Shown here: positions 1-43,690 of the stretch, in pieces
How positions within the stretch are numbered: the stretch's first letter is position 1
Layout of the letters: each line of letters opens with the position of its first letter
IMG/VR virus record: IMGVR_UViG_3300044983_000185
Span: 1-43,690 of that record
Reading direction: 5' to 3' (one strand)
Length of the DNA: 43,690 nt
Origin: a virus
Lineage: Duplodnaviria; Caudoviricetes
Made by a program: the position numbers and the translations under genes
The notes under the pieces: model-generated
What the model was told of the DNA's origin: nothing
Database searches by the model: none
What the model saw: the letters and a program-made list of their open reading frames with translations, nothing else

Positions 1-127
1 CAAGACTGTTTCACCGCGCACACGGTGCCGCTGGAGCGAGAGCCGATCTACCTCGTGCGGGGCGGGGACTACCGCGGCAATCCGCGGGGGACCGGCGCGC
101 GCGTGCACACGCGGCCGGAGTTGTGGG
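1..127. repeat. Terminal direct repeat, identical to 43564-43690 (circular assembly overlap)
   Basis: Exact 127-bp identity of the two ends; an ORF reads through the junction; 127 is a common assembler k-mer. Confidence 0.95.
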
Positions 128-183
128 TCGAACAGTTCGCGGAGCATCAGGACGCACTCGCGGGGGTGAAGCAGCGTGGCTAA
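1..183 (+). CDS. 3' part of a hypothetical tail-region protein that starts at 43303 and spans the junction (147 aa)
   Basis: Frame continuous from GTG 43303 through the overlap to TAA 181-183. Confidence 0.8.
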   Translation, partial: QDCFTAHTVPLEREPIYLVRGGDYRGNPRGTGARVHTRPELWVEQFAEHQDALAGVKQRG

Positions 184-400
184 GCGGGTCATGAAGTCGA
201 ACGAGGTTGACGTCCTTGTCAAGAAGCTGCTGATGGAGAGCGGCGTAGATCCTAAGGCACTGTTCAGGGCCGCGAACCAGTACAGCATCGAGCGCTCGCT
301 GTATGACGTGCCCGTGCTCGTGGTCCGTATCCCGCTCTGGACTTCGATGCCGCAAGAGTCTGACGTGCCTTCACCAAAACCAGATCAAGGAGGGCAGTAG
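176..400 (+). CDS. Hypothetical protein (74 aa)
   Basis: ORF overlaps the upstream stop and fills the gap in the tail operon. Confidence 0.6.
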   Translation: MAKRVMKSNEVDVLVKKLLMESGVDPKALFRAANQYSIERSLYDVPVLVVRIPLWTSMPQESDVPSPKPDQGGQ

Positions 401-402
401 CC

Positions 403-810
403 ATTTCCAAGGAAAACGGACTGGGCTGGACCACCCTATCGGTGGACAACTCGGGCGGATCGGTCAACGCGATCAAGAACGACATCACCAACCTGAGCTT
501 CGGCACGCCGCGCGCCGTGCAGGACATCACCGGCGTCGACAAGAGCGCGTTCGAGCGCCTGCTTCTGCTGGCCGACATGACCGTCACGCTCAACGGCGTC
601 TTCAACGACGCGAGCAACCTGAGCCATGACACGTTCAAGACGGTGCCGTCCACGAGCGTCAACCGCACGACCACGCTCGTCGTGAGCGGGCAGACCCTGG
701 CAGGCGAGTTGCTCTACACGGACTACAGCTTCCAGCGCTCGCAGGCCGGCGAGCTGACGTTCACCGCGCCTGGCGTGCTGGCCGATGGCACCGTCCCTAC
801 CTGGGCATAG
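403..810 (+). CDS. Probable major tail (tube) protein, likely ATT start
   Basis: Precedes chaperone and tape measure genes; QDITGVD motif; SD AAGGAGG 387-393 before in-frame ATT 403; N-terminus SKENGLG parallels MAKQSGLG of the 42574 gene. Confidence 0.75.
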   Translation: MSKENGLGWTTLSVDNSGGSVNAIKNDITNLSFGTPRAVQDITGVDKSAFERLLLLADMTVTLNGVFNDASNLSHDTFKTVPSTSVNRTTTLVVSGQTLAGELLYTDYSFQRSQAGELTFTAPGVLADGTVPTWA

Positions 811-820
811 AGGATCATCA

Positions 821-1186
821 ATGGGATTTCGCCTCAACCGCGTGTACGAACTCCGCTGGGAGAAAGGGGACCTTGCCGGCCTCGAGGTCGACATCCGCAA
901 GACGACCGTGGACGTCGTCGAGCAGATCCGCAGCGCGGTCACCAACGAAGACTTCGGCGCGCTGCTGGCCGGCCACGTCCTGCGCTGGAACTACGAGGAC
1001 GCGGAAGGCAATCCCGTGCCGGTCGAGGCGGCGGCCATCTTCGCGAACCTGGAGCGGGAGGAACTCGTCGCAATCGGCTCGGCCTGGTACGAGGCCGCGG
1101 TAGGCGTGACCGCCCCTTTGGATCGCGGCTCGACCTCTGGCGAGTTGTCCCCGGAGGAGTCGACCTTCGAGACGGAACCCTTGTAG
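821..1186 (+). CDS. Tail assembly chaperone (gpG-like)
   Basis: Between tail tube and tape measure genes; slippery heptamer near the 3' end. Confidence 0.8.
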   Translation: MGFRLNRVYELRWEKGDLAGLEVDIRKTTVDVVEQIRSAVTNEDFGALLAGHVLRWNYEDAEGNPVPVEAAAIFANLEREELVAIGSAWYEAAVGVTAPLDRGSTSGELSPEESTFETEPL

Positions 1187-1353
1187 AGAAGCCGGAGGAA
1201 CTGGCGCAAGCGGAGTTCTACCTCAGCATCCTGCGCGCGTTCCCCGGTTACACGTTCTCGACGCTGATGGCCGAGGACGCGCAGTTCTTGCAGATGCTGG
1301 CCGTCGAATCAAGGTACCAGGGGGAAGGGGGTGACATAGACGATGGACAATGA
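1114..1353 (+). CDS. -1 frameshift extension of the tail chaperone (gpGT-like)
   Basis: C CCT TTG heptamer at 1114-1120; -1 frame open to TGA 1351-1353 (PFGSRLDLWRVV...YLSILRAFPGYTFSTLMAED). Confidence 0.75.
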   Translation, partial: PFGSRLDLWRVVPGGVDLRDGTLVEKPEELAQAEFYLSILRAFPGYTFSTLMAEDAQFLQMLAVESRYQGEGGDIDDGQ

Positions 1354-3151
1354 AGTCCGGATCAAGGTCGTTGTCGATGATTCCGGCGTGGACGGCGGCT
1401 TCAACGACGTCCGCACCAAAGCCGACAAGGCCGGGGAGAGGATCGTCGGCGATGCCGACAAGCGGTTGCGCGACGCAAAAGGCCGCTTCGTCGCAGTCGG
1501 CGGCGCGCTCGGTGATGGCCTGGGGGACGGGCTCGGCGACGGCCTGAAAAAGAAGGCGCCCAAGCTCGGCTCGGACGTGGCCGGCGGCTTCGGCAAGAGC
1601 TTCCTGTCTGGCATCGGGCCTCTCGGCCCACAGATGGCTGTCGGCCTCGCCGCTGCAGCGCCACTGCTCGGCGCCGCGATCTCCGCGGGAGTCATCGGCG
1701 GCGCCGGCATCGGTGGCGTGCTCGGTGGCGTCATTCTCGTATCCACTGACCCGCGCGTGGCCGCGGCCGGCAAGGCGCTCGGCCAGACGCTGCTGGGTGA
1801 CCTGAAGAAGGACGCCAAGCCGTTCATCGAACCGGTGCTCGACGCAATCGCCATGATCGAGTTCAAGTTCAAGGCGATGGGTTCGACGATCAGCGACATC
1901 TTCGCGAAGTCGTCCGGCTTCCTCAAGCCACTGGTCAGCGGTATTACCAGTGCGATGGGCAGCATCACCGAAGGTATCGATGCCCTCGTGCGCCGGGGTG
2001 GCCCCGTGATGGAATCGATCGGCAAGCTGATCTCCGGGGTAGGTGACAGCGTCGGCCAGGCGCTTGAGATCATCTCCGGTGGTAGCGAGGATGCGGCCAC
2101 CGCGCTGGATGACCTGAGCGCGGTCATTCAAGTCGTCGTCCTCGGTGTCGGCTACCTGGTCCGCGGACTGACCGAACTGTGGGGCTTCATCTCCTTCCTG
2201 CCCCACAAGGTGGGCGAGGCCGAGCGTTCGTTCCTCGGCTGGAATGAGGAAATGGTCGCGACCAACGAAACCGCCACGGTGGCGGCGGCGGTGGTCAAGC
2301 AGGTCGGTATGGTCGCGCTGAGCACCGGCGAGGCTGCCGGCAAGGCCGGCCTGAATATGCAGACGTTCGGTGAGGAGATGACGGCGGCGGCCAGCAAGGG
2401 GCGAGGGTTCTACGACTCGCAGACCGCCGTTGCGGAGGCGATCGACAACACGCGTGCCGCGCTGAAGAAGAACGGCAAGACGCTCGACGAGGACACGGAG
2501 AAGGGCCGCGCGAACCGCAAGGAGCTCTCCAACCTCGCGGGGCAACTGCTCAACAACGTCGACGCACAGAACAAGCTGGGGGCGTCCAGCAAGGATATGA
2601 GCGCGCTGGCCAACCGCAACCGCGACACCTTCATCCGACTGGCTGAGTCGTTCGGCATGAGCAAGAAGGCTGCCGCCGATCTCGCCGACCAGATGGGCTT
2701 GGTCAAGAGCAAGAAGATCGACTTCACCGTCAACACGCACGACTCCGCCGGTCGCGTCAACGCCGTGCGCAACGCGATGAACGGGGTGCGCAGCAAGACG
2801 GTCACGCTGCGGGTGAATGTTGCAGGTGACGAGGCTCTGCACGGCCACAACGCGCACGGTGGCATCGTCGGCGCGGCAGCCAGTGGAGGCGCCCGTAGCG
2901 GGCGAACGCTCATCAATGAGTACGGACCAGAGCTTGTCGACCTTCCGCCCGGTACGCGGGTTACTTCGGCTCCGGACACTCAGCGAATGATGGATGCTGC
3001 CGCCAACCGCAATGGCGAGATCACGGTTCGGCTGGTCGCGGACCGTAGTGCGGAGCGCGGTTTCGTCGCGGAGGTCATGCGGGTGCTGCGGGCGGAGATC
3101 GCGGACTTCTACGGGGGCAGTGCCCAACTGGCGCTAGGACAGGGCGAATGA
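1343..3151 (+). CDS. Tape measure protein (602 aa)
   Basis: Ala/Gly-rich helical protein after the chaperones; RLRDAKGRF near the N-terminus, INEYGPELV near the C-terminus. Confidence 0.9.
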   Translation: MDNEVRIKVVVDDSGVDGGFNDVRTKADKAGERIVGDADKRLRDAKGRFVAVGGALGDGLGDGLGDGLKKKAPKLGSDVAGGFGKSFLSGIGPLGPQMAVGLAAAAPLLGAAISAGVIGGAGIGGVLGGVILVSTDPRVAAAGKALGQTLLGDLKKDAKPFIEPVLDAIAMIEFKFKAMGSTISDIFAKSSGFLKPLVSGITSAMGSITEGIDALVRRGGPVMESIGKLISGVGDSVGQALEIISGGSEDAATALDDLSAVIQVVVLGVGYLVRGLTELWGFISFLPHKVGEAERSFLGWNEEMVATNETATVAAAVVKQVGMVALSTGEAAGKAGLNMQTFGEEMTAAASKGRGFYDSQTAVAEAIDNTRAALKKNGKTLDEDTEKGRANRKELSNLAGQLLNNVDAQNKLGASSKDMSALANRNRDTFIRLAESFGMSKKAAADLADQMGLVKSKKIDFTVNTHDSAGRVNAVRNAMNGVRSKTVTLRVNVAGDEALHGHNAHGGIVGAAASGGARSGRTLINEYGPELVDLPPGTRVTSAPDTQRMMDAAANRNGEITVRLVADRSAERGFVAEVMRVLRAEIADFYGGSAQLALGQGE

Positions 3152-6126
3152 CAGCATTCTGGACACCTGATGACATTACTGCCGAATTCCAGATCGACGG
3201 GTCGTACACGCAGTACTACGACATCTACGACCTGTCGACACGCGTGCGCGGCAGTGACGCCATCCGCATCACCCGCGGCACCGCGGACCAGCAGAGCGCA
3301 TTCAGCCCGGGTAGCGCGGCATTCAGCCTGAACAATCGCGACGGCCTGTTCTGCGGGGACAACCCGAACTCTGTGCTCTATAACAAGATCGGCATCAACA
3401 GCAGGGTGAGGCTGGGCATCCAGAGGAACGCCCAATGGGACGAGGCGTGCCGCCTGCCCGAGGCGTACGAGGCGATGACCGACACGCATCGCGCGGTCAC
3501 CCTCGATCAGGCATCGCTGGACATCACCGGTGACATCGATGTCAGGATGGAGTTCACGCCGAACTACACCCGCGGCAAGCGGCAGACGCTGGGCGGGAAG
3601 TACCAGAAGAGTGGCAACCAGCGCTCGTGGATTCTGGAACTCGGCGCTGACGGCCGGTTCGCGTTCACGCACTCCACGGACGGCACGCTCGCCGGCGAGC
3701 TGACCAACACGATCTCGTCCTCGGCTGCCCTGGCCGTCAACGCCGGCCGGCAGGCGATCCGAGTCACCATGGACGTCAACAACGGTGCCGGCGGCCGTGA
3801 CTACAAGTGGTACACGTCCGACTCGATCACCGGAACATGGACGCTTGTGTCGTCAACTACTGTCGCCGCAACGACATCCATCTATTCCAGCAGTGCGCTG
3901 CCCGAAGTCGGCAGCGTCAACGGCGGCGGCAACAACGATCCGTATGACGACAGTTTCCGGTTCGCGGGAAAGGTCTACTCCTTCCAGGTGTACGACGGCA
4001 TCGGCGGCACGAAGGTCCTCGACTTCACCCCGACCGGCCAGGGGATCGAGACCACCGTATGGGTGGACAACTGCGCGAGCCCGAACACGTGGTTCGTCGT
4101 CGGTGCGAACCTCCGGCTGACCTCCGACCGGGTGCGCGTCACCGGCGAACTCACCTCCCTGCCTTCGCAGTGGGACGGCACCGGCGCCGATGTCTGGATC
4201 CCGTGCACCCTGGCCGGAGTCGGCGCGCGGCTCGGCACGAACAAGGCGCCACTGCGCAGCGCGCTGTATCGCTGGAACACCAATTCGGACAACTGGCCAT
4301 ACGTCGTTGGATACTGGCCACTGGAGGATAACTCCGACGCCGTGCAGGCCGGCGCACCGAACGCGGCCGGCTTCCCCGGCGTGGTCAACGCGGTGACCTT
4401 TACCGAGCCGACCGGCTACCTGACCGGCTCGGCCGGCAGCCTGAAGTTCAGCACCGCGGCCACCTCGTACGCCCAGTTCCGCGGCACGCCGGACGGCACC
4501 TCGGACTACTCATCGATCACGTTCTATTACCGGATCGGCTCGGTGCCGGCCAGCAGCCAGGTGTTCGCGCAGGCGTTCGCGGCGAACGCGGGCTACCGAT
4601 GGGACATCGCCTACAACCTGACCAACGGTGTAACGGTCAGCGTGTATGGGCGCGACGGCGCGCTGCTCGGCACGGCGTACAACACGCTGACAACCGGCAC
4701 GGTCACCGTGCCCGCGGACGGCTGGACGATGTACCAGCTCACCATGTACCAGCAATCTGCAGGAGTGATCAACTGGAACCTGTGGTCCGGAGTTATCCCA
4801 TCCGGGCAGCCAGCGACATTCGTGACTGGCGTCAACCAGCTCGCCGCCGGCGGCCTTACCTACTCCGGCACGGTGGGCAAGGGGTTCTACGGCTTCGACA
4901 TGTACGCGCCGGTGACCGCGTACGAAGGATCCCAGGTCGCGCACGTGACGATCTCGCAGAGCCAGGCCATGCAGATCATCAACGGGATGAGCGACACCGA
5001 TCCCGTGCGCTGGCCGGCCTATGGCAACGCGGGGGAGGCGGCCGGCCAGCGCATCCGGCGCTTGACGGAAGAAGAAGGCATCCGCTTCGACTGGCTGGGC
5101 AATCTCGACGACACGTCGCCGTGCGGTGCGCAGACCGCGGACAACATCGTCACCCTGTGCACGGCGGCGCAGAAGGTGGACGGCGGCATCTTCGGTGAGA
5201 TCCGAGACGTCCTCGGGTTCCGGTACGTCACCCGCAACTACCTCGGCAACCGGCGCGGCCTCGAGCTGTCGTACGGGGACAGCGAACTGTTCGCGACGCC
5301 GGTCGCGCCGGTCGACAACCGTTACACGGTCAACGACTTCACAGCGTCACGAACGCTCGGCAGCAGCGCACGGTACGAAGCGACCGACGACCGGAAGCTG
5401 AACGTCCGCGACCCCGACGACGCCAGTCCGGGTGTTGGCCGGTGGGAGAAGGCGGACACGTTCAACGCGGCCACCGACGACCAACTGCCGACGATCGCGC
5501 AAGGTCAGGTGTCGCTCGGGACGTGGCCGGGCCGGCGCATCCCGAACCTGTCGGTCGCGCTGCACCGCAAACAGATCGCTGACCACGTCACGAAGTACCA
5601 GGATCTGCTGGCCGTGGACTGCGGTGATCCGATCACGCTGACCGACCTGAGCGGCCTGTTCGGCATTCCGCCCGACGACCTACTCATGATCTTGTTCGGG
5701 TACACCGAGATTCTCGGCGGGATGACCGACGAGTGGACGGCGAACACCGTGCCGGGCGGCCCGTATCAGGTGCCGGTGCTCACCGCGAATGACGTGCAGG
5801 GGTATCCGCTGCTGGACGCGGTGACCACGACCGTGGACGGCGCGCACAACACGACTACGACCACGATCGCGATCAAGACGCCGGACACGGAACCGTACTG
5901 GGTATATGCCGCGGCCTACCCGAACGACATCGGTGGAGGCGTCACCCTCGACGCGTCGGTGGCGGGTGAACAGGTGACGATCAGCGCGATCAGCGCGCCG
6001 AGTGCGAGCGGCGGCTTCAATCACCAGAACCTCACCGTCACCCGCTCGGTGAACTCGATCGTGAAAGCGCCCGCCGACGGCGATCCCGTCTTCCTGTACA
6101 CGCCGTTCTACCTCGGATACCAGTAA
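3148..6126 (+). CDS. Large minor tail protein with LamG/concanavalin-like beta domains (992 aa)
   Basis: Follows tape measure; beta-rich; LDITGDIDVR and VGYWPLED motifs. Confidence 0.8.
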   Translation: MTAFWTPDDITAEFQIDGSYTQYYDIYDLSTRVRGSDAIRITRGTADQQSAFSPGSAAFSLNNRDGLFCGDNPNSVLYNKIGINSRVRLGIQRNAQWDEACRLPEAYEAMTDTHRAVTLDQASLDITGDIDVRMEFTPNYTRGKRQTLGGKYQKSGNQRSWILELGADGRFAFTHSTDGTLAGELTNTISSSAALAVNAGRQAIRVTMDVNNGAGGRDYKWYTSDSITGTWTLVSSTTVAATTSIYSSSALPEVGSVNGGGNNDPYDDSFRFAGKVYSFQVYDGIGGTKVLDFTPTGQGIETTVWVDNCASPNTWFVVGANLRLTSDRVRVTGELTSLPSQWDGTGADVWIPCTLAGVGARLGTNKAPLRSALYRWNTNSDNWPYVVGYWPLEDNSDAVQAGAPNAAGFPGVVNAVTFTEPTGYLTGSAGSLKFSTAATSYAQFRGTPDGTSDYSSITFYYRIGSVPASSQVFAQAFAANAGYRWDIAYNLTNGVTVSVYGRDGALLGTAYNTLTTGTVTVPADGWTMYQLTMYQQSAGVINWNLWSGVIPSGQPATFVTGVNQLAAGGLTYSGTVGKGFYGFDMYAPVTAYEGSQVAHVTISQSQAMQIINGMSDTDPVRWPAYGNAGEAAGQRIRRLTEEEGIRFDWLGNLDDTSPCGAQTADNIVTLCTAAQKVDGGIFGEIRDVLGFRYVTRNYLGNRRGLELSYGDSELFATPVAPVDNRYTVNDFTASRTLGSSARYEATDDRKLNVRDPDDASPGVGRWEKADTFNAATDDQLPTIAQGQVSLGTWPGRRIPNLSVALHRKQIADHVTKYQDLLAVDCGDPITLTDLSGLFGIPPDDLLMILFGYTEILGGMTDEWTANTVPGGPYQVPVLTANDVQGYPLLDAVTTTVDGAHNTTTTTIAIKTPDTEPYWVYAAAYPNDIGGGVTLDASVAGEQVTISAISAPSASGGFNHQNLTVTRSVNSIVKAPADGDPVFLYTPFYLGYQ

Positions 6127-6135
6127 AGGGCCGCC

Positions 6136-6678
6136 ATGACGATCACCTATGCAGTCGGCCAGCGCCTCACGGCCGCCCTGCTTCAGCAGATCGCGGACTA
6201 CACGGTCAACCGGCCGTCGCTGACGCTGACGCAGCAGTCGGCGCAGTCCATCTCGAACAACACGACCACCGCGCTGACGTTCGGTGCCGGCTCGGAGGCT
6301 GGTGTCGGCACCTACGCCGGATGGCACTCGACGTCCGTGAACACCTCAAGGATCTCGCCGACCACGGCCGGGTACTACGACGTGGTGTTCGGACTGAGCA
6401 TGGCCGCGCCGTCCGTGTCGTTCTCGCAGCTCCTGGCCGCCGTCGGGGTGACCGGCACGCGCATCCCGCCGCAGCGCACCTCGCGGCCGTCCACCACTAC
6501 GGCGGCGGCCATGACGCTGATCGTCGTGGCGCGGGATGTCTACATGGACGGCACGAGCAGCATGTACATCGAGGGGTACGTCAACCAGCAGCAGAGTTCG
6601 GGCACGGCGGCGCAGAATACTAGTGTGGCGTCCGGGTTCGCCAGCATCCTGCAGGTCATCTGGGCGCGCCCGTTCTAG
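6136..6678 (+). CDS. Minor tail protein / fibre
   Basis: Ser/Thr-rich beta protein with a SRISPTTAGYY-type motif, in the tail operon. Confidence 0.65.
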   Translation: MTITYAVGQRLTAALLQQIADYTVNRPSLTLTQQSAQSISNNTTTALTFGAGSEAGVGTYAGWHSTSVNTSRISPTTAGYYDVVFGLSMAAPSVSFSQLLAAVGVTGTRIPPQRTSRPSTTTAAAMTLIVVARDVYMDGTSSMYIEGYVNQQQSSGTAAQNTSVASGFASILQVIWARPF

Positions 6679-6687
6679 GGAGAGATC

Positions 6688-7095
6688 GTGAGCGAAAAGT
6701 ACGCGGTGGCGCCGCGCACGTGGACGACGATCGGGGATACCGCGGTCGGTGTGCACTACACCGGCCCGGACGGCGACCAGGTTGTGACCACCGACGCGAA
6801 GGGCGCAATCCTGCTGCCTGCGGCCACCGAGCAGGAGTTGCAGGACCCGTGGGGCTATTGGTCGGTCCGGCCCGGCAACGTGCCGGTGCGCCGCGACGGC
6901 GACGACGAGCCCAAGGAGCTGGCCGGCTTCACGATCGACCGCGGCAAGTGGGCGCCGACTGAGCCGGTGACTTACGTCGAGCCGGTTGCGGAGGCGCCCA
7001 CGGTGAAAGGCCCGAGCCCAAAAGCCTCGGACATCGCCCTGGAGAAGTTCGAGGAAGCGCAGGACAAAGCAAGATCGGATAGCGTGAAGGCATGA
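6688..7095 (+). CDS. Hypothetical protein
   Basis: SD GGGAG; overlaps the lysin start (ATGA). Confidence 0.7.
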   Translation: MSEKYAVAPRTWTTIGDTAVGVHYTGPDGDQVVTTDAKGAILLPAATEQELQDPWGYWSVRPGNVPVRRDGDDEPKELAGFTIDRGKWAPTEPVTYVEPVAEAPTVKGPSPKASDIALEKFEEAQDKARSDSVKA

Positions 7096-7979
7096 GCAAC
7101 AGCGCGGAGTATCCGGATCTTCCGTTCGTCGAGCCAGCCGCTTGGGGCAAGGGTCGCGACGGCAAGGGCGTGCGCTACATCGTGATCCACTACACGGCCG
7201 GCGCCGAGCGCTCCACGTCCGCGGAGGACGGCGCAGCGTACGACCGGCGCCGGACGGACGGCACAAGCACGCACTACTTCGTGGACCAGAACTCGATCGT
7301 GCAGTGCGTGCTGACCAAGGACCGCGCAAACGCGGCCCGGCACCGCGGCAACCGGCTCGGCATCCAGTACGAACTGTGCGGCACCGCGCAGACCCGAGCA
7401 CAGTGGCTCGACGCGGCCAGCCTGGCCACCCTGAAGCTGGCCGCAAAGCAGGTGGCGCGCGACTGCCTGAAGTACGACATCCCCGCGCGGCGGCTTACCG
7501 TGGCCGAGACGCGCGCCGCATGGACGAAGTTCCCGGCCGGCCTGAAAGGCATCGTCGGGCATGTCGACGTCACGAACGCCTACCCGGAGGACGGCGGCGA
7601 CCACACCGATCCAGGGACCGGGTTCCCGTGGGATGTCTTCCTCGACCTCGTGCAGACCGAATTGGAGATCATCATGCCCCTGAACGAAGCCGACAAGAAG
7701 TGGATCGACGGCACGGTGACCGGCCGGATCAACGCGGCCGTCAACGCCCTGAGCGCCAACATCGAGAGCGCGATCTCGCAGATCCCCACGGACGTGCTGG
7801 CCGTGAAGATCGTCGACAAGGCGAACCCGGGCCGCACCGTCGGCGACGTCCTGCGGGACGTGGCCAAGTTGCGTGGCGTGCTCGTCGGCGACATCAAGGA
7901 CACGGCGAACGCGGCGATCCCCGCGACCGCGCCGATCTCGCGCGTCATCGCTGCAGCCGAGGAAACTCTGACCGATTAG
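7092..7979 (+). CDS. Endolysin, N-acetylmuramoyl-L-alanine amidase (Amidase_2-like)
   Basis: IVIHYT, STHYFVD, GIQYELCG, GIVGH, HTDPG motifs. Confidence 0.92.
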   Translation: MSNSAEYPDLPFVEPAAWGKGRDGKGVRYIVIHYTAGAERSTSAEDGAAYDRRRTDGTSTHYFVDQNSIVQCVLTKDRANAARHRGNRLGIQYELCGTAQTRAQWLDAASLATLKLAAKQVARDCLKYDIPARRLTVAETRAAWTKFPAGLKGIVGHVDVTNAYPEDGGDHTDPGTGFPWDVFLDLVQTELEIIMPLNEADKKWIDGTVTGRINAAVNALSANIESAISQIPTDVLAVKIVDKANPGRTVGDVLRDVAKLRGVLVGDIKDTANAAIPATAPISRVIAAAEETLTD

Positions 7980-8028
7980 CTCGCCTGAGCTGGACCGATG
8001 ACGACGACCGGGGATAGATGATCAATGC

Positions 8029-8286
8029 ATGAGCGCGCGCACTCGCCGTACGGCCTTCCCCGACCTGATCACCGTGGCCAAGGACCTGATTCTGTTCAGC
8101 ATCGGGACATCGATGATGGTGTATCAAGGCTTCGTCGTGCGAGCCCAGGAGTTCAACCTCTCGATTCTCATCTTCGGAGGAGTGATCGCTGGAGTTCCTG
8201 GGGTGCTCAAGCTCTGGGGGCTGCGAGCCGATATGACCGCGCCGTCATCGCGACCAGCATCGGAGCAGTCGGGGCCGTCATCATGA
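8029..8286 (+). CDS. Small membrane protein (lysis cassette)
   Basis: Two hydrophobic segments, directly after the lysin. Confidence 0.7.
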   Translation: MSARTRRTAFPDLITVAKDLILFSIGTSMMVYQGFVVRAQEFNLSILIFGGVIAGVPGVLKLWGLRADMTAPSSRPASEQSGPSS

Positions 8287-8311
8287 TCGTGATCGAGCGC
8301 CTGACCGGAGG

Positions 8312-8569
8312 ATGATGAGCGACGAAGGAAAGGCCTGGCGTCGTCTGGCCGGCACACACGAGAAGGTGCCGATCTGGTACATCGCGGTCGTGCTGTTCAT
8401 CTCCGCGACACTCATGGGCGCGGTCGCGTTCGGCATGGTGGTCCGCAGCGAACGCAAATGGTGCAGGCTGCTGATCATCCTGGAACAGCCGTCAAGCCCG
8501 CCGACGACGGAACGCGGCGTCAAGATCGCGCAGGAGATCAGCAACCTGAGGCGAGACTTCGGCTGCTGA
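8312..8569 (+). CDS. Single-TM membrane protein (lysis cassette)
   Basis: SD GGAGG; one TM segment; Cys pair. Confidence 0.7.
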   Translation: MMSDEGKAWRRLAGTHEKVPIWYIAVVLFISATLMGAVAFGMVVRSERKWCRLLIILEQPSSPPTTERGVKIAQEISNLRRDFGC

Positions 8570-8595
8570 CCTGGGCGACATGCCATACTGCGTCC

Positions 8596-8925
8596 ATGAA
8601 GATCTTCGGCCGTGAACCGGCCCTCATCATCTCCACCATCGGCGCGGTGGTCGCGTTCCTCGTCTCCGTCGGACTCGACTCCGGCGTGGGCAGCGCGGTC
8701 GTCGCCTTCATCACCGCAATCATCGTCGCGGCCACCACGCGGCCGATCGCGCCGGCGCTGTTCACCGCGATCCTCGCACCCGCGGCGGCTCTGGCCGCGG
8801 AGTTCGGGCTGGACTGGACGGATGCTCAGGTCGGCGCGGCTGCCGGCATCGTGCTCGCTGCGTTCGCGCTGTTCGGCATCCGTCCTCAGGTCACACCGAT
8901 CTCGGATCCCAAGCCGATCCGATAG
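8596..8925 (+). CDS. Holin
   Basis: MKIFGREPAL N-terminus, about 4 hydrophobic segments, RPQVTP C-terminus typical of actinophage holins; CATACT -10 six nt upstream. Confidence 0.8.
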   Translation: MKIFGREPALIISTIGAVVAFLVSVGLDSGVGSAVVAFITAIIVAATTRPIAPALFTAILAPAAALAAEFGLDWTDAQVGAAAGIVLAAFALFGIRPQVTPISDPKPIR

Positions 8926-8926
8926 G

Positions 8927-8951
8927 GGAAGGGCGCGTCGCCGGCCCTTCC
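8927..8951. terminator. Hairpin between convergent operons
   Basis: GGAAGGGC/GCCCTTCC inverted repeat. Confidence 0.55.
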
Positions 8952-8995
8952 CTGCGGAGTTCTCGAAGCTCCGCCTGCCGGTGACGCGCCCAGCT

Positions 8996-9325
8996 CTACG
9001 ACAGGTAGCGACGGACGTAATGTCGGATCGCCCGCGACGTCTTGCCGAGCCGACGACCGATCTCCTTCTGTAGCAAACCCTGCTCCCGCATGATCGCTAT
9101 CTGCTTGATCAGTGCATGTGTCTCGGGTGAGAGCGGTCGCCCAGGTGGACGCCCGGCGCGCTCATCAGCGATGTAGCGCTGTACGGTGCGCCTGCTGATC
9201 CGCAGTTCGTGCGCAATCTGCCAGGCGTAGTAGCCTCGCCGCCTCAGGTTCATGGCCATCTGCCGCCTGTCGAGCACGGCATCGACGGCGCTGCTCATGT
9301 CGGTGCGGGGCGCCATCAAGATCAC
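8996..9325 (-). CDS. Double helix-turn-helix DNA-binding protein
   Basis: AWQIAHELRISRRTVQRYI and QKEIGRRLGKTSRAIRHYV. Confidence 0.8.
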   Translation of the reverse strand: MILMAPRTDMSSAVDAVLDRRQMAMNLRRRGYYAWQIAHELRISRRTVQRYIADERAGRPPGRPLSPETHALIKQIAIMREQGLLQKEIGRRLGKTSRAIRHYVRRYLS

Positions 9326-9573
9326 CTCCGGAAGATCTCGTCGTGTGGACAGGGCGTGAGACAGGCGTCAAGGACGTACTCCCACGCGGCCGCGAAGATG
9401 ATCGAGCCTCGCCCGCGTTCCGGGCAGTACATGCGCCAGATGCCTTCACGCTTCACGATCCGGTGCTTGCGCCTGTCGACGAGGAACGGCACGTCACGGA
9501 CGTTTTCCCAATTCCAAGTGCGCGGGTCACGACTGGCGTCCAGGTACATGCGCCTTACGAGCCCCTGCTTCAT
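9322..9573 (-). CDS. Hypothetical protein
   Basis: Start/stop overlaps with neighbours on both sides. Confidence 0.65.
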   Translation of the reverse strand: MKQGLVRRMYLDASRDPRTWNWENVRDVPFLVDRRKHRIVKREGIWRMYCPERGRGSIIFAAAWEYVLDACLTPCPHDEIFRR

Positions 9574-10016
9574 CGCACGTTGTTCGTGATGTTGTTGATG
9601 ATCGTCACCGAGCCGGTCCGGCCGGCGGCGAGAAGCGCAACCAGCGCGATGAACGCGAATCCGAGCAACGTCATCAGCGGCAGTGCGGCCAGGGTGGTCA
9701 ACACCCACCAACCGAGCGCGAAGAACGTGCCGATCCCCGCGCCGGCCGCGGCCGTGATGAGTGCCGGGCGGTGCCAGGCCGGCGGCGGTGGCTTGAGCTG
9801 GAGCACGCGCATCTCCCAGTAGCCGCGCTCGGGCGAGAACACCGGGTACGCGTGCAGCGGACGCACCTGGCCACGCTTGGCGAGTTTGCGGACCTGGGCG
9901 ATCAGCTCGTGCCGGTCGTGGTAGTTCGCGGTGAGCGTGAGGATCGGCCGGCGCGGCACGGTGAGGCGTGTGTCGACCACGAGGGCGGAGCGCTTCTTGC
10001 GGACGATCTCGTTCAT
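9570..10016 (-). CDS. Membrane protein, two C-terminal TM segments (Spd-like)
   Basis: Basic N-domain, two hydrophobic helices, VTIINNITNNVR tail. Confidence 0.7.
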   Translation of the reverse strand: MNEIVRKKRSALVVDTRLTVPRRPILTLTANYHDRHELIAQVRKLAKRGQVRPLHAYPVFSPERGYWEMRVLQLKPPPPAWHRPALITAAAGAGIGTFFALGWWVLTTLAALPLMTLLGFAFIALVALLAAGRTGSVTIINNITNNVR

Positions 10017-10223
10017 TTAAAGGTCACCCGTCTGCACGATGCTGACGATGATGTCGATGGCGACGCGATATGAAGCGCCTGCCAGGATGCCGAGGCCAAC
10101 AGTGGCCATGGTCGAAGATTCGCCGACCGCCGCGATCAGGATCATGGTCCCGAGCACGAGTGTGCAGGCGGCGAGCCCCTGGCGAGTGAAGCCGAACCAT
10201 CCGCGAAGCTTCTTGACCTCCAT
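10017..10223 (-). CDS. Small two-TM membrane protein
   Basis: SD AGGAG; two hydrophobic helices. Confidence 0.7.
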   Translation of the reverse strand: MEVKKLRGWFGFTRQGLAACTLVLGTMILIAAVGESSTMATVGLGILAGASYRVAIDIIVSIVQTGDL

Positions 10224-10232
10224 GCCGATCTC

Positions 10233-10712
10233 CTATCGGGTGAACAGCCAGCCGAACAGGCCGGCGAGCATGAGTGCGGTTGACGTGCCGATGACGAGCG
10301 CATCGACGAATCGGCCGCGCCGGGCGTCGGGCAGGCCGCGCATCCGGCGCACGTCGCGGATGGCGCGCTGCACCTTCTGTTCGCGCGGTCGTACCTTGCT
10401 GCGACGCGGGTTCTTCTGATCGTTGTAGCGCGGCCGGGCGATGAAGATGACAATCGTTTCCAGCGTGAGCAGGAACCATTTCCAGCCGAGCCACCACGGC
10501 AACCGCAGCTCGAAGTACGCCGTTTTCAGGTCGTACCAGGGCTTCTCAATGCAGCCCTGGTGATGGCATGTTCCGGCGTGGCAGCGGTACCGGTTCGGCA
10601 GGCTCGTGCTCATCCCGGCGTATCCCCATTCGGTGCCGCGTCGCAGGTGCTTGCGGGTGCGGTAGGCGTAGATGCCGGGCTTGCGCCGGCGCGCCTTACG
10701 AAAGATCACCAT
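10233..10712 (-). CDS. GIY-YIG nuclease-like protein with C-terminal TM anchor
   Basis: GIYAY...GYAG...R...H...E...PRYN pattern; hydrophobic C-terminal helix. Confidence 0.7.
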   Translation of the reverse strand: MVIFRKARRRKPGIYAYRTRKHLRRGTEWGYAGMSTSLPNRYRCHAGTCHHQGCIEKPWYDLKTAYFELRLPWWLGWKWFLLTLETIVIFIARPRYNDQKNPRRSKVRPREQKVQRAIRDVRRMRGLPDARRGRFVDALVIGTSTALMLAGLFGWLFTR

Positions 10713-11050
10713 CGGAATGTCAGCAATCCGGACGGCAACGTGATCGCGTGCTTGCGCTCGCCGGTGTGTCGCCAGTCGAGTTCGCACCGGCCACGCTCGC
10801 CGGGTGCGCCGCAGATGCTCAACGCGCCCGTGGGGGGCGTGGACGGAGCAGGCTCCGTCCACGCCGTCGACAAGCCCGGGTAGGGCGCGGCCGGGCCGCA
10901 GCAGACGGTAGCGAGCGCAGATGTGCCGGTCCGGTCGATGTAGCTGACTGTGGATTCGTACTCCCACGGCAGGGTGACCGGCAACGGTTCGGCGCCGTCT
11001 TCCAGAAGGACTGAGTGCTGATGTGCGTAGCTGTGCCAGTATCGATACAC
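10706..11050 (-). CDS. Hypothetical Cys/His-containing protein
   Basis: SD AGGGGG then GTG at 11050; overlaps the next gene. Confidence 0.55.
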   Translation of the reverse strand: MYRYWHSYAHQHSVLLEDGAEPLPVTLPWEYESTVSYIDRTGTSALATVCCGPAAPYPGLSTAWTEPAPSTPPTGALSICGAPGERGRCELDWRHTGERKHAITLPSGLLTFRW

Positions 11051-11129
11051 GTCAACCCCCTGAAGATCGAAGCCCGGTCGCAGTGCTCGTGCACCACGAC
11101 CGGGGATGGACCTAGTATTGCAGGTCCGG

Positions 11130-11291
11130 CTACGTAATGGCAATACGTAGATGGGGCGGAGTTTCGAAGCCTTCCGGCTCTCGCACCTCGAAACCGAGCC
11201 GGCGTAGTCCTTCTGCCTCCCGGCGCGCACGGCGCACGGTGCGCGCCCACGTGGGGATGCGCGCGTCCCCGAACTTCGTGGGTTTGTCCAT
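11130..11291 (-). CDS. Possible small protein (53 aa)
   Basis: GGAG SD five nt before ATG 11291; lies in a hairpin-rich region and may be spurious. Confidence 0.35.
   Translation of the reverse strand: MDKPTKFGDARIPTWARTVRRARREAEGLRRLGFEVREPEGFETPPHLRIAIT
11132..11148. promoter_or_regulatory. Palindromic operator ACGTA-N7-TACGT, copy 1
   Basis: 15/17 identical to 11346-11362; upstream of the leftward -10 AATACT (11114-11119). Confidence 0.6.
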
Positions 11292-11345
11292 CCGATCTCC
11301 AAACATGCAACTTGCACGGTTTCGTGCCATCGTACTTGACGTATG

Positions 11346-11362
11346 ACGTAATGGGCATACGT
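11346..11362. promoter_or_regulatory. Palindromic operator ACGTA-N7-TACGT, copy 2
   Basis: Just upstream of -10 TAGGGT (11367-11372) of the FtsK-like gene. Confidence 0.6.
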
Positions 11363-11379
11363 GGAGTAGGGTTGATCAG

Positions 11380-13212
11380 GTGCCCCAGAACACCGCACCC
11401 CTGATCAGCTGGCGCGGCGAGCGCGCCGCCGTGCCGCTACCGCTGCGCGTCCTCGGCCGCTACTTCATCACCGGCCAGGCGCTGCACGGCGCAGGCGACA
11501 ACGCGACCTTCCTGCATCGCGCGACGATCGACTACCGCGCGCGCCCATACCTGAAGCTGACCGGACCGAAGTGGCAACGCCTCGCGCGCCGACATGCCGC
11601 CTTCACCGGCCCGGCCACACTCCTGCTGGCCGCGCCGTGGCACGGCCTCCTGCCGCTCGCGATCTACATGGTGGCGCTGGCGGTGGCCGCGGTGGGAGCG
11701 CTCTCCCGCGTTCTGTGGCTGGCCGTGCGCGGCTTCCGGCGCAACCGGCAATGGATCGATCCTGCGGCAAAGGTGGCGTGCTCGATCCTCGGTATCCGGT
11801 ACACGCGCCGCGCCGGCCGCAGAATGATCGACCTCCCGCCCGGATGGGGTGAGGCGCGCGAGGACGGCGCGGCGGTGCGCGAGGTAGTCCGCGTGCACCT
11901 TCCGGCTGGCACGCCGTTGACCAAGTCGATCAAGGTCAACTTCGCTACGAACGTAGGGGGCCGGCTCGGCATCCCGAGCCCGGTCGGAGCGGAATGGTCG
12001 GAGTCCGGCGCTGCGCCGTTCGTCGACCTGGCCGCGGCGCCGGTACCGCCGCGCGTCGTCGACTGGCCGAGTATCGAGCGCGCCGTACGCCAGGCCGACG
12101 ACGAGATCATGATCGCGGGTCGCAACGCCTCCGGCCACCTCGTGGAGGTCAGCCTGGCTGAGGACGCCCCGCACTTCGGGCTGTCCGGTGCGTCCGGCAC
12201 CGGCAAGAGCGTGCTCGCTCGCGTCATGCTCGTACCCCGGGTGGCGTTCCGGGGCGACGGCCTGATCATCACCGACCCGAAGAAGTTCTCGCACTGGCGA
12301 TGGGCCGGCGGCGGCAAGGTGGACTCGCGTCGCATCCGCTATGCCTGGCGCACCGAGGAACTGCACGATGCCTGGCTGGAGATCGCGGCGGAGACGGCGC
12401 GCCGCATCGAGATGGACGAGGAGGATCTTGCGCAGCAGCGCCGGGTGTTCATCCTCGTGGAGGAGATCAACACGCAGACGAAGCGGTTGCAGCGGCACTG
12501 GCGCGCCGAGCGCAAGCGGATCATCGTGGCCGCGAAGCTCAAGCTTGCCGATGACCCGTACGCGGACATCGACCTGGGGGACCTGGATCCGCCCGTCCAG
12601 TCCCCCGCCATCGTGGCCATGCAAGAGGCGGTGGCCATGGGCCGTGAGCTCAAGATGCACGTCTTCGTGTGCGCACAGCGAATGTCCGCGAGCGTGTTCG
12701 GAGGCAACGGCGGTGACATCCGCGAGAGCTTCCAGGGTGGCCGCTTCATCGCGAAGTGGGACAGGAAGCTCTGGAAGATGCTCGTGGACACGCTCGACTA
12801 CGTGGCCTGTCCGTCCGGGCCGCGTGGCATCTGGGGCGTGGCCAGAGGTGACAGCTTTGACATCCTGCGTGTCCCGTTCCTGTCCGAGCCGGCCGCGCTG
12901 AAGCTGGTCACGGACATGGCTGTCCCTGTCCACGGTCCGGTGCTCGGCCAGCAGGCGGACGGCTGGCAGCTGGACATGTCCGTGTCCGGGCCGGCGCTGA
13001 CGTCCGCGGTCACCCTGGCCGCTGCGCTGGACATGTTGCCCGGACAGGACGGTCCGCGCGCGCTCACGCTGGAAGGCCTGCGGACGGCGGCGAAGCGGCC
13101 GGGCTTCCCGGAGCCGCTACCGAAACCGGACGGCGCTGAGTATGGGCGCTCCGAAGCCAGGCTGTACGACCTCGGAGCGCTGCTGGACTGGCGTGAGTCG
13201 GGACTGGCCTAG
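11380..13212 (+). CDS. FtsK/SpoIIIE-family DNA translocase, TraB-like (610 aa)
   Basis: N-terminal TM helices; Walker A GASGTGKS; Walker B ILVEE; GRELKMHVFVCAQR; C-terminal HTH-like segment. Confidence 0.85.
   Translation: MPQNTAPLISWRGERAAVPLPLRVLGRYFITGQALHGAGDNATFLHRATIDYRARPYLKLTGPKWQRLARRHAAFTGPATLLLAAPWHGLLPLAIYMVALAVAAVGALSRVLWLAVRGFRRNRQWIDPAAKVACSILGIRYTRRAGRRMIDLPPGWGEAREDGAAVREVVRVHLPAGTPLTKSIKVNFATNVGGRLGIPSPVGAEWSESGAAPFVDLAAAPVPPRVVDWPSIERAVRQADDEIMIAGRNASGHLVEVSLAEDAPHFGLSGASGTGKSVLARVMLVPRVAFRGDGLIITDPKKFSHWRWAGGGKVDSRRIRYAWRTEELHDAWLEIAAETARRIEMDEEDLAQQRRVFILVEEINTQTKRLQRHWRAERKRIIVAAKLKLADDPYADIDLGDLDPPVQSPAIVAMQEAVAMGRELKMHVFVCAQRMSASVFGGNGGDIRESFQGGRFIAKWDRKLWKMLVDTLDYVACPSGPRGIWGVARGDSFDILRVPFLSEPAALKLVTDMAVPVHGPVLGQQADGWQLDMSVSGPALTSAVTLAAALDMLPGQDGPRALTLEGLRTAAKRPGFPEPLPKPDGAEYGRSEARLYDLGALLDWRESGLA
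12759..13046. repeat. Cluster of 13 GGACA/TGTCC motifs in the 3' part of the FtsK-like gene
   Basis: Hand count. Confidence 0.75.
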
Positions 13213-13469
13213 ATGACTTCGGTGACGCTGCGGGGGAAGTAGGCGCGACCGGACGGAACGGGGCGGAAGCGCTCGGTCTCGCGGATCTCGCGCCAGAGCT
13301 CGCCACGGGTGATGACCGTTCCCGACGGCATCACCGTGTAGATCTCGGCGTCGCGCTCGGCGTCCATCTCCAGAGCCACACCGTGGAGGATGTCCATGAT
13401 CGTTGTCTGGCCGGTGGCAACGGCGATGTGCTCGGCGGTGGTGAGTTCGCGTCCCAGTTCGTTCGTCAT
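13209..13469 (-). CDS. Hypothetical protein, leaderless
   Basis: TTGACG-N17-TATACT-N6-ATG. Confidence 0.75.
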   Translation of the reverse strand: MTNELGRELTTAEHIAVATGQTTIMDILHGVALEMDAERDAEIYTVMPSGTVITRGELWREIRETERFRPVPSGRAYFPRSVTEVI

Positions 13470-13475
13470 GAACCC

Positions 13476-13504
13476 AGTATAGCAAGCCCACTTCGAGCCG
13501 TCAA
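13476..13504 (-). promoter_or_regulatory. Sigma70/HrdB-type promoter
   Basis: TTGACG-N17-TATACT. Confidence 0.8.
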
Positions 13505-13628
13505 CCTGGCACTGACCTAGGCCACCGGAGGGGTGTATGCGCTGGTGAAGCGCTGTCCGGCCGGTCGCCTAGGTCAGGGTCGGATAGGCTGGGCGAGCTT
13601 GAGGAAAGTCCGCGCGTGGGGCGCAAAG

Positions 13629-13661
13629 CAAAAGCCCGGACCATCATGGTCCGGGCTTTTG
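13629..13661. terminator. Bidirectional terminator-like hairpin
   Basis: CAAAAGCCCGGACCAT-C-ATGGTCCGGGCTTTTG perfect inverted repeat. Confidence 0.75.
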
Positions 13662-13713
13662 TGACCTTTAGCAAGGCCGTGGCCCGGGGCACAAGGCCAC
13701 GGGCCAAGATTTT

Positions 13714-13965
13714 TTAGACCGCGGTATAGAACGCCTGGTTACGCAGGGTCTGGCCTGCGTAGGGAGTGCCGATGGGGGCGATGAAGTCGCCGTAGCGGAC
13801 TGCGAGGATGTCGGCCCGAACCAGCGCCCGCAGGCTGTTGAGGTTGGCGCCCGCGGTGCGAGCGGTGTACTCGCTGATCTCGTTGTTCTCCGCGGTCAGC
13901 ATGAGCGGGAGGACCTTGAACAGGGTGGCCGTCTGGGTGCTGGTCAGGTTCTCCGTCTTCATCAT
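13714..13965 (-). CDS. Hypothetical protein, leaderless
   Basis: ggccttgcTATACT-N6-ATG. Confidence 0.75.
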   Translation of the reverse strand: MMKTENLTSTQTATLFKVLPLMLTAENNEISEYTARTAGANLNSLRALVRADILAVRYGDFIAPIGTPYAGQTLRNQAFYTAV

Positions 13966-13999
13966 GGATCAAGTATAGCAAGGCCGTGGAGACAGGCGC

Positions 14000-14030
14000 A
14001 AGGCCCCGGATCAAAATCTTCCGGGGCCTT
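14000..14030. terminator. Hairpin downstream of the DUF2637-like gene
   Basis: AAGGCCCCGGA/TCCGGGGCCTT. Confidence 0.6.
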
Positions 14031-14062
14031 AGCATGCACTTGCTAAGGCAAGTAAAGAAAGT

Positions 14063-14911
14063 TCACTCTCGCCCGGCGCCGGACACTGGCGTGTCCGTGA
14101 CCGTGGCCAGCCAGCGGCGCGCCGTCCGCGTGGACACGCCGAAGTGCGCGGCGGACAGCTGCACCATGTCCGCGCGGGACAGGGCGGACGGGTCCCACGC
14201 CGCTGCCATGTCCGCGAACTCCTGAGGGACGGACGTCCCAGGCGCTGTCCGTGTCCGCCTCGGCAACGGCGCGGACAGCGTGGACAGGTGCGCCTGCGCC
14301 TCGTCCGCGAGTTGCTTGCCGACCGTGGACAGCGCGTCCTCGTAGCCCTGTGTCCACGCGTCCAGATCGCTGGCCGGCCGCGTGACAGTGATGTCCGTGT
14401 CTGCACCGGCGGACAGGTCGAGTCGGACAGGATCCGTGTCCGGCGCCGTGAGGCTGTTGAGGCGCATCTGCGCTTCGTCTGGCGTCATGGCCGGACGCGT
14501 GACATGTCCGCGGACACGCGTGGACAGAATCAGGCCGGTGGCCATGATGGCCATACCGTCGATGGCCAGAGGGCCGAGGAAGCTGACCGCGGTCAGTTGT
14601 CCACGGCTGTGCATGAGGTCGTGCAGGTGTGTCCAGCTGACCACCATGGCCATGCCTCCGACGGCCAGGCAGCCGAGCCAGCGCCAGGCCTGGAACATCC
14701 GCGCGGACGACCACCGCGGACTGACGAACATCTCGATCGCCAGCAGCACGAGGATCGGCCAGCCTGCGGCCATCACCTTGTCGAGCGTGTCCACGGCCGC
14801 GCCGCGGGTGCGGTAGGTGTCCGCGAGGTTGCCGGCCACGCTCAAGCCGGCGCCCACGAGCAGGGACACGTACGCGACCGCGCCTGTCCAGAGCTTTCCG
14901 ATCTTGGTCAT
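14063..14911 (-). CDS. DUF2637/SpdA-like membrane protein with C-terminal HTH
   Basis: Four TM helices with SVAGN, AGWP, VSWTHL and GPLAIDG motifs; C-terminal AHFGVSTRTARRWL. Confidence 0.8.
   Translation of the reverse strand: MTKIGKLWTGAVAYVSLLVGAGLSVAGNLADTYRTRGAAVDTLDKVMAAGWPILVLLAIEMFVSPRWSSARMFQAWRWLGCLAVGGMAMVVSWTHLHDLMHSRGQLTAVSFLGPLAIDGMAIMATGLILSTRVRGHVTRPAMTPDEAQMRLNSLTAPDTDPVRLDLSAGADTDITVTRPASDLDAWTQGYEDALSTVGKQLADEAQAHLSTLSAPLPRRTRTAPGTSVPQEFADMAAAWDPSALSRADMVQLSAAHFGVSTRTARRWLATVTDTPVSGAGRE
14081..14889. repeat. Cluster of 26 GGACA/TGTCC motifs inside the DUF2637-like gene
   Basis: Hand count; 20 of them within 14081-14526. Confidence 0.85.
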
Positions 14912-14913
14912 CG

Positions 14914-15090
14914 TCAGATCTCCTCTCCCTGCGCCTCGTCTGCCTCGCGGTACTCGGCCAGCACGCCGAGCGCGTCATACAGGGCGCGGGCGCCCTCGAA
15001 CTCGTGGATCTCGCCGGTCGCCTCGTCCTTGAGCGTGACGGTCCGGTGGTCCTCGCTGATCGTGATCACGTACCGCTCGTCGCTACCCAT
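14914..15090 (-). CDS. Small acidic hypothetical protein
   Basis: Coupled to the upstream stop; high-GC3 codons. Confidence 0.65.
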   Translation of the reverse strand: MGSDERYVITISEDHRTVTLKDEATGEIHEFEGARALYDALGVLAEYREADEAQGEEI

Positions 15091-15440
15091 CACGCACGCT
15101 CCCAGGAGTCCGAGAACTCGTTGATCGTGCAGCGGAAAGTCTGGTCGCCGGTCATGACGCCCTCGACCCACACCCCGTTGATCGAGGTGACCTTGCCCAT
15201 GCACCAGTCGGGTTGGATCGTGCTGCGGTACCAGGCGCCGATCTCGGCGCTGGCCTGCGCAGGGACGTGGTAGTCGAGTTCGGCGGGAATGTCGTAGCGG
15301 AACTCCGCCTCGGCCTCGGCCGCGAGCAGCTTGCCCCACTCGATCGGCGCGGCGGTGACGTCGCGCCACATGCCGACGCTGGCGCCGGTCTTCTCGTCGA
15401 TGCGGTCGATCAGGTTGAGGTGCGTCGCGTTCGCCATCAT
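15090..15440 (-). CDS. Hypothetical protein, leaderless
   Basis: TTGCGT-N16-TATAGT-N6-ATG. Confidence 0.75.
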   Translation of the reverse strand: MMANATHLNLIDRIDEKTGASVGMWRDVTAAPIEWGKLLAAEAEAEFRYDIPAELDYHVPAQASAEIGAWYRSTIQPDWCMGKVTSINGVWVEGVMTGDQTFRCTINEFSDSWERA

Positions 15441-15475
15441 GAGTCCACTATAGCAGGTCCATGCGGAGACGCAAG

Positions 15476-15506
15476 AGGCGCGGCCCCGGAGAAGTGGGCC
15501 GCGCCT
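15476..15506. terminator. Hairpin ending the SSB operon
   Basis: AGGCGCGGCCC/GGGCCGCGCCT. Confidence 0.6.
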
Positions 15507-15517
15507 TGATCTTGAAA

Positions 15518-15718
15518 TCAGCGATGCCGGAACGCGCGTTGCAGCGTCGGGGGGTTGAAGCTGCGCGTGACCTTCTCCGGCCCCGGCGGCTTCCACTCGT
15601 GCCGCCCGGGGCCGGTCTCATGCCTGCCGGGCACGCGCTCGGGCGGCAGCGCGAACGCGAGACAGGCGAACGCCGTGAACGCCATAAGCGCGAGCAGCAG
15701 CCAGGTCGTCGCGGTCAT
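15518..15718 (-). CDS. Small protein with N-terminal TM
   Basis: MTATTWLLLALMAF...; coupled to the upstream gene. Confidence 0.6.
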   Translation of the reverse strand: MTATTWLLLALMAFTAFACLAFALPPERVPGRHETGPGRHEWKPPGPEKVTRSFNPPTLQRAFRHR

Positions 15719-15933
15719 AGCTGCGCGACCCCCGCATTCAGTTGCCGACGGCGCCGCGGAGTGATGCCGGCGGCGGCATCCTCGACCGTGCCGCCCGCGT
15801 ACGGGCACGGCTCCCTGCGATTCGAGAAGGGATACCGCACGGTCGTCCGGTGCTTGCCCATGATCCGCGACTCTTGCGCGCCCTTGCCCTTGTAAGGCTC
15901 CTTACAGTAAGGGCAGATGCCGCCCCAGCTCAT
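15715..15933 (-). CDS. Small putative Zn-binding protein
   Basis: CPYC...H...C. Confidence 0.6.
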   Translation of the reverse strand: MSWGGICPYCKEPYKGKGAQESRIMGKHRTTVRYPFSNRREPCPYAGGTVEDAAAGITPRRRRQLNAGVAQL

Positions 15934-16094
15934 CGCGAGGCCCTGCTCAGAACCCAGAGTCCGACGATCGCCCAACCCGCGGCCACGCCGAACAGGAACA
16001 TCGAGGGCCCGCGGTTGTGCCAGAAAATCAGGCCGGCGCCGAACAGGACGAACGTCGGAAGCACGTGCGCGAGGAACATCCTGCGATTACTCAT
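15930..16094 (-). CDS. Small two-TM protein (54 aa)
   Basis: MSNRRMFLAHVLPTFVLFGAG...; overlaps both neighbours. Confidence 0.6.
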   Translation of the reverse strand: MSNRRMFLAHVLPTFVLFGAGLIFWHNRGPSMFLFGVAAGWAIVGLWVLSRASR

Positions 16095-16284
16095 GATCGT
16101 CATCGATCAGGTCGGACCAGCGTGGCGCGATCACCGGCAGCGTTCCGCGCGTGGACACGCCGATATTCCGGTCGTAGTTCGCCACGATCATCTCCTCGAA
16201 CGCCACACGAACCGCGCGCGGGCCCGACTCCTTGTTGATGTTGAACGGCCTGACCTTGTGCCAGAGCCGCATGATCAGCTTCAT
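16087..16284 (-). CDS. Hypothetical protein
   Basis: SD GGGAG; coupled start. Confidence 0.55.
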   Translation of the reverse strand: MKLIMRLWHKVRPFNINKESGPRAVRVAFEEMIVANYDRNIGVSTRGTLPVIAPRWSDLIDDDHE

Positions 16285-16526
16285 GTCCGTACTCCCATCT
16301 GCTGCTGGAGCTTCGCGACCTTCGCTCTGTCCCGATCCGCCTGCCGGCGCAAGCGGTCGCGCCCTGCCTTGCGCGCAAGATACTCGGGCGTCTTGCGCGC
16401 TACGCCCCGCGGCGGCTGGCCCGGCTTCCAGTGCTTGCAGCCTCGCGCATCCACGAGCGCGCCACACGCACCGCACGGCCTGAACTCGATCATCGCCACT
16501 CCCGGATACGGCCGCGGCCCGGACAC
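16281..16526 (-). CDS. Small basic protein with CxxC...CxH
   Basis: PCGACG...CKHW. Confidence 0.55.
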   Translation of the reverse strand: MSGPRPYPGVAMIEFRPCGACGALVDARGCKHWKPGQPPRGVARKTPEYLARKAGRDRLRRQADRDRAKVAKLQQQMGVRT

Positions 16527-16573
16527 GAGATCTGGGGGCAGATCCGCATCCGGGCCGCGGGGTCATGGATGAA

Positions 16574-17161
16574 CTACTCGTCGAAGCCGTCGTTCTCGGC
16601 CTTCTCCTGGCCGGCCGTCTCCATCTCCTTGGAGATCTGCGCGATCAGCGCGTTGTGCTTGCGGGCGACGACCTTGTCCTCAATGGTCGGCTCCGCGATC
16701 GACCAGGATGCCGAACGTCCCTTGACCTTGTTCGGGCGCGAGTTGATCCGCCCGATCATCGGCCGATAGGTCTTCGACTTGTCCTGCACGGCCGGGCCGT
16801 TAATCGTCGGCGAGCCGGGCGAGAGCGCGACGCGGCCGGCGAGGCGGGTAGTGAGGCCGGACTGCGTGAACTGGAAGTTGTCGAGACGCTGCGGGCCTTC
16901 ATCCTTGACGGACGCCACGAGCATCGGCTTGCGCTCGCCGTCGACGACCTTGAAGCCGTCCCAGTTCGGACCGTCGTCGAGAACAACGGTGACCGTCTCG
17001 TACCAGTCGTACGGGCGGGAGCCGGCGTCGGCGGACTTGCGGACACCGTGCCGTCCGGTAACCCAGATGAGCACGAGGCGGTCCTTGAGGTCCTCCTTGC
17101 CGGGGAACTCCTCCTGTGCGTCGTCGAATAGATCCTGCTCGACTTCGTTGACGTCGGTCAT
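16574..17161 (-). CDS. Probable single-stranded DNA-binding protein
   Basis: Near the exonuclease; beta-rich body; acidic/aromatic tail ENDGFDE. Confidence 0.55.
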   Translation of the reverse strand: MTDVNEVEQDLFDDAQEEFPGKEDLKDRLVLIWVTGRHGVRKSADAGSRPYDWYETVTVVLDDGPNWDGFKVVDGERKPMLVASVKDEGPQRLDNFQFTQSGLTTRLAGRVALSPGSPTINGPAVQDKSKTYRPMIGRINSRPNKVKGRSASWSIAEPTIEDKVVARKHNALIAQISKEMETAGQEKAENDGFDE

Positions 17162-17352
17162 GCGCTTCCGTTTCTGCTTGATGTTGATGTTGAGACGAGG
17201 GGCGGGTATCCCCGCCCCTCGTTCATGCGCCAGTCATCCCGCCGAGTCACCGCATGAACTCCTCGGAGCCGGGCGAGCACGGCCCTAGGAACCGCGCCCT
17301 AACCTCTAGCACTTCATCGGGGTGTCCAGCGCGAGGCTGACGCTGGTCTTCC

Positions 17353-17449
17353 GCAACCGGGCAGGGAGTCGAACCCTGCACACGCCCCTCACACTTCGCG
17401 GCAACCAACCGCTAGTTTGCTCGGGCACCTCACGGGTGAACCGGTCTGC
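17353..17449 (-). ncRNA. tRNA-like element
   Basis: GCAGGG-TTCGACT-CCCTGC T arm; GACCGG/CCGGTT closing stem; non-canonical core. Confidence 0.55.
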
Positions 17450-17494
17450 TTGCCCGGAGTCGGGCGCTGGTTAGGCGCCCTGTCCGTACTCGCG

Positions 17495-17582
17495 TACCCC
17501 TGGCCCGACTCGAACGGGCAGCATGTCCGCTAGCCATGTAATCCCCCGAGGGGGTGTCGTAGGCACGGTTCCCGGCAGGGGC
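17495..17582 (-). ncRNA. tRNA-like element (88 nt)
   Basis: Acceptor GCCCCTG/CAGGGGT + A; T arm GCCCG-TTCGAGT-CGGGC; enlarged D region. Confidence 0.65.
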
Positions 17583-17772
17583 TTGTTCAGTTGTGTTGCA
17601 CCGGCCTAACCGCCTACCGGCACGCGGAGCCCGCAAAATTCGAGCCATGCATGGCGTCAACTACGGGCATTTCCCTGGCCCGTATCGGCTGCTCCGGCTT
17701 CAGGATCCTGATCTGTCCTGCGTTCACCGGAGGTTCCGTGACTGCCGCTCCGCTTCCCTTGCTGATGGACCA

Positions 17773-17803
17773 ACTATAGCATGGCCATGCCCGGCGCTGT
17801 CAA
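17773..17803 (-). promoter_or_regulatory. Promoter of the ncRNA/SSB operon
   Basis: TTGACA-N19-TATAGT with TG extension. Confidence 0.7.
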
Positions 17804-17807
17804 CCCC

Positions 17808-18758
17808 TCACGCCGGACAGATCCCGCCAGCCCTCGTGCCCACGCTGCGCAGCTCGACGTTGCGCGCCGCCTGCTCCGCCACCTGACGCCCGTACTCCAG
17901 ATCGAGTTCTACCAACTCCACGCGCCCGCCCTTGCTCGGCATGTGGATCAGCAGCGCGGCCGGCTTCCCCGGGCACACGCCACCCTCGCGCCCGACGTAC
18001 GTCCCCGCATCCTGCGGCATCCATCGGCCGCTGTCGTCCAGCGGACCTTCCCACACCCACGGCGCAGTGTCGTAGATCCACTGCTGCCCGGAGTGCTCCT
18101 GGTACGTCCAGAACTTCTCCTGTGTCTTCAGGTCGATCGTGCCCACCTGGCCGGTACCTCGGCACAAGAAGCGGGCGTCGCGCCTGCCGACCGCGCCGCC
18201 GCCGATCGGATGGAAGATGAATCGCTCCTGCGAGTCGGGGATGAACTCGAAACCCTTGCGGTCCATGACCTCGATCATCTCGGCGAACTGGACTTGCATG
18301 CGCCGGTGGCCGATCACCTCACCCGCCATGATGAACTGTTCCAGCACGGCATGGCGTGCCGTGCCTTTCCGGGCGCCGGTGTCCGCGCCGGCAGCGGTCC
18401 GGGCCAGCTCAGCAGCTTTTGCCAGGATGGTGCGTCGCTCGCTATCGGTGAACGCGTCCAGGTTGATCGCGGCCAACTCGTCGAAGATCAGGCCGTCATT
18501 CGCAAGCAACCCGAGCAGCGTCATCCGCTCCAGCCACTGCTGAAGCGCGTACTGATCGCTGAACGCCTTGACGAGGTTGGTCGTGCGCCGCCACCCGCGG
18601 CCGGACGGCGCGAACCCGGGCGGCGGCGGGAAGCGGTAGCGACCCTTGATGCTCTTGAAGGGGGACGGGCTTAGAAGATCGCTATGCAGTCCGTAGAGCG
18701 GTGCGGCCGTTGCATCGTCGAACAGGTCGTCATCTAGCGGGGTCAGGTCGGTGGTCAT
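17808..18758 (-). CDS. PD-(D/E)XK exonuclease (RecE/Cas4-like)
   Basis: GTARH, E...GRRD...IDLKT, QQWIY motifs. Confidence 0.8.
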   Translation of the reverse strand: MTTDLTPLDDDLFDDATAAPLYGLHSDLLSPSPFKSIKGRYRFPPPPGFAPSGRGWRRTTNLVKAFSDQYALQQWLERMTLLGLLANDGLIFDELAAINLDAFTDSERRTILAKAAELARTAAGADTGARKGTARHAVLEQFIMAGEVIGHRRMQVQFAEMIEVMDRKGFEFIPDSQERFIFHPIGGGAVGRRDARFLCRGTGQVGTIDLKTQEKFWTYQEHSGQQWIYDTAPWVWEGPLDDSGRWMPQDAGTYVGREGGVCPGKPAALLIHMPSKGGRVELVELDLEYGRQVAEQAARNVELRSVGTRAGGICPA

Positions 18759-19057
18759 CCTCGGTGCATCCCTTCACATTCGGCGGACGCATGGATGTAG
18801 CCGCCCGCGCCATCCGCCCTGATCTGCTGGCCGGACTCGATGCCGTCCCCGCAGCACTCGTCATCGCTGTCGTACGTGGCCGTGAATACCGGCCCGAACC
18901 GCGGTCCGTCGTCCGGCTCGTCGAACAAGTCCGGTGTCGTCGCGTCGTAGATCTCATTGCCGGGCGAGCCGGCGGCGCGCATTGAGCGCACCGTGCTGTT
19001 CGACGGGCACGCCTCGTCGAGATCGTGCTCCCCCTGGCAGGTCCAGCAGCGTCTCAT
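18755..19057 (-). CDS. Cys/His-rich hypothetical protein
   Basis: CWTC...H...C and C...H...C; coupled genes. Confidence 0.65.
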   Translation of the reverse strand: MRRCWTCQGEHDLDEACPSNSTVRSMRAAGSPGNEIYDATTPDLFDEPDDGPRFGPVFTATYDSDDECCGDGIESGQQIRADGAGGYIHASAECEGMHRG

Positions 19058-19281
19058 CGCCTACCCCTTTTCACCCACGCGGCAAGACCGATTACCAGCC
19101 ATGGCAGCGAGAGCAGCGCCGTCGCCATGAGTCCGACACGCCAGGCACCGGACCACCCCAGATAAACGGCCTGACTGCTCCGGATGTAGATGCCGGATGT
19201 CCATCCGCCCCAGGCGAATATCGCGACAAAGGCAAGTTGCGCCAGTGCGAGTGCGACAACCAGGCGCACTTTCATGCTCAT
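19054..19281 (-). CDS. Small membrane protein
   Basis: Two hydrophobic helices. Confidence 0.6.
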   Translation of the reverse strand: MSMKVRLVVALALAQLAFVAIFAWGGWTSGIYIRSSQAVYLGWSGAWRVGLMATALLSLPWLVIGLAAWVKRGRR

Positions 19282-21068
19282 GTCGTCGCCTTCCTCGCGT
19301 TGATCGTCTCCACGATCTTGTCGATCGTCCTGCTCGCCTCGACGCGCCGGATCAGGTCGGAGATCTTCCCTGACTTGCCGCCGGTCGGCGCGTCCATGAT
19401 CCGGCGCACCTCGTCGGCCAGCCCGAGCATGGCCGCGTACTGGACCATCTTGTCGTCCGGCTTCGGCTTCACCTTGCGCCACGGCCGGCTCTTGTCGGCC
19501 ACCAGCGCACCGAGATCACCACCGCGGTCCGTCGCCTCGTCCTCAGCCACGAGCATGGCCATCGCGAGATCAGGGATGTCCGCGGAACAGCGCTCCACCC
19601 TGACCGTGCCCGCGCGGGGGGTGCTCCGCGTCAATAGGTAGATCGACGTACCCGCACCCTCGTCGAGCAGGAAGACGTACTCCCGATCCGTGCCGATCGG
19701 CAGGAACCAGCGCCCGCCCTTCGTGGTGGCCCAGACCTTCGATGAGCGCGCTACGAGCGGATCGAACTGCGTGGCGTCGACCTTGCCGGCCCAGTGCCGC
19801 TGCTGATCGTCGAGATCCTTGCCGACGTCCCACTGGTCTTCCATGATCGTGAGCGCGCCGTCCGCTATGCGATCGAGCGGCCGATCGGACAGGTCCGCGA
19901 TCGAGCAGATGTCGGAGGTGGCGTCGGCCAGGGTGATCAGAACGCAGTCCTGATCCTCGATCGGGATACCGGGGATCCGGCGCAGGCCGCGGCCGGCCAT
20001 CTGGATGAACAGCGGCCGGCTCTTGGTCGGCCTGGCCACGATCACGCAACTGACGTTCGGGTGATCGAAGCCTTCCGTGAGCACCATAGCGTTGACGAGC
20101 ACCTGGATGCGACCGGCCTTGAAGTGTCGGATCACCTCGCGCCGCTCGACATCCGGGAGGTTCCCGTGGACGACGGCCGCGGGGATGCCCTCAGCCATGA
20201 AGGCGTTGCGGATCACTTCGGCCGACCGCACGAGCGGCGTGAACACGATCGTCTGCCGATCCTTGGCCAGCTCGATCCACTTCTCGACGATGCGCTCGGG
20301 CGCGATCGAGTCCGCGATCTGCATGTCCAGGGCAGTCGCGTTGCCCGTCGTCCAGTGGTCAGCGCCCGCCATCTCACTGCCGTCGAGATCGATCTCCAGC
20401 CGGTACCCGATCGGCTGCTTCAGGTAGCCCTTGCGGACCGCCCACCCGATGTCACGGGTATAGGCCACGTTCTGCCAGACCGTACCGAGTCCCTGGCCGT
20501 CGCCGCGTTCGAGCGTGGCCGTGAAGCCGAGCGCGGGAGTGATCGTCAGCGGCGGCCATTCCGGACCCTCGCCCAGCGTGTAACCAACCTCGTCGGCAAG
20601 CGTCCGGAAACACCCGAAGTGCCGCATGATCGCTTGATAGCTGACGGCGGTCGTGTGATGGCATTCGTCGACGATGACCAGCCCGACGTCATGCAGTCGC
20701 GCCATCCTGACCGGATTCGCGAGCGTGGCCACCGAGGCGATCACGATATCCGCATCCACCTCGTCACGGCCGGCCTTGACCACCCCGACGGTGAAGGGCG
20801 CGCCCCCATGCTGCCACTGTCGCGCCACGTATCGCGCGGACGCTTCCAGCTGACTGACCAGCTCGTCCGTGTGCACGAGCACGAGCACTCGGGAGCCGGC
20901 GCCCTCGAAGCTGTCGAGGAAGCGGACCGCGCGGGCGCACAGGGTGTAGGCCTTGCCGGTGCCGGTCGGCAGGACGATCGCGAGGCGCGTCTCCTTCGGA
21001 TGCTCGGCACGGTGCCGCGTCTCTGCGGCGAGCGCTTCCTCCTGGTAGTCGAAAAGTCCGAACGTCAT
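19278..21068 (-). CDS. SF2 DExH helicase
   Basis: DYQ, LPTGTGK, DECH, TAT, LTEGFD, QMAGRGLR motifs. Confidence 0.93.
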   Translation of the reverse strand: MTFGLFDYQEEALAAETRHRAEHPKETRLAIVLPTGTGKAYTLCARAVRFLDSFEGAGSRVLVLVHTDELVSQLEASARYVARQWQHGGAPFTVGVVKAGRDEVDADIVIASVATLANPVRMARLHDVGLVIVDECHHTTAVSYQAIMRHFGCFRTLADEVGYTLGEGPEWPPLTITPALGFTATLERGDGQGLGTVWQNVAYTRDIGWAVRKGYLKQPIGYRLEIDLDGSEMAGADHWTTGNATALDMQIADSIAPERIVEKWIELAKDRQTIVFTPLVRSAEVIRNAFMAEGIPAAVVHGNLPDVERREVIRHFKAGRIQVLVNAMVLTEGFDHPNVSCVIVARPTKSRPLFIQMAGRGLRRIPGIPIEDQDCVLITLADATSDICSIADLSDRPLDRIADGALTIMEDQWDVGKDLDDQQRHWAGKVDATQFDPLVARSSKVWATTKGGRWFLPIGTDREYVFLLDEGAGTSIYLLTRSTPRAGTVRVERCSADIPDLAMAMLVAEDEATDRGGDLGALVADKSRPWRKVKPKPDDKMVQYAAMLGLADEVRRIMDAPTGGKSGKISDLIRRVEASRTIDKIVETINARKATT

Positions 21069-21382
21069 GACCGCGCCATCTTCTCCGCGCGGCGCATGAC
21101 GTCCCGCGCGCGCTTCACGAGACCGTGACAGCCGCGCGCCTCGTATGCGATGTCGCGCGCCCACTCAGCGACCGAACGCGCGTTCTCCCGGACGTCGGCT
21201 TCCCATCCGCCGATCAGCTCGCCGGTGATGCATCGCGGTTCTGACCAACAGCCAGACACGCACGGTTCAGCGCCCGTCCGCAGGTACGGGCACGTCAACA
21301 TGCTGTGCGGGACGATGAGTGCGCGTTCCGCCTCGTCGAGGTCTCGACTGAGGAAGGACTTGCGGTACATCGAAATCTTCAC
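21065..21382 (-). CDS. Hypothetical Cys-rich protein
   Basis: Coupled start and stop. Confidence 0.6.
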   Translation of the reverse strand: MKISMYRKSFLSRDLDEAERALIVPHSMLTCPYLRTGAEPCVSGCWSEPRCITGELIGGWEADVRENARSVAEWARDIAYEARGCHGLVKRARDVMRRAEKMARS

Positions 21383-21522
21383 GACATCTCTCCGCTCGAC
21401 ATGACGTGCACGATCGTGTCCACGGCCTTGCCGGCCTGGCCGCGGCGTGTGGTGGCCATCGGCGCGGCCGGCGACGGCCGGGCGAGCGCTTCCTCCTGGT
21501 AGTCGAACAGGGCAAAGGTCAT
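21379..21522 (-). CDS. Chimeric mini-ORF (47 aa): helicase N-terminus plus C-terminus of the 22471-22881 gene
   Basis: MTFALFDYQEEALA + RPSPAAPMATTRRGQAGKAVDTIVHVMSSGEMS. Confidence 0.6.
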   Translation of the reverse strand: MTFALFDYQEEALARPSPAAPMATTRRGQAGKAVDTIVHVMSSGEMS

Positions 21523-21680
21523 GATCTCTTCTCCACGGGCCTGACGCGCCATTTGTTCGGGTTGCCGAAGGTCAGCGCACCGAACCTGCTGAAGCCGAAT
21601 CCGGACGCTCGGGCGGCTGCCGGGAACGGGCCGAACGCGCGCACGCTCTGATGGTCTTCGATGATCACGATGAAGGTCAC
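21519..21680 (-). CDS. Hypothetical protein (53 aa)
   Basis: GTG overlaps the upstream stop. Confidence 0.55.
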   Translation of the reverse strand: MTFIVIIEDHQSVRAFGPFPAAARASGFGFSRFGALTFGNPNKWRVRPVEKRS

Positions 21681-21922
21681 GACATTGCCACCCATGCCGC
21701 CAGACTGATTGCGATGAGCAATACAGCGAGCACGGTCACTGGCGCGAGATAGGGACCTTCTTTCCGGGCAGCCGCTTCGGCATGCTGGCGAGCTGTCTTG
21801 TTTATGCGGGCACGTGCTCCGACAATCGGAGTTCCCGTGCCCGCCATGAAGGTTGCAATGATCCAGCCAATGAAGGTCGAGGTTGCGTACATCGCGCCGT
21901 AACGCAGCATGGCCCCTCTCAT
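21677..21922 (-). CDS. Small membrane protein
   Basis: Two hydrophobic segments. Confidence 0.6.
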   Translation of the reverse strand: MRGAMLRYGAMYATSTFIGWIIATFMAGTGTPIVGARARINKTARQHAEAAARKEGPYLAPVTVLAVLLIAISLAAWVAMS

Positions 21923-22266
21923 TCCGCATCCCCCATCGGCAACTTGTATTCCCGCGCGAGCGAGCGCAGGCGCTCCAGCTCCTTACGCTCCTGGGCGGTG
22001 ATCTCGGACGGGGTCCGCGTGTCCACGCTCGCGGCGAGCGCTTTCCAGAACAGAATGGCGGGCACGGTGAACAGCCAGAACGCCGAGAACGCGAACGCCG
22101 AGAACAGGTAGCTGTTGCGCATGTCCTTGCGCCAGCTTGCCCGGGTTTCCTGATAGAGGAACTCCTCGGCACTCTTGTCGAGTCTGTACATCCAGGTCGG
22201 CACAGCACGCCGGAAGGTGATCAGGAATCCCACGACATATACGGCAACGATCGTCAGTGCGATCAC
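21919..22266 (-). CDS. Two-TM membrane protein
   Basis: Hydrophobic segments; charged C-terminus. Confidence 0.7.
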   Translation of the reverse strand: MIALTIVAVYVVGFLITFRRAVPTWMYRLDKSAEEFLYQETRASWRKDMRNSYLFSAFAFSAFWLFTVPAILFWKALAASVDTRTPSEITAQERKELERLRSLAREYKLPMGDAE

Positions 22267-22303
22267 GACGCCTCCCCGCTCGACATGACATGCACGATGA
22301 AGG

Positions 22304-22474
22304 TCATCGAGTTACTCCGTATCTGCGGATCCAGCGCCACGGGCCGACGGGATAGCCCTGGTTCATTGCGTGCACGCAGGACCATCCCCCGATGACGACG
22401 TTCGGAATGCTCGCGTACCGGTTGAAGTAGCGCGCCCACCTGACCGACTTGTGTCGCTGCCTGGCCTTGCTCAC
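22304..22474 (-). CDS. Small basic hypothetical protein
   Basis: GTGA overlap with the upstream stop. Confidence 0.5.
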   Translation of the reverse strand: MSKARQRHKSVRWARYFNRYASIPNVVIGGWSCVHAMNQGYPVGPWRWIRRYGVTR

Positions 22475-22881
22475 GACGCTTCTCCGCTCGACATGACGTG
22501 CACGATCGTGTCCACGGCCTTGCCGGCCTGGCCGCGTCGCACGGTGGCCATCGGCGCGGTGAGCGATGGCCGGGTAAGCACCTTCGGGCCGGCCGTCAGC
22601 TGCACGGTGATCAGGAACTTGCCGGTCGCCGACCCCATCTTCCACTCGCGCTTGGTCGCGACGACCGGAAAGAATGCGCCGGTGTTCGAGCGCAGTTCGT
22701 CGCCTTCCGCGACGAGCGCCCATTCCACCTCGGAGATGCCGGCGGCGGCCTGCTCGCGCTCGTGCTGTTCGAGGCGCTCGACGGCGGTGATCAGTTCCTG
22801 ACCATGGCCACTACTGGGGATGCCGTTCGCGAAGCGGCGCGCCGCTTCGATGACGGCGCGCTCAGGGTCCGCCCTGCTCAT
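22471..22881 (-). CDS. Hypothetical protein
   Basis: SD GAGG; high-GC3 codons. Confidence 0.75.
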   Translation of the reverse strand: MSRADPERAVIEAARRFANGIPSSGHGQELITAVERLEQHEREQAAAGISEVEWALVAEGDELRSNTGAFFPVVATKREWKMGSATGKFLITVQLTAGPKVLTRPSLTAPMATVRRGQAGKAVDTIVHVMSSGEAS

Positions 22882-22893
22882 GATGTCCTCTTC

Positions 22894-23181
22894 TCAGCGC
22901 TTGCGGGTGATGACGATCGAGCAGGAAGCCCACGTCGAGCGGATGGCGCCGGGTGCCCGCTCGGCCCAGCACGCGACGTCGGACGCGTCGGCGGTCTCCG
23001 GGAAGGTGATCGTGGTGATCACCGTCGGGGTGTCGGTGTCCAGGTCGTGGCCGAACCGGCTCTCTACGGTGGCATTCACGCCGGGCATGGCCGCGTCGAC
23101 GATCTTGCGTGCCTGCCGGGTGGCGACCGGGACGGTCAGTCCGAGGTTCTGCTTGCGGGCCTTGCTCGTCGCTTTCAGCAT
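22894..23181 (-). CDS. Hypothetical protein, leaderless
   Basis: TTGCGT-N17-TATAGT-N6-ATG. Confidence 0.75.
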   Translation of the reverse strand: MLKATSKARKQNLGLTVPVATRQARKIVDAAMPGVNATVESRFGHDLDTDTPTVITTITFPETADASDVACWAERAPGAIRSTWASCSIVITRKR

Positions 23182-23187
23182 GGCTCA

Positions 23188-23249
23188 ACTATAGCAAGGC
23201 CGTCCCGATCACGCAAGCCGGTTGCGGCACAGGTTGGATCTGCTATACT
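23188..23249. promoter_or_regulatory. Back-to-back divergent promoters
   Basis: Minus: TTGCGT-N17-TATAGT; plus: TTGCGG-N16-TATACT; each 6 nt from an ATG. Confidence 0.8.
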
Positions 23250-23255
23250 TGGTTC

Positions 23256-23576
23256 ATGGATGAGCTGAAGATCGAAAAGACCGGCGACGTCACCGTGCGG
23301 ACCATCGCGTACGAGGTGGTCGGTGCGCCCGACCTGGACATCACCCAGAGCTACCATTCCATCCCGCACGTGATCCGCCCCGACCACGCCGAGATCAGGA
23401 TCGCGAAGGGCGCGACCATTCACATCTCCGGGCCGCGGGTGCTCAAGGGTGGCAGTCTCAGTGACTTGTCACGAGAGGGCGCGACCTTCTCCGTGGATTC
23501 GTGGCGGGAGCAGGAGAAGATCGAGCGCGCACCGCAATGGGTGCGGGACCTGCTCACGTCGGCGCAGGAGGGCTGA
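23256..23576 (+). CDS. Hypothetical protein, leaderless
   Basis: TATACT-N6-ATG. Confidence 0.75.
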   Translation: MDELKIEKTGDVTVRTIAYEVVGAPDLDITQSYHSIPHVIRPDHAEIRIAKGATIHISGPRVLKGGSLSDLSREGATFSVDSWREQEKIERAPQWVRDLLTSAQEG

Positions 23577-23579
23577 CCT

Positions 23580-23894
23580 GTGGCCTATGACGAGCAGTAC
23601 GACAATCCGAAGCTCTGGCAGTTGGTCGGCATCCTCCCCGGCAAGGACTACGCCTCGGTGCCCACGGAGGAACCGGTCGTGTGGGTGCGCAGGACGCTTG
23701 ACGGCGGCAAGCTCGCCTACGACTGTGGCGAATACCGGATCATCGGCCGGCTCGTCGGCAAGGCCGACCGGCGCTCGTACACCGTGCACCGACTCGGCTA
23801 TGAGTTGCCGCTGTCGTTCTACACCCACCTCAGGGACGCCCAAGCCCGCGCGGTCAAGAATGCGGCCGGCAAGGACAGGATGCACCTCGCATGA
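23580..23894 (+). CDS. Hypothetical protein
   Basis: SD AGGAGG; coupled to the helicase. Confidence 0.7.
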   Translation: MAYDEQYDNPKLWQLVGILPGKDYASVPTEEPVVWVRRTLDGGKLAYDCGEYRIIGRLVGKADRRSYTVHRLGYELPLSFYTHLRDAQARAVKNAAGKDRMHLA

Positions 23895-25168
23895 TCACTC
23901 TGACCGACGAGCAGCAAGACGCTGTGACGCTCGTGCGCGAATGGTACGAGGGCACCCAGCGCGGCCTGAAGCCGAACTGGGCAAAGGATCCTTTCCGCCT
24001 TTTCGGCCCGGCCGGCACCGGCAAGACGACACTCGCCCGGCACATCGCGAACGCAATCGGACTGGACGACGTCATGTTCGGCGCGTACACCGGCAAGGCG
24101 GCTGCCGTGCTGACCAGCAAGGGCGTACCCGCCACGACGATTCACTCCGCGATCTACAAACCAGCGTGGAATGCGGAGATGCGGGCGGAATGGATGCGGT
24201 TGCAGGATCGGCTTGCCGACCTGGAGAGCGAGCCCGCGCCAAGTGGCATGGACATTGCCGATCTTCAGTCGCTCCCAGGTCGCATCGCCGAGCTCGAAGC
24301 AGCCATGCGGCGCCCGTGCTTCGTGCTGAACGAAGACAGCGAGTGGGCGCGCGCCGACCTGATCGTCCTTGACGAGGTCAGCATGGTGGATGACGCCATG
24401 GCCGCGGATATCGAGAGCTTCGGCGTGCCGGTGCTCGTGCTCGGCGATCCGGCGCAGTTGCCGCCGGTCGGCGGCGGCGGCCACTACACGCGCGACACGC
24501 CGGACGTGCTGCTTGAGCAGATTCACCGTCAGGCCCTGGAATCGCCGGTGCTCGAGCTCGCCACCAGAATCCGGCTGTCGCGTGATGCCGGCCTCGGCGT
24601 GCGTGACGATGAGCGGGAGATCGCTTCGGTCAGCCGGGCGATGGCCACGGATCAGGTGCTCTGCTGGCGCAACGCCACCCGCTGGAAGCTGACGGAGCGG
24701 ATCCGCGCGAAGCTCGGGCGTGCGTCCGGCAAGGTCGACATCGGCGACCGGATCATGTGCCTGGTCAACAACAAGCGGGATCTCGGCGTACTCAACGGCC
24801 AGCAATTCGAGGTGCTCGACATCAAGGACGACTGGACGCTGCTGCTGCGGGATGACGTCGGCATCGATCGGTGGATCGAGGTGGAGCCGGCCGGGTTCGC
24901 AGGTCTGGAGGGTGAGGCGAATCTGAAGAACATGCGGTTGTTCCGCGGCAGTGTGATGGCCGCGACGTTCGCGAACGTGATCACTACGCACAAGGCGCAG
25001 GGCAGTGAGTGGGGGTCGGTCTACATCGTCGACGAGACACCGGCCATGTTCGCGATGAACGCGCGGCGCGAGGGTGAGGCAGCGGCGACCGCGGAGTGCC
25101 GCCGCTGGCTGTATACGGCGACAACGCGGGCGCGCGACTCGGTGACCTTGAGCAGGATGCGTGGTTGA
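23891..25168 (+). CDS. SF1B RecD/Dda-like helicase
   Basis: GPAGTGKT, TGKAA, DEVSM, GDPAQL, TTHKAQGSEW, LYTATTRA motifs. Confidence 0.93.
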   Translation: MITLTDEQQDAVTLVREWYEGTQRGLKPNWAKDPFRLFGPAGTGKTTLARHIANAIGLDDVMFGAYTGKAAAVLTSKGVPATTIHSAIYKPAWNAEMRAEWMRLQDRLADLESEPAPSGMDIADLQSLPGRIAELEAAMRRPCFVLNEDSEWARADLIVLDEVSMVDDAMAADIESFGVPVLVLGDPAQLPPVGGGGHYTRDTPDVLLEQIHRQALESPVLELATRIRLSRDAGLGVRDDEREIASVSRAMATDQVLCWRNATRWKLTERIRAKLGRASGKVDIGDRIMCLVNNKRDLGVLNGQQFEVLDIKDDWTLLLRDDVGIDRWIEVEPAGFAGLEGEANLKNMRLFRGSVMAATFANVITTHKAQGSEWGSVYIVDETPAMFAMNARREGEAAATAECRRWLYTATTRARDSVTLSRMRG

Positions 25169-25199
25169 CGGCATCGCACGGCCTTGCTATAGTTGTCTC

Positions 25200-25373
25200 A
25201 TGACGAAGACGAGCAAGGCCGCCAAGGTTGTCCGCCCCGCCACCACGAACGGCAAGATCAGCGCTTTCTCGATGGTCGCGTCCCTGGTCAAGAGCGGTGT
25301 TCCGGCCGCGAAGATCGCTCTGATGGCCCAGCTCAGTGACGCGGAGCGTGCCCAGATCGAGGCTATGGCGTGA
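25200..25373 (+). CDS. Small basic protein, leaderless
   Basis: TTGACG-N17-TATAGT-N6-ATG. Confidence 0.7.
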   Translation: MTKTSKAAKVVRPATTNGKISAFSMVASLVKSGVPAAKIALMAQLSDAERAQIEAMA

Positions 25374-26470
25374 AGGCGCTCGACCTGTTCGCGGGAGCGG
25401 GAGGCTGGGACGTCGCGGCACGACGCCTCGGCATCCCCGTCGATCGTGTCGAGATCTGGGCGCCCGCCGTCGCCACAGCCGCGGCGGCGGGAATGCCCAC
25501 CCTCCATGACGATGTGACGACATACTCCACAACCCTGGGGCAGCACCAGATCCACCTGGGTTCGCCCTCCTGCAAGCGATACAGCATGGCTGGCAACGGC
25601 GCAGGACGACGTGCGCTCGATCAGGTGCTGCACGGTGTCGACGTCTACCGGCGGGGCGGGCGGATGACGCATGATCAGGCCGTAGCGCTGATCGGCGACG
25701 CAGACGCCGCGCTCACCCTGGAACCTTTGCGTATCGCGCTGGAGGGTGAACCAGCCTACATTGCATGGGAGCAGGTCCCCGCCGTGCGTCCCGTCTGGGA
25801 GGCGTGCGCGGAGGTGCTCGCCGAATACGGCTATTCGGTAGTCACCGGCGTACTGAACGCCGAACAGTACGGAGTGCCACAGACAAGACGCCGCGCCATC
25901 CTCATGGCTCGGCGTGACGGGCAGCGCGCTGGTCTCCCCGTACCGACGCACAGCCGCTTCTGGTCGCGTGATCCGAGACGGCTCGATCAGGGCGTCAAGT
26001 CGTGGATTTCCATGGCGGAAGCGCTGGGATGGGGCATGACGGAGCGCCCGAGCATGACTGTGTGCGGCGGAGGGACCGAAACCGGGGGAGCCGAGCCGTT
26101 CGGCAACGCGGCTCGGGCGGGGATCCGGCGCGAACTGGAGGCCGGTCGCTGGGCATTGCGCAACAACAACACGGAGCATGCCTGCGAACGAGAACTCGAT
26201 CAGCCGGCGGGAACGGTTCAACGCTCGAACTACTCCGCTCCTGGCCAGCCAGGGCAGGCGGCAACCGAGCGTGGACGGACGACGCGGGAACTCGATCAGC
26301 CGTCCATTGCACGAGGTATCCGCGTTGATCCACTGGAGGCCGCCTGTCTCCAGACCTTTCCGGCAGATTATCCGTGGCAGGGCAACAAGGGTCAGGTGTT
26401 TCAGCAGATCGGCAACGCCGTTCCGCCGGTTCTGGCTGAGGCTGTCCTGACGGCCCTGCTTCAGGCGTAG
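25370..26470 (+). CDS. C5 DNA cytosine methyltransferase
   Basis: DLFAGAGG, SPSC, EQV, YGVPQTRRR, LQTFP, QIGNAVPP motifs. Confidence 0.92.
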   Translation: MKALDLFAGAGGWDVAARRLGIPVDRVEIWAPAVATAAAAGMPTLHDDVTTYSTTLGQHQIHLGSPSCKRYSMAGNGAGRRALDQVLHGVDVYRRGGRMTHDQAVALIGDADAALTLEPLRIALEGEPAYIAWEQVPAVRPVWEACAEVLAEYGYSVVTGVLNAEQYGVPQTRRRAILMARRDGQRAGLPVPTHSRFWSRDPRRLDQGVKSWISMAEALGWGMTERPSMTVCGGGTETGGAEPFGNAARAGIRRELEAGRWALRNNNTEHACERELDQPAGTVQRSNYSAPGQPGQAATERGRTTRELDQPSIARGIRVDPLEAACLQTFPADYPWQGNKGQVFQQIGNAVPPVLAEAVLTALLQA

Positions 26471-26493
26471 CCTGACAAGCCCAGAACAAACAC

Positions 26494-26523
26494 AAGGCCC
26501 CGGGAGGCTAACCCCGGGGCCTT
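26494..26523. terminator. Hairpin after the methyltransferase
   Basis: AAGGCCCCGGG/CCCGGGGCCTT. Confidence 0.55.
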
Positions 26524-26547
26524 GTCGACAACAGAAAAAGGCGACGC

Positions 26548-29196
26548 ATGCAGGACGATACCAGGACAGCCGACATCCACGCATATCTAGTGGGCCTGTA
26601 CGGCGAACACCCCCACGGGTTGTTGTGGATCGGTGGCCAGGCCGACGGCTGGCGCGGCAAGACATTCGATACCGTCGATGGCGCCACCGCGTATGCCGCA
26701 TACCTGGACGATCAGGGCGGCATCGGCGTGTACCACCGCAGTACCACCCTGGCCCGAGTGCCGGAGAAGCGTGGCGACGCCGCGGACTCGCACGCCGTGC
26801 ACTACTTCGCGCTCGACGTGGACATCACCGGCCCCGGCCATAAGGCGAGCAACCTCCCCGCGAACTTCGAAGACGTCGAGCGCCTGATCGAGAAGGCCGG
26901 CTTCCCGGTGCCCACGGCGTGGGTGTTCTCCGGCGGCGGCTTCTACCCGCAGTGGCGCTTTACCGAGCCGATCGACGTGCGCGGCCAGGAGGAGCGAGAG
27001 TGGGTGCAGGACGCATTCGCACAGATCAGCGCCCACTTCATCGCCACCGCCGCGGAACTCGGCTGGAAGCTCGACAACGTGCGCGACCTCGCCCGGGTGT
27101 TCCGGCTACCCGGCACGGTCAACCGCAAGGTGCCGGACGCGCCGGTGCGCTGCGTCGTGCTGCATCCGGGCGCACAGGAGGAAACCGGACTGACGCACGA
27201 CCTCGGCGTGCTCGCCTCACTCGCCCGGCCGGCGCGCGGGGTTGTACACGCCGCGCCCGCTTCTATGTCGGCGACCGCATCCGACCCCACGGACGACCTG
27301 TTCGACAGCGCCGAGAAGACGTTCACGCGCGCACAGGCGACGGCCAGGGTGAACGCGGCCGGCGCGATCCTCAAGGCGACGGACAGCGGCTTCAACGCTG
27401 CGATCAACAACTTCGCGATGGTGTGCGCGCACTTCCCCTGGCTGGTCGACCGGGCCAAGTGCGCGGAGCTGATGATCCGATGGCTCGGCAAGGCGCAAGG
27501 CTGGGACGCGCCTGACCGTGACGACATCTCGACGATCAACAGCGCGTACTGCGCGACCGAGGCCGGCAAGAGCTGGATCGCGGTCAAGATCGAAGGCCCG
27601 GCGCAAGCGGACGGCCAGGAGGGTGAGGCGCTGCTCATCCAGTCCTCGGCCGAGATGGCGTACTGGCTGGCCGACAACGCCGGTGCCGGCCGGATGAGCG
27701 GCTTCTTCCTGCGCAACGGCGACATGGTCCACACGCCGCGGATCAACGAGGCCGGATACGTGGCCGCCCCTGACGGCGGGCGCAACGGGCCGGCCGAGAT
27801 CCGCGCGGTCACCGCGCCCGTGCTTGCCGCGAAGCTGCAATACCTCTACCGGTGCTACAAGCTCGTGGACGTCAAGGATGATGCCGGCAAGCCGACCGGC
27901 GCGAAGACGGAAGTGCCCGCGCTGTTTCCGGTGGAGGCGGCCAGGAGGGGGGTGGACGCGCCGGAGTTCCTCACCGGCCTGCGCTCCCTGGCCGGCCTGA
28001 CCGGCACGCCGATGTCGCGTGCCGACGGCTCACTACTGCTCGATCCCGGCTACGACGACGCGAGTGGCTACCTGTTCCTGCCTGAGCAGGGCGTGAACGT
28101 CCCGCCGATTCCGGGCGTGCCGACGGACGAGGAGATCGCACGGGCGCGTGACGTGCTCACGAGCATGGTGTTCGACTTCCCGTTCGCGACCGATGACGAT
28201 CGCGCGAACTATCTCGGTTTGCTGCTGACGCCGCTGTTGCGGCAGGTGACGCCACCGTCGTACAAGTTGTTCGGCATCGGCGCGCATCAGCCGGGGTCGG
28301 GCAAGAGCCTGCTCGCGGAGATCGCGTCGATCATTCACGGTGGGGTGCTGCGTTCCGAGGTGCCTGAGGACGAGGCGGAATGGCGCAAGCAGGGTACGAC
28401 GATCCTGGCCACCACGTCCGCGCCGGTCGTGGTGATCGACAACATCATGGGCGTGCTCAAGAGCTCGTACCTGGCCGGCCTGCTCACCGCGGGGCGCGAG
28501 GTGACGGACCGAGAGCTGGGCACGATGAAGTCGGTGACCGTGGCCAATGACCGGGTGTGGGTGGTCACCGGCAACAACCTGAGTATCGGCGGTGACCTCG
28601 TCCGCCGGACGATCACGATCCTGATCGATCCGGACATCCCGAACCCGGAGAAACGCGTCGACTTCCAGATTCCTGACCTGCGGGCATGGGTGGTCGAGCA
28701 CCGGAACTTGATCCTATGGTCGCTGCTGACCCTGATCCGGGCGTGGGCGAGCGAGGGAATGCCGCTCGCGAGCCGCAAACAGTCGGACTCGTACGCGCAC
28801 TGGCAGAAGGCCGTCGCGGGGATCCTCGCCGTGGCCGGCATCGGCGGGGAGTTCGACAAGGACTCCGGACAGCGTGCGGCGGCCGGTGGCGACGATGACG
28901 GTCTCGTGCAGGTTCTCGGCGTGCTGCGGGAGCGGTTCGGGGAGCGGGCGTTCAGCTCGGCCGAGGCGTTGGAGTCGAAGTCCGAGGACGGTTGGCTGAT
29001 CGAGCAGCGGGACTGGCTGCCGACACCGGTTCTGGACAAAACGGCACGCAGCGAAGCGGCCGGACGCAAGGCGTTCGGGTGGTGGATGCGCAATCGGATC
29101 GGCCGTTGGGTGACTGACAGTGACGGTCGGTCCATGGTCATCCGTGAGGCGGGACGTGACTACAGGGGCGCGTCGTGGCGCGTGGAAATCAGGTAG
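26548..29196 (+). CDS. DNA primase-helicase (RepB-like AEP primase plus P-loop ATPase)
   Basis: LDVD, SGGG, RVFRLPGTVN; GSGKS, VIDN, TGNN motifs. Confidence 0.88.
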   Translation: MQDDTRTADIHAYLVGLYGEHPHGLLWIGGQADGWRGKTFDTVDGATAYAAYLDDQGGIGVYHRSTTLARVPEKRGDAADSHAVHYFALDVDITGPGHKASNLPANFEDVERLIEKAGFPVPTAWVFSGGGFYPQWRFTEPIDVRGQEEREWVQDAFAQISAHFIATAAELGWKLDNVRDLARVFRLPGTVNRKVPDAPVRCVVLHPGAQEETGLTHDLGVLASLARPARGVVHAAPASMSATASDPTDDLFDSAEKTFTRAQATARVNAAGAILKATDSGFNAAINNFAMVCAHFPWLVDRAKCAELMIRWLGKAQGWDAPDRDDISTINSAYCATEAGKSWIAVKIEGPAQADGQEGEALLIQSSAEMAYWLADNAGAGRMSGFFLRNGDMVHTPRINEAGYVAAPDGGRNGPAEIRAVTAPVLAAKLQYLYRCYKLVDVKDDAGKPTGAKTEVPALFPVEAARRGVDAPEFLTGLRSLAGLTGTPMSRADGSLLLDPGYDDASGYLFLPEQGVNVPPIPGVPTDEEIARARDVLTSMVFDFPFATDDDRANYLGLLLTPLLRQVTPPSYKLFGIGAHQPGSGKSLLAEIASIIHGGVLRSEVPEDEAEWRKQGTTILATTSAPVVVIDNIMGVLKSSYLAGLLTAGREVTDRELGTMKSVTVANDRVWVVTGNNLSIGGDLVRRTITILIDPDIPNPEKRVDFQIPDLRAWVVEHRNLILWSLLTLIRAWASEGMPLASRKQSDSYAHWQKAVAGILAVAGIGGEFDKDSGQRAAAGGDDDGLVQVLGVLRERFGERAFSSAEALESKSEDGWLIEQRDWLPTPVLDKTARSEAAGRKAFGWWMRNRIGRWVTDSDGRSMVIREAGRDYRGASWRVEIR

Positions 29197-29214
29197 GCCT
29201 GTTATAGCAGGTTC

Positions 29215-29248
29215 GGGCGCATCCCTTATGTAGGGATGCGCCCTTTTT
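29215..29248 (+). terminator. Rho-independent terminator
   Basis: 11-bp stem GGGCGCATCCC followed by T5. Confidence 0.8.
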
Positions 29249-29250
29249 GC

Positions 29251-29390
29251 AACCCTGACAACCTGACGAACCTGACAAGAATCCGGAGATCTAAGCGCGC
29301 GATTTTTTCATTCCTATACATTTAGTAGGAGTTAGATTTTTGGGGCAGAGAGGGCTGCCGAAAGTATCAGGATTACCAGGTTGTCAGGAT
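29251..29390. other. Putative replication origin
   Basis: Three CCTGAC repeats, AT-rich core, inverted copies on the other side; follows the primase-helicase. Confidence 0.55.
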
Positions 29391-29461
29391 CGGAGGCTCC
29401 GCGTGCTCTGCTGGCCGAAAGTGACGATGCGCAACGAGGCTCGACCTGCTATAGTTGGTCC

Positions 29462-29932
29462 ATGACGCTCCACGCATACCCCGACCTCAGCAAGCACGAC
29501 AGCGACATCGTGATCCGCTCCGCCGCGCACACGTTGGCCGACGCGGTCACCCCGGACAGCACGCGACTCCGTAACGACGTCACGGACTTCGACATCGCGC
29601 GCCTCATGCTCGCGCTGGAGACCGGGCAGGTGATCGTTCCGGCCGGCAGTGGCTGGAAGGCACTCGACGTCCGGCCGCTGCTTCAGGCGTTCGTGCCGCA
29701 CCTGTACACCACGATCAGCGAGGCGCTGCGGCTCGGCCTCGTCCACCTCGACAGCGTGCGCACCTCGCCCGGTATCGTGCGTCACCAGCTGGTCGGTGCA
29801 GCCGTGCACCTGCGGCGCGAGGTGGGCAGGACGCAATGCGCGGCGTCGCTCGCGATTCCGTTCATGCGGTACCGGCTTGTGGACGATGAGGACCTTGTCG
29901 ACTGCACGGCTTGCCTGCTGGCGAATCGATGA
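29462..29932 (+). CDS. Hypothetical protein with C-terminal Zn-binding motif, leaderless
   Basis: TATAGT-N6-ATG; H...C...VDCTAC. Confidence 0.7.
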   Translation: MTLHAYPDLSKHDSDIVIRSAAHTLADAVTPDSTRLRNDVTDFDIARLMLALETGQVIVPAGSGWKALDVRPLLQAFVPHLYTTISEALRLGLVHLDSVRTSPGIVRHQLVGAAVHLRREVGRTQCAASLAIPFMRYRLVDDEDLVDCTACLLANR

Positions 29933-29946
29933 GCAATACTAGGTCC

Positions 29947-30552
29947 ATGGAGACGACCACACGACCCAACGGCACGGCCCCGCTCGACGCCGGTACGTAC
30001 AAGCTCGGCGCGAAGGGCGGCCGGATGGCGTCCGCGTGGCAGCACGTCTGGGATCGCCTCGACCGCACCGAGTACAGGGGCGCGCTCGAACTCGCGCAGG
30101 CCGCGGCACAGGCTTACGACCTGAAGTCCGTCAGCGTGAGCGAGATGCTGTGCCGGATGCGCGCGGCCGGCGTCATCGAGCAGAAGATGATCAAGGCGCC
30201 GACCACGTACAACCGCCCGCAGACGCGCACTGAGTACGCCGTTGGCGATTGGGACATGCCGATCACCCTGACCGATAAGCAATGCAAATCGGACTTCGAC
30301 GACGTGCTTCGTGTAGTGATGGAACGTGCTCATAAGGAGCTGCACGACGCGGAATATGTCGATCACAAGTACTTCGTTCGGGAAGCCTCCGAGGATCTTG
30401 GGCTGAATCTCAGGATGATCGGCGAGGCACTCCGGGTGATGACGGAGGCGGGAGTCCTGAGCTGCGAGAGGGTGACCAGGGACAGCGAGTTCACCGCGAA
30501 CCGGCCGCGTGTGCACTACCGGATCGCGGAGACCAGCGATGCAGCCCGCTGA
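29947..30552 (+). CDS. Tandem winged-HTH-like protein
   Basis: Two similar units (EMLCRMRAAGVI, EALRVMTEAGVL); AATACT-N6-ATG. Confidence 0.6.
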   Translation: METTTRPNGTAPLDAGTYKLGAKGGRMASAWQHVWDRLDRTEYRGALELAQAAAQAYDLKSVSVSEMLCRMRAAGVIEQKMIKAPTTYNRPQTRTEYAVGDWDMPITLTDKQCKSDFDDVLRVVMERAHKELHDAEYVDHKYFVREASEDLGLNLRMIGEALRVMTEAGVLSCERVTRDSEFTANRPRVHYRIAETSDAAR

Positions 30553-31003
30553 GAAGGCCGTCACGGCGACAGCGGCATGGGAGCCACCCCCGGGCATGCA
30601 CCGGGAGGTGGCGTCCGCCTGGCGGGCCTTCTACGGCAGCATCCGGCGCGACTTCGGGGTTGCCCCAAAGCTGTACCGGGCGCTGTACCTTGCGCAGTCC
30701 GGCCGCTGCTACGTCTGTCGGATCGCGAAGGGTATTCACCCGGACGACCCGAAGGGCTACGGAAACCGGCGCCTCGGTGTCGACCATAACCACGCGATGG
30801 GGGGCGGCAAGATCGAAGCGGTCCGTGCGCTGGTCTGCACCGGCAGCCTGAGTGCGAACACCTGCAACCGGCTGATCGCACGCTACGACGTCGGCCAGCT
30901 TCAGCGGGCGATCGAAGTCCTTGCCGGCGCGCCGGCGCAACGGCTGTTCACGTCGCTGCCGACCATCCCTGACGGACAGCTCACCGGATGGCTGACGCGA
31001 TGA
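30539..31003 (+). CDS. Recombination endonuclease VII
   Basis: QSGRCYVC, VDHNH, VRALVC...CN motifs. Confidence 0.88.
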   Translation: MQPAEKAVTATAAWEPPPGMHREVASAWRAFYGSIRRDFGVAPKLYRALYLAQSGRCYVCRIAKGIHPDDPKGYGNRRLGVDHNHAMGGGKIEAVRALVCTGSLSANTCNRLIARYDVGQLQRAIEVLAGAPAQRLFTSLPTIPDGQLTGWLTR

Positions 31004-31644
31004 TCCACGCCTGCACGAACGAATGCCAGCACCGGAGTGTACGCATGCCCGGCGGCATCCTGGTCATCGAACCGCCTCTCGTGCTCGCGTCCACCGCGGG
31101 GCAGCGTGTGGAATATCTCGGCCGCTACGGCGATGCCGACTGGAGCAAGCACACGTGGCGCGTGGGCGGCAGGAAGTACCGGCACGTCCCGCGCAACCCG
31201 GACGCGAGCGAGGGCAAGAAGACCACGCGGGAGATCAAGTGCGAGTACCGGCGCGAGGTCTACACCGGCTCCGGCCCGGTCGGGCCGATCGACTTCAGCA
31301 GGCCGGCAATGGAGGAGAAAATGGCCTTTCCGGCGCCCGCGCTGACCTCCCACGACCCGTTACCGCAACCGGCGTCCGGGCCGGCGGCCGGTCTGCTCAG
31401 CCTGGCAATGTCGTTCGGATGGGACGGAACGATCACGATGGCTCGTGGGTACGTCCCGCACGCAACGCACGGTATGCCGTCGGCAGCGGAGAAGTTCAGC
31501 GAGGCCGTGCGACTGTCGCGTGGCGCACGGCGCGCGGTCGCGGTGAGGATGGGCGGATCATGGAGCTTGTTCCGGACGTGGGGGCCGGACGAGTTCTTCG
31601 TCAAGTACACGACACTGGAAGCATTCCAGGGGGCGCTGACGTGA
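31000..31644 (+). CDS. Hypothetical protein
   Basis: Coupled start and stop. Confidence 0.65.
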   Translation: MIHACTNECQHRSVRMPGGILVIEPPLVLASTAGQRVEYLGRYGDADWSKHTWRVGGRKYRHVPRNPDASEGKKTTREIKCEYRREVYTGSGPVGPIDFSRPAMEEKMAFPAPALTSHDPLPQPASGPAAGLLSLAMSFGWDGTITMARGYVPHATHGMPSAAEKFSEAVRLSRGARRAVAVRMGGSWSLFRTWGPDEFFVKYTTLEAFQGALT

Positions 31645-31826
31645 CGCACGCGAACATGATCGATGCCCTCGTGGATGCCATCGAGGCGTCGCAGGGACTT
31701 CCCGTGCCGACACCTCGACAATTTGCCATACGCATTGAAGAGCAACTCCTCGAACGTGGTTATGCAATCACTCGCAGACGGACGCCCATCCCTCAACCGC
31801 AACCTCGACCGATTTCGAGTTGGTAA
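31641..31826 (+). CDS. Hypothetical protein
   Basis: GTGA overlap; lower-GC 3' half. Confidence 0.5.
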   Translation: MTHANMIDALVDAIEASQGLPVPTPRQFAIRIEEQLLERGYAITRRRTPIPQPQPRPISSW

Positions 31827-31850
31827 CTGTGGATAGCCCTGTGCACGGCT

Positions 31851-32357
31851 GTGAGGTTTCCTGTGGGTAATCCGATCAACAAGGCCCCCCTTGAGCTCCC
31901 CTGGACGCGACGGAAACTGATCGTCGATCTCGCGCTGTCCGGCCTGTCGCAAGGGAAGCTGGGCGAAAAGTACGGCGTGACGCAGCAGTCGATCAGCGAT
32001 TTCAAGGCCCGGCATCTCCCCGAGATCGCTGCCGTCCTGGCCGACAAGGAGAACGAGTTCGCAGGCATCGCCATCGCGGAGAAGGCGGTCCGCCTGTCCA
32101 CGTACGCGGACATCCTGGAGACCGCGCTGAAGCCGGTACCAAAGACGAATAGCAAGGGCGAGATCGTGTACGGGGAGCCGGACGAGAACGGGGAGCGGAA
32201 GGCGATTATGGAGATCGACGCGGGCGCAGCGTTGAAGGCGCTGCGCAACGTCGCGGAGGAACTCGGGCATCTGCCGAACCGGGTGACGCTGGGCGGCGAG
32301 GTGGGCATCAAGACCGAGTACACGGTGAACGGCGTCTCGCCGGAGAATCTGAAGTGA
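31851..32357 (+). CDS. Probable terminase small subunit (HTH)
   Basis: SQGKLGEKYGVTQQSIS HTH; upstream of the large terminase; start uncertain (31851 or 31863). Confidence 0.65.
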   Translation: MRFPVGNPINKAPLELPWTRRKLIVDLALSGLSQGKLGEKYGVTQQSISDFKARHLPEIAAVLADKENEFAGIAIAEKAVRLSTYADILETALKPVPKTNSKGEIVYGEPDENGERKAIMEIDAGAALKALRNVAEELGHLPNRVTLGGEVGIKTEYTVNGVSPENLK

Positions 32358-32485
32358 CCGGCGACGGCCCGGGCACCGCGGGTTGGGTGATGGTCGGTGT
32401 GCTGTCGCTGCTCGGCCTCGTCTGCTGCGCCATCCCTGGCGCGCTGATGATCATCGGCTTCCTCTCGGATGCGATGTCGCGGTGA
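32354..32485 (+). CDS. Small membrane protein
   Basis: 43-aa hydrophobic ORF, coupled. Confidence 0.5.
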   Translation: MTGDGPGTAGWVMVGVLSLLGLVCCAIPGALMIIGFLSDAMSR

Positions 32486-32661
32486 GCGTGCTCGCGATCG
32501 TCCTGGGCGCTGCCCTTACGGTGACCGGGCTCCTGATCGAGATCAGGTTCCTCCATACGCGCGACACGCGCCGCGCCATCATCCTGATGCTCTGCATGAT
32601 CGTGTGCATGCTCGGAGCCACGGGCCTGCTTGCCGCGGGGATAGTGGGGTTGACCTCATGA
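32482..32661 (+). CDS. Small two-TM protein
   Basis: Coupled; hydrophobic. Confidence 0.55.
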   Translation: MSVLAIVLGAALTVTGLLIEIRFLHTRDTRRAIILMLCMIVCMLGATGLLAAGIVGLTS

Positions 32662-32825
32662 GCTTCTTCCAGACCGCGCGCCGCGCCGGTGCAGAGGAGT
32701 ACGGCCGGCGCCGGGCCGAGTCGTACGGCAAGCAGGCCCGGGCGAGCGCCGTGCTCGGCGTGCTACTGGCCGTCGTGCTCGTGCTGGGGATCGTCGCCGC
32801 GGCGCAGGGCGCGCTGGGCGGCTAG
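32658..32825 (+). CDS. Small membrane protein
   Basis: Coupled; C-terminal TM. Confidence 0.55.
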   Translation: MSFFQTARRAGAEEYGRRRAESYGKQARASAVLGVLLAVVLVLGIVAAAQGALGG

Positions 32826-32843
32826 GCCTGCTATAGTGGACTC

Positions 32844-32958
32844 GCGCGCTTACCGGTGACAGCCGATGCATTCCAGTGCATACGGGGTAAGACGCGCGCA
32901 GGATGCCCCAACCGATGCGTGACCCGACGCATGGCTGAGGACGGTTGGGGCATACCTG
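32844..32958 (+). ncRNA. Putative two-domain structured small RNA
   Basis: TGCTATAGT promoter without ATG at +1; two long stems. Confidence 0.55.
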
Positions 32959-32987
32959 TATCTGGGCCGATCCACTATACTGGGCTG

Positions 32988-33467
32988 ATGATGAAGCGCA
33001 TACTCGCAACGCTCGCCGTTGCGGTCCTCTCGATCTTCGGATTCGCGGTGCCTGCACAAGCCAGTACCTACCACTCGTGCGGCGACGGCTGGATCTGCTT
33101 CTACAACTGGGAGTCCGCCGACACCGGCGGCGGGGTCTGGGGCATGCGGATCTACGCCGACGGCGTGCACAACTGGGCGTACGGGTTCTGCCAGACCATG
33201 CCGACCACCGGCACCAACTTCCCCGGCGGCACGGCCTACAACAAGGCGACCAGCATCGTCGTCAACAACACGCCCAACCCGAACGCGCTGAGCTTCGACG
33301 TGCGGTTCTACGACGGGAACAACTGCGGTGACCCGTACCCGCTCACGTTCTCGAACGTGCCGCTCGGTGTGCTCGCGATCAACCGGCTCGCCGACTACGC
33401 CAACACGAACAACGGACAGATCACCAACTGGAACGACGCGATCGGCAGCTTCCTGATCACGGGCTGA
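32988..33467 (+). CDS. Secreted beta/gamma-crystallin-fold protein (peptidase inhibitor I36-like), leaderless
   Basis: Signal peptide ending AQA; CGDGWICFY, NKATSIVV and WNDAIGS motifs; TATACT-N6-ATG. Confidence 0.7.
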   Translation: MMKRILATLAVAVLSIFGFAVPAQASTYHSCGDGWICFYNWESADTGGGVWGMRIYADGVHNWAYGFCQTMPTTGTNFPGGTAYNKATSIVVNNTPNPNALSFDVRFYDGNNCGDPYPLTFSNVPLGVLAINRLADYANTNNGQITNWNDAIGSFLITG

Positions 33468-33505
33468 GCCTGTTACGGTCGGAGACGGTCTGACCTGACC
33501 ACTAC

Positions 33506-33552
33506 GAGAACCGCCCAGCCTCTTCCCCCCGTTGGAGGCCGGGCGGTTTCTC
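33506..33552 (+). terminator. Hairpin after the secreted-protein gene
   Basis: AACCGCCC...GGGCGGTT stem. Confidence 0.6.
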
Positions 33553-33573
33553 GTTTACCCGCATACTTGACCT

Positions 33574-34902
33574 GTGCAGGTCCTTGATCACACCGTCGAA
33601 CTCCGCGGCGCCGCCCTGGAACTCGCCAACAGCCGCGCGTCCGAGATCCTCATCTCCGGCGCCGCCGGCACCGGCAAAAGCCGAGGCGTCCTGGAGAAGA
33701 TCAATCTCGTGTGCCTGCTCACCCGCGGCGTCAAATGCCTGATCCTTCGCCGCACCGCGCGCAGCCTGGCTACATCCGCGCTGCGTACGTGGGAGCGTGA
33801 CGTCGTGCGCGAAGCCATGCGCGACGGCAGCGTGTGGTTCTACGGAGGCTCGGCCAGGGAGCCGGCGCAGTACCGCTACAGCAACGGCAGCGCGGTCGTC
33901 ATCGGCGGACTCGATGACCCGATGAAGGTGATGAGCACCGAGTACGATATCGCCTTTATCCAGGAATGTACCGAGGTCAGCGAGGACGACTGGGAGTCCG
34001 TCAGCATCCGCCTGCGTAACGGCGCCATCTCCTTCCAGCAGATCATCGGCGACTGCAACCCCGGTCACCCCACACACTGGCTGCTCGAACGCGCCGCGAC
34101 CGGCAAGCTCCTGCACCTGGTCAGCCAGCACGAGGACAACCCGCGGTACTTCACGATCGACGGCACGCCCACCGCGGAAGGCGTCGACTACATCGCCCGG
34201 CTCGACTCGCTCACCGGTGTGCGCTACCTGCGGCTACGCAAGAACCAGTGGGCAGCAGCGGAAGGCGTGATCTTCGAGAGCTTCGACGCGGCCATCCACG
34301 TCATCGACCGCTTCGACATCCCCGACGACTGGGAACGCGTGTGGGGCATCGACTTCGGCCACACCAACCCATTCGTCTGGCAGGACTGGGCGATCGACGA
34401 GGATGGCCGCGCTTACCTCGTCCGCGAGATCTACATGTCCGGCCGCATCGTCGAAGACCACGCCCGGCAGATCCTCGACCTGTGCACCGACGGCAACGGA
34501 GAATGGATCGTGCCGCGCCCGTCCGCGATCGTCTGCGATCACGATGCGGAGGACCGGGCCACGTTCGAGCGGCACATCGGTATGGGCACCGTGCCTGCGG
34601 ACAAGGCGGTCCTGCCCGGCATCGACGCCATGGAGGCGCGGCTACGCGTTGCGGGTGACGGCCGGCCGCGGATGTTCTTCTTCAAGGACGCGCTCATCGA
34701 GCGTGACCCGCTGATGGTGGAGCAGAAGAAGCCGACGCGCACCGTCGAAGAGATACCCGCCTATATCTGGGCGCCCGAGCCGCCGTCCGCGGACCGCAAG
34801 GACCAGAAACCGCTGAAGCGGAATGACCATGGATGCGACACAGCACGCTATATTTCCGTGGAAATAGATCTGCACGGACCGACGACGGTGAGGTGGGGAT
34901 GA
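33574..34902 (+). CDS. terL: Terminase large subunit
   Basis: GAAGTGKS, FIQE, DCNP, GIDFG, NDHGCD motifs; CATACT-N6-GTG. Confidence 0.95.
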   Translation: MQVLDHTVELRGAALELANSRASEILISGAAGTGKSRGVLEKINLVCLLTRGVKCLILRRTARSLATSALRTWERDVVREAMRDGSVWFYGGSAREPAQYRYSNGSAVVIGGLDDPMKVMSTEYDIAFIQECTEVSEDDWESVSIRLRNGAISFQQIIGDCNPGHPTHWLLERAATGKLLHLVSQHEDNPRYFTIDGTPTAEGVDYIARLDSLTGVRYLRLRKNQWAAAEGVIFESFDAAIHVIDRFDIPDDWERVWGIDFGHTNPFVWQDWAIDEDGRAYLVREIYMSGRIVEDHARQILDLCTDGNGEWIVPRPSAIVCDHDAEDRATFERHIGMGTVPADKAVLPGIDAMEARLRVAGDGRPRMFFFKDALIERDPLMVEQKKPTRTVEEIPAYIWAPEPPSADRKDQKPLKRNDHGCDTARYISVEIDLHGPTTVRWG

Positions 34903-35159
34903 CCAGCCTGACCCTGGCATGGTCCACGGCGCGCGCCCGCCGCGCCGCCCGGCCGAAGCGCACGCCGCTACTACTGCTGTTCGTCGCGTGGCTCGCCCGG
35001 CGCCTGCCCAGCTTCAAGCGCGCGCGCACCGCGGTCATGCAGTGGTCCGCGTTCACGGCTGGCACCGTCGCGCTATGGGGTGTCGACTGGCGCGCGGGAC
35101 TGGCCGGAGTGTTCGTGTCGCTGCTCGTGCTCGAAGCGCTGGGCGGGGCAGAGCGGTGA
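34899..35159 (+). CDS. Small membrane protein
   Basis: Coupled; hydrophobic. Confidence 0.65.
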   Translation: MTSLTLAWSTARARRAARPKRTPLLLLFVAWLARRLPSFKRARTAVMQWSAFTAGTVALWGVDWRAGLAGVFVSLLVLEALGGAER

Positions 35160-35341
35160 AGCTGATTCGGTACGAGACCGGACGCGTGCACGGACTCTGG
35201 TTCGGAGCAACTGCGGAAACCGGGGTATGGCGCAGCAGCAAACCGCGCAGGCGCATGCTCTGGCGCGACCACGATTCGCTGTTCGTGGCTCTCGGTCGCT
35301 GGCGGATGCGGATCATGAAACCGAGGAGGCCGCGTGCGTAG
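35156..35341 (+). CDS. Hypothetical protein
   Basis: Coupled; supplies the SD for the portal gene. Confidence 0.55.
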   Translation: MKLIRYETGRVHGLWFGATAETGVWRSSKPRRRMLWRDHDSLFVALGRWRMRIMKPRRPRA

Positions 35342-36626
35342 CCTCCTCGGCCCCCTGCTCGCGAAGACGCCCGCACCGTTCGCGTCCTACCGCGGGGAAC
35401 GTGCCTACGCCGCGCAGGGGCGCGGCCGGGTGCCGGCGGCGCAGCAGATGGAGGCGATGGGCGCGTCCGCCGCCCTGTTCGCGATCACCAGTCGCACGAG
35501 CACGGCGACGGCCAAGCAGCCGTGGCACATGCACCGGCGCTCCCCGGGCTCGTCCTGTACGTACGACTCGGGCAGCGAGTACGCCTGCGACGGCCAGGAT
35601 GTCGAGCTCGTGCAGAAGCACCCGGCGCTGTCCGTACTGAACCGGCCGAACCCGTTCTACACGCGCACCGAACTCGTGGAGAGCGCGCAGCAGCACGTCG
35701 ACCTGACCGGCGAGGGCTGGCTGATGGTCGGCCGGATCGGGAAGCTACCGGCTGAACTGTGGGTGGCCAGGCCGGATAGGATCATCGTCGTCACCGACCT
35801 GGACGAGTTCCTGTTGGGCTACATCTACTGCTCGCCGTCCGGGCGTGAGGTGCCGTTGCGCACCGACCAGGTTCTGAGCATGCGCATGCCCGCGCCACTC
35901 GACCCGTACCGCGGCATGGGCTCCGTACAGACGATCATGGCGCAGGTGACCGGCGCGCAGTACTCCGCAGAGTGGAACGCGAACTTCTTCCGCAACGGCG
36001 CCCGGCCGGGCGGCATCGTCAAGCTCTCCCGGCGCATGAACGACAAGGAGTTCGAGCGCCTTGTCGAGCGGTTCAACATTGCGCACCGGGGCGTCGCCAA
36101 CGCCGGGCGCACTGCCTTCCTCGAAGAGGGCGACTGGGTTGACGTCAAGCCCATGAGCCTCGCGGACATGCAGTACGTCGAGACCGCCAACCTCAACCGC
36201 GACACAATCCTGCTCGCGTTCGGTGCCAGCAAATTCGACGTAGGCGTACTGGAAGACGTCAACCGGGCGTCCGCGCTCAGCGCGCACGCGGACTTCGGTT
36301 CCCGGATGACCGTGCCGCGGCTGGACCGCTGGGCGGGGATGTTCAACAACGACTTCCTGCCGATGTTCGGGCCGGCGCTCGGCGACACCGACGTGTATGA
36401 ACTGGTCTACTCCTCGCCAGTGCCCGCGGACAGGCAGCAGAACCGCGACGACAAGGTGGCGTCCGCGAACGTGTACGCCACGCTGGTCAACGCGCGGGTC
36501 AGCCCGGAGAGCGCGGCGGAGGTGGCAGGCCTGCCTCCGATGACGATCGCGCCCGAGCCGGCGCCGCAACCGCAGCTTCCCGCGGCGCCGGCCGGTGATC
36601 CGCAGAGTGAGCCGGTTCCGGCATGA
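35334..36626 (+). CDS. Portal protein (HK97-like)
   Basis: LNRPNPF, YRGMGS, FFRNGARPGGIV motifs. Confidence 0.93.
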   Translation: MRSLLGPLLAKTPAPFASYRGERAYAAQGRGRVPAAQQMEAMGASAALFAITSRTSTATAKQPWHMHRRSPGSSCTYDSGSEYACDGQDVELVQKHPALSVLNRPNPFYTRTELVESAQQHVDLTGEGWLMVGRIGKLPAELWVARPDRIIVVTDLDEFLLGYIYCSPSGREVPLRTDQVLSMRMPAPLDPYRGMGSVQTIMAQVTGAQYSAEWNANFFRNGARPGGIVKLSRRMNDKEFERLVERFNIAHRGVANAGRTAFLEEGDWVDVKPMSLADMQYVETANLNRDTILLAFGASKFDVGVLEDVNRASALSAHADFGSRMTVPRLDRWAGMFNNDFLPMFGPALGDTDVYELVYSSPVPADRQQNRDDKVASANVYATLVNARVSPESAAEVAGLPPMTIAPEPAPQPQLPAAPAGDPQSEPVPA

Positions 36627-37669
36627 GCGCCGAGCCGGAAGCGGCCGGCCGCAACGCGCGCCGCTGGACGGTCAAGGCGCACATCGACGACAACGTGTGC
36701 CAGCCGTGCGAGGACAATGACGGCAAGGTGTACCGCAACCGGAAAGCCGCATGGCGCGATTACCCGAACGGCCGTGGTTACCGCAAGTGCGTCGGTGCAC
36801 AATACGGCAATACGTGCAGATGCACAGTCGTTCGGCGAGGCAAGGATGGGACCAACATGGGGCAGGATCTAGCCTCGCTGATCAACAAGGCGATGACGCT
36901 CACCAGCACCATCGAGGCACGCAAGCTGCTGCCCACCGTGCCGGTCAACGGCCTCGCCCTGCCCGACCTGACCGGCCTGCGCGCGCAGGACAACGCGCTG
37001 TACGTCTACGACGCGATCGGCGGATGGGACGGCGCGAAAGCGATCGACGTCGCCATGGCGCTGCGGGACATGACCGGGCCGCTCGACGTGCACCTCAACT
37101 CCCCCGGCGGAGTGATCTTCGAGGGCGCGGCGATGTACAACGCGATCAAGGCGTACGGCCGCACCAACACCGTCACCTGCTACATCGACGGCTACGCCGC
37201 GAGTGCGGCAAGCTTCGTCGCCCTGGCCGCGTCCCCGTACGATTCGGTCGCGGACACCGGTGGCGTCCGTATCGCGGCCAACGGCGCGATGATGATCCAC
37301 GACGGCATGGGCATCGCGATGGGCACCGCCGACGACATGCGTGACGTCGCGGACCTGCTCGACATGCTGTCCGACACGATCGCGGAGATCTACGCCAACC
37401 GCACCGGAACGCCGGCGGCCGAGTGGCGCGACATCATGCGCGATGGTGACACGTGGTACAACGCCGCTGCAGCGCTGGACGCGAAGCTCGTGGACGTCGT
37501 CATCCCCGACGGCGAATCCGATGACGATCCCGAGCCGGCCCCTGAGCCGGGCAACACCCTCGACCTCGACCTGTTTACGGTCGACACGCCGGTCGCGCCG
37601 GCGGCAACTGCCCAACCTCCCTTCGATCTCGAAGGAATCCGCATCGCACTGAAGGGAGTGTTGGCGTGA
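36623..37669 (+). CDS. Clp-type head maturation protease with Cys-rich N-terminal extension
   Basis: LNSPGG, AASAAS, MMIHD, DTWY motifs. Confidence 0.9.
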   Translation: MSAEPEAAGRNARRWTVKAHIDDNVCQPCEDNDGKVYRNRKAAWRDYPNGRGYRKCVGAQYGNTCRCTVVRRGKDGTNMGQDLASLINKAMTLTSTIEARKLLPTVPVNGLALPDLTGLRAQDNALYVYDAIGGWDGAKAIDVAMALRDMTGPLDVHLNSPGGVIFEGAAMYNAIKAYGRTNTVTCYIDGYAASAASFVALAASPYDSVADTGGVRIAANGAMMIHDGMGIAMGTADDMRDVADLLDMLSDTIAEIYANRTGTPAAEWRDIMRDGDTWYNAAAALDAKLVDVVIPDGESDDDPEPAPEPGNTLDLDLFTVDTPVAPAATAQPPFDLEGIRIALKGVLA

Positions 37670-39042
37670 CCGTCGACACCGCAAAGCCCACCAACCCGGC
37701 CCAGTGGGAGGAGTACGTCAATACGACACTCGCCTCCCCGGAGGCGTTCAAGAAGGCGTACGAAGACGGCAGCTTCCTGGAGAACCTGAAGGCTTACCAG
37801 GGCGCCACCAACAAGACGATGACCGACCTCAAGGCGCAGCTCACCGAGCAGGTCTCGGCCAGTGTGCTGGAGATGTTCAAGCGCAACGGCCTGGAGACGG
37901 ACATCGTCAACGGCCGGCCTGACACGCGGCCGGTCAACCGGCGGTACGAGGACGCCGGTGTCGCCTACAACAAGTACGCGCCCGGCGTCGCCGTCGAGAA
38001 GATCTGGAACTCCGCGGGCCAGATGCTTCAGGACATCGTCACGAAGCGACCCGGCGCCGAAGCCGCCGCGCGGCTGAACAAGTACGACGACCTGACCAAC
38101 GCGTACAGCTCGAACGTGCCCAGCACCGGCGGCTACCTGATCCCGGAGGACGTCCGCTCGGAGATCATGACGCGTGCGCTGGAAGGCGCGGTCATGCGCC
38201 CGTACGCGCAGGTCGTGCCGATGCCGTCCGGCAAGTTCTCCTGGCCGGTCACCGACTTCACCACCGAGGTCGGCGAGGTCTACGGCGGCATCGTCATGAG
38301 CTGGCTCGACGAGGGTCAGACGTTCACGCCCACCGAGGCGACGTTCGCGAAGGTCGCGCTCCAGTCCCACAAGCTGGGCGGTCTCGCCCGCATCCCGAAC
38401 GAGCTCGTGCGTCACATCGCCGCGCTCGAAGCGTGGTGCCGCACGAACATGCCGAACGCGATCAAGCACTTCGAAGACGTCGGCTTCCTGTCCGGTGACG
38501 GTGTGAAGAAGCCGCTCGGCGCGCTGCACGCGAGCAACCCGGCCATGATCGTTGCCACCGCGGAGACCGGCCAGCCCGCCGCCACCATCACGTGGATCAA
38601 CGTGCTCGCGATGCTGTCACGGCTGCTGCCCGAGTCGTGGGACAGCGCAGCGTGGATCATCACCCCGGACGCGCTCCCGGAGATCTACACCATGGCGCTG
38701 CCCGTCGGCACCGGCGGCAGCGCGACCATGAGCGGCGAGGGCCGCGGCCCGGACCCGCTCCCGCAGTCCCTGGCCGGCATCCCGATCGTGTGGTCGCGCA
38801 AGACCCCGGGCATCCTCGGCACGCAGGGTGACATTTCGCTGATCGACCGCAGCAAGTACGTGATCGGTGACACCTCGGGCGTCATGCTCGACACCTCCGA
38901 GCACTCCGCGTTCACGAGCGATCAGACCGACTTCCGGATCATCCTGGAAGTCGACGGCCAGCCCGGCATGCTGTCGCCGCTCACCCCCGCCAACAACGGC
39001 CCCACCCTCTCCGCGTTCGTCCAGCTGGCGACGCGCAGCTAA
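37666..39042 (+). CDS. Major capsid protein (HK97 fold)
   Basis: GGYLIPE, FLSGDGVKKPLG; follows the protease. Confidence 0.93.
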   Translation: MTVDTAKPTNPAQWEEYVNTTLASPEAFKKAYEDGSFLENLKAYQGATNKTMTDLKAQLTEQVSASVLEMFKRNGLETDIVNGRPDTRPVNRRYEDAGVAYNKYAPGVAVEKIWNSAGQMLQDIVTKRPGAEAAARLNKYDDLTNAYSSNVPSTGGYLIPEDVRSEIMTRALEGAVMRPYAQVVPMPSGKFSWPVTDFTTEVGEVYGGIVMSWLDEGQTFTPTEATFAKVALQSHKLGGLARIPNELVRHIAALEAWCRTNMPNAIKHFEDVGFLSGDGVKKPLGALHASNPAMIVATAETGQPAATITWINVLAMLSRLLPESWDSAAWIITPDALPEIYTMALPVGTGGSATMSGEGRGPDPLPQSLAGIPIVWSRKTPGILGTQGDISLIDRSKYVIGDTSGVMLDTSEHSAFTSDQTDFRIILEVDGQPGMLSPLTPANNGPTLSAFVQLATRS

Positions 39043-39111
39043 CAGATCTACGCCGGTGAGCCAGGACATCGCGTCCTGGCCTACTGGCGGAACTCCCAAG
39101 GAAGGGGAGAG

Positions 39112-39675
39112 ATGACCACAGGAACCGGTGAGGCACTCGGCCGGCTTTTCGACCTCGGCACCGGATGGGCGCCCGTCGACCTCGACACGTCCAACGGCGC
39201 CACCGGCAAGCGCGTCAGCCTCGCGCTCGCCAACTACCTGACGTACATCGTGATGACCGGAACCGGCGGCGCCGAGGATCTGACCCTGGATCTTCAGATG
39301 CACACCGCGTACACGTCCGGCACGAGCGCGGACATGGACGCGTCCGGCGCCGCGACGGCTACTGGCGTGGACCACTACTACATCAAGGCCGAAACCGCGC
39401 TCGACAATGACGAGTCGTGGGTGAAGGTCACGCAGTCCGCGGCCAGTGAGGCAGTCGTGGTTGGCGCGACGTACGGCGCGATGCAGAAGCTGATCGTGAT
39501 CGAGATCCACGCGGCGATGCTGGCCGACACGTACACCCACGCGTCGCTGAACGCCGCGATCACCACGAGCACCGCACAGCTGTCCAGCTGCCTGTACCTG
39601 CTCCACGGGCTGCGCTACCCGCGCAAGCCGACCAACCTCCCGAACCTCCTGCGGCCCGGGGCGGCGAACGCCTGA
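39112..39675 (+). CDS. Virion structural protein (possible decoration protein)
   Basis: Strong SD; directly after the capsid gene; beta-rich. Confidence 0.65.
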   Translation: MTTGTGEALGRLFDLGTGWAPVDLDTSNGATGKRVSLALANYLTYIVMTGTGGAEDLTLDLQMHTAYTSGTSADMDASGAATATGVDHYYIKAETALDNDESWVKVTQSAASEAVVVGATYGAMQKLIVIEIHAAMLADTYTHASLNAAITTSTAQLSSCLYLLHGLRYPRKPTNLPNLLRPGAANA

Positions 39676-40139
39676 TGACTGTCGTCAACGAAGCGGACGC
39701 CTACCGCAAGTCGGTGCTCGGCGCCGGCCCGGTCAGCAAGGCGTATGCCACCCTCGTCGTCGAGACGAAGACGCTGTTCACGGTGTCCGGCCTCTGCGTC
39801 GTCACGAGCCTTTTCGGCGTGGTAACGACGGCCATCACCGTGGCCAACACGGTGAAGCTCCAGGCCAACCCGACGACCGGGACCACGCAGGACCTGTGCG
39901 CGGCCACGGACATCGGCACCACGGACACGCCGGCCGGCAACATTCTGACCATCGCGGGCGCCGCGGCGACGTCCATCGTGTCCGGCATCGGCGCCGCGCC
40001 GATGTTCGCGACCATGGACAAGCTTGTCATCGCGGCCGGCACCATCGAGCAGGTCACGGCTACCGGCGCGGACGGCGGCATCACGTGGTACCTCACGTAC
40101 GTGCCGATCGCGTCGGGCGCAACCATCGTCGCTGCCTGA
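39675..40139 (+). CDS. Virion structural protein
   Basis: Thr/Ala-rich; coupled. Confidence 0.65.
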   Translation: MTVVNEADAYRKSVLGAGPVSKAYATLVVETKTLFTVSGLCVVTSLFGVVTTAITVANTVKLQANPTTGTTQDLCAATDIGTTDTPAGNILTIAGAAATSIVSGIGAAPMFATMDKLVIAAGTIEQVTATGADGGITWYLTYVPIASGATIVAA

Positions 40140-40148
40140 TGATGGACA

Positions 40149-40188
40149 GACACCCCCTGCAGGCCTGATCTCACCTGCAGGGGGTGTC
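40149..40188. terminator. 15-bp hairpin after the head genes
   Basis: GACACCCCCTGCAGG/CCTGCAGGGGGTGTC. Confidence 0.6.
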
Positions 40189-40206
40189 CACCAGAAAGGA
40201 GCGATC

Positions 40207-40482
40207 ATGGACATGACGCAAGCGGACTACGCCGAGCGGCTCAAGCGGGCCGTCGCCGGCAGCGCCGGCGACGAGGACCGGCGCCTGATCAAGCTGTACG
40301 AGAAGGAGGGTTTCTCGTGGGATGGTCCCAGCTCGGAGCCATCTACGCCGGGAACGCCCGAGAGTACGAGCACGAGCAGACCCGCACCCCGGTCGAATGC
40401 CCGGTCGACAAGTACCCGCTCGAACAAGGGCCGGTCGAAGGACAACTCCACTGCAAGTTCGGCGGAGAACTCTACGACCTGA
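40207..40482 (+). CDS. Hypothetical protein with Ser/Thr-rich tail
   Basis: SD AAAGGAG. Confidence 0.6.
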   Translation: MDMTQADYAERLKRAVAGSAGDEDRRLIKLYEKEGFSWDGPSSEPSTPGTPESTSTSRPAPRSNARSTSTRSNKGRSKDNSTASSAENSTT

Positions 40483-40505
40483 GCGGTCGGCCGATCTTTG
40501 ACTGA
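40317..40505 (+). CDS. Small putative Zn-binding protein overlapping the previous ORF
   Basis: SD AAGGAGG; CPVD...LHCKF. Confidence 0.6.
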   Translation: MGWSQLGAIYAGNAREYEHEQTRTPVECPVDKYPLEQGPVEGQLHCKFGGELYDLSGRPIFD

Positions 40506-40529
40506 GCCTGTCGCGGCTATGATCAGCGC

Positions 40530-40643
40530 GAGACCGGAGTGTTGAGGCCGTCGGGCGGGTGAACCCGGCGTTGCCATGGGCGCACGCGACAGGGCATCAC
40601 CAGTCCTGTCGAAGCGGAGGTTCAAGCCCTCCCGGTGTCACCA
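40530..40643 (+). ncRNA. tRNA-like RNA with encoded CCA (114 nt)
   Basis: GAGACCG/CGGTGTC-A-CCA; T arm GGAGG-TTCAAGC-CCTCC; -10 TATGAT six nt upstream. Confidence 0.7.
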
Positions 40644-40685
40644 CAACTTCAGATCTTCACTTCCTCGCAGAAAGCAGCCGAGGCT

Positions 40686-41723
40686 ATGGCCAGACCGTGT
40701 TATGTCACACGGGACCGGGTGCAATACACCCTGGACCAGGCGGATGTCTTCCGCTCGAACAAGCGCATCGACGACGCCATCGCCTCGGCCAGTGACGATC
40801 TCGAAGGTCTACTCAACCGGTATTTCTATCCCACGCTCGCGACGCGCTACCCGGATCCGTGGCGCCAGGTCCGCGGCGGCATTCTCTGGCTGGACAGCAA
40901 CGTCTACGAGATGGCGTCCGTGTCCACGCTCGTCGTGGACAGCGTGACATGGACAGTGAACACCGACTTCTACCTCGATCCGGAGGACGGCCCTCCGTAC
41001 ACGTCCATCCGGATCCCGCGGACATCGTCGCGGTCATGGCCGTCCGACGAGCGCAGCATCGTGGTCACCGGCCAGGTCGGCGCGTCCGCGCGGACAAAGG
41101 CGGCCGGCACGCTGTCCGCGTCCATGAACACGAGCGTGACAACGATGACCGTGTCCGACGCGTCCATGGTCGGTGTCGGTGACCTTGTCACGCTGGACAG
41201 TGAACGTGTCATCGTGACGGACAAGGCGCTGACCACGACCGGCACCACGATCACCGCGGACATGACCGGCCTGTCCAGCGGGACATCGGTCACGGTCGCG
41301 TCCGGCACCGCTGTCCACGCCGGCGAATACATCGTCATCGACAGCGAGCGGATCTTCGTCGAACAGGTCAACGGCAACACGCTGACCGTGAAGCGCGGCG
41401 CGCAGTCCAGTGCCCTGGCCGTGCACACTTCCGGCGCTACGGTGTACGCGCCGCGCGTCTGCACGGTCGAACGCGCGTGCACTGGCACGACCGCAGCGAG
41501 TCACAACAGCGCGATCACGCTGTACGTCAACGATCCGCCGGCGCTCGTGCAGGAGGCCGGTCTCGCGCTCGCGTTGAACAACCTGGAGCAGGGCAAGAAC
41601 GCGTACGCCCGCACGACCGGCACCGGGGAGATGCAGCAGGAGGCGACCGGCCGCGGCGTGAAGCAGATCGTGGAGGACTGCATCGCCCGGCACGGACGTG
41701 TCCGGATCGGCGCGACGTCATGA
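40686..41723 (+). CDS. Head-tail adaptor with inserted beta-repeat domains
   Basis: Position; IASASDDLEGLLNRYF; repeated DSERV/DSERI units. Confidence 0.75.
   Translation: MARPCYVTRDRVQYTLDQADVFRSNKRIDDAIASASDDLEGLLNRYFYPTLATRYPDPWRQVRGGILWLDSNVYEMASVSTLVVDSVTWTVNTDFYLDPEDGPPYTSIRIPRTSSRSWPSDERSIVVTGQVGASARTKAAGTLSASMNTSVTTMTVSDASMVGVGDLVTLDSERVIVTDKALTTTGTTITADMTGLSSGTSVTVASGTAVHAGEYIVIDSERIFVEQVNGNTLTVKRGAQSSALAVHTSGATVYAPRVCTVERACTGTTAASHNSAITLYVNDPPALVQEAGLALALNNLEQGKNAYARTTGTGEMQQEATGRGVKQIVEDCIARHGRVRIGATS
40892..41316. repeat. Cluster of 14 GGACA/TGTCC motifs inside the adaptor gene
   Basis: Hand count. Confidence 0.7.
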
Positions 41724-42106
41724 CGTCCACGGTCACCATCCACGGGCCGCTGTTCGACGGCCAGGCGCGCGGCATCATCTCGGACATGTGCGACGACATC
41801 GCGGAAGCAGTTGCCGACGACGGCCGCGAACTCGTGCTGATCAACCTGAACGATTCGCTGCAGACCCAGACGCCCTACTACACCACCATGATCGACATCC
41901 ACCCGGACGACGGCCCGCACAGCATGGCCGCCGGTGACAACGGTGTGGTCTACGGGCCGTGGCTGGAAGGAATCGGCAGCCGCAACGCACCCGTCACGCG
42001 GTTCAAGGGCTACGCGAGTTTCCGCCGCGCTGCGCAGGGGCTGGAGCAGACTGCCGGCGCCACCGCGCAGCGCGTCGCCGAGCCCTACATTGCGAGGCTC
42101 GGATGA
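41720..42106 (+). CDS. Neck/tail completion protein
   Basis: VYGPWLEG...FKGY motif; position. Confidence 0.7.
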   Translation: MTSTVTIHGPLFDGQARGIISDMCDDIAEAVADDGRELVLINLNDSLQTQTPYYTTMIDIHPDDGPHSMAAGDNGVVYGPWLEGIGSRNAPVTRFKGYASFRRAAQGLEQTAGATAQRVAEPYIARLG

Positions 42107-42564
42107 CTCTGCTTCAGGACCGCGTGAACGCGATCATCGACCGGGTGGTCAGTCCTGGCATGGCGTCCGGGCTGTTCGACTCCGTGCCGCAGGCCGAGCC
42201 GATGAGTGCACCGTATGACACGATGTACGCCGTTTTCGTGGCAGGGATCGGGCCGGCGCGCTCCGGGCTGGACATGACGAGTGTGAAGATCACGCTGACC
42301 GGTCGCATCCACAAGCGGGCGCTCGCCTACCCGCGGGACCTGATCGATCCGTGGCTGCTCACCGCGACGGCCACCATGATGGCCGCCTACAGCGAAGACT
42401 TCGAGCTGGGCGGCGAGGCGCGCATGGTCGACCTGCTGGGCGCGAACAACGGCGGCGCACTGGCAGGCCGCGCCGGGCACATCACGATCGACAAGACCCT
42501 GTTCAGGATCATGGACATCACGATCCCGATCATCGTCAACGACGCCTTCACCCAGGCACCGTAA
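42103..42564 (+). CDS. Tail terminator-like protein
   Basis: Position and size. Confidence 0.65.
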   Translation: MTLLQDRVNAIIDRVVSPGMASGLFDSVPQAEPMSAPYDTMYAVFVAGIGPARSGLDMTSVKITLTGRIHKRALAYPRDLIDPWLLTATATMMAAYSEDFELGGEARMVDLLGANNGGALAGRAGHITIDKTLFRIMDITIPIIVNDAFTQAP

Positions 42565-42573
42565 GGAGCAGCG

Positions 42574-43302
42574 ATGGCGAAGCAGAGTGGTCTCGGTGAC
42601 CGGCTCTGGGTGGGTGGCTACAACCTGTCCGGCGACATCGGCACTATTCGGCAGGTGTCCGGCGGTCCGGCGGCCATGGACGTCACGGACATCACGCAGT
42701 CCGGTTTCGGCCGGATCGGCGGCAAACGCACCGGGATGATCGGTTTCACGTCGTGGTTCGACAAGGCGGCCGGCGCCGCGCATCCTGTGCTGTCCGCGCT
42801 ACCGCGCACCGACACGCTCATGAGCTACGGCCGGGGCGCGACGATCGGCAGCGCCATGGCCAGCATGGTCAGCCTGCAGATCGGCTACGACGGCACCCGC
42901 GCAACCGATGGCACGTTCACGCTCGCCGTGGATGGCCAGTCGGACGGCTACGGCCTCGAATGGGGCCAGCAGCTGACTGCGGGGGACCGTACGGACACGA
43001 CCGGCACGAACGGCGCGAGCCTCGACGGCACGGCCAGCAGCGCCAACGGCGCGCAGTTCTATGCGCACCTGTCTGCACTGACCGGTACGAACGTCGTGCT
43101 GACGATCCAGGACTCCGCGGACAACGCGGCGTGGGCGAACCTGTCCGGCGCCGCATTCACGTCGATGACGGCGATCGGCTGGCAGCGCATCGCGGTCACG
43201 GGCACGGTGCGCCGCTACCTGCGGGTGGTCAGCTCGGGCACGTTCACCAGCGCGACGTTCGTCGTGAACGCCATCCGCAACGCCACTGCGGTGGTGTTTT
43301 AG
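42574..43302 (+). CDS. Tail-tube-like structural protein with C-terminal beta-sandwich
   Basis: SD AAGGAG; MAKQSGLG, DVTDI; TVRRYLRV. Confidence 0.7.
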   Translation: MAKQSGLGDRLWVGGYNLSGDIGTIRQVSGGPAAMDVTDITQSGFGRIGGKRTGMIGFTSWFDKAAGAAHPVLSALPRTDTLMSYGRGATIGSAMASMVSLQIGYDGTRATDGTFTLAVDGQSDGYGLEWGQQLTAGDRTDTTGTNGASLDGTASSANGAQFYAHLSALTGTNVVLTIQDSADNAAWANLSGAAFTSMTAIGWQRIAVTGTVRRYLRVVSSGTFTSATFVVNAIRNATAVVF

Positions 43303-43690
43303 GTGCGCCCGCTCAACCGGATCCATCCCGCGATCGGGCCGGAGAACTTCGTCACGTACGAGTTGCGTGCGCCGATCGCGACGCACCGGCGCCGGGCGAG
43401 CTGCGCGGAGGTCGACTGCATCCGCAGGCTACGCGGCTTCCGCGCACAGTTCGACGTGAGCACTCTGCAGGGCCGGGCGAACGCGCGGACGGTGGACCTG
43501 TCGAACCGTCGCTACACGCGCGAGGTGGCCGGCGCGCTGGTCACGTACACGTTCGCGGCCGGGCAAGACTGTTTCACCGCGCACACGGTGCCGCTGGAGC
43601 GAGAGCCGATCTACCTCGTGCGGGGCGGGGACTACCGCGGCAATCCGCGGGGGACCGGCGCGCGCGTGCACACGCGGCCGGAGTTGTGGG
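43303..43690 (+). CDS. 5' part of the junction-spanning protein (continues to position 183)
   Basis: GTG directly after the TAG; open to the window end. Confidence 0.8.
   Translation, partial: MRPLNRIHPAIGPENFVTYELRAPIATHRRRASCAEVDCIRRLRGFRAQFDVSTLQGRANARTVDLSNRRYTREVAGALVTYTFAAGQDCFTAHTVPLEREPIYLVRGGDYRGNPRGTGARVHTRPELW
43564..43690. repeat. Terminal direct repeat, identical to 1-127
   Basis: Exact match. Confidence 0.95.

What the first reader, a model, noticed from the sequence alone, without database searches (positions are those of the whole stretch)
8996..14911. Tailed phage carrying a plasmid-type DNA transfer and spread module
Seen: a membrane-anchored FtsK/SpoIIIE ATPase with HTH-like tail, divergent from an operon of small TM proteins, a TM-anchored GIY-YIG protein and a double-HTH protein, next to a DUF2637-like TM+HTH protein. 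Known: Streptomyces plasmids and AICEs move dsDNA with a single FtsK-like TraB plus Spd membrane proteins that spread DNA through the mycelium. Inference: this phage, which has a full virion and lysis set, may also move unpackaged genomes across septa or between hyphae, a virion-independent second route of infection.
Basis: partly seen in the sequence, partly recalled or inferred. Interest (0 to 1): 0.88.

Follow-up and report, generated by a model that had tools for sequence, protein, structure and literature searches.

The report
Phage DNA pump with nuclease partner
A large group of uncultured soil phages that likely infect filamentous bacteria keep a plasmid-related DNA-pump gene together with a nuclease gene and a membrane protein gene studded with short DNA repeats, a set that likely lets them push their genome into neighbouring cells without making virus particles, though this is untested.

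Summary
The genes are real and not an assembly chimera. The window is a complete 43.7-kb tailed phage, likely infecting Micromonosporaceae. No integrase, serine recombinase or ParA was found in 15 records searched.

Three genes form the conserved core: an FtsK-fold ATPase, a 159-aa GIY-YIG nuclease with a hydrophobic tail, and a DUF2637 membrane-HTH protein. The double-HTH gene is accessory.

The ATPase groups with pRL2-11-type plasmid ATPases, apart from characterised TraB proteins.
- The nuclease is coupled to the pump. It lies beside it in 24 of 26 loci, is fused to it in 14 of 276 family proteins, and both are missing from one relative.
- Dense YGGMCA arrays lie inside the DUF2637 and ATPase genes in 10 of 10 core genomes. 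The variant follows the DUF2637 gene, not the ATPase clade.

Best reading (0.45, untested): a tether, cut and pump machine moves phage DNA across cross-walls. The theme is known (pZL12; SpdB2 in phiC31), and this scan noted TraB/DUF2637 phage modules on other DNA eight times. One word search of the scan's notes found no pump-plus-nuclease form. Verdict: new variant of a known kind.

The parts
11380..13212 (+). FtsK/TcpA-fold ATPase of the pRL2-11 type: N-terminal hydrophobic helix, motor domains, small C-terminal helical domain (DNA binding inferred). Core.
   Evidence: Fold search; model; 168 homologues, many on 40-46 kb contigs; plasmid hits 25-30% identity; tree; 47-60% identity in 9 of 9 core relatives
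10233..10712 (-). GIY-YIG nuclease, 159 aa, with C-terminal hydrophobic helix (membrane anchor predicted). Core.
   Evidence: Fold matches I-TevI, UvrC, EndoII; catalytic-type residues invariant; 9 of 9 core relatives; fused to the ATPase in 14 of 276 proteins
14063..14911 (-). DUF2637 membrane protein with variable linker and C-terminal HTH-like segment; predicted DNA-to-membrane tether. Core.
   Evidence: Pfam PF10935 E 2e-7; alignment; 8 of 9 core relatives by tblastn, the ninth seen
14080..14890 (.). Dense array of YGGMCA sites (mostly CGGACA/TGGACA here), both orientations, inside the DUF2637 gene; candidate cis site
   Evidence: 21 GGACA in 600 bp, log10 p -14, strongest 5-mer cluster in the window; 35 observed vs 10.5 expected from synonymous shuffles, z 10
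12800..13050 (.). Second YGGMCA array in the 3' part of the ATPase gene
   Evidence: 11 GGACA sites listed; last 600 bp 17 observed vs 4.5 expected, z 7
9570..10016 (-). 148-aa protein with C-terminal hydrophobic hairpin; semi-conserved partner downstream of the nuclease
   Evidence: 5 of 9 core relatives; hydropathy
11130..11330 (-). Small basic protein divergent from the ATPase; regulator by position only (inferred)
   Evidence: 6 of 9 core relatives, 41-51% identity; no informative family hit
8996..9325 (-). Double-HTH protein; accessory, not part of the conserved module
   Evidence: HTH_23 E 3e-10; 0 of 12 relatives; partly deleted in a strain variant
10017..10223 (-). 68-aa two-helix membrane protein; accessory
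   Evidence: Hydropathy; 0 of 12 relatives

Best explanation
The three conserved genes likely encode a membrane machine that moves unpackaged phage DNA across cross-walls into neighbouring compartments of a mycelial host: the DUF2637 protein is predicted to tether the genome through the short repeat arrays, the nuclease is predicted to cut it, and the FtsK-type ATPase would pump it through. Shown here: the folds, the gene linkage, the ATPase-nuclease fusions, the repeat arrays and their co-variation with the DUF2637 gene. Inferred: HTH binding to the arrays, membrane location, nuclease activity and its purpose (giving replicating circular or concatemeric DNA a free end, or releasing DNA caught in the septum), direction of pumping, and productive infection of the receiving compartment.
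For: FtsK/TcpA motor fold. Named relatives are actinomycete plasmid ATPases (51 plasmid records), in transfer-type neighbourhoods: DUF2637 upstream, conjugal transfer and ATP-binding genes downstream in pFRL3, MobF relaxase nearby. Host likely mycelial: 3 of the 4 endolysin hits that name an organism are Actinoplanes or Micromonospora. Module kept while head genes are exchanged (terminase match in 4 of 10 complete relatives). Nuclease coupling: ATPase beside it in 24 of 26 loci, fused in 14 of 276 proteins, both absent from record G020, which keeps DUF2637. Arrays in 10 of 10 core genomes; array variant in the ATPase gene follows that in the DUF2637 gene across ATPase clades (rho 0.72, n 25). 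Precedents: TraB/Spd spreading and SpdB2 in actinophages; clt partly inside traA; SpdA2 binding a site in its own gene.
Against: No experiment. The ATPase does not group with tested TraB proteins, and I found no functional test of pRL2-11 (listing only). The arrays are palindromic or in both orientations and unphased, unlike the direct repeats of TraB clt sites. They follow DUF2637, not the pump, so pump recognition of them is not indicated. Similarity of this DUF2637 protein to SpdB2 was not detected. One relative rated complete lacks ATPase and nuclease, G012 has the three genes but no arrays, and Dagobah has only a soluble ATPase core. The motif is also mildly over-represented in other genes (helicase z up to 6.6). 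The host is inferred from one gene.
Confidence: 0.45

Rival explanations
1. The module segregates an extrachromosomal carrier-state genome into branches or spores, replacing integrase and ParAB; the nuclease resolves multimers or septum-trapped DNA.
For: No tyrosine integrase, serine recombinase or ParA in 15 of 15 records. SpdA2 with its in-gene site affects plasmid stability, not spread. Bacillus temperate phages carry FtsK plus a replication-relaxation gene after the lysis genes, presumed to act in segregation. Non-directional arrays suit a tether.
Against: No evidence of a carrier state: no clear repressor found. The ATPase profile found one GTDB match, a 1.2-kb contig, so no prophage or plasmid form in a host genome was seen. 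Restriction-site depletion fits a mobile lytic lifestyle.
Confidence: 0.25
2. ATPase and nuclease form a membrane-bound DNA shredder, like HerA-NurA, that destroys host or competitor DNA, with the DUF2637-bound arrays holding or marking the phage's own DNA.
For: ATPase-nuclease fusions with intact catalytic motifs and joint absence in G020. HerA-nuclease complexes appear lower in the fold search. Weak PADLOC hit to mad8 over the ATPase region (E 2e-6).
Against: The fold is far closer to TcpA/FtsK than to HerA (E 1e-12 vs 1e-4). Plasmid members sit in transfer-type loci with no GIY-YIG hit in pPR2 or pRL2. Local arrays would protect little of a 44-kb genome.
Confidence: 0.17
3. The module organises phage replication or packaging at the membrane within one compartment, with no DNA leaving the cell.
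For: All three core proteins have hydrophobic segments; the module lies next to early replication genes; the motif is mildly enriched genome-wide.
Against: Each inspected genome group has its own terminase-type packaging where tested; a relative lacks the pump; plasmid homologues have no packaging to organise.
Confidence: 0.1

Closest known systems
pRL2-11-type ATPases of actinomycete linear plasmids (pRL2, pPR2, pFRL3) with upstream DUF2637
   Same: Same ATPase subfamily (25-30% identity, profile E 1e-57), similar C-terminal domain, DUF2637 neighbour; the pRL2 DUF2637 gene also holds a CGGACA cluster (11 copies, log10 p -8.8).
   Different: Plasmids, no virion genes; genes co-oriented rather than convergent; no GIY-YIG hit in pPR2 or pRL2; I found no functional test of these ATPases.
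TraB/Spd conjugation and intramycelial spreading (pSVH1, pIJ101, pJV1, pWTY27)
   Same: Single FtsK-like membrane ATPase with C-terminal DNA-binding domain, multi-TM partner, short repeats within or beside the genes (PMC4447253, PMC3583192 passages).
   Different: ATPase on a separate branch; arrays non-directional and linked to the DUF2637 gene; a dedicated nuclease, which those passages do not describe; no GntR-type TraR found.
Streptomyces plasmid-phage pZL12 / phage ZL12
   Same: Tailed-phage genes plus an FtsK-like transfer gene in one replicon (record); plasmid-phages that conjugate and make virions are stated in PMC4170104.
   Different: 90 kb with ParAB and an integrase/recombinase; its ATPase has no hit with this family's profile and no YGGMCA array. 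This clade is about 42-46 kb with neither ParA nor integrase.
SpdB2 homologues in phiC31 and VWB
   Same: Multi-TM plasmid-type protein in an actinophage, suggested in print to assist spreading of phage DNA.
   Different: No pump or nuclease partner annotated in the phiC31 half inspected; temperate, integrating phages; no detectable similarity of phiC31 gp25 to this DUF2637 profile.
Streptomyces phage Dagobah (MT711977)
   Same: Closest cultured phage by major capsid protein (39%); carries an ATPase core of the same family.
   Different: Its ATPase is 309 aa without the N-terminal membrane part; no GIY-YIG partner, no hit with this clade's DUF2637 profile and no arrays; 'FtsK' does not occur in the describing paper.
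FtsK plus replication-relaxation pair of Bacillus phages (268TH007, RBClin15)
   Same: FtsK ATPase with a presumed DNA-cutting partner right after the lysis genes.
   Different: Unrelated partner protein, distant ATPase, temperate phages of unicellular hosts; function presumed, not tested.

Membership tests
FtsK/SpoIIIE ATPase superfamily | FtsK-type motor fold with Walker A/B | tested here: met
   Foldseek E 5e-13 to TcpA, 6e-12 to FtsK motor; GASGTGKS and hhhhEE
TraB/Spd system | ATPase groups with characterised TraB proteins | tested here: not met
   Phage and pRL2-11-type rows form one side (85/83) apart from pIJ101, pJV1 and pZL12 Tra, which are long branches; pSVH1 TraB was not available
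TraB/Spd system | N-terminal membrane anchor and C-terminal DNA-binding domain on the ATPase | tested here: inconclusive
   One strong hydrophobic stretch; folded C-terminal domain with only sub-threshold HTH_17/MerR leads
TraB/Spd system | clt of oriented direct repeats read by the ATPase | tested here: inconclusive
   Arrays exist but are bidirectional, unphased and follow the DUF2637 gene rather than the ATPase clade; binding not testable
TraB/Spd system | SpdB2 homologue | tested here: inconclusive
   DUF2637 passes the Pfam cut-off; the clade profile did not detect pJV1 SpdB2-like, pIJ101 SpdB or phiC31 gp25, but it also missed the pRL2 and pPR2 DUF2637 proteins, so it lacks reach
TraB/Spd system | Transfers dsDNA between hyphae or compartments | not testable with these tools
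   Needs a cultured phage-host pair
GIY-YIG nuclease superfamily | Fold and Y-Y-R-E-N catalytic set | tested here: met
   Top six structural matches include I-TevI, UvrC, EndoII and Eco29kI, best Z 7.4 (middling alone); residues invariant in 15 rows; weak Pfam GIY-YIG hits in 3 of 6 members scanned
Plasmid-phage (pZL12 type) | ParA/ParB partition genes | tested here: not met
   ParA family PF13614 in 0 of 15 records, control 14 of 14; ParB not searched separately, none in the window's scans
AICE or integrating temperate phage | Tyrosine or serine integrase | tested here: not met
   0 of 15 records for PF00589 and PF07508; 11 of them at least 90% complete
HerA-nuclease or defence-type ATPase systems | HerA-type ATPase with a nuclease partner | tested here: inconclusive
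   Nuclease partner present, but HerA matches are far weaker than FtsK/TcpA; one weak PADLOC hit

The most novel reading that the evidence does not exclude
A widespread clade of non-integrating soil phages infects its mycelial hosts cell to cell without virions, using a dedicated translocase-nuclease that cuts replicating phage DNA and pumps it through cross-walls, guided by a membrane tether that reads a changeable sequence code written inside its own gene.
Probability: 0.3. Interest if true: 0.9.

Novelty: new variant of a known kind. Interest (0 to 1): 0.66.

Why it matters
Streptomyces contains phage infection by developing transiently resistant mycelium at the plaque edge (PMC10117723 passages). 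A lytic phage that passes DNA through cross-walls would bypass adsorption and such surface resistance. The printed suggestion that actinophage membrane proteins help spread phage DNA has, in what I could read, no test. This clade gives named parts, a candidate cis site, catalytic residues to mutate and a natural loss variant, so the question becomes directly testable once a member is cultured. A translocase with a coupled GIY-YIG nuclease would also be a new arrangement among FtsK-type pumps, whichever rival is right.

Tried and rejected
Assembly chimera: rejected.
244-aa nuclease ORF: rejected.
Double-HTH as part of the module: rejected.
Amino-acid composition as the cause of the arrays: not sufficient, since sites exceed synonymous-codon shuffles 2.2-3.9-fold and occur in all three frames.
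Helical phasing: none seen; spacing follows the codon frame.
ATPase C-terminal domain as the array reader: not favoured.
DUF2637 searches in phage and plasmid records gave no match; these are low-power blanks.
A DUF2637-anchored locus search could not run.
No prophage in GTDB beyond one 1.2-kb contig, and actinomycete genomes could not be searched by lineage, so the host rests on the endolysin.
No RNA holder listed.
No NCBIfam family for the core proteins.
Complex prediction for ATPase plus nuclease was not available, so there is no verdict on binding.
The pZL12 paper and one TraB review were not held; pSVH1, pWTY27 and SCP2 records were not found under the accessions tried.
Tree caveats: 9 of 47 rows had no Walker A match and were dropped, pPR2 among them; pRL2-11 was cut from a wrong motif and so lacks part of the motor; no clade test was run.
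Full report
THE WINDOW. It is a complete virus record with direct terminal repeats. It encodes terminase, portal, Clp protease, capsid, tail, endolysin and holin genes, two helicases, an exonuclease, a primase-polymerase and a methylase. Tyrosine integrase, serine recombinase and ParA profiles found nothing in 15 of 15 records, this one included; 11 are at least 90% complete. The host is not given. Of the 120 best endolysin hits, four name an organism: Actinoplanes twice, Micromonospora once and an Arthrobacter MAG once. A mycelial Micromonosporaceae host is therefore likely but rests on one gene. Near-identical DNA occurs in four soil or rhizosphere runs, one possibly the source.

CHECK OF THE OBSERVATION. 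The ATPase (11380-13212) is only a weak Pfam match. Its model (pLDDT 86) matches the conjugation coupling protein TcpA and FtsK motors at E 5e-13 to 1e-10, and HerA complexes only at about 1e-4. It has one strong hydrophobic stretch and a small folded C-terminal domain whose HTH_17/MerR resemblance stays a lead. DUF2637 passes the Pfam cut-off. The nuclease gene is 10233-10712. Its model's best matches are GIY-YIG nucleases at middling Z (7.4, 7.1), and the Y, Y, R, E, N positions are invariant in 15 of 15 rows; that these are the catalytic set is recalled knowledge. Contigs from other studies bridge the lysis-to-nuclease and ATPase-to-DUF2637 borders, though none spans everything.

WHAT IS CONSERVED. 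The ATPase has 168 homologues, many on 40-46 kb contigs, and its nearest Atlas clusters are mostly viral. In nine complete core relatives the ATPase (47-60%) and nuclease (35-57%) are present in 9 of 9, DUF2637 in 8 of 9 by tblastn and in the ninth by inspection, the 11130 gene in 6 and the 9570 gene in 5. The double-HTH and two small genes match none of 12 relatives. Anchoring on the nuclease, 24 of 26 loci hold the ATPase; the other two end at the nuclease. The DUF2637 profile hit 20 of 26; the profiles were partly built from these loci. Anchoring on the exonuclease gave 26 loci. I searched 14 of them whole, the other 12 being records already known to carry the ATPase: 10 of 14 had it, 10 of 11 among those at least 90% complete. 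Of the seven records new to this search, three of four complete ones had it and three fragments did not. That anchor was itself built from module-bearing phages, so this is not an unbiased frequency.

RELATION TO PLASMID PUMPS. The ATPase matches 51 plasmid records, 44 from Streptomyces, many annotated pRL2-11, at 25-30% identity. DUF2637 is annotated just upstream in pPR2, pRL2 and pFRL3, and not in three other loci inspected. In a 38-row tree the phage and pRL2-11-type rows lie on one side of a branch with moderate support (85/83), apart from Tra of pIJ101, pJV1 and pZL12 and from E. coli FtsK. Those reference rows are long branches, nine rows were dropped, and the root is for drawing only. 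So this is the pRL2-11 subfamily, not TraB proper, and the direction of exchange is not shown.

THE NUCLEASE IS COUPLED TO THE PUMP. In L018 the GIY-YIG domain is the C-terminal part of a 726-aa ATPase reading frame with no internal stop. Among 275 other proteins scanned, 13 more have such a C-terminal domain at domain E below 0.01, with the Y-x-G, R, E and P-x-Y-N motifs. The genomic context of those 13 is unknown. Record G020, rated complete but only 35.9 kb and without end repeats, lacks both ATPase and nuclease yet keeps DUF2637 and its array. Fusion and joint absence indicate one functional unit.

THE REPEAT ARRAYS. GGACA is the most clustered 5-mer in the window, inside the DUF2637 gene, with a second cluster in the ATPase 3' end. 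In 10 of 10 core genomes GG(A/C)CA reaches 43-87 per kb in DUF2637 and 32-80 per kb at the ATPase end, against 7-17 elsewhere (palindromic sites count twice throughout). The distant G012 shows none and G010 a weak excess. Pooled over 19 loci, TGGCCA is 15-fold, TGGACA 8-fold and CGGACA about 4-fold enriched, without helical phasing. Synonymous-codon shuffles give z 4.7-10.3 for DUF2637 and 2.7-7.9 for the ATPase end; control genes also run high in places, the helicase up to 6.6. The share of CGGACA in the ATPase gene follows that in the DUF2637 gene (Spearman 0.72, n 25). The window and three relatives share an HTH of the 'RADMV' type; they and a fourth relative whose HTH was not printed prefer CGGACA in both genes, although the window has the core ATPase and those four the swapped one. 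L100 has the swapped ATPase, the other HTH type and TGGCCA. The rows are related, however, and the window shares its replication genes with those relatives, so another phage or host factor could be responsible.

MECHANISM. I commit to tether, cut and pump across cross-walls (0.45). A ring pump needs a threadable substrate; linear plasmids have ends, whereas replicating phage DNA may need a cut, which would explain why the phage form has a nuclease and pRL2 and pPR2 show none. That step is inference. Segregation of a carrier-state genome (0.25) uses the same parts. A DNA-destroying machine (0.17) fits the fusions equally well but fits the plasmid contexts less well. Nothing here shows movement of DNA.

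WHAT IS KNOWN. [quoted passage not shown] PMC4170104 (passages) mentions plasmid-phages that conjugate and form virions, and shows SpdA2 binding a site within its own gene. PMC3583192 (passages) describes clt repeats and cites pZL12 transfer. PMC11526630 (one passage) covers the Bacillus FtsK operon. PMC7650747, PMC4487206, PMC3218068 and PMC10117723 were read as passages. The pZL12 paper itself was not held; I saw its record. No supplements were read. Searches for DUF2637, phage with TraB, phage FtsK, actinophage spreading and GIY-YIG with FtsK listed no paper that, by title or abstract start, describes this clade or the ATPase-nuclease pair; the library lacks most subscription papers. This scan's notes hold eight TraB/DUF2637 phage modules on other DNA, none by sequence likeness to this ATPase and none under the nuclease words tried; these are unchecked notes.

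VERDICT. A real, inherited module. The pump-nuclease coupling, the in-gene arrays that change with the tether gene, and the setting in phages with neither integrase nor ParA make it a new variant with clear tests. Interest 0.66.

Noticed in passing
window 13478, 13974, 15447, 17773, 23188, 23242, 25186, 29203, 29448, 32830: A recurring promoter-like motif, (C/T)TGCTATAGT or TATAC variants, a few bases upstream of an ATG, suggesting leaderless early transcripts; CTATAG is the top over-represented hexamer in 7 of 13 genomes.
   Followed up: partly
L094:4281-5489 and L087:666-1781: Plasmid membrane-protein genes have their own in-gene word clusters: CGGAAC (21 copies) upstream of a pRL2-11-type ATPase, and GCTCAC (16 copies) in the pJV1 gene. 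In-gene arrays may be general for this protein type; codon effects were not controlled here.
   Followed up: partly
L062, L065, L066, L068, L076, L077, L081, L083: A distant ATPase variant fills the same slot between the same nuclease and DUF2637 genes; in several the second array lies in the 5' part of the ATPase gene. The window's closest exonuclease relatives (66-70%) carry this variant.
   Followed up: yes
window 33574-39042: The head module (terminase, portal, Clp protease, capsid) matches only 4 of 9 core relatives, so head genes have been exchanged while replication and pump genes stayed.
   Followed up: partly
L012:2547-3476 (Dagobah gene 87): A cultured Streptomyces phage carries a 309-aa ATPase core of this family without the membrane part, annotated as hypothetical: an easy first test object.
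   Followed up: partly
window 10706-11050 (-): A possible 114-aa gene whose stop overlaps the nuclease start codon; no Pfam hit; conservation not tested.
   Followed up: no
window 11330-11379: The short spacer between the ATPase and the divergent small gene holds repeated ACGT words and a possible -35/-10 pair just before the GTG start (read); candidate operator.
   Followed up: no
L006:12100-12978 and L011:5312-6145: DUF2637 linkers have grown by tandem copies of motif-bearing units (14-aa and 6-aa repeats).
   Followed up: partly
whole genomes G000-G012: CTGCAG, GAGCTC and GGATCC are depleted or absent in many relatives, as in Dagobah and pRL2, consistent with restriction avoidance.
   Followed up: no
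window 39000-43000; G007 about 35 kb; G009 about 40 kb; G002 helicase: Weaker extra GG(A/C)CA clusters occur in structural or helicase genes in some genomes; unexplained.
   Followed up: partly

Follow-up and report, generated by a model that had tools for sequence, protein, structure and literature searches.

A dense array of GGACA words within a DUF2637-type gene of a phage genome and its likely reader

Genes and features of the locus

The DNA analysed here (the window, 43,690 nt) is a whole virus record of 43.7 kb with direct terminal repeats, a completeness rating of 100% and a GC content of 66%. Recognised genes encode a terminase, portal, protease, capsid, major tail protein, endolysin, helicases, a primase-polymerase and an exonuclease. 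Two convergent genes are central to this analysis: a gene of the DUF2637 family and a gene for an FtsK/TraB-like ATPase, here called the pump (Table 1). The sole cellular match of the DUF2637 gene family among GTDB genomes lies on a 6.4-kb contig from a Streptomyces MAG, and the pump's nearest annotated relatives come mostly from Streptomyces plasmids (44 of 51 records); these matches point to a filamentous actinomycete as the putative host. Searches by tblastn of 50,697 phage records found no cultured-phage relative of the DUF2637 protein and a single, distant one of the pump, in Streptomyces phage Dagobah. The Dagobah gene has an excess of ACGTC (13 copies), and its neighbourhood contains no match to the DUF2637 HMM.

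The DUF2637 gene matches Pfam PF10935 (E 2.2e-7; 31.3 bits, above the cut-off of 22.8), and its coding frame is indicated by a GC3 of 0.88. Three overlapping ORFs (14043-14978, 14144-15124 and 14029-14406) were rejected, as the GC3 pattern shows each to be a shadow of the true frame. The AlphaFold model, built on a 30-sequence alignment, shows four long N-terminal helices, and three stretches of the protein reach a hydropathy of 1.6. The linker is rich in Thr and Asp. The final helix of the C-terminal domain is S260-T-R262-T-A-R-R266-W; R266 is invariant, and S260 and R262 are nearly so. This domain matches Pfam HTH_23 below the cut-off (E 0.006), and Foldseek returned no match at E <= 0.001 for either the full model or the domain alone. 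It is termed HTH-like on the basis of its modelled three-helix shape, the sub-threshold match and the conserved last helix. The original prediction for this DNA, made from its sequence, included a membrane protein with an HTH; the N-terminal helices with their hydrophobic stretches and the confident three-helix C-terminal domain agree with it.

The pump has a hydrophobic stretch near aa 81-117, a Walker A motif (GASGTGKS) and a small C-terminal domain, and it shares 25-30% identity with Streptomyces plasmid proteins. Its match to Pfam FtsK_SpoIIIE is under the cut-off (E 0.0027) and it does not match NCBIfam plasmid_TraB, a model which pJV1 TraB matches at 8e-236; the gene is therefore called FtsK/TraB-like only. 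Among the pump genes of loci L001-L054, two lineages about 28% identical to each other alternate at one locus in otherwise close phages, which suggests that modules have been exchanged.

Four copies of a 28-nt repeat are likely to be phage early promoters, one of them upstream of the operon containing the DUF2637 gene; one copy scores as TTGACG-17-TATACT. Two GC-rich hairpins between the convergent genes (13628-13661 and 14000-14030) are likely terminators. They are absent from the list produced by a consensus terminator scan.

Table 1. Positions of the features discussed, in the window unless another record is named
Feature	Position	Strand or orientation	Remarks
FtsK/TraB-like ATPase (pump) gene	11380-13212	+	610 aa; convergent with DUF2637 gene
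Second array	12759-13046	both orientations	13 of the 16 GGACA/TGTCC of the pump gene; precedes C-terminal domain
DUF2637 gene	14063-14911	-	282 aa; membrane domain, linker, C-terminal HTH; SpdB2-like layout
Main array	14081-14889	both orientations	26 GGACA/TGTCC
Predicted membrane domain (aa 1-134)	14510-14911	-	four long helices (AlphaFold); conserved among relatives
Linker (aa 135-229)	14225-14509	-	poorly conserved; model confidence partly low
Three-helix HTH-like domain (aa 230-272)	14096-14224	-	pLDDT about 95
28-nt repeat, four copies	11100-11127, 13462-13489, 13958-13985, 15433-15460		TATA(C/G)T-type -10 box on - strand
C5 cytosine methyltransferase gene	25370-26470		adjoins RecD-like helicase gene at 23891-25168
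Third array	40635-41723	+	15 GGACA/TGTCC; 362-aa gene between capsid and major tail genes
Pump-ATPase relative, short	L099:2547-3476 (Streptomyces phage Dagobah)		28% identity
Plasmid array genes	L101:5597-6694 (pWTY27), L102:666-1781 (pJV1), L103:5361-6116 (pSN22), L105, L106, L111-L116		

Word arrays in the window and its relatives

The main array consists of exactly 26 copies of one 5-bp word (12 GGACA and 14 TGTCC on the + strand), 20 of which lie within 450 bp. The copies occupy five of the six frame/orientation classes of the gene. The recount is identical to the original one in number, clustering, orientation and spread over frames. The base before the word is mostly C or T (CGGACA 15, TGGACA 9, GGGACA 2), and the gene additionally contains 16 GGCCA/TGGCC.

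Base composition predicts 1.6 copies (3.0 at the genome average), which fits the earlier expectation of about two. This null was dropped as too lenient, and protein-preserving nulls were used instead. With the protein fixed and codons drawn from the other genes of the window, 6.3 +/- 2.1 copies are expected (maximum 15 in 10,000 trials); synonymous shuffling within the gene gives 10.6 +/- 2.3 (maximum 19 in 10,000). The excess is about 4-fold, with a z of about 10. Because it outlives both the protein-preserving and the synonymous-shuffle nulls, DNA-level selection in the main array is supported. Such selection had been proposed at the outset, with synonymous codon shuffling named beforehand as a check that could refute it.

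It is very unlikely that the array is a neutral by-product of slippage, gene conversion or a Thr/Asp/Ser-rich linker, or a methylation target. Fixing the protein does lift the expectation from 1.6 to 6.3, and the linkers are low in complexity. However, the excess persists outside the linker (11 words, 2.2 expected), both in the conserved membrane part (8 words, 2.3 expected) and in the HTH and tail (7 words, 1.8 expected). It occurs in both orientations and five frames and in two unrelated genes, and no tandem array accounts for it: the only TRF match within the gene is a 19-bp unit in two copies. The window does encode a C5 cytosine methyltransferase, but its gene has no match in any of the 10 array-bearing relatives (10/10) and the methyltransferase target was rejected on this ground.

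Among 19 genes of the window, three have GGACA as their top 5-mer, namely the DUF2637 gene (z 10.4), the gene of the third array (z 8.5) and the pump gene (z 5.7). In the remaining 16 genes, the highest z of any 5-mer is 5.8. The pump gene has 16 words, with 4.9 expected (z 5.7-6.0), and its array includes two palindromic overlaps, GGACATGTCC/GGACATGT. This second array and the GGCCA variant were overlooked in the original prediction. The third array (15 words, 2.4 expected, z 8.5) is lineage-specific; the same gene has only 2-5 copies in all six relatives that possess it. Extra word patches are also seen in other records, near 3-5 kb and 26 kb in G006 and near 6-8 kb in G010.

Four scans gave 68 loci. 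Together with the window and after dropping 16 genes that are cut or short, 53 genes longer than 600 nt and reaching a stop codon were retained; removal of redundancy at >= 85% identity left 39. All 39 have a z of at least 5 for GGACA or GGCCA under a protein-preserving null in which the codon usage of the window is applied to every relative; the control words GGACC and GGGCA reach at most z 2.8. The shared core is GG(A/C)CA, with the forms CGGACA, TGGACA and the palindrome TGGCCA. In all ten related whole records, one of the two words, GGACA or GGCCA, reaches its highest or nearly highest count per kilobase at the DUF2637 gene, and a second peak usually lies at the pump gene. A pump gene of >= 800 nt is present at 22 of the 39 loci and shows an excess (z >= 4) at 21 of them, the exception being L012.

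Autoregulation or nucleoid coating is a quite unlikely explanation. Here the HTH or a host nucleoid protein would repress or road-block two toxic membrane genes, or would compact or shield the DNA. The two genes in which the arrays lie are indeed transcribed; traB is probably toxic when unregulated, and SpdB2 makes membranes permeable (PMC4447253). Nucleoid proteins that read short words occur in Streptomyces, an example being Gbn on GATC (PMC9239103). GGNCA words are over-represented 1.1-1.7-fold genome-wide in all 11 records, and the third array sits in an unrelated structural gene. A host reader leaves unexplained, however, why words are private to an element and paired with that element's own HTH tail, and the upstream promoter-like repeats fall outside the array.

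Selection for folding of mRNA or single-stranded DNA, acting on words in both orientations, is highly improbable. Compared with 60 synonymous shuffles within the gene, its 3' 468 nt have the more stable fold (z of -3.0 for RNA and -2.1 for DNA), but any word present in both orientations gives a modest folding gain, and folding does not need a single fixed word. The plasmid arrays described below are mostly one-directional (e.g. 15:1, 14:2 and 10:0). A structured RNA was rejected because the folding z is modest and the window contains no Rfam match.

Candidate readers of the word

The word variant agrees between the DUF2637 gene and the pump gene (Spearman 0.81, n=22), and it does so inside each pump lineage (0.74 and 0.87). 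As a two-class trait, with a threshold of 0.3 chosen after the data were seen, it agrees in all 19 loci with enough words; three low-count loci were left out, and two of these (L045 and L050) disagree. The remainder of the locus shares the array's preference for one variant (rho 0.62, n=19); a genome-wide bias therefore contributes, and the agreement carries less weight. The two pump lineages have different C-termini, and their arrays sit in different parts of the gene.

The variant of the pump gene was mapped on trees of 21 rows (FastTree, 200 label shuffles). On the pump tree it needs 7 changes (shuffled mean 7.2, p 0.55), and on a tree of the pump C-terminus 6 (p 0.24). On the tree of the DUF2637 membrane domain it needs 5 changes (p 0.055), nearly as good as the 4 changes on the HTH tree (p 0.015). 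These counts suggest that the word within the pump gene tracks the HTH of the DUF2637 protein better than it tracks the pump's own protein.

This pattern bears on a clt-type loading site, in which the C-terminal domain of the pump would read the word and the arrays would load the pump on phage DNA. We regard this as unlikely. In its favour, the neighbouring pump gene has an array at 21 of 22 loci, the clt of pWTY27 can overlap the 3' end of a tra gene (PMC3583192), and 'LRTAA' is common to the pump C-termini of several GGACA-type loci in one of the pump lineages. Against it, the word is distributed at random on both pump trees and each pump lineage includes both variants. The main array is non-polar (14:12), whereas clt consists of direct repeats (PMC4447253, PMC3583192); no direct 7-9-bp repeat family is found among the 20 largest repeat families in 10400-15600. 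In L006/G006 the DUF2637 gene has 23 words (4.1 expected), and no pump was found by an HMM of 22 pump proteins in this record, which lacks terminal repeats and may be incomplete. Finally, the DUF2637 arrays of pWTY27 and pJV1 differ from clt in both word and place.

Within the HTH, the strongest association with the variant among 26 columns is at V250 and L268 (p about 1e-4, from rows that are not independent). The two positions are occupied by D and R, respectively, in most proteins of GGCCA type. At the V250 position, 18 of 23 proteins with D or N are of GGCCA type (L008 is among the five exceptions), and all 14 with other residues are of GGACA type; the association comes from about three clades. 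The near-invariant last helix of the HTH parallels the invariant GG-CA core. Independent pairs number one on well-supported branches and four on all branches, and the sign test is underpowered. With few clades and one well-supported independent pair, co-variation of HTH and word is suggestive and not proven. It had been put forward as a check; the HTH tree (p 0.015) speaks for it, while the small number of independent events and the membrane-domain tree (p 0.055) weaken it. Taken across the relatives, the C-terminal HTH of the DUF2637 protein is the likely reader of the word. The original suggestion that the encoded HTH may bind the array is favoured to this extent; the binding, and the tethering of the genome to the membrane proposed with it, are what we infer.

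A centromere was also part of the original prediction. Plasmid and phage centromeres (parS/parC with ParB/ParR) comprise many copies of a short site. The array resembles them in this respect and could likewise be coated by one element-encoded protein. Unlike a centromere, it has no ParA-type ATPase (PF13614) in the window or four relatives (0/5 records; controls detected 14/14), and its putative binder is a predicted integral membrane protein. None of the ORFs scanned came up as a ParB-type centromere-binding protein. Neither a tyrosine integrase nor a serine recombinase was found in these five records (0/5 for each). The centromere claim is not sustained, and the same is true of a clt-like site in the strict sense, given the 14:12 orientation, the placement of the word off the tree of the pump and the different word and place of clt in plasmids. 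By the tests run, the array is neither clt nor a centromere.

Plasmid counterparts and proposed role

Putative SpdB2 homologues occur on actinophages according to PMC4447253, which cites the genome papers of phiC31 and VWB. We take phiC31 gp25, which has the same layout as the DUF2637 protein of the window, to be the homologue meant there. It gave tblastn matches in 41 plasmid records, many of them annotated as DUF2637. Eighteen DUF2637/spdB2-like genes from these records were compared with 27 control genes, eight of them tra-type. A private 6-mer reaches z >= 9 in 11 of the 18 and is rarely found around them; no control gene reaches this value (0/27, best 7.2). The other seven have a similar architecture but a weak array or none. 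The private words are GCGAAC, GTGAAC, GTGAGC and GCAGAA. G(T/C)GAAC accompanies the HTH tail 'R...TGWS..WVS' in five plasmid genes and GTGAGC accompanies 'QR...G(R/W)S.GWVA' in four; these two groups may simply be two clades.

In pWTY27, where clt has been mapped with the word TGACACC and one ORF is said to resemble SpdB2 (PMC3583192), GCGAAC occurs 16 times in the DUF2637 gene and TGACACC is confined to one 500-bp bin 3 kb away. The DUF2637 gene of pJV1, which we take to be the gene named spdB2, has 16 copies of GTGAGC; nine of the 11 clt words (CCGCACA) cluster just upstream of the operon. The DUF2637 gene of pSN22 has nine copies of its word. The annotated pSN22 gene (L103:5361-6444) lacks the HTH tail and its array runs on into the following kilobase; this record may contain a frameshift.

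In three phiC31 gp25-type genes of similar architecture, the best z is 5.0-6.8, with a different word in each. CTGAGC occurs nine times in phiC31 gp25 (1.7 expected, z 5.9) and is not common to TG1 or Heather; gp25 was rejected as a test bed on account of this weak array and unshared word. Both the window family and the plasmid family match DUF2637 (4 of the 14 members of A2). No match of the DUF2637 protein of the window was found in Streptomyces plasmids by tblastn, and profile alignment of the two families is not significant (hhalign E 0.044); the link between them is one of a shared Pfam model and architecture.

The protein of the window resembles SpdB2 of pSVH1 (PMC4447253) in its DUF2637 match and the adjacent FtsK/TraB-like gene; SpdB2 has four predicted membrane helices, and the model of the window protein has four long helices, with three stretches that reach a hydropathy of 1.6. 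The DUF2637 genes of pWTY27, pJV1 and pSN22 have arrays comparable to that of the window gene. The window protein differs from the plasmid DUF2637 proteins in having a Thr/Asp-rich linker where they have an E/R-rich coiled coil. SpdB2 of pSVH1 is reported to bind double-stranded DNA non-specifically, citing Tiffert 2007, and the available text describes no array; SpdB2 is called key there and its DNA link to the translocation complex is given as speculative (PMC4447253).

SpdA2/sps of the Streptomyces plasmid pIJ101 is a known case in which the sites of a reader lie within the gene that encodes it (PMC4170104). There, too, a protein of a mobile element binds a motif inside its own coding sequence; the motif is tied to stability or spreading and was tested by synonymous recoding (PMC4170104). 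The sps motif, a single conserved 12-bp palindrome, occurs 1-3 times and has a small soluble protein as its reader (PMC4170104). In contrast, the word of the arrays has 5-6 bp, comes in 10-70 copies and differs from element to element, with a membrane protein as its putative reader. SpdA proteins are soluble, of 117-163 aa, with an N-terminal DNA-binding domain, whereas the protein of the window has 282 aa, a membrane-type N-terminus and a C-terminal HTH. The sps palindrome CGTCACGTGACG (PMC4170104) has no match in the window under two mismatches; at two mismatches there are three matches, with 7.8 expected by chance, none of them within the array. Identity with sps was rejected, the palindrome being absent from the array.

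Like clt of pSVH1, pJV1 and pWTY27 (PMC4447253, PMC3583192), the array consists of short, clustered repeats that lie both beside and within an FtsK-like gene of a transfer module, and its word is specific to the element. clt comprises 4-9 direct repeats of 7-9 bp within 50-175 bp, is mostly non-coding and is read by the pump (PMC4447253, PMC3583192). The array, unlike clt, is non-polar, has a 5-6-bp word, extends over 810 bp and into a second gene, and does not follow the phylogeny of the pump. No published description of comparable arrays was found in the openly accessible literature; the available text of PMC11600335 mentions only clt and sps repeats.

We consider it probable that the predicted membrane protein docks on the 26 words of its gene through its own HTH and would thereby keep the DNA at the membrane, close to the pump. 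The HTH of the predicted membrane protein would read GG(A/C)CA. The protein would oligomerise, and HTH tails on flexible linkers would grip many short sites; specificity would arise from avidity, through the number of short, weak sites. Such oligomers may anchor phage DNA to the membrane in the vicinity of the predicted FtsK/TraB-like pump, and newly replicated phage DNA may in this way be moved or positioned across the hyphal cross-walls of a filamentous actinomycete host. Movement across hyphal cross-walls is the role proposed for SpdB2 homologues of actinophages (PMC4447253). Sites inside the gene of their reader would keep the two linked through recombination. We infer each of these steps beyond the array itself.

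A broader proposal is more tentative, and we give it somewhat less than an even chance. DUF2637/SpdB2-type proteins may be sequence-specific membrane anchors for DNA, with a private 5-6-bp word in their own gene and a tuneable HTH, and may form a second cis system beside clt. Conjugative plasmids would use this system for intramycelial spreading. Phages without an integrase would have taken it over together with the pump, and their genomes could then pass through cross-walls without lysis and re-infection.

The arrays bear on the spreading of Streptomyces plasmids in the recipient mycelium and on the dealings of SpdB2 with DNA. They are concrete candidate sites in well-studied plasmids, and synonymous recoding can erase them; in earlier insertion or deletion mutants of DUF2637-type genes, protein and site would have been lost together. 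For phages, they suggest a way in which genomes could move from one hyphal compartment to another. They also offer a clear example of a protein linker shaped by DNA-level selection, and a putative code from HTH to word that can be read from sequence.

The spacing of the words was pooled over 13 related GGACA-type loci. Same-orientation pairs are frequent at 6, 10-12, 20-22, 30-31 and 42 bp, a pattern that hints at helical phasing; TGTCC-NN-GGACA was counted 13 times.
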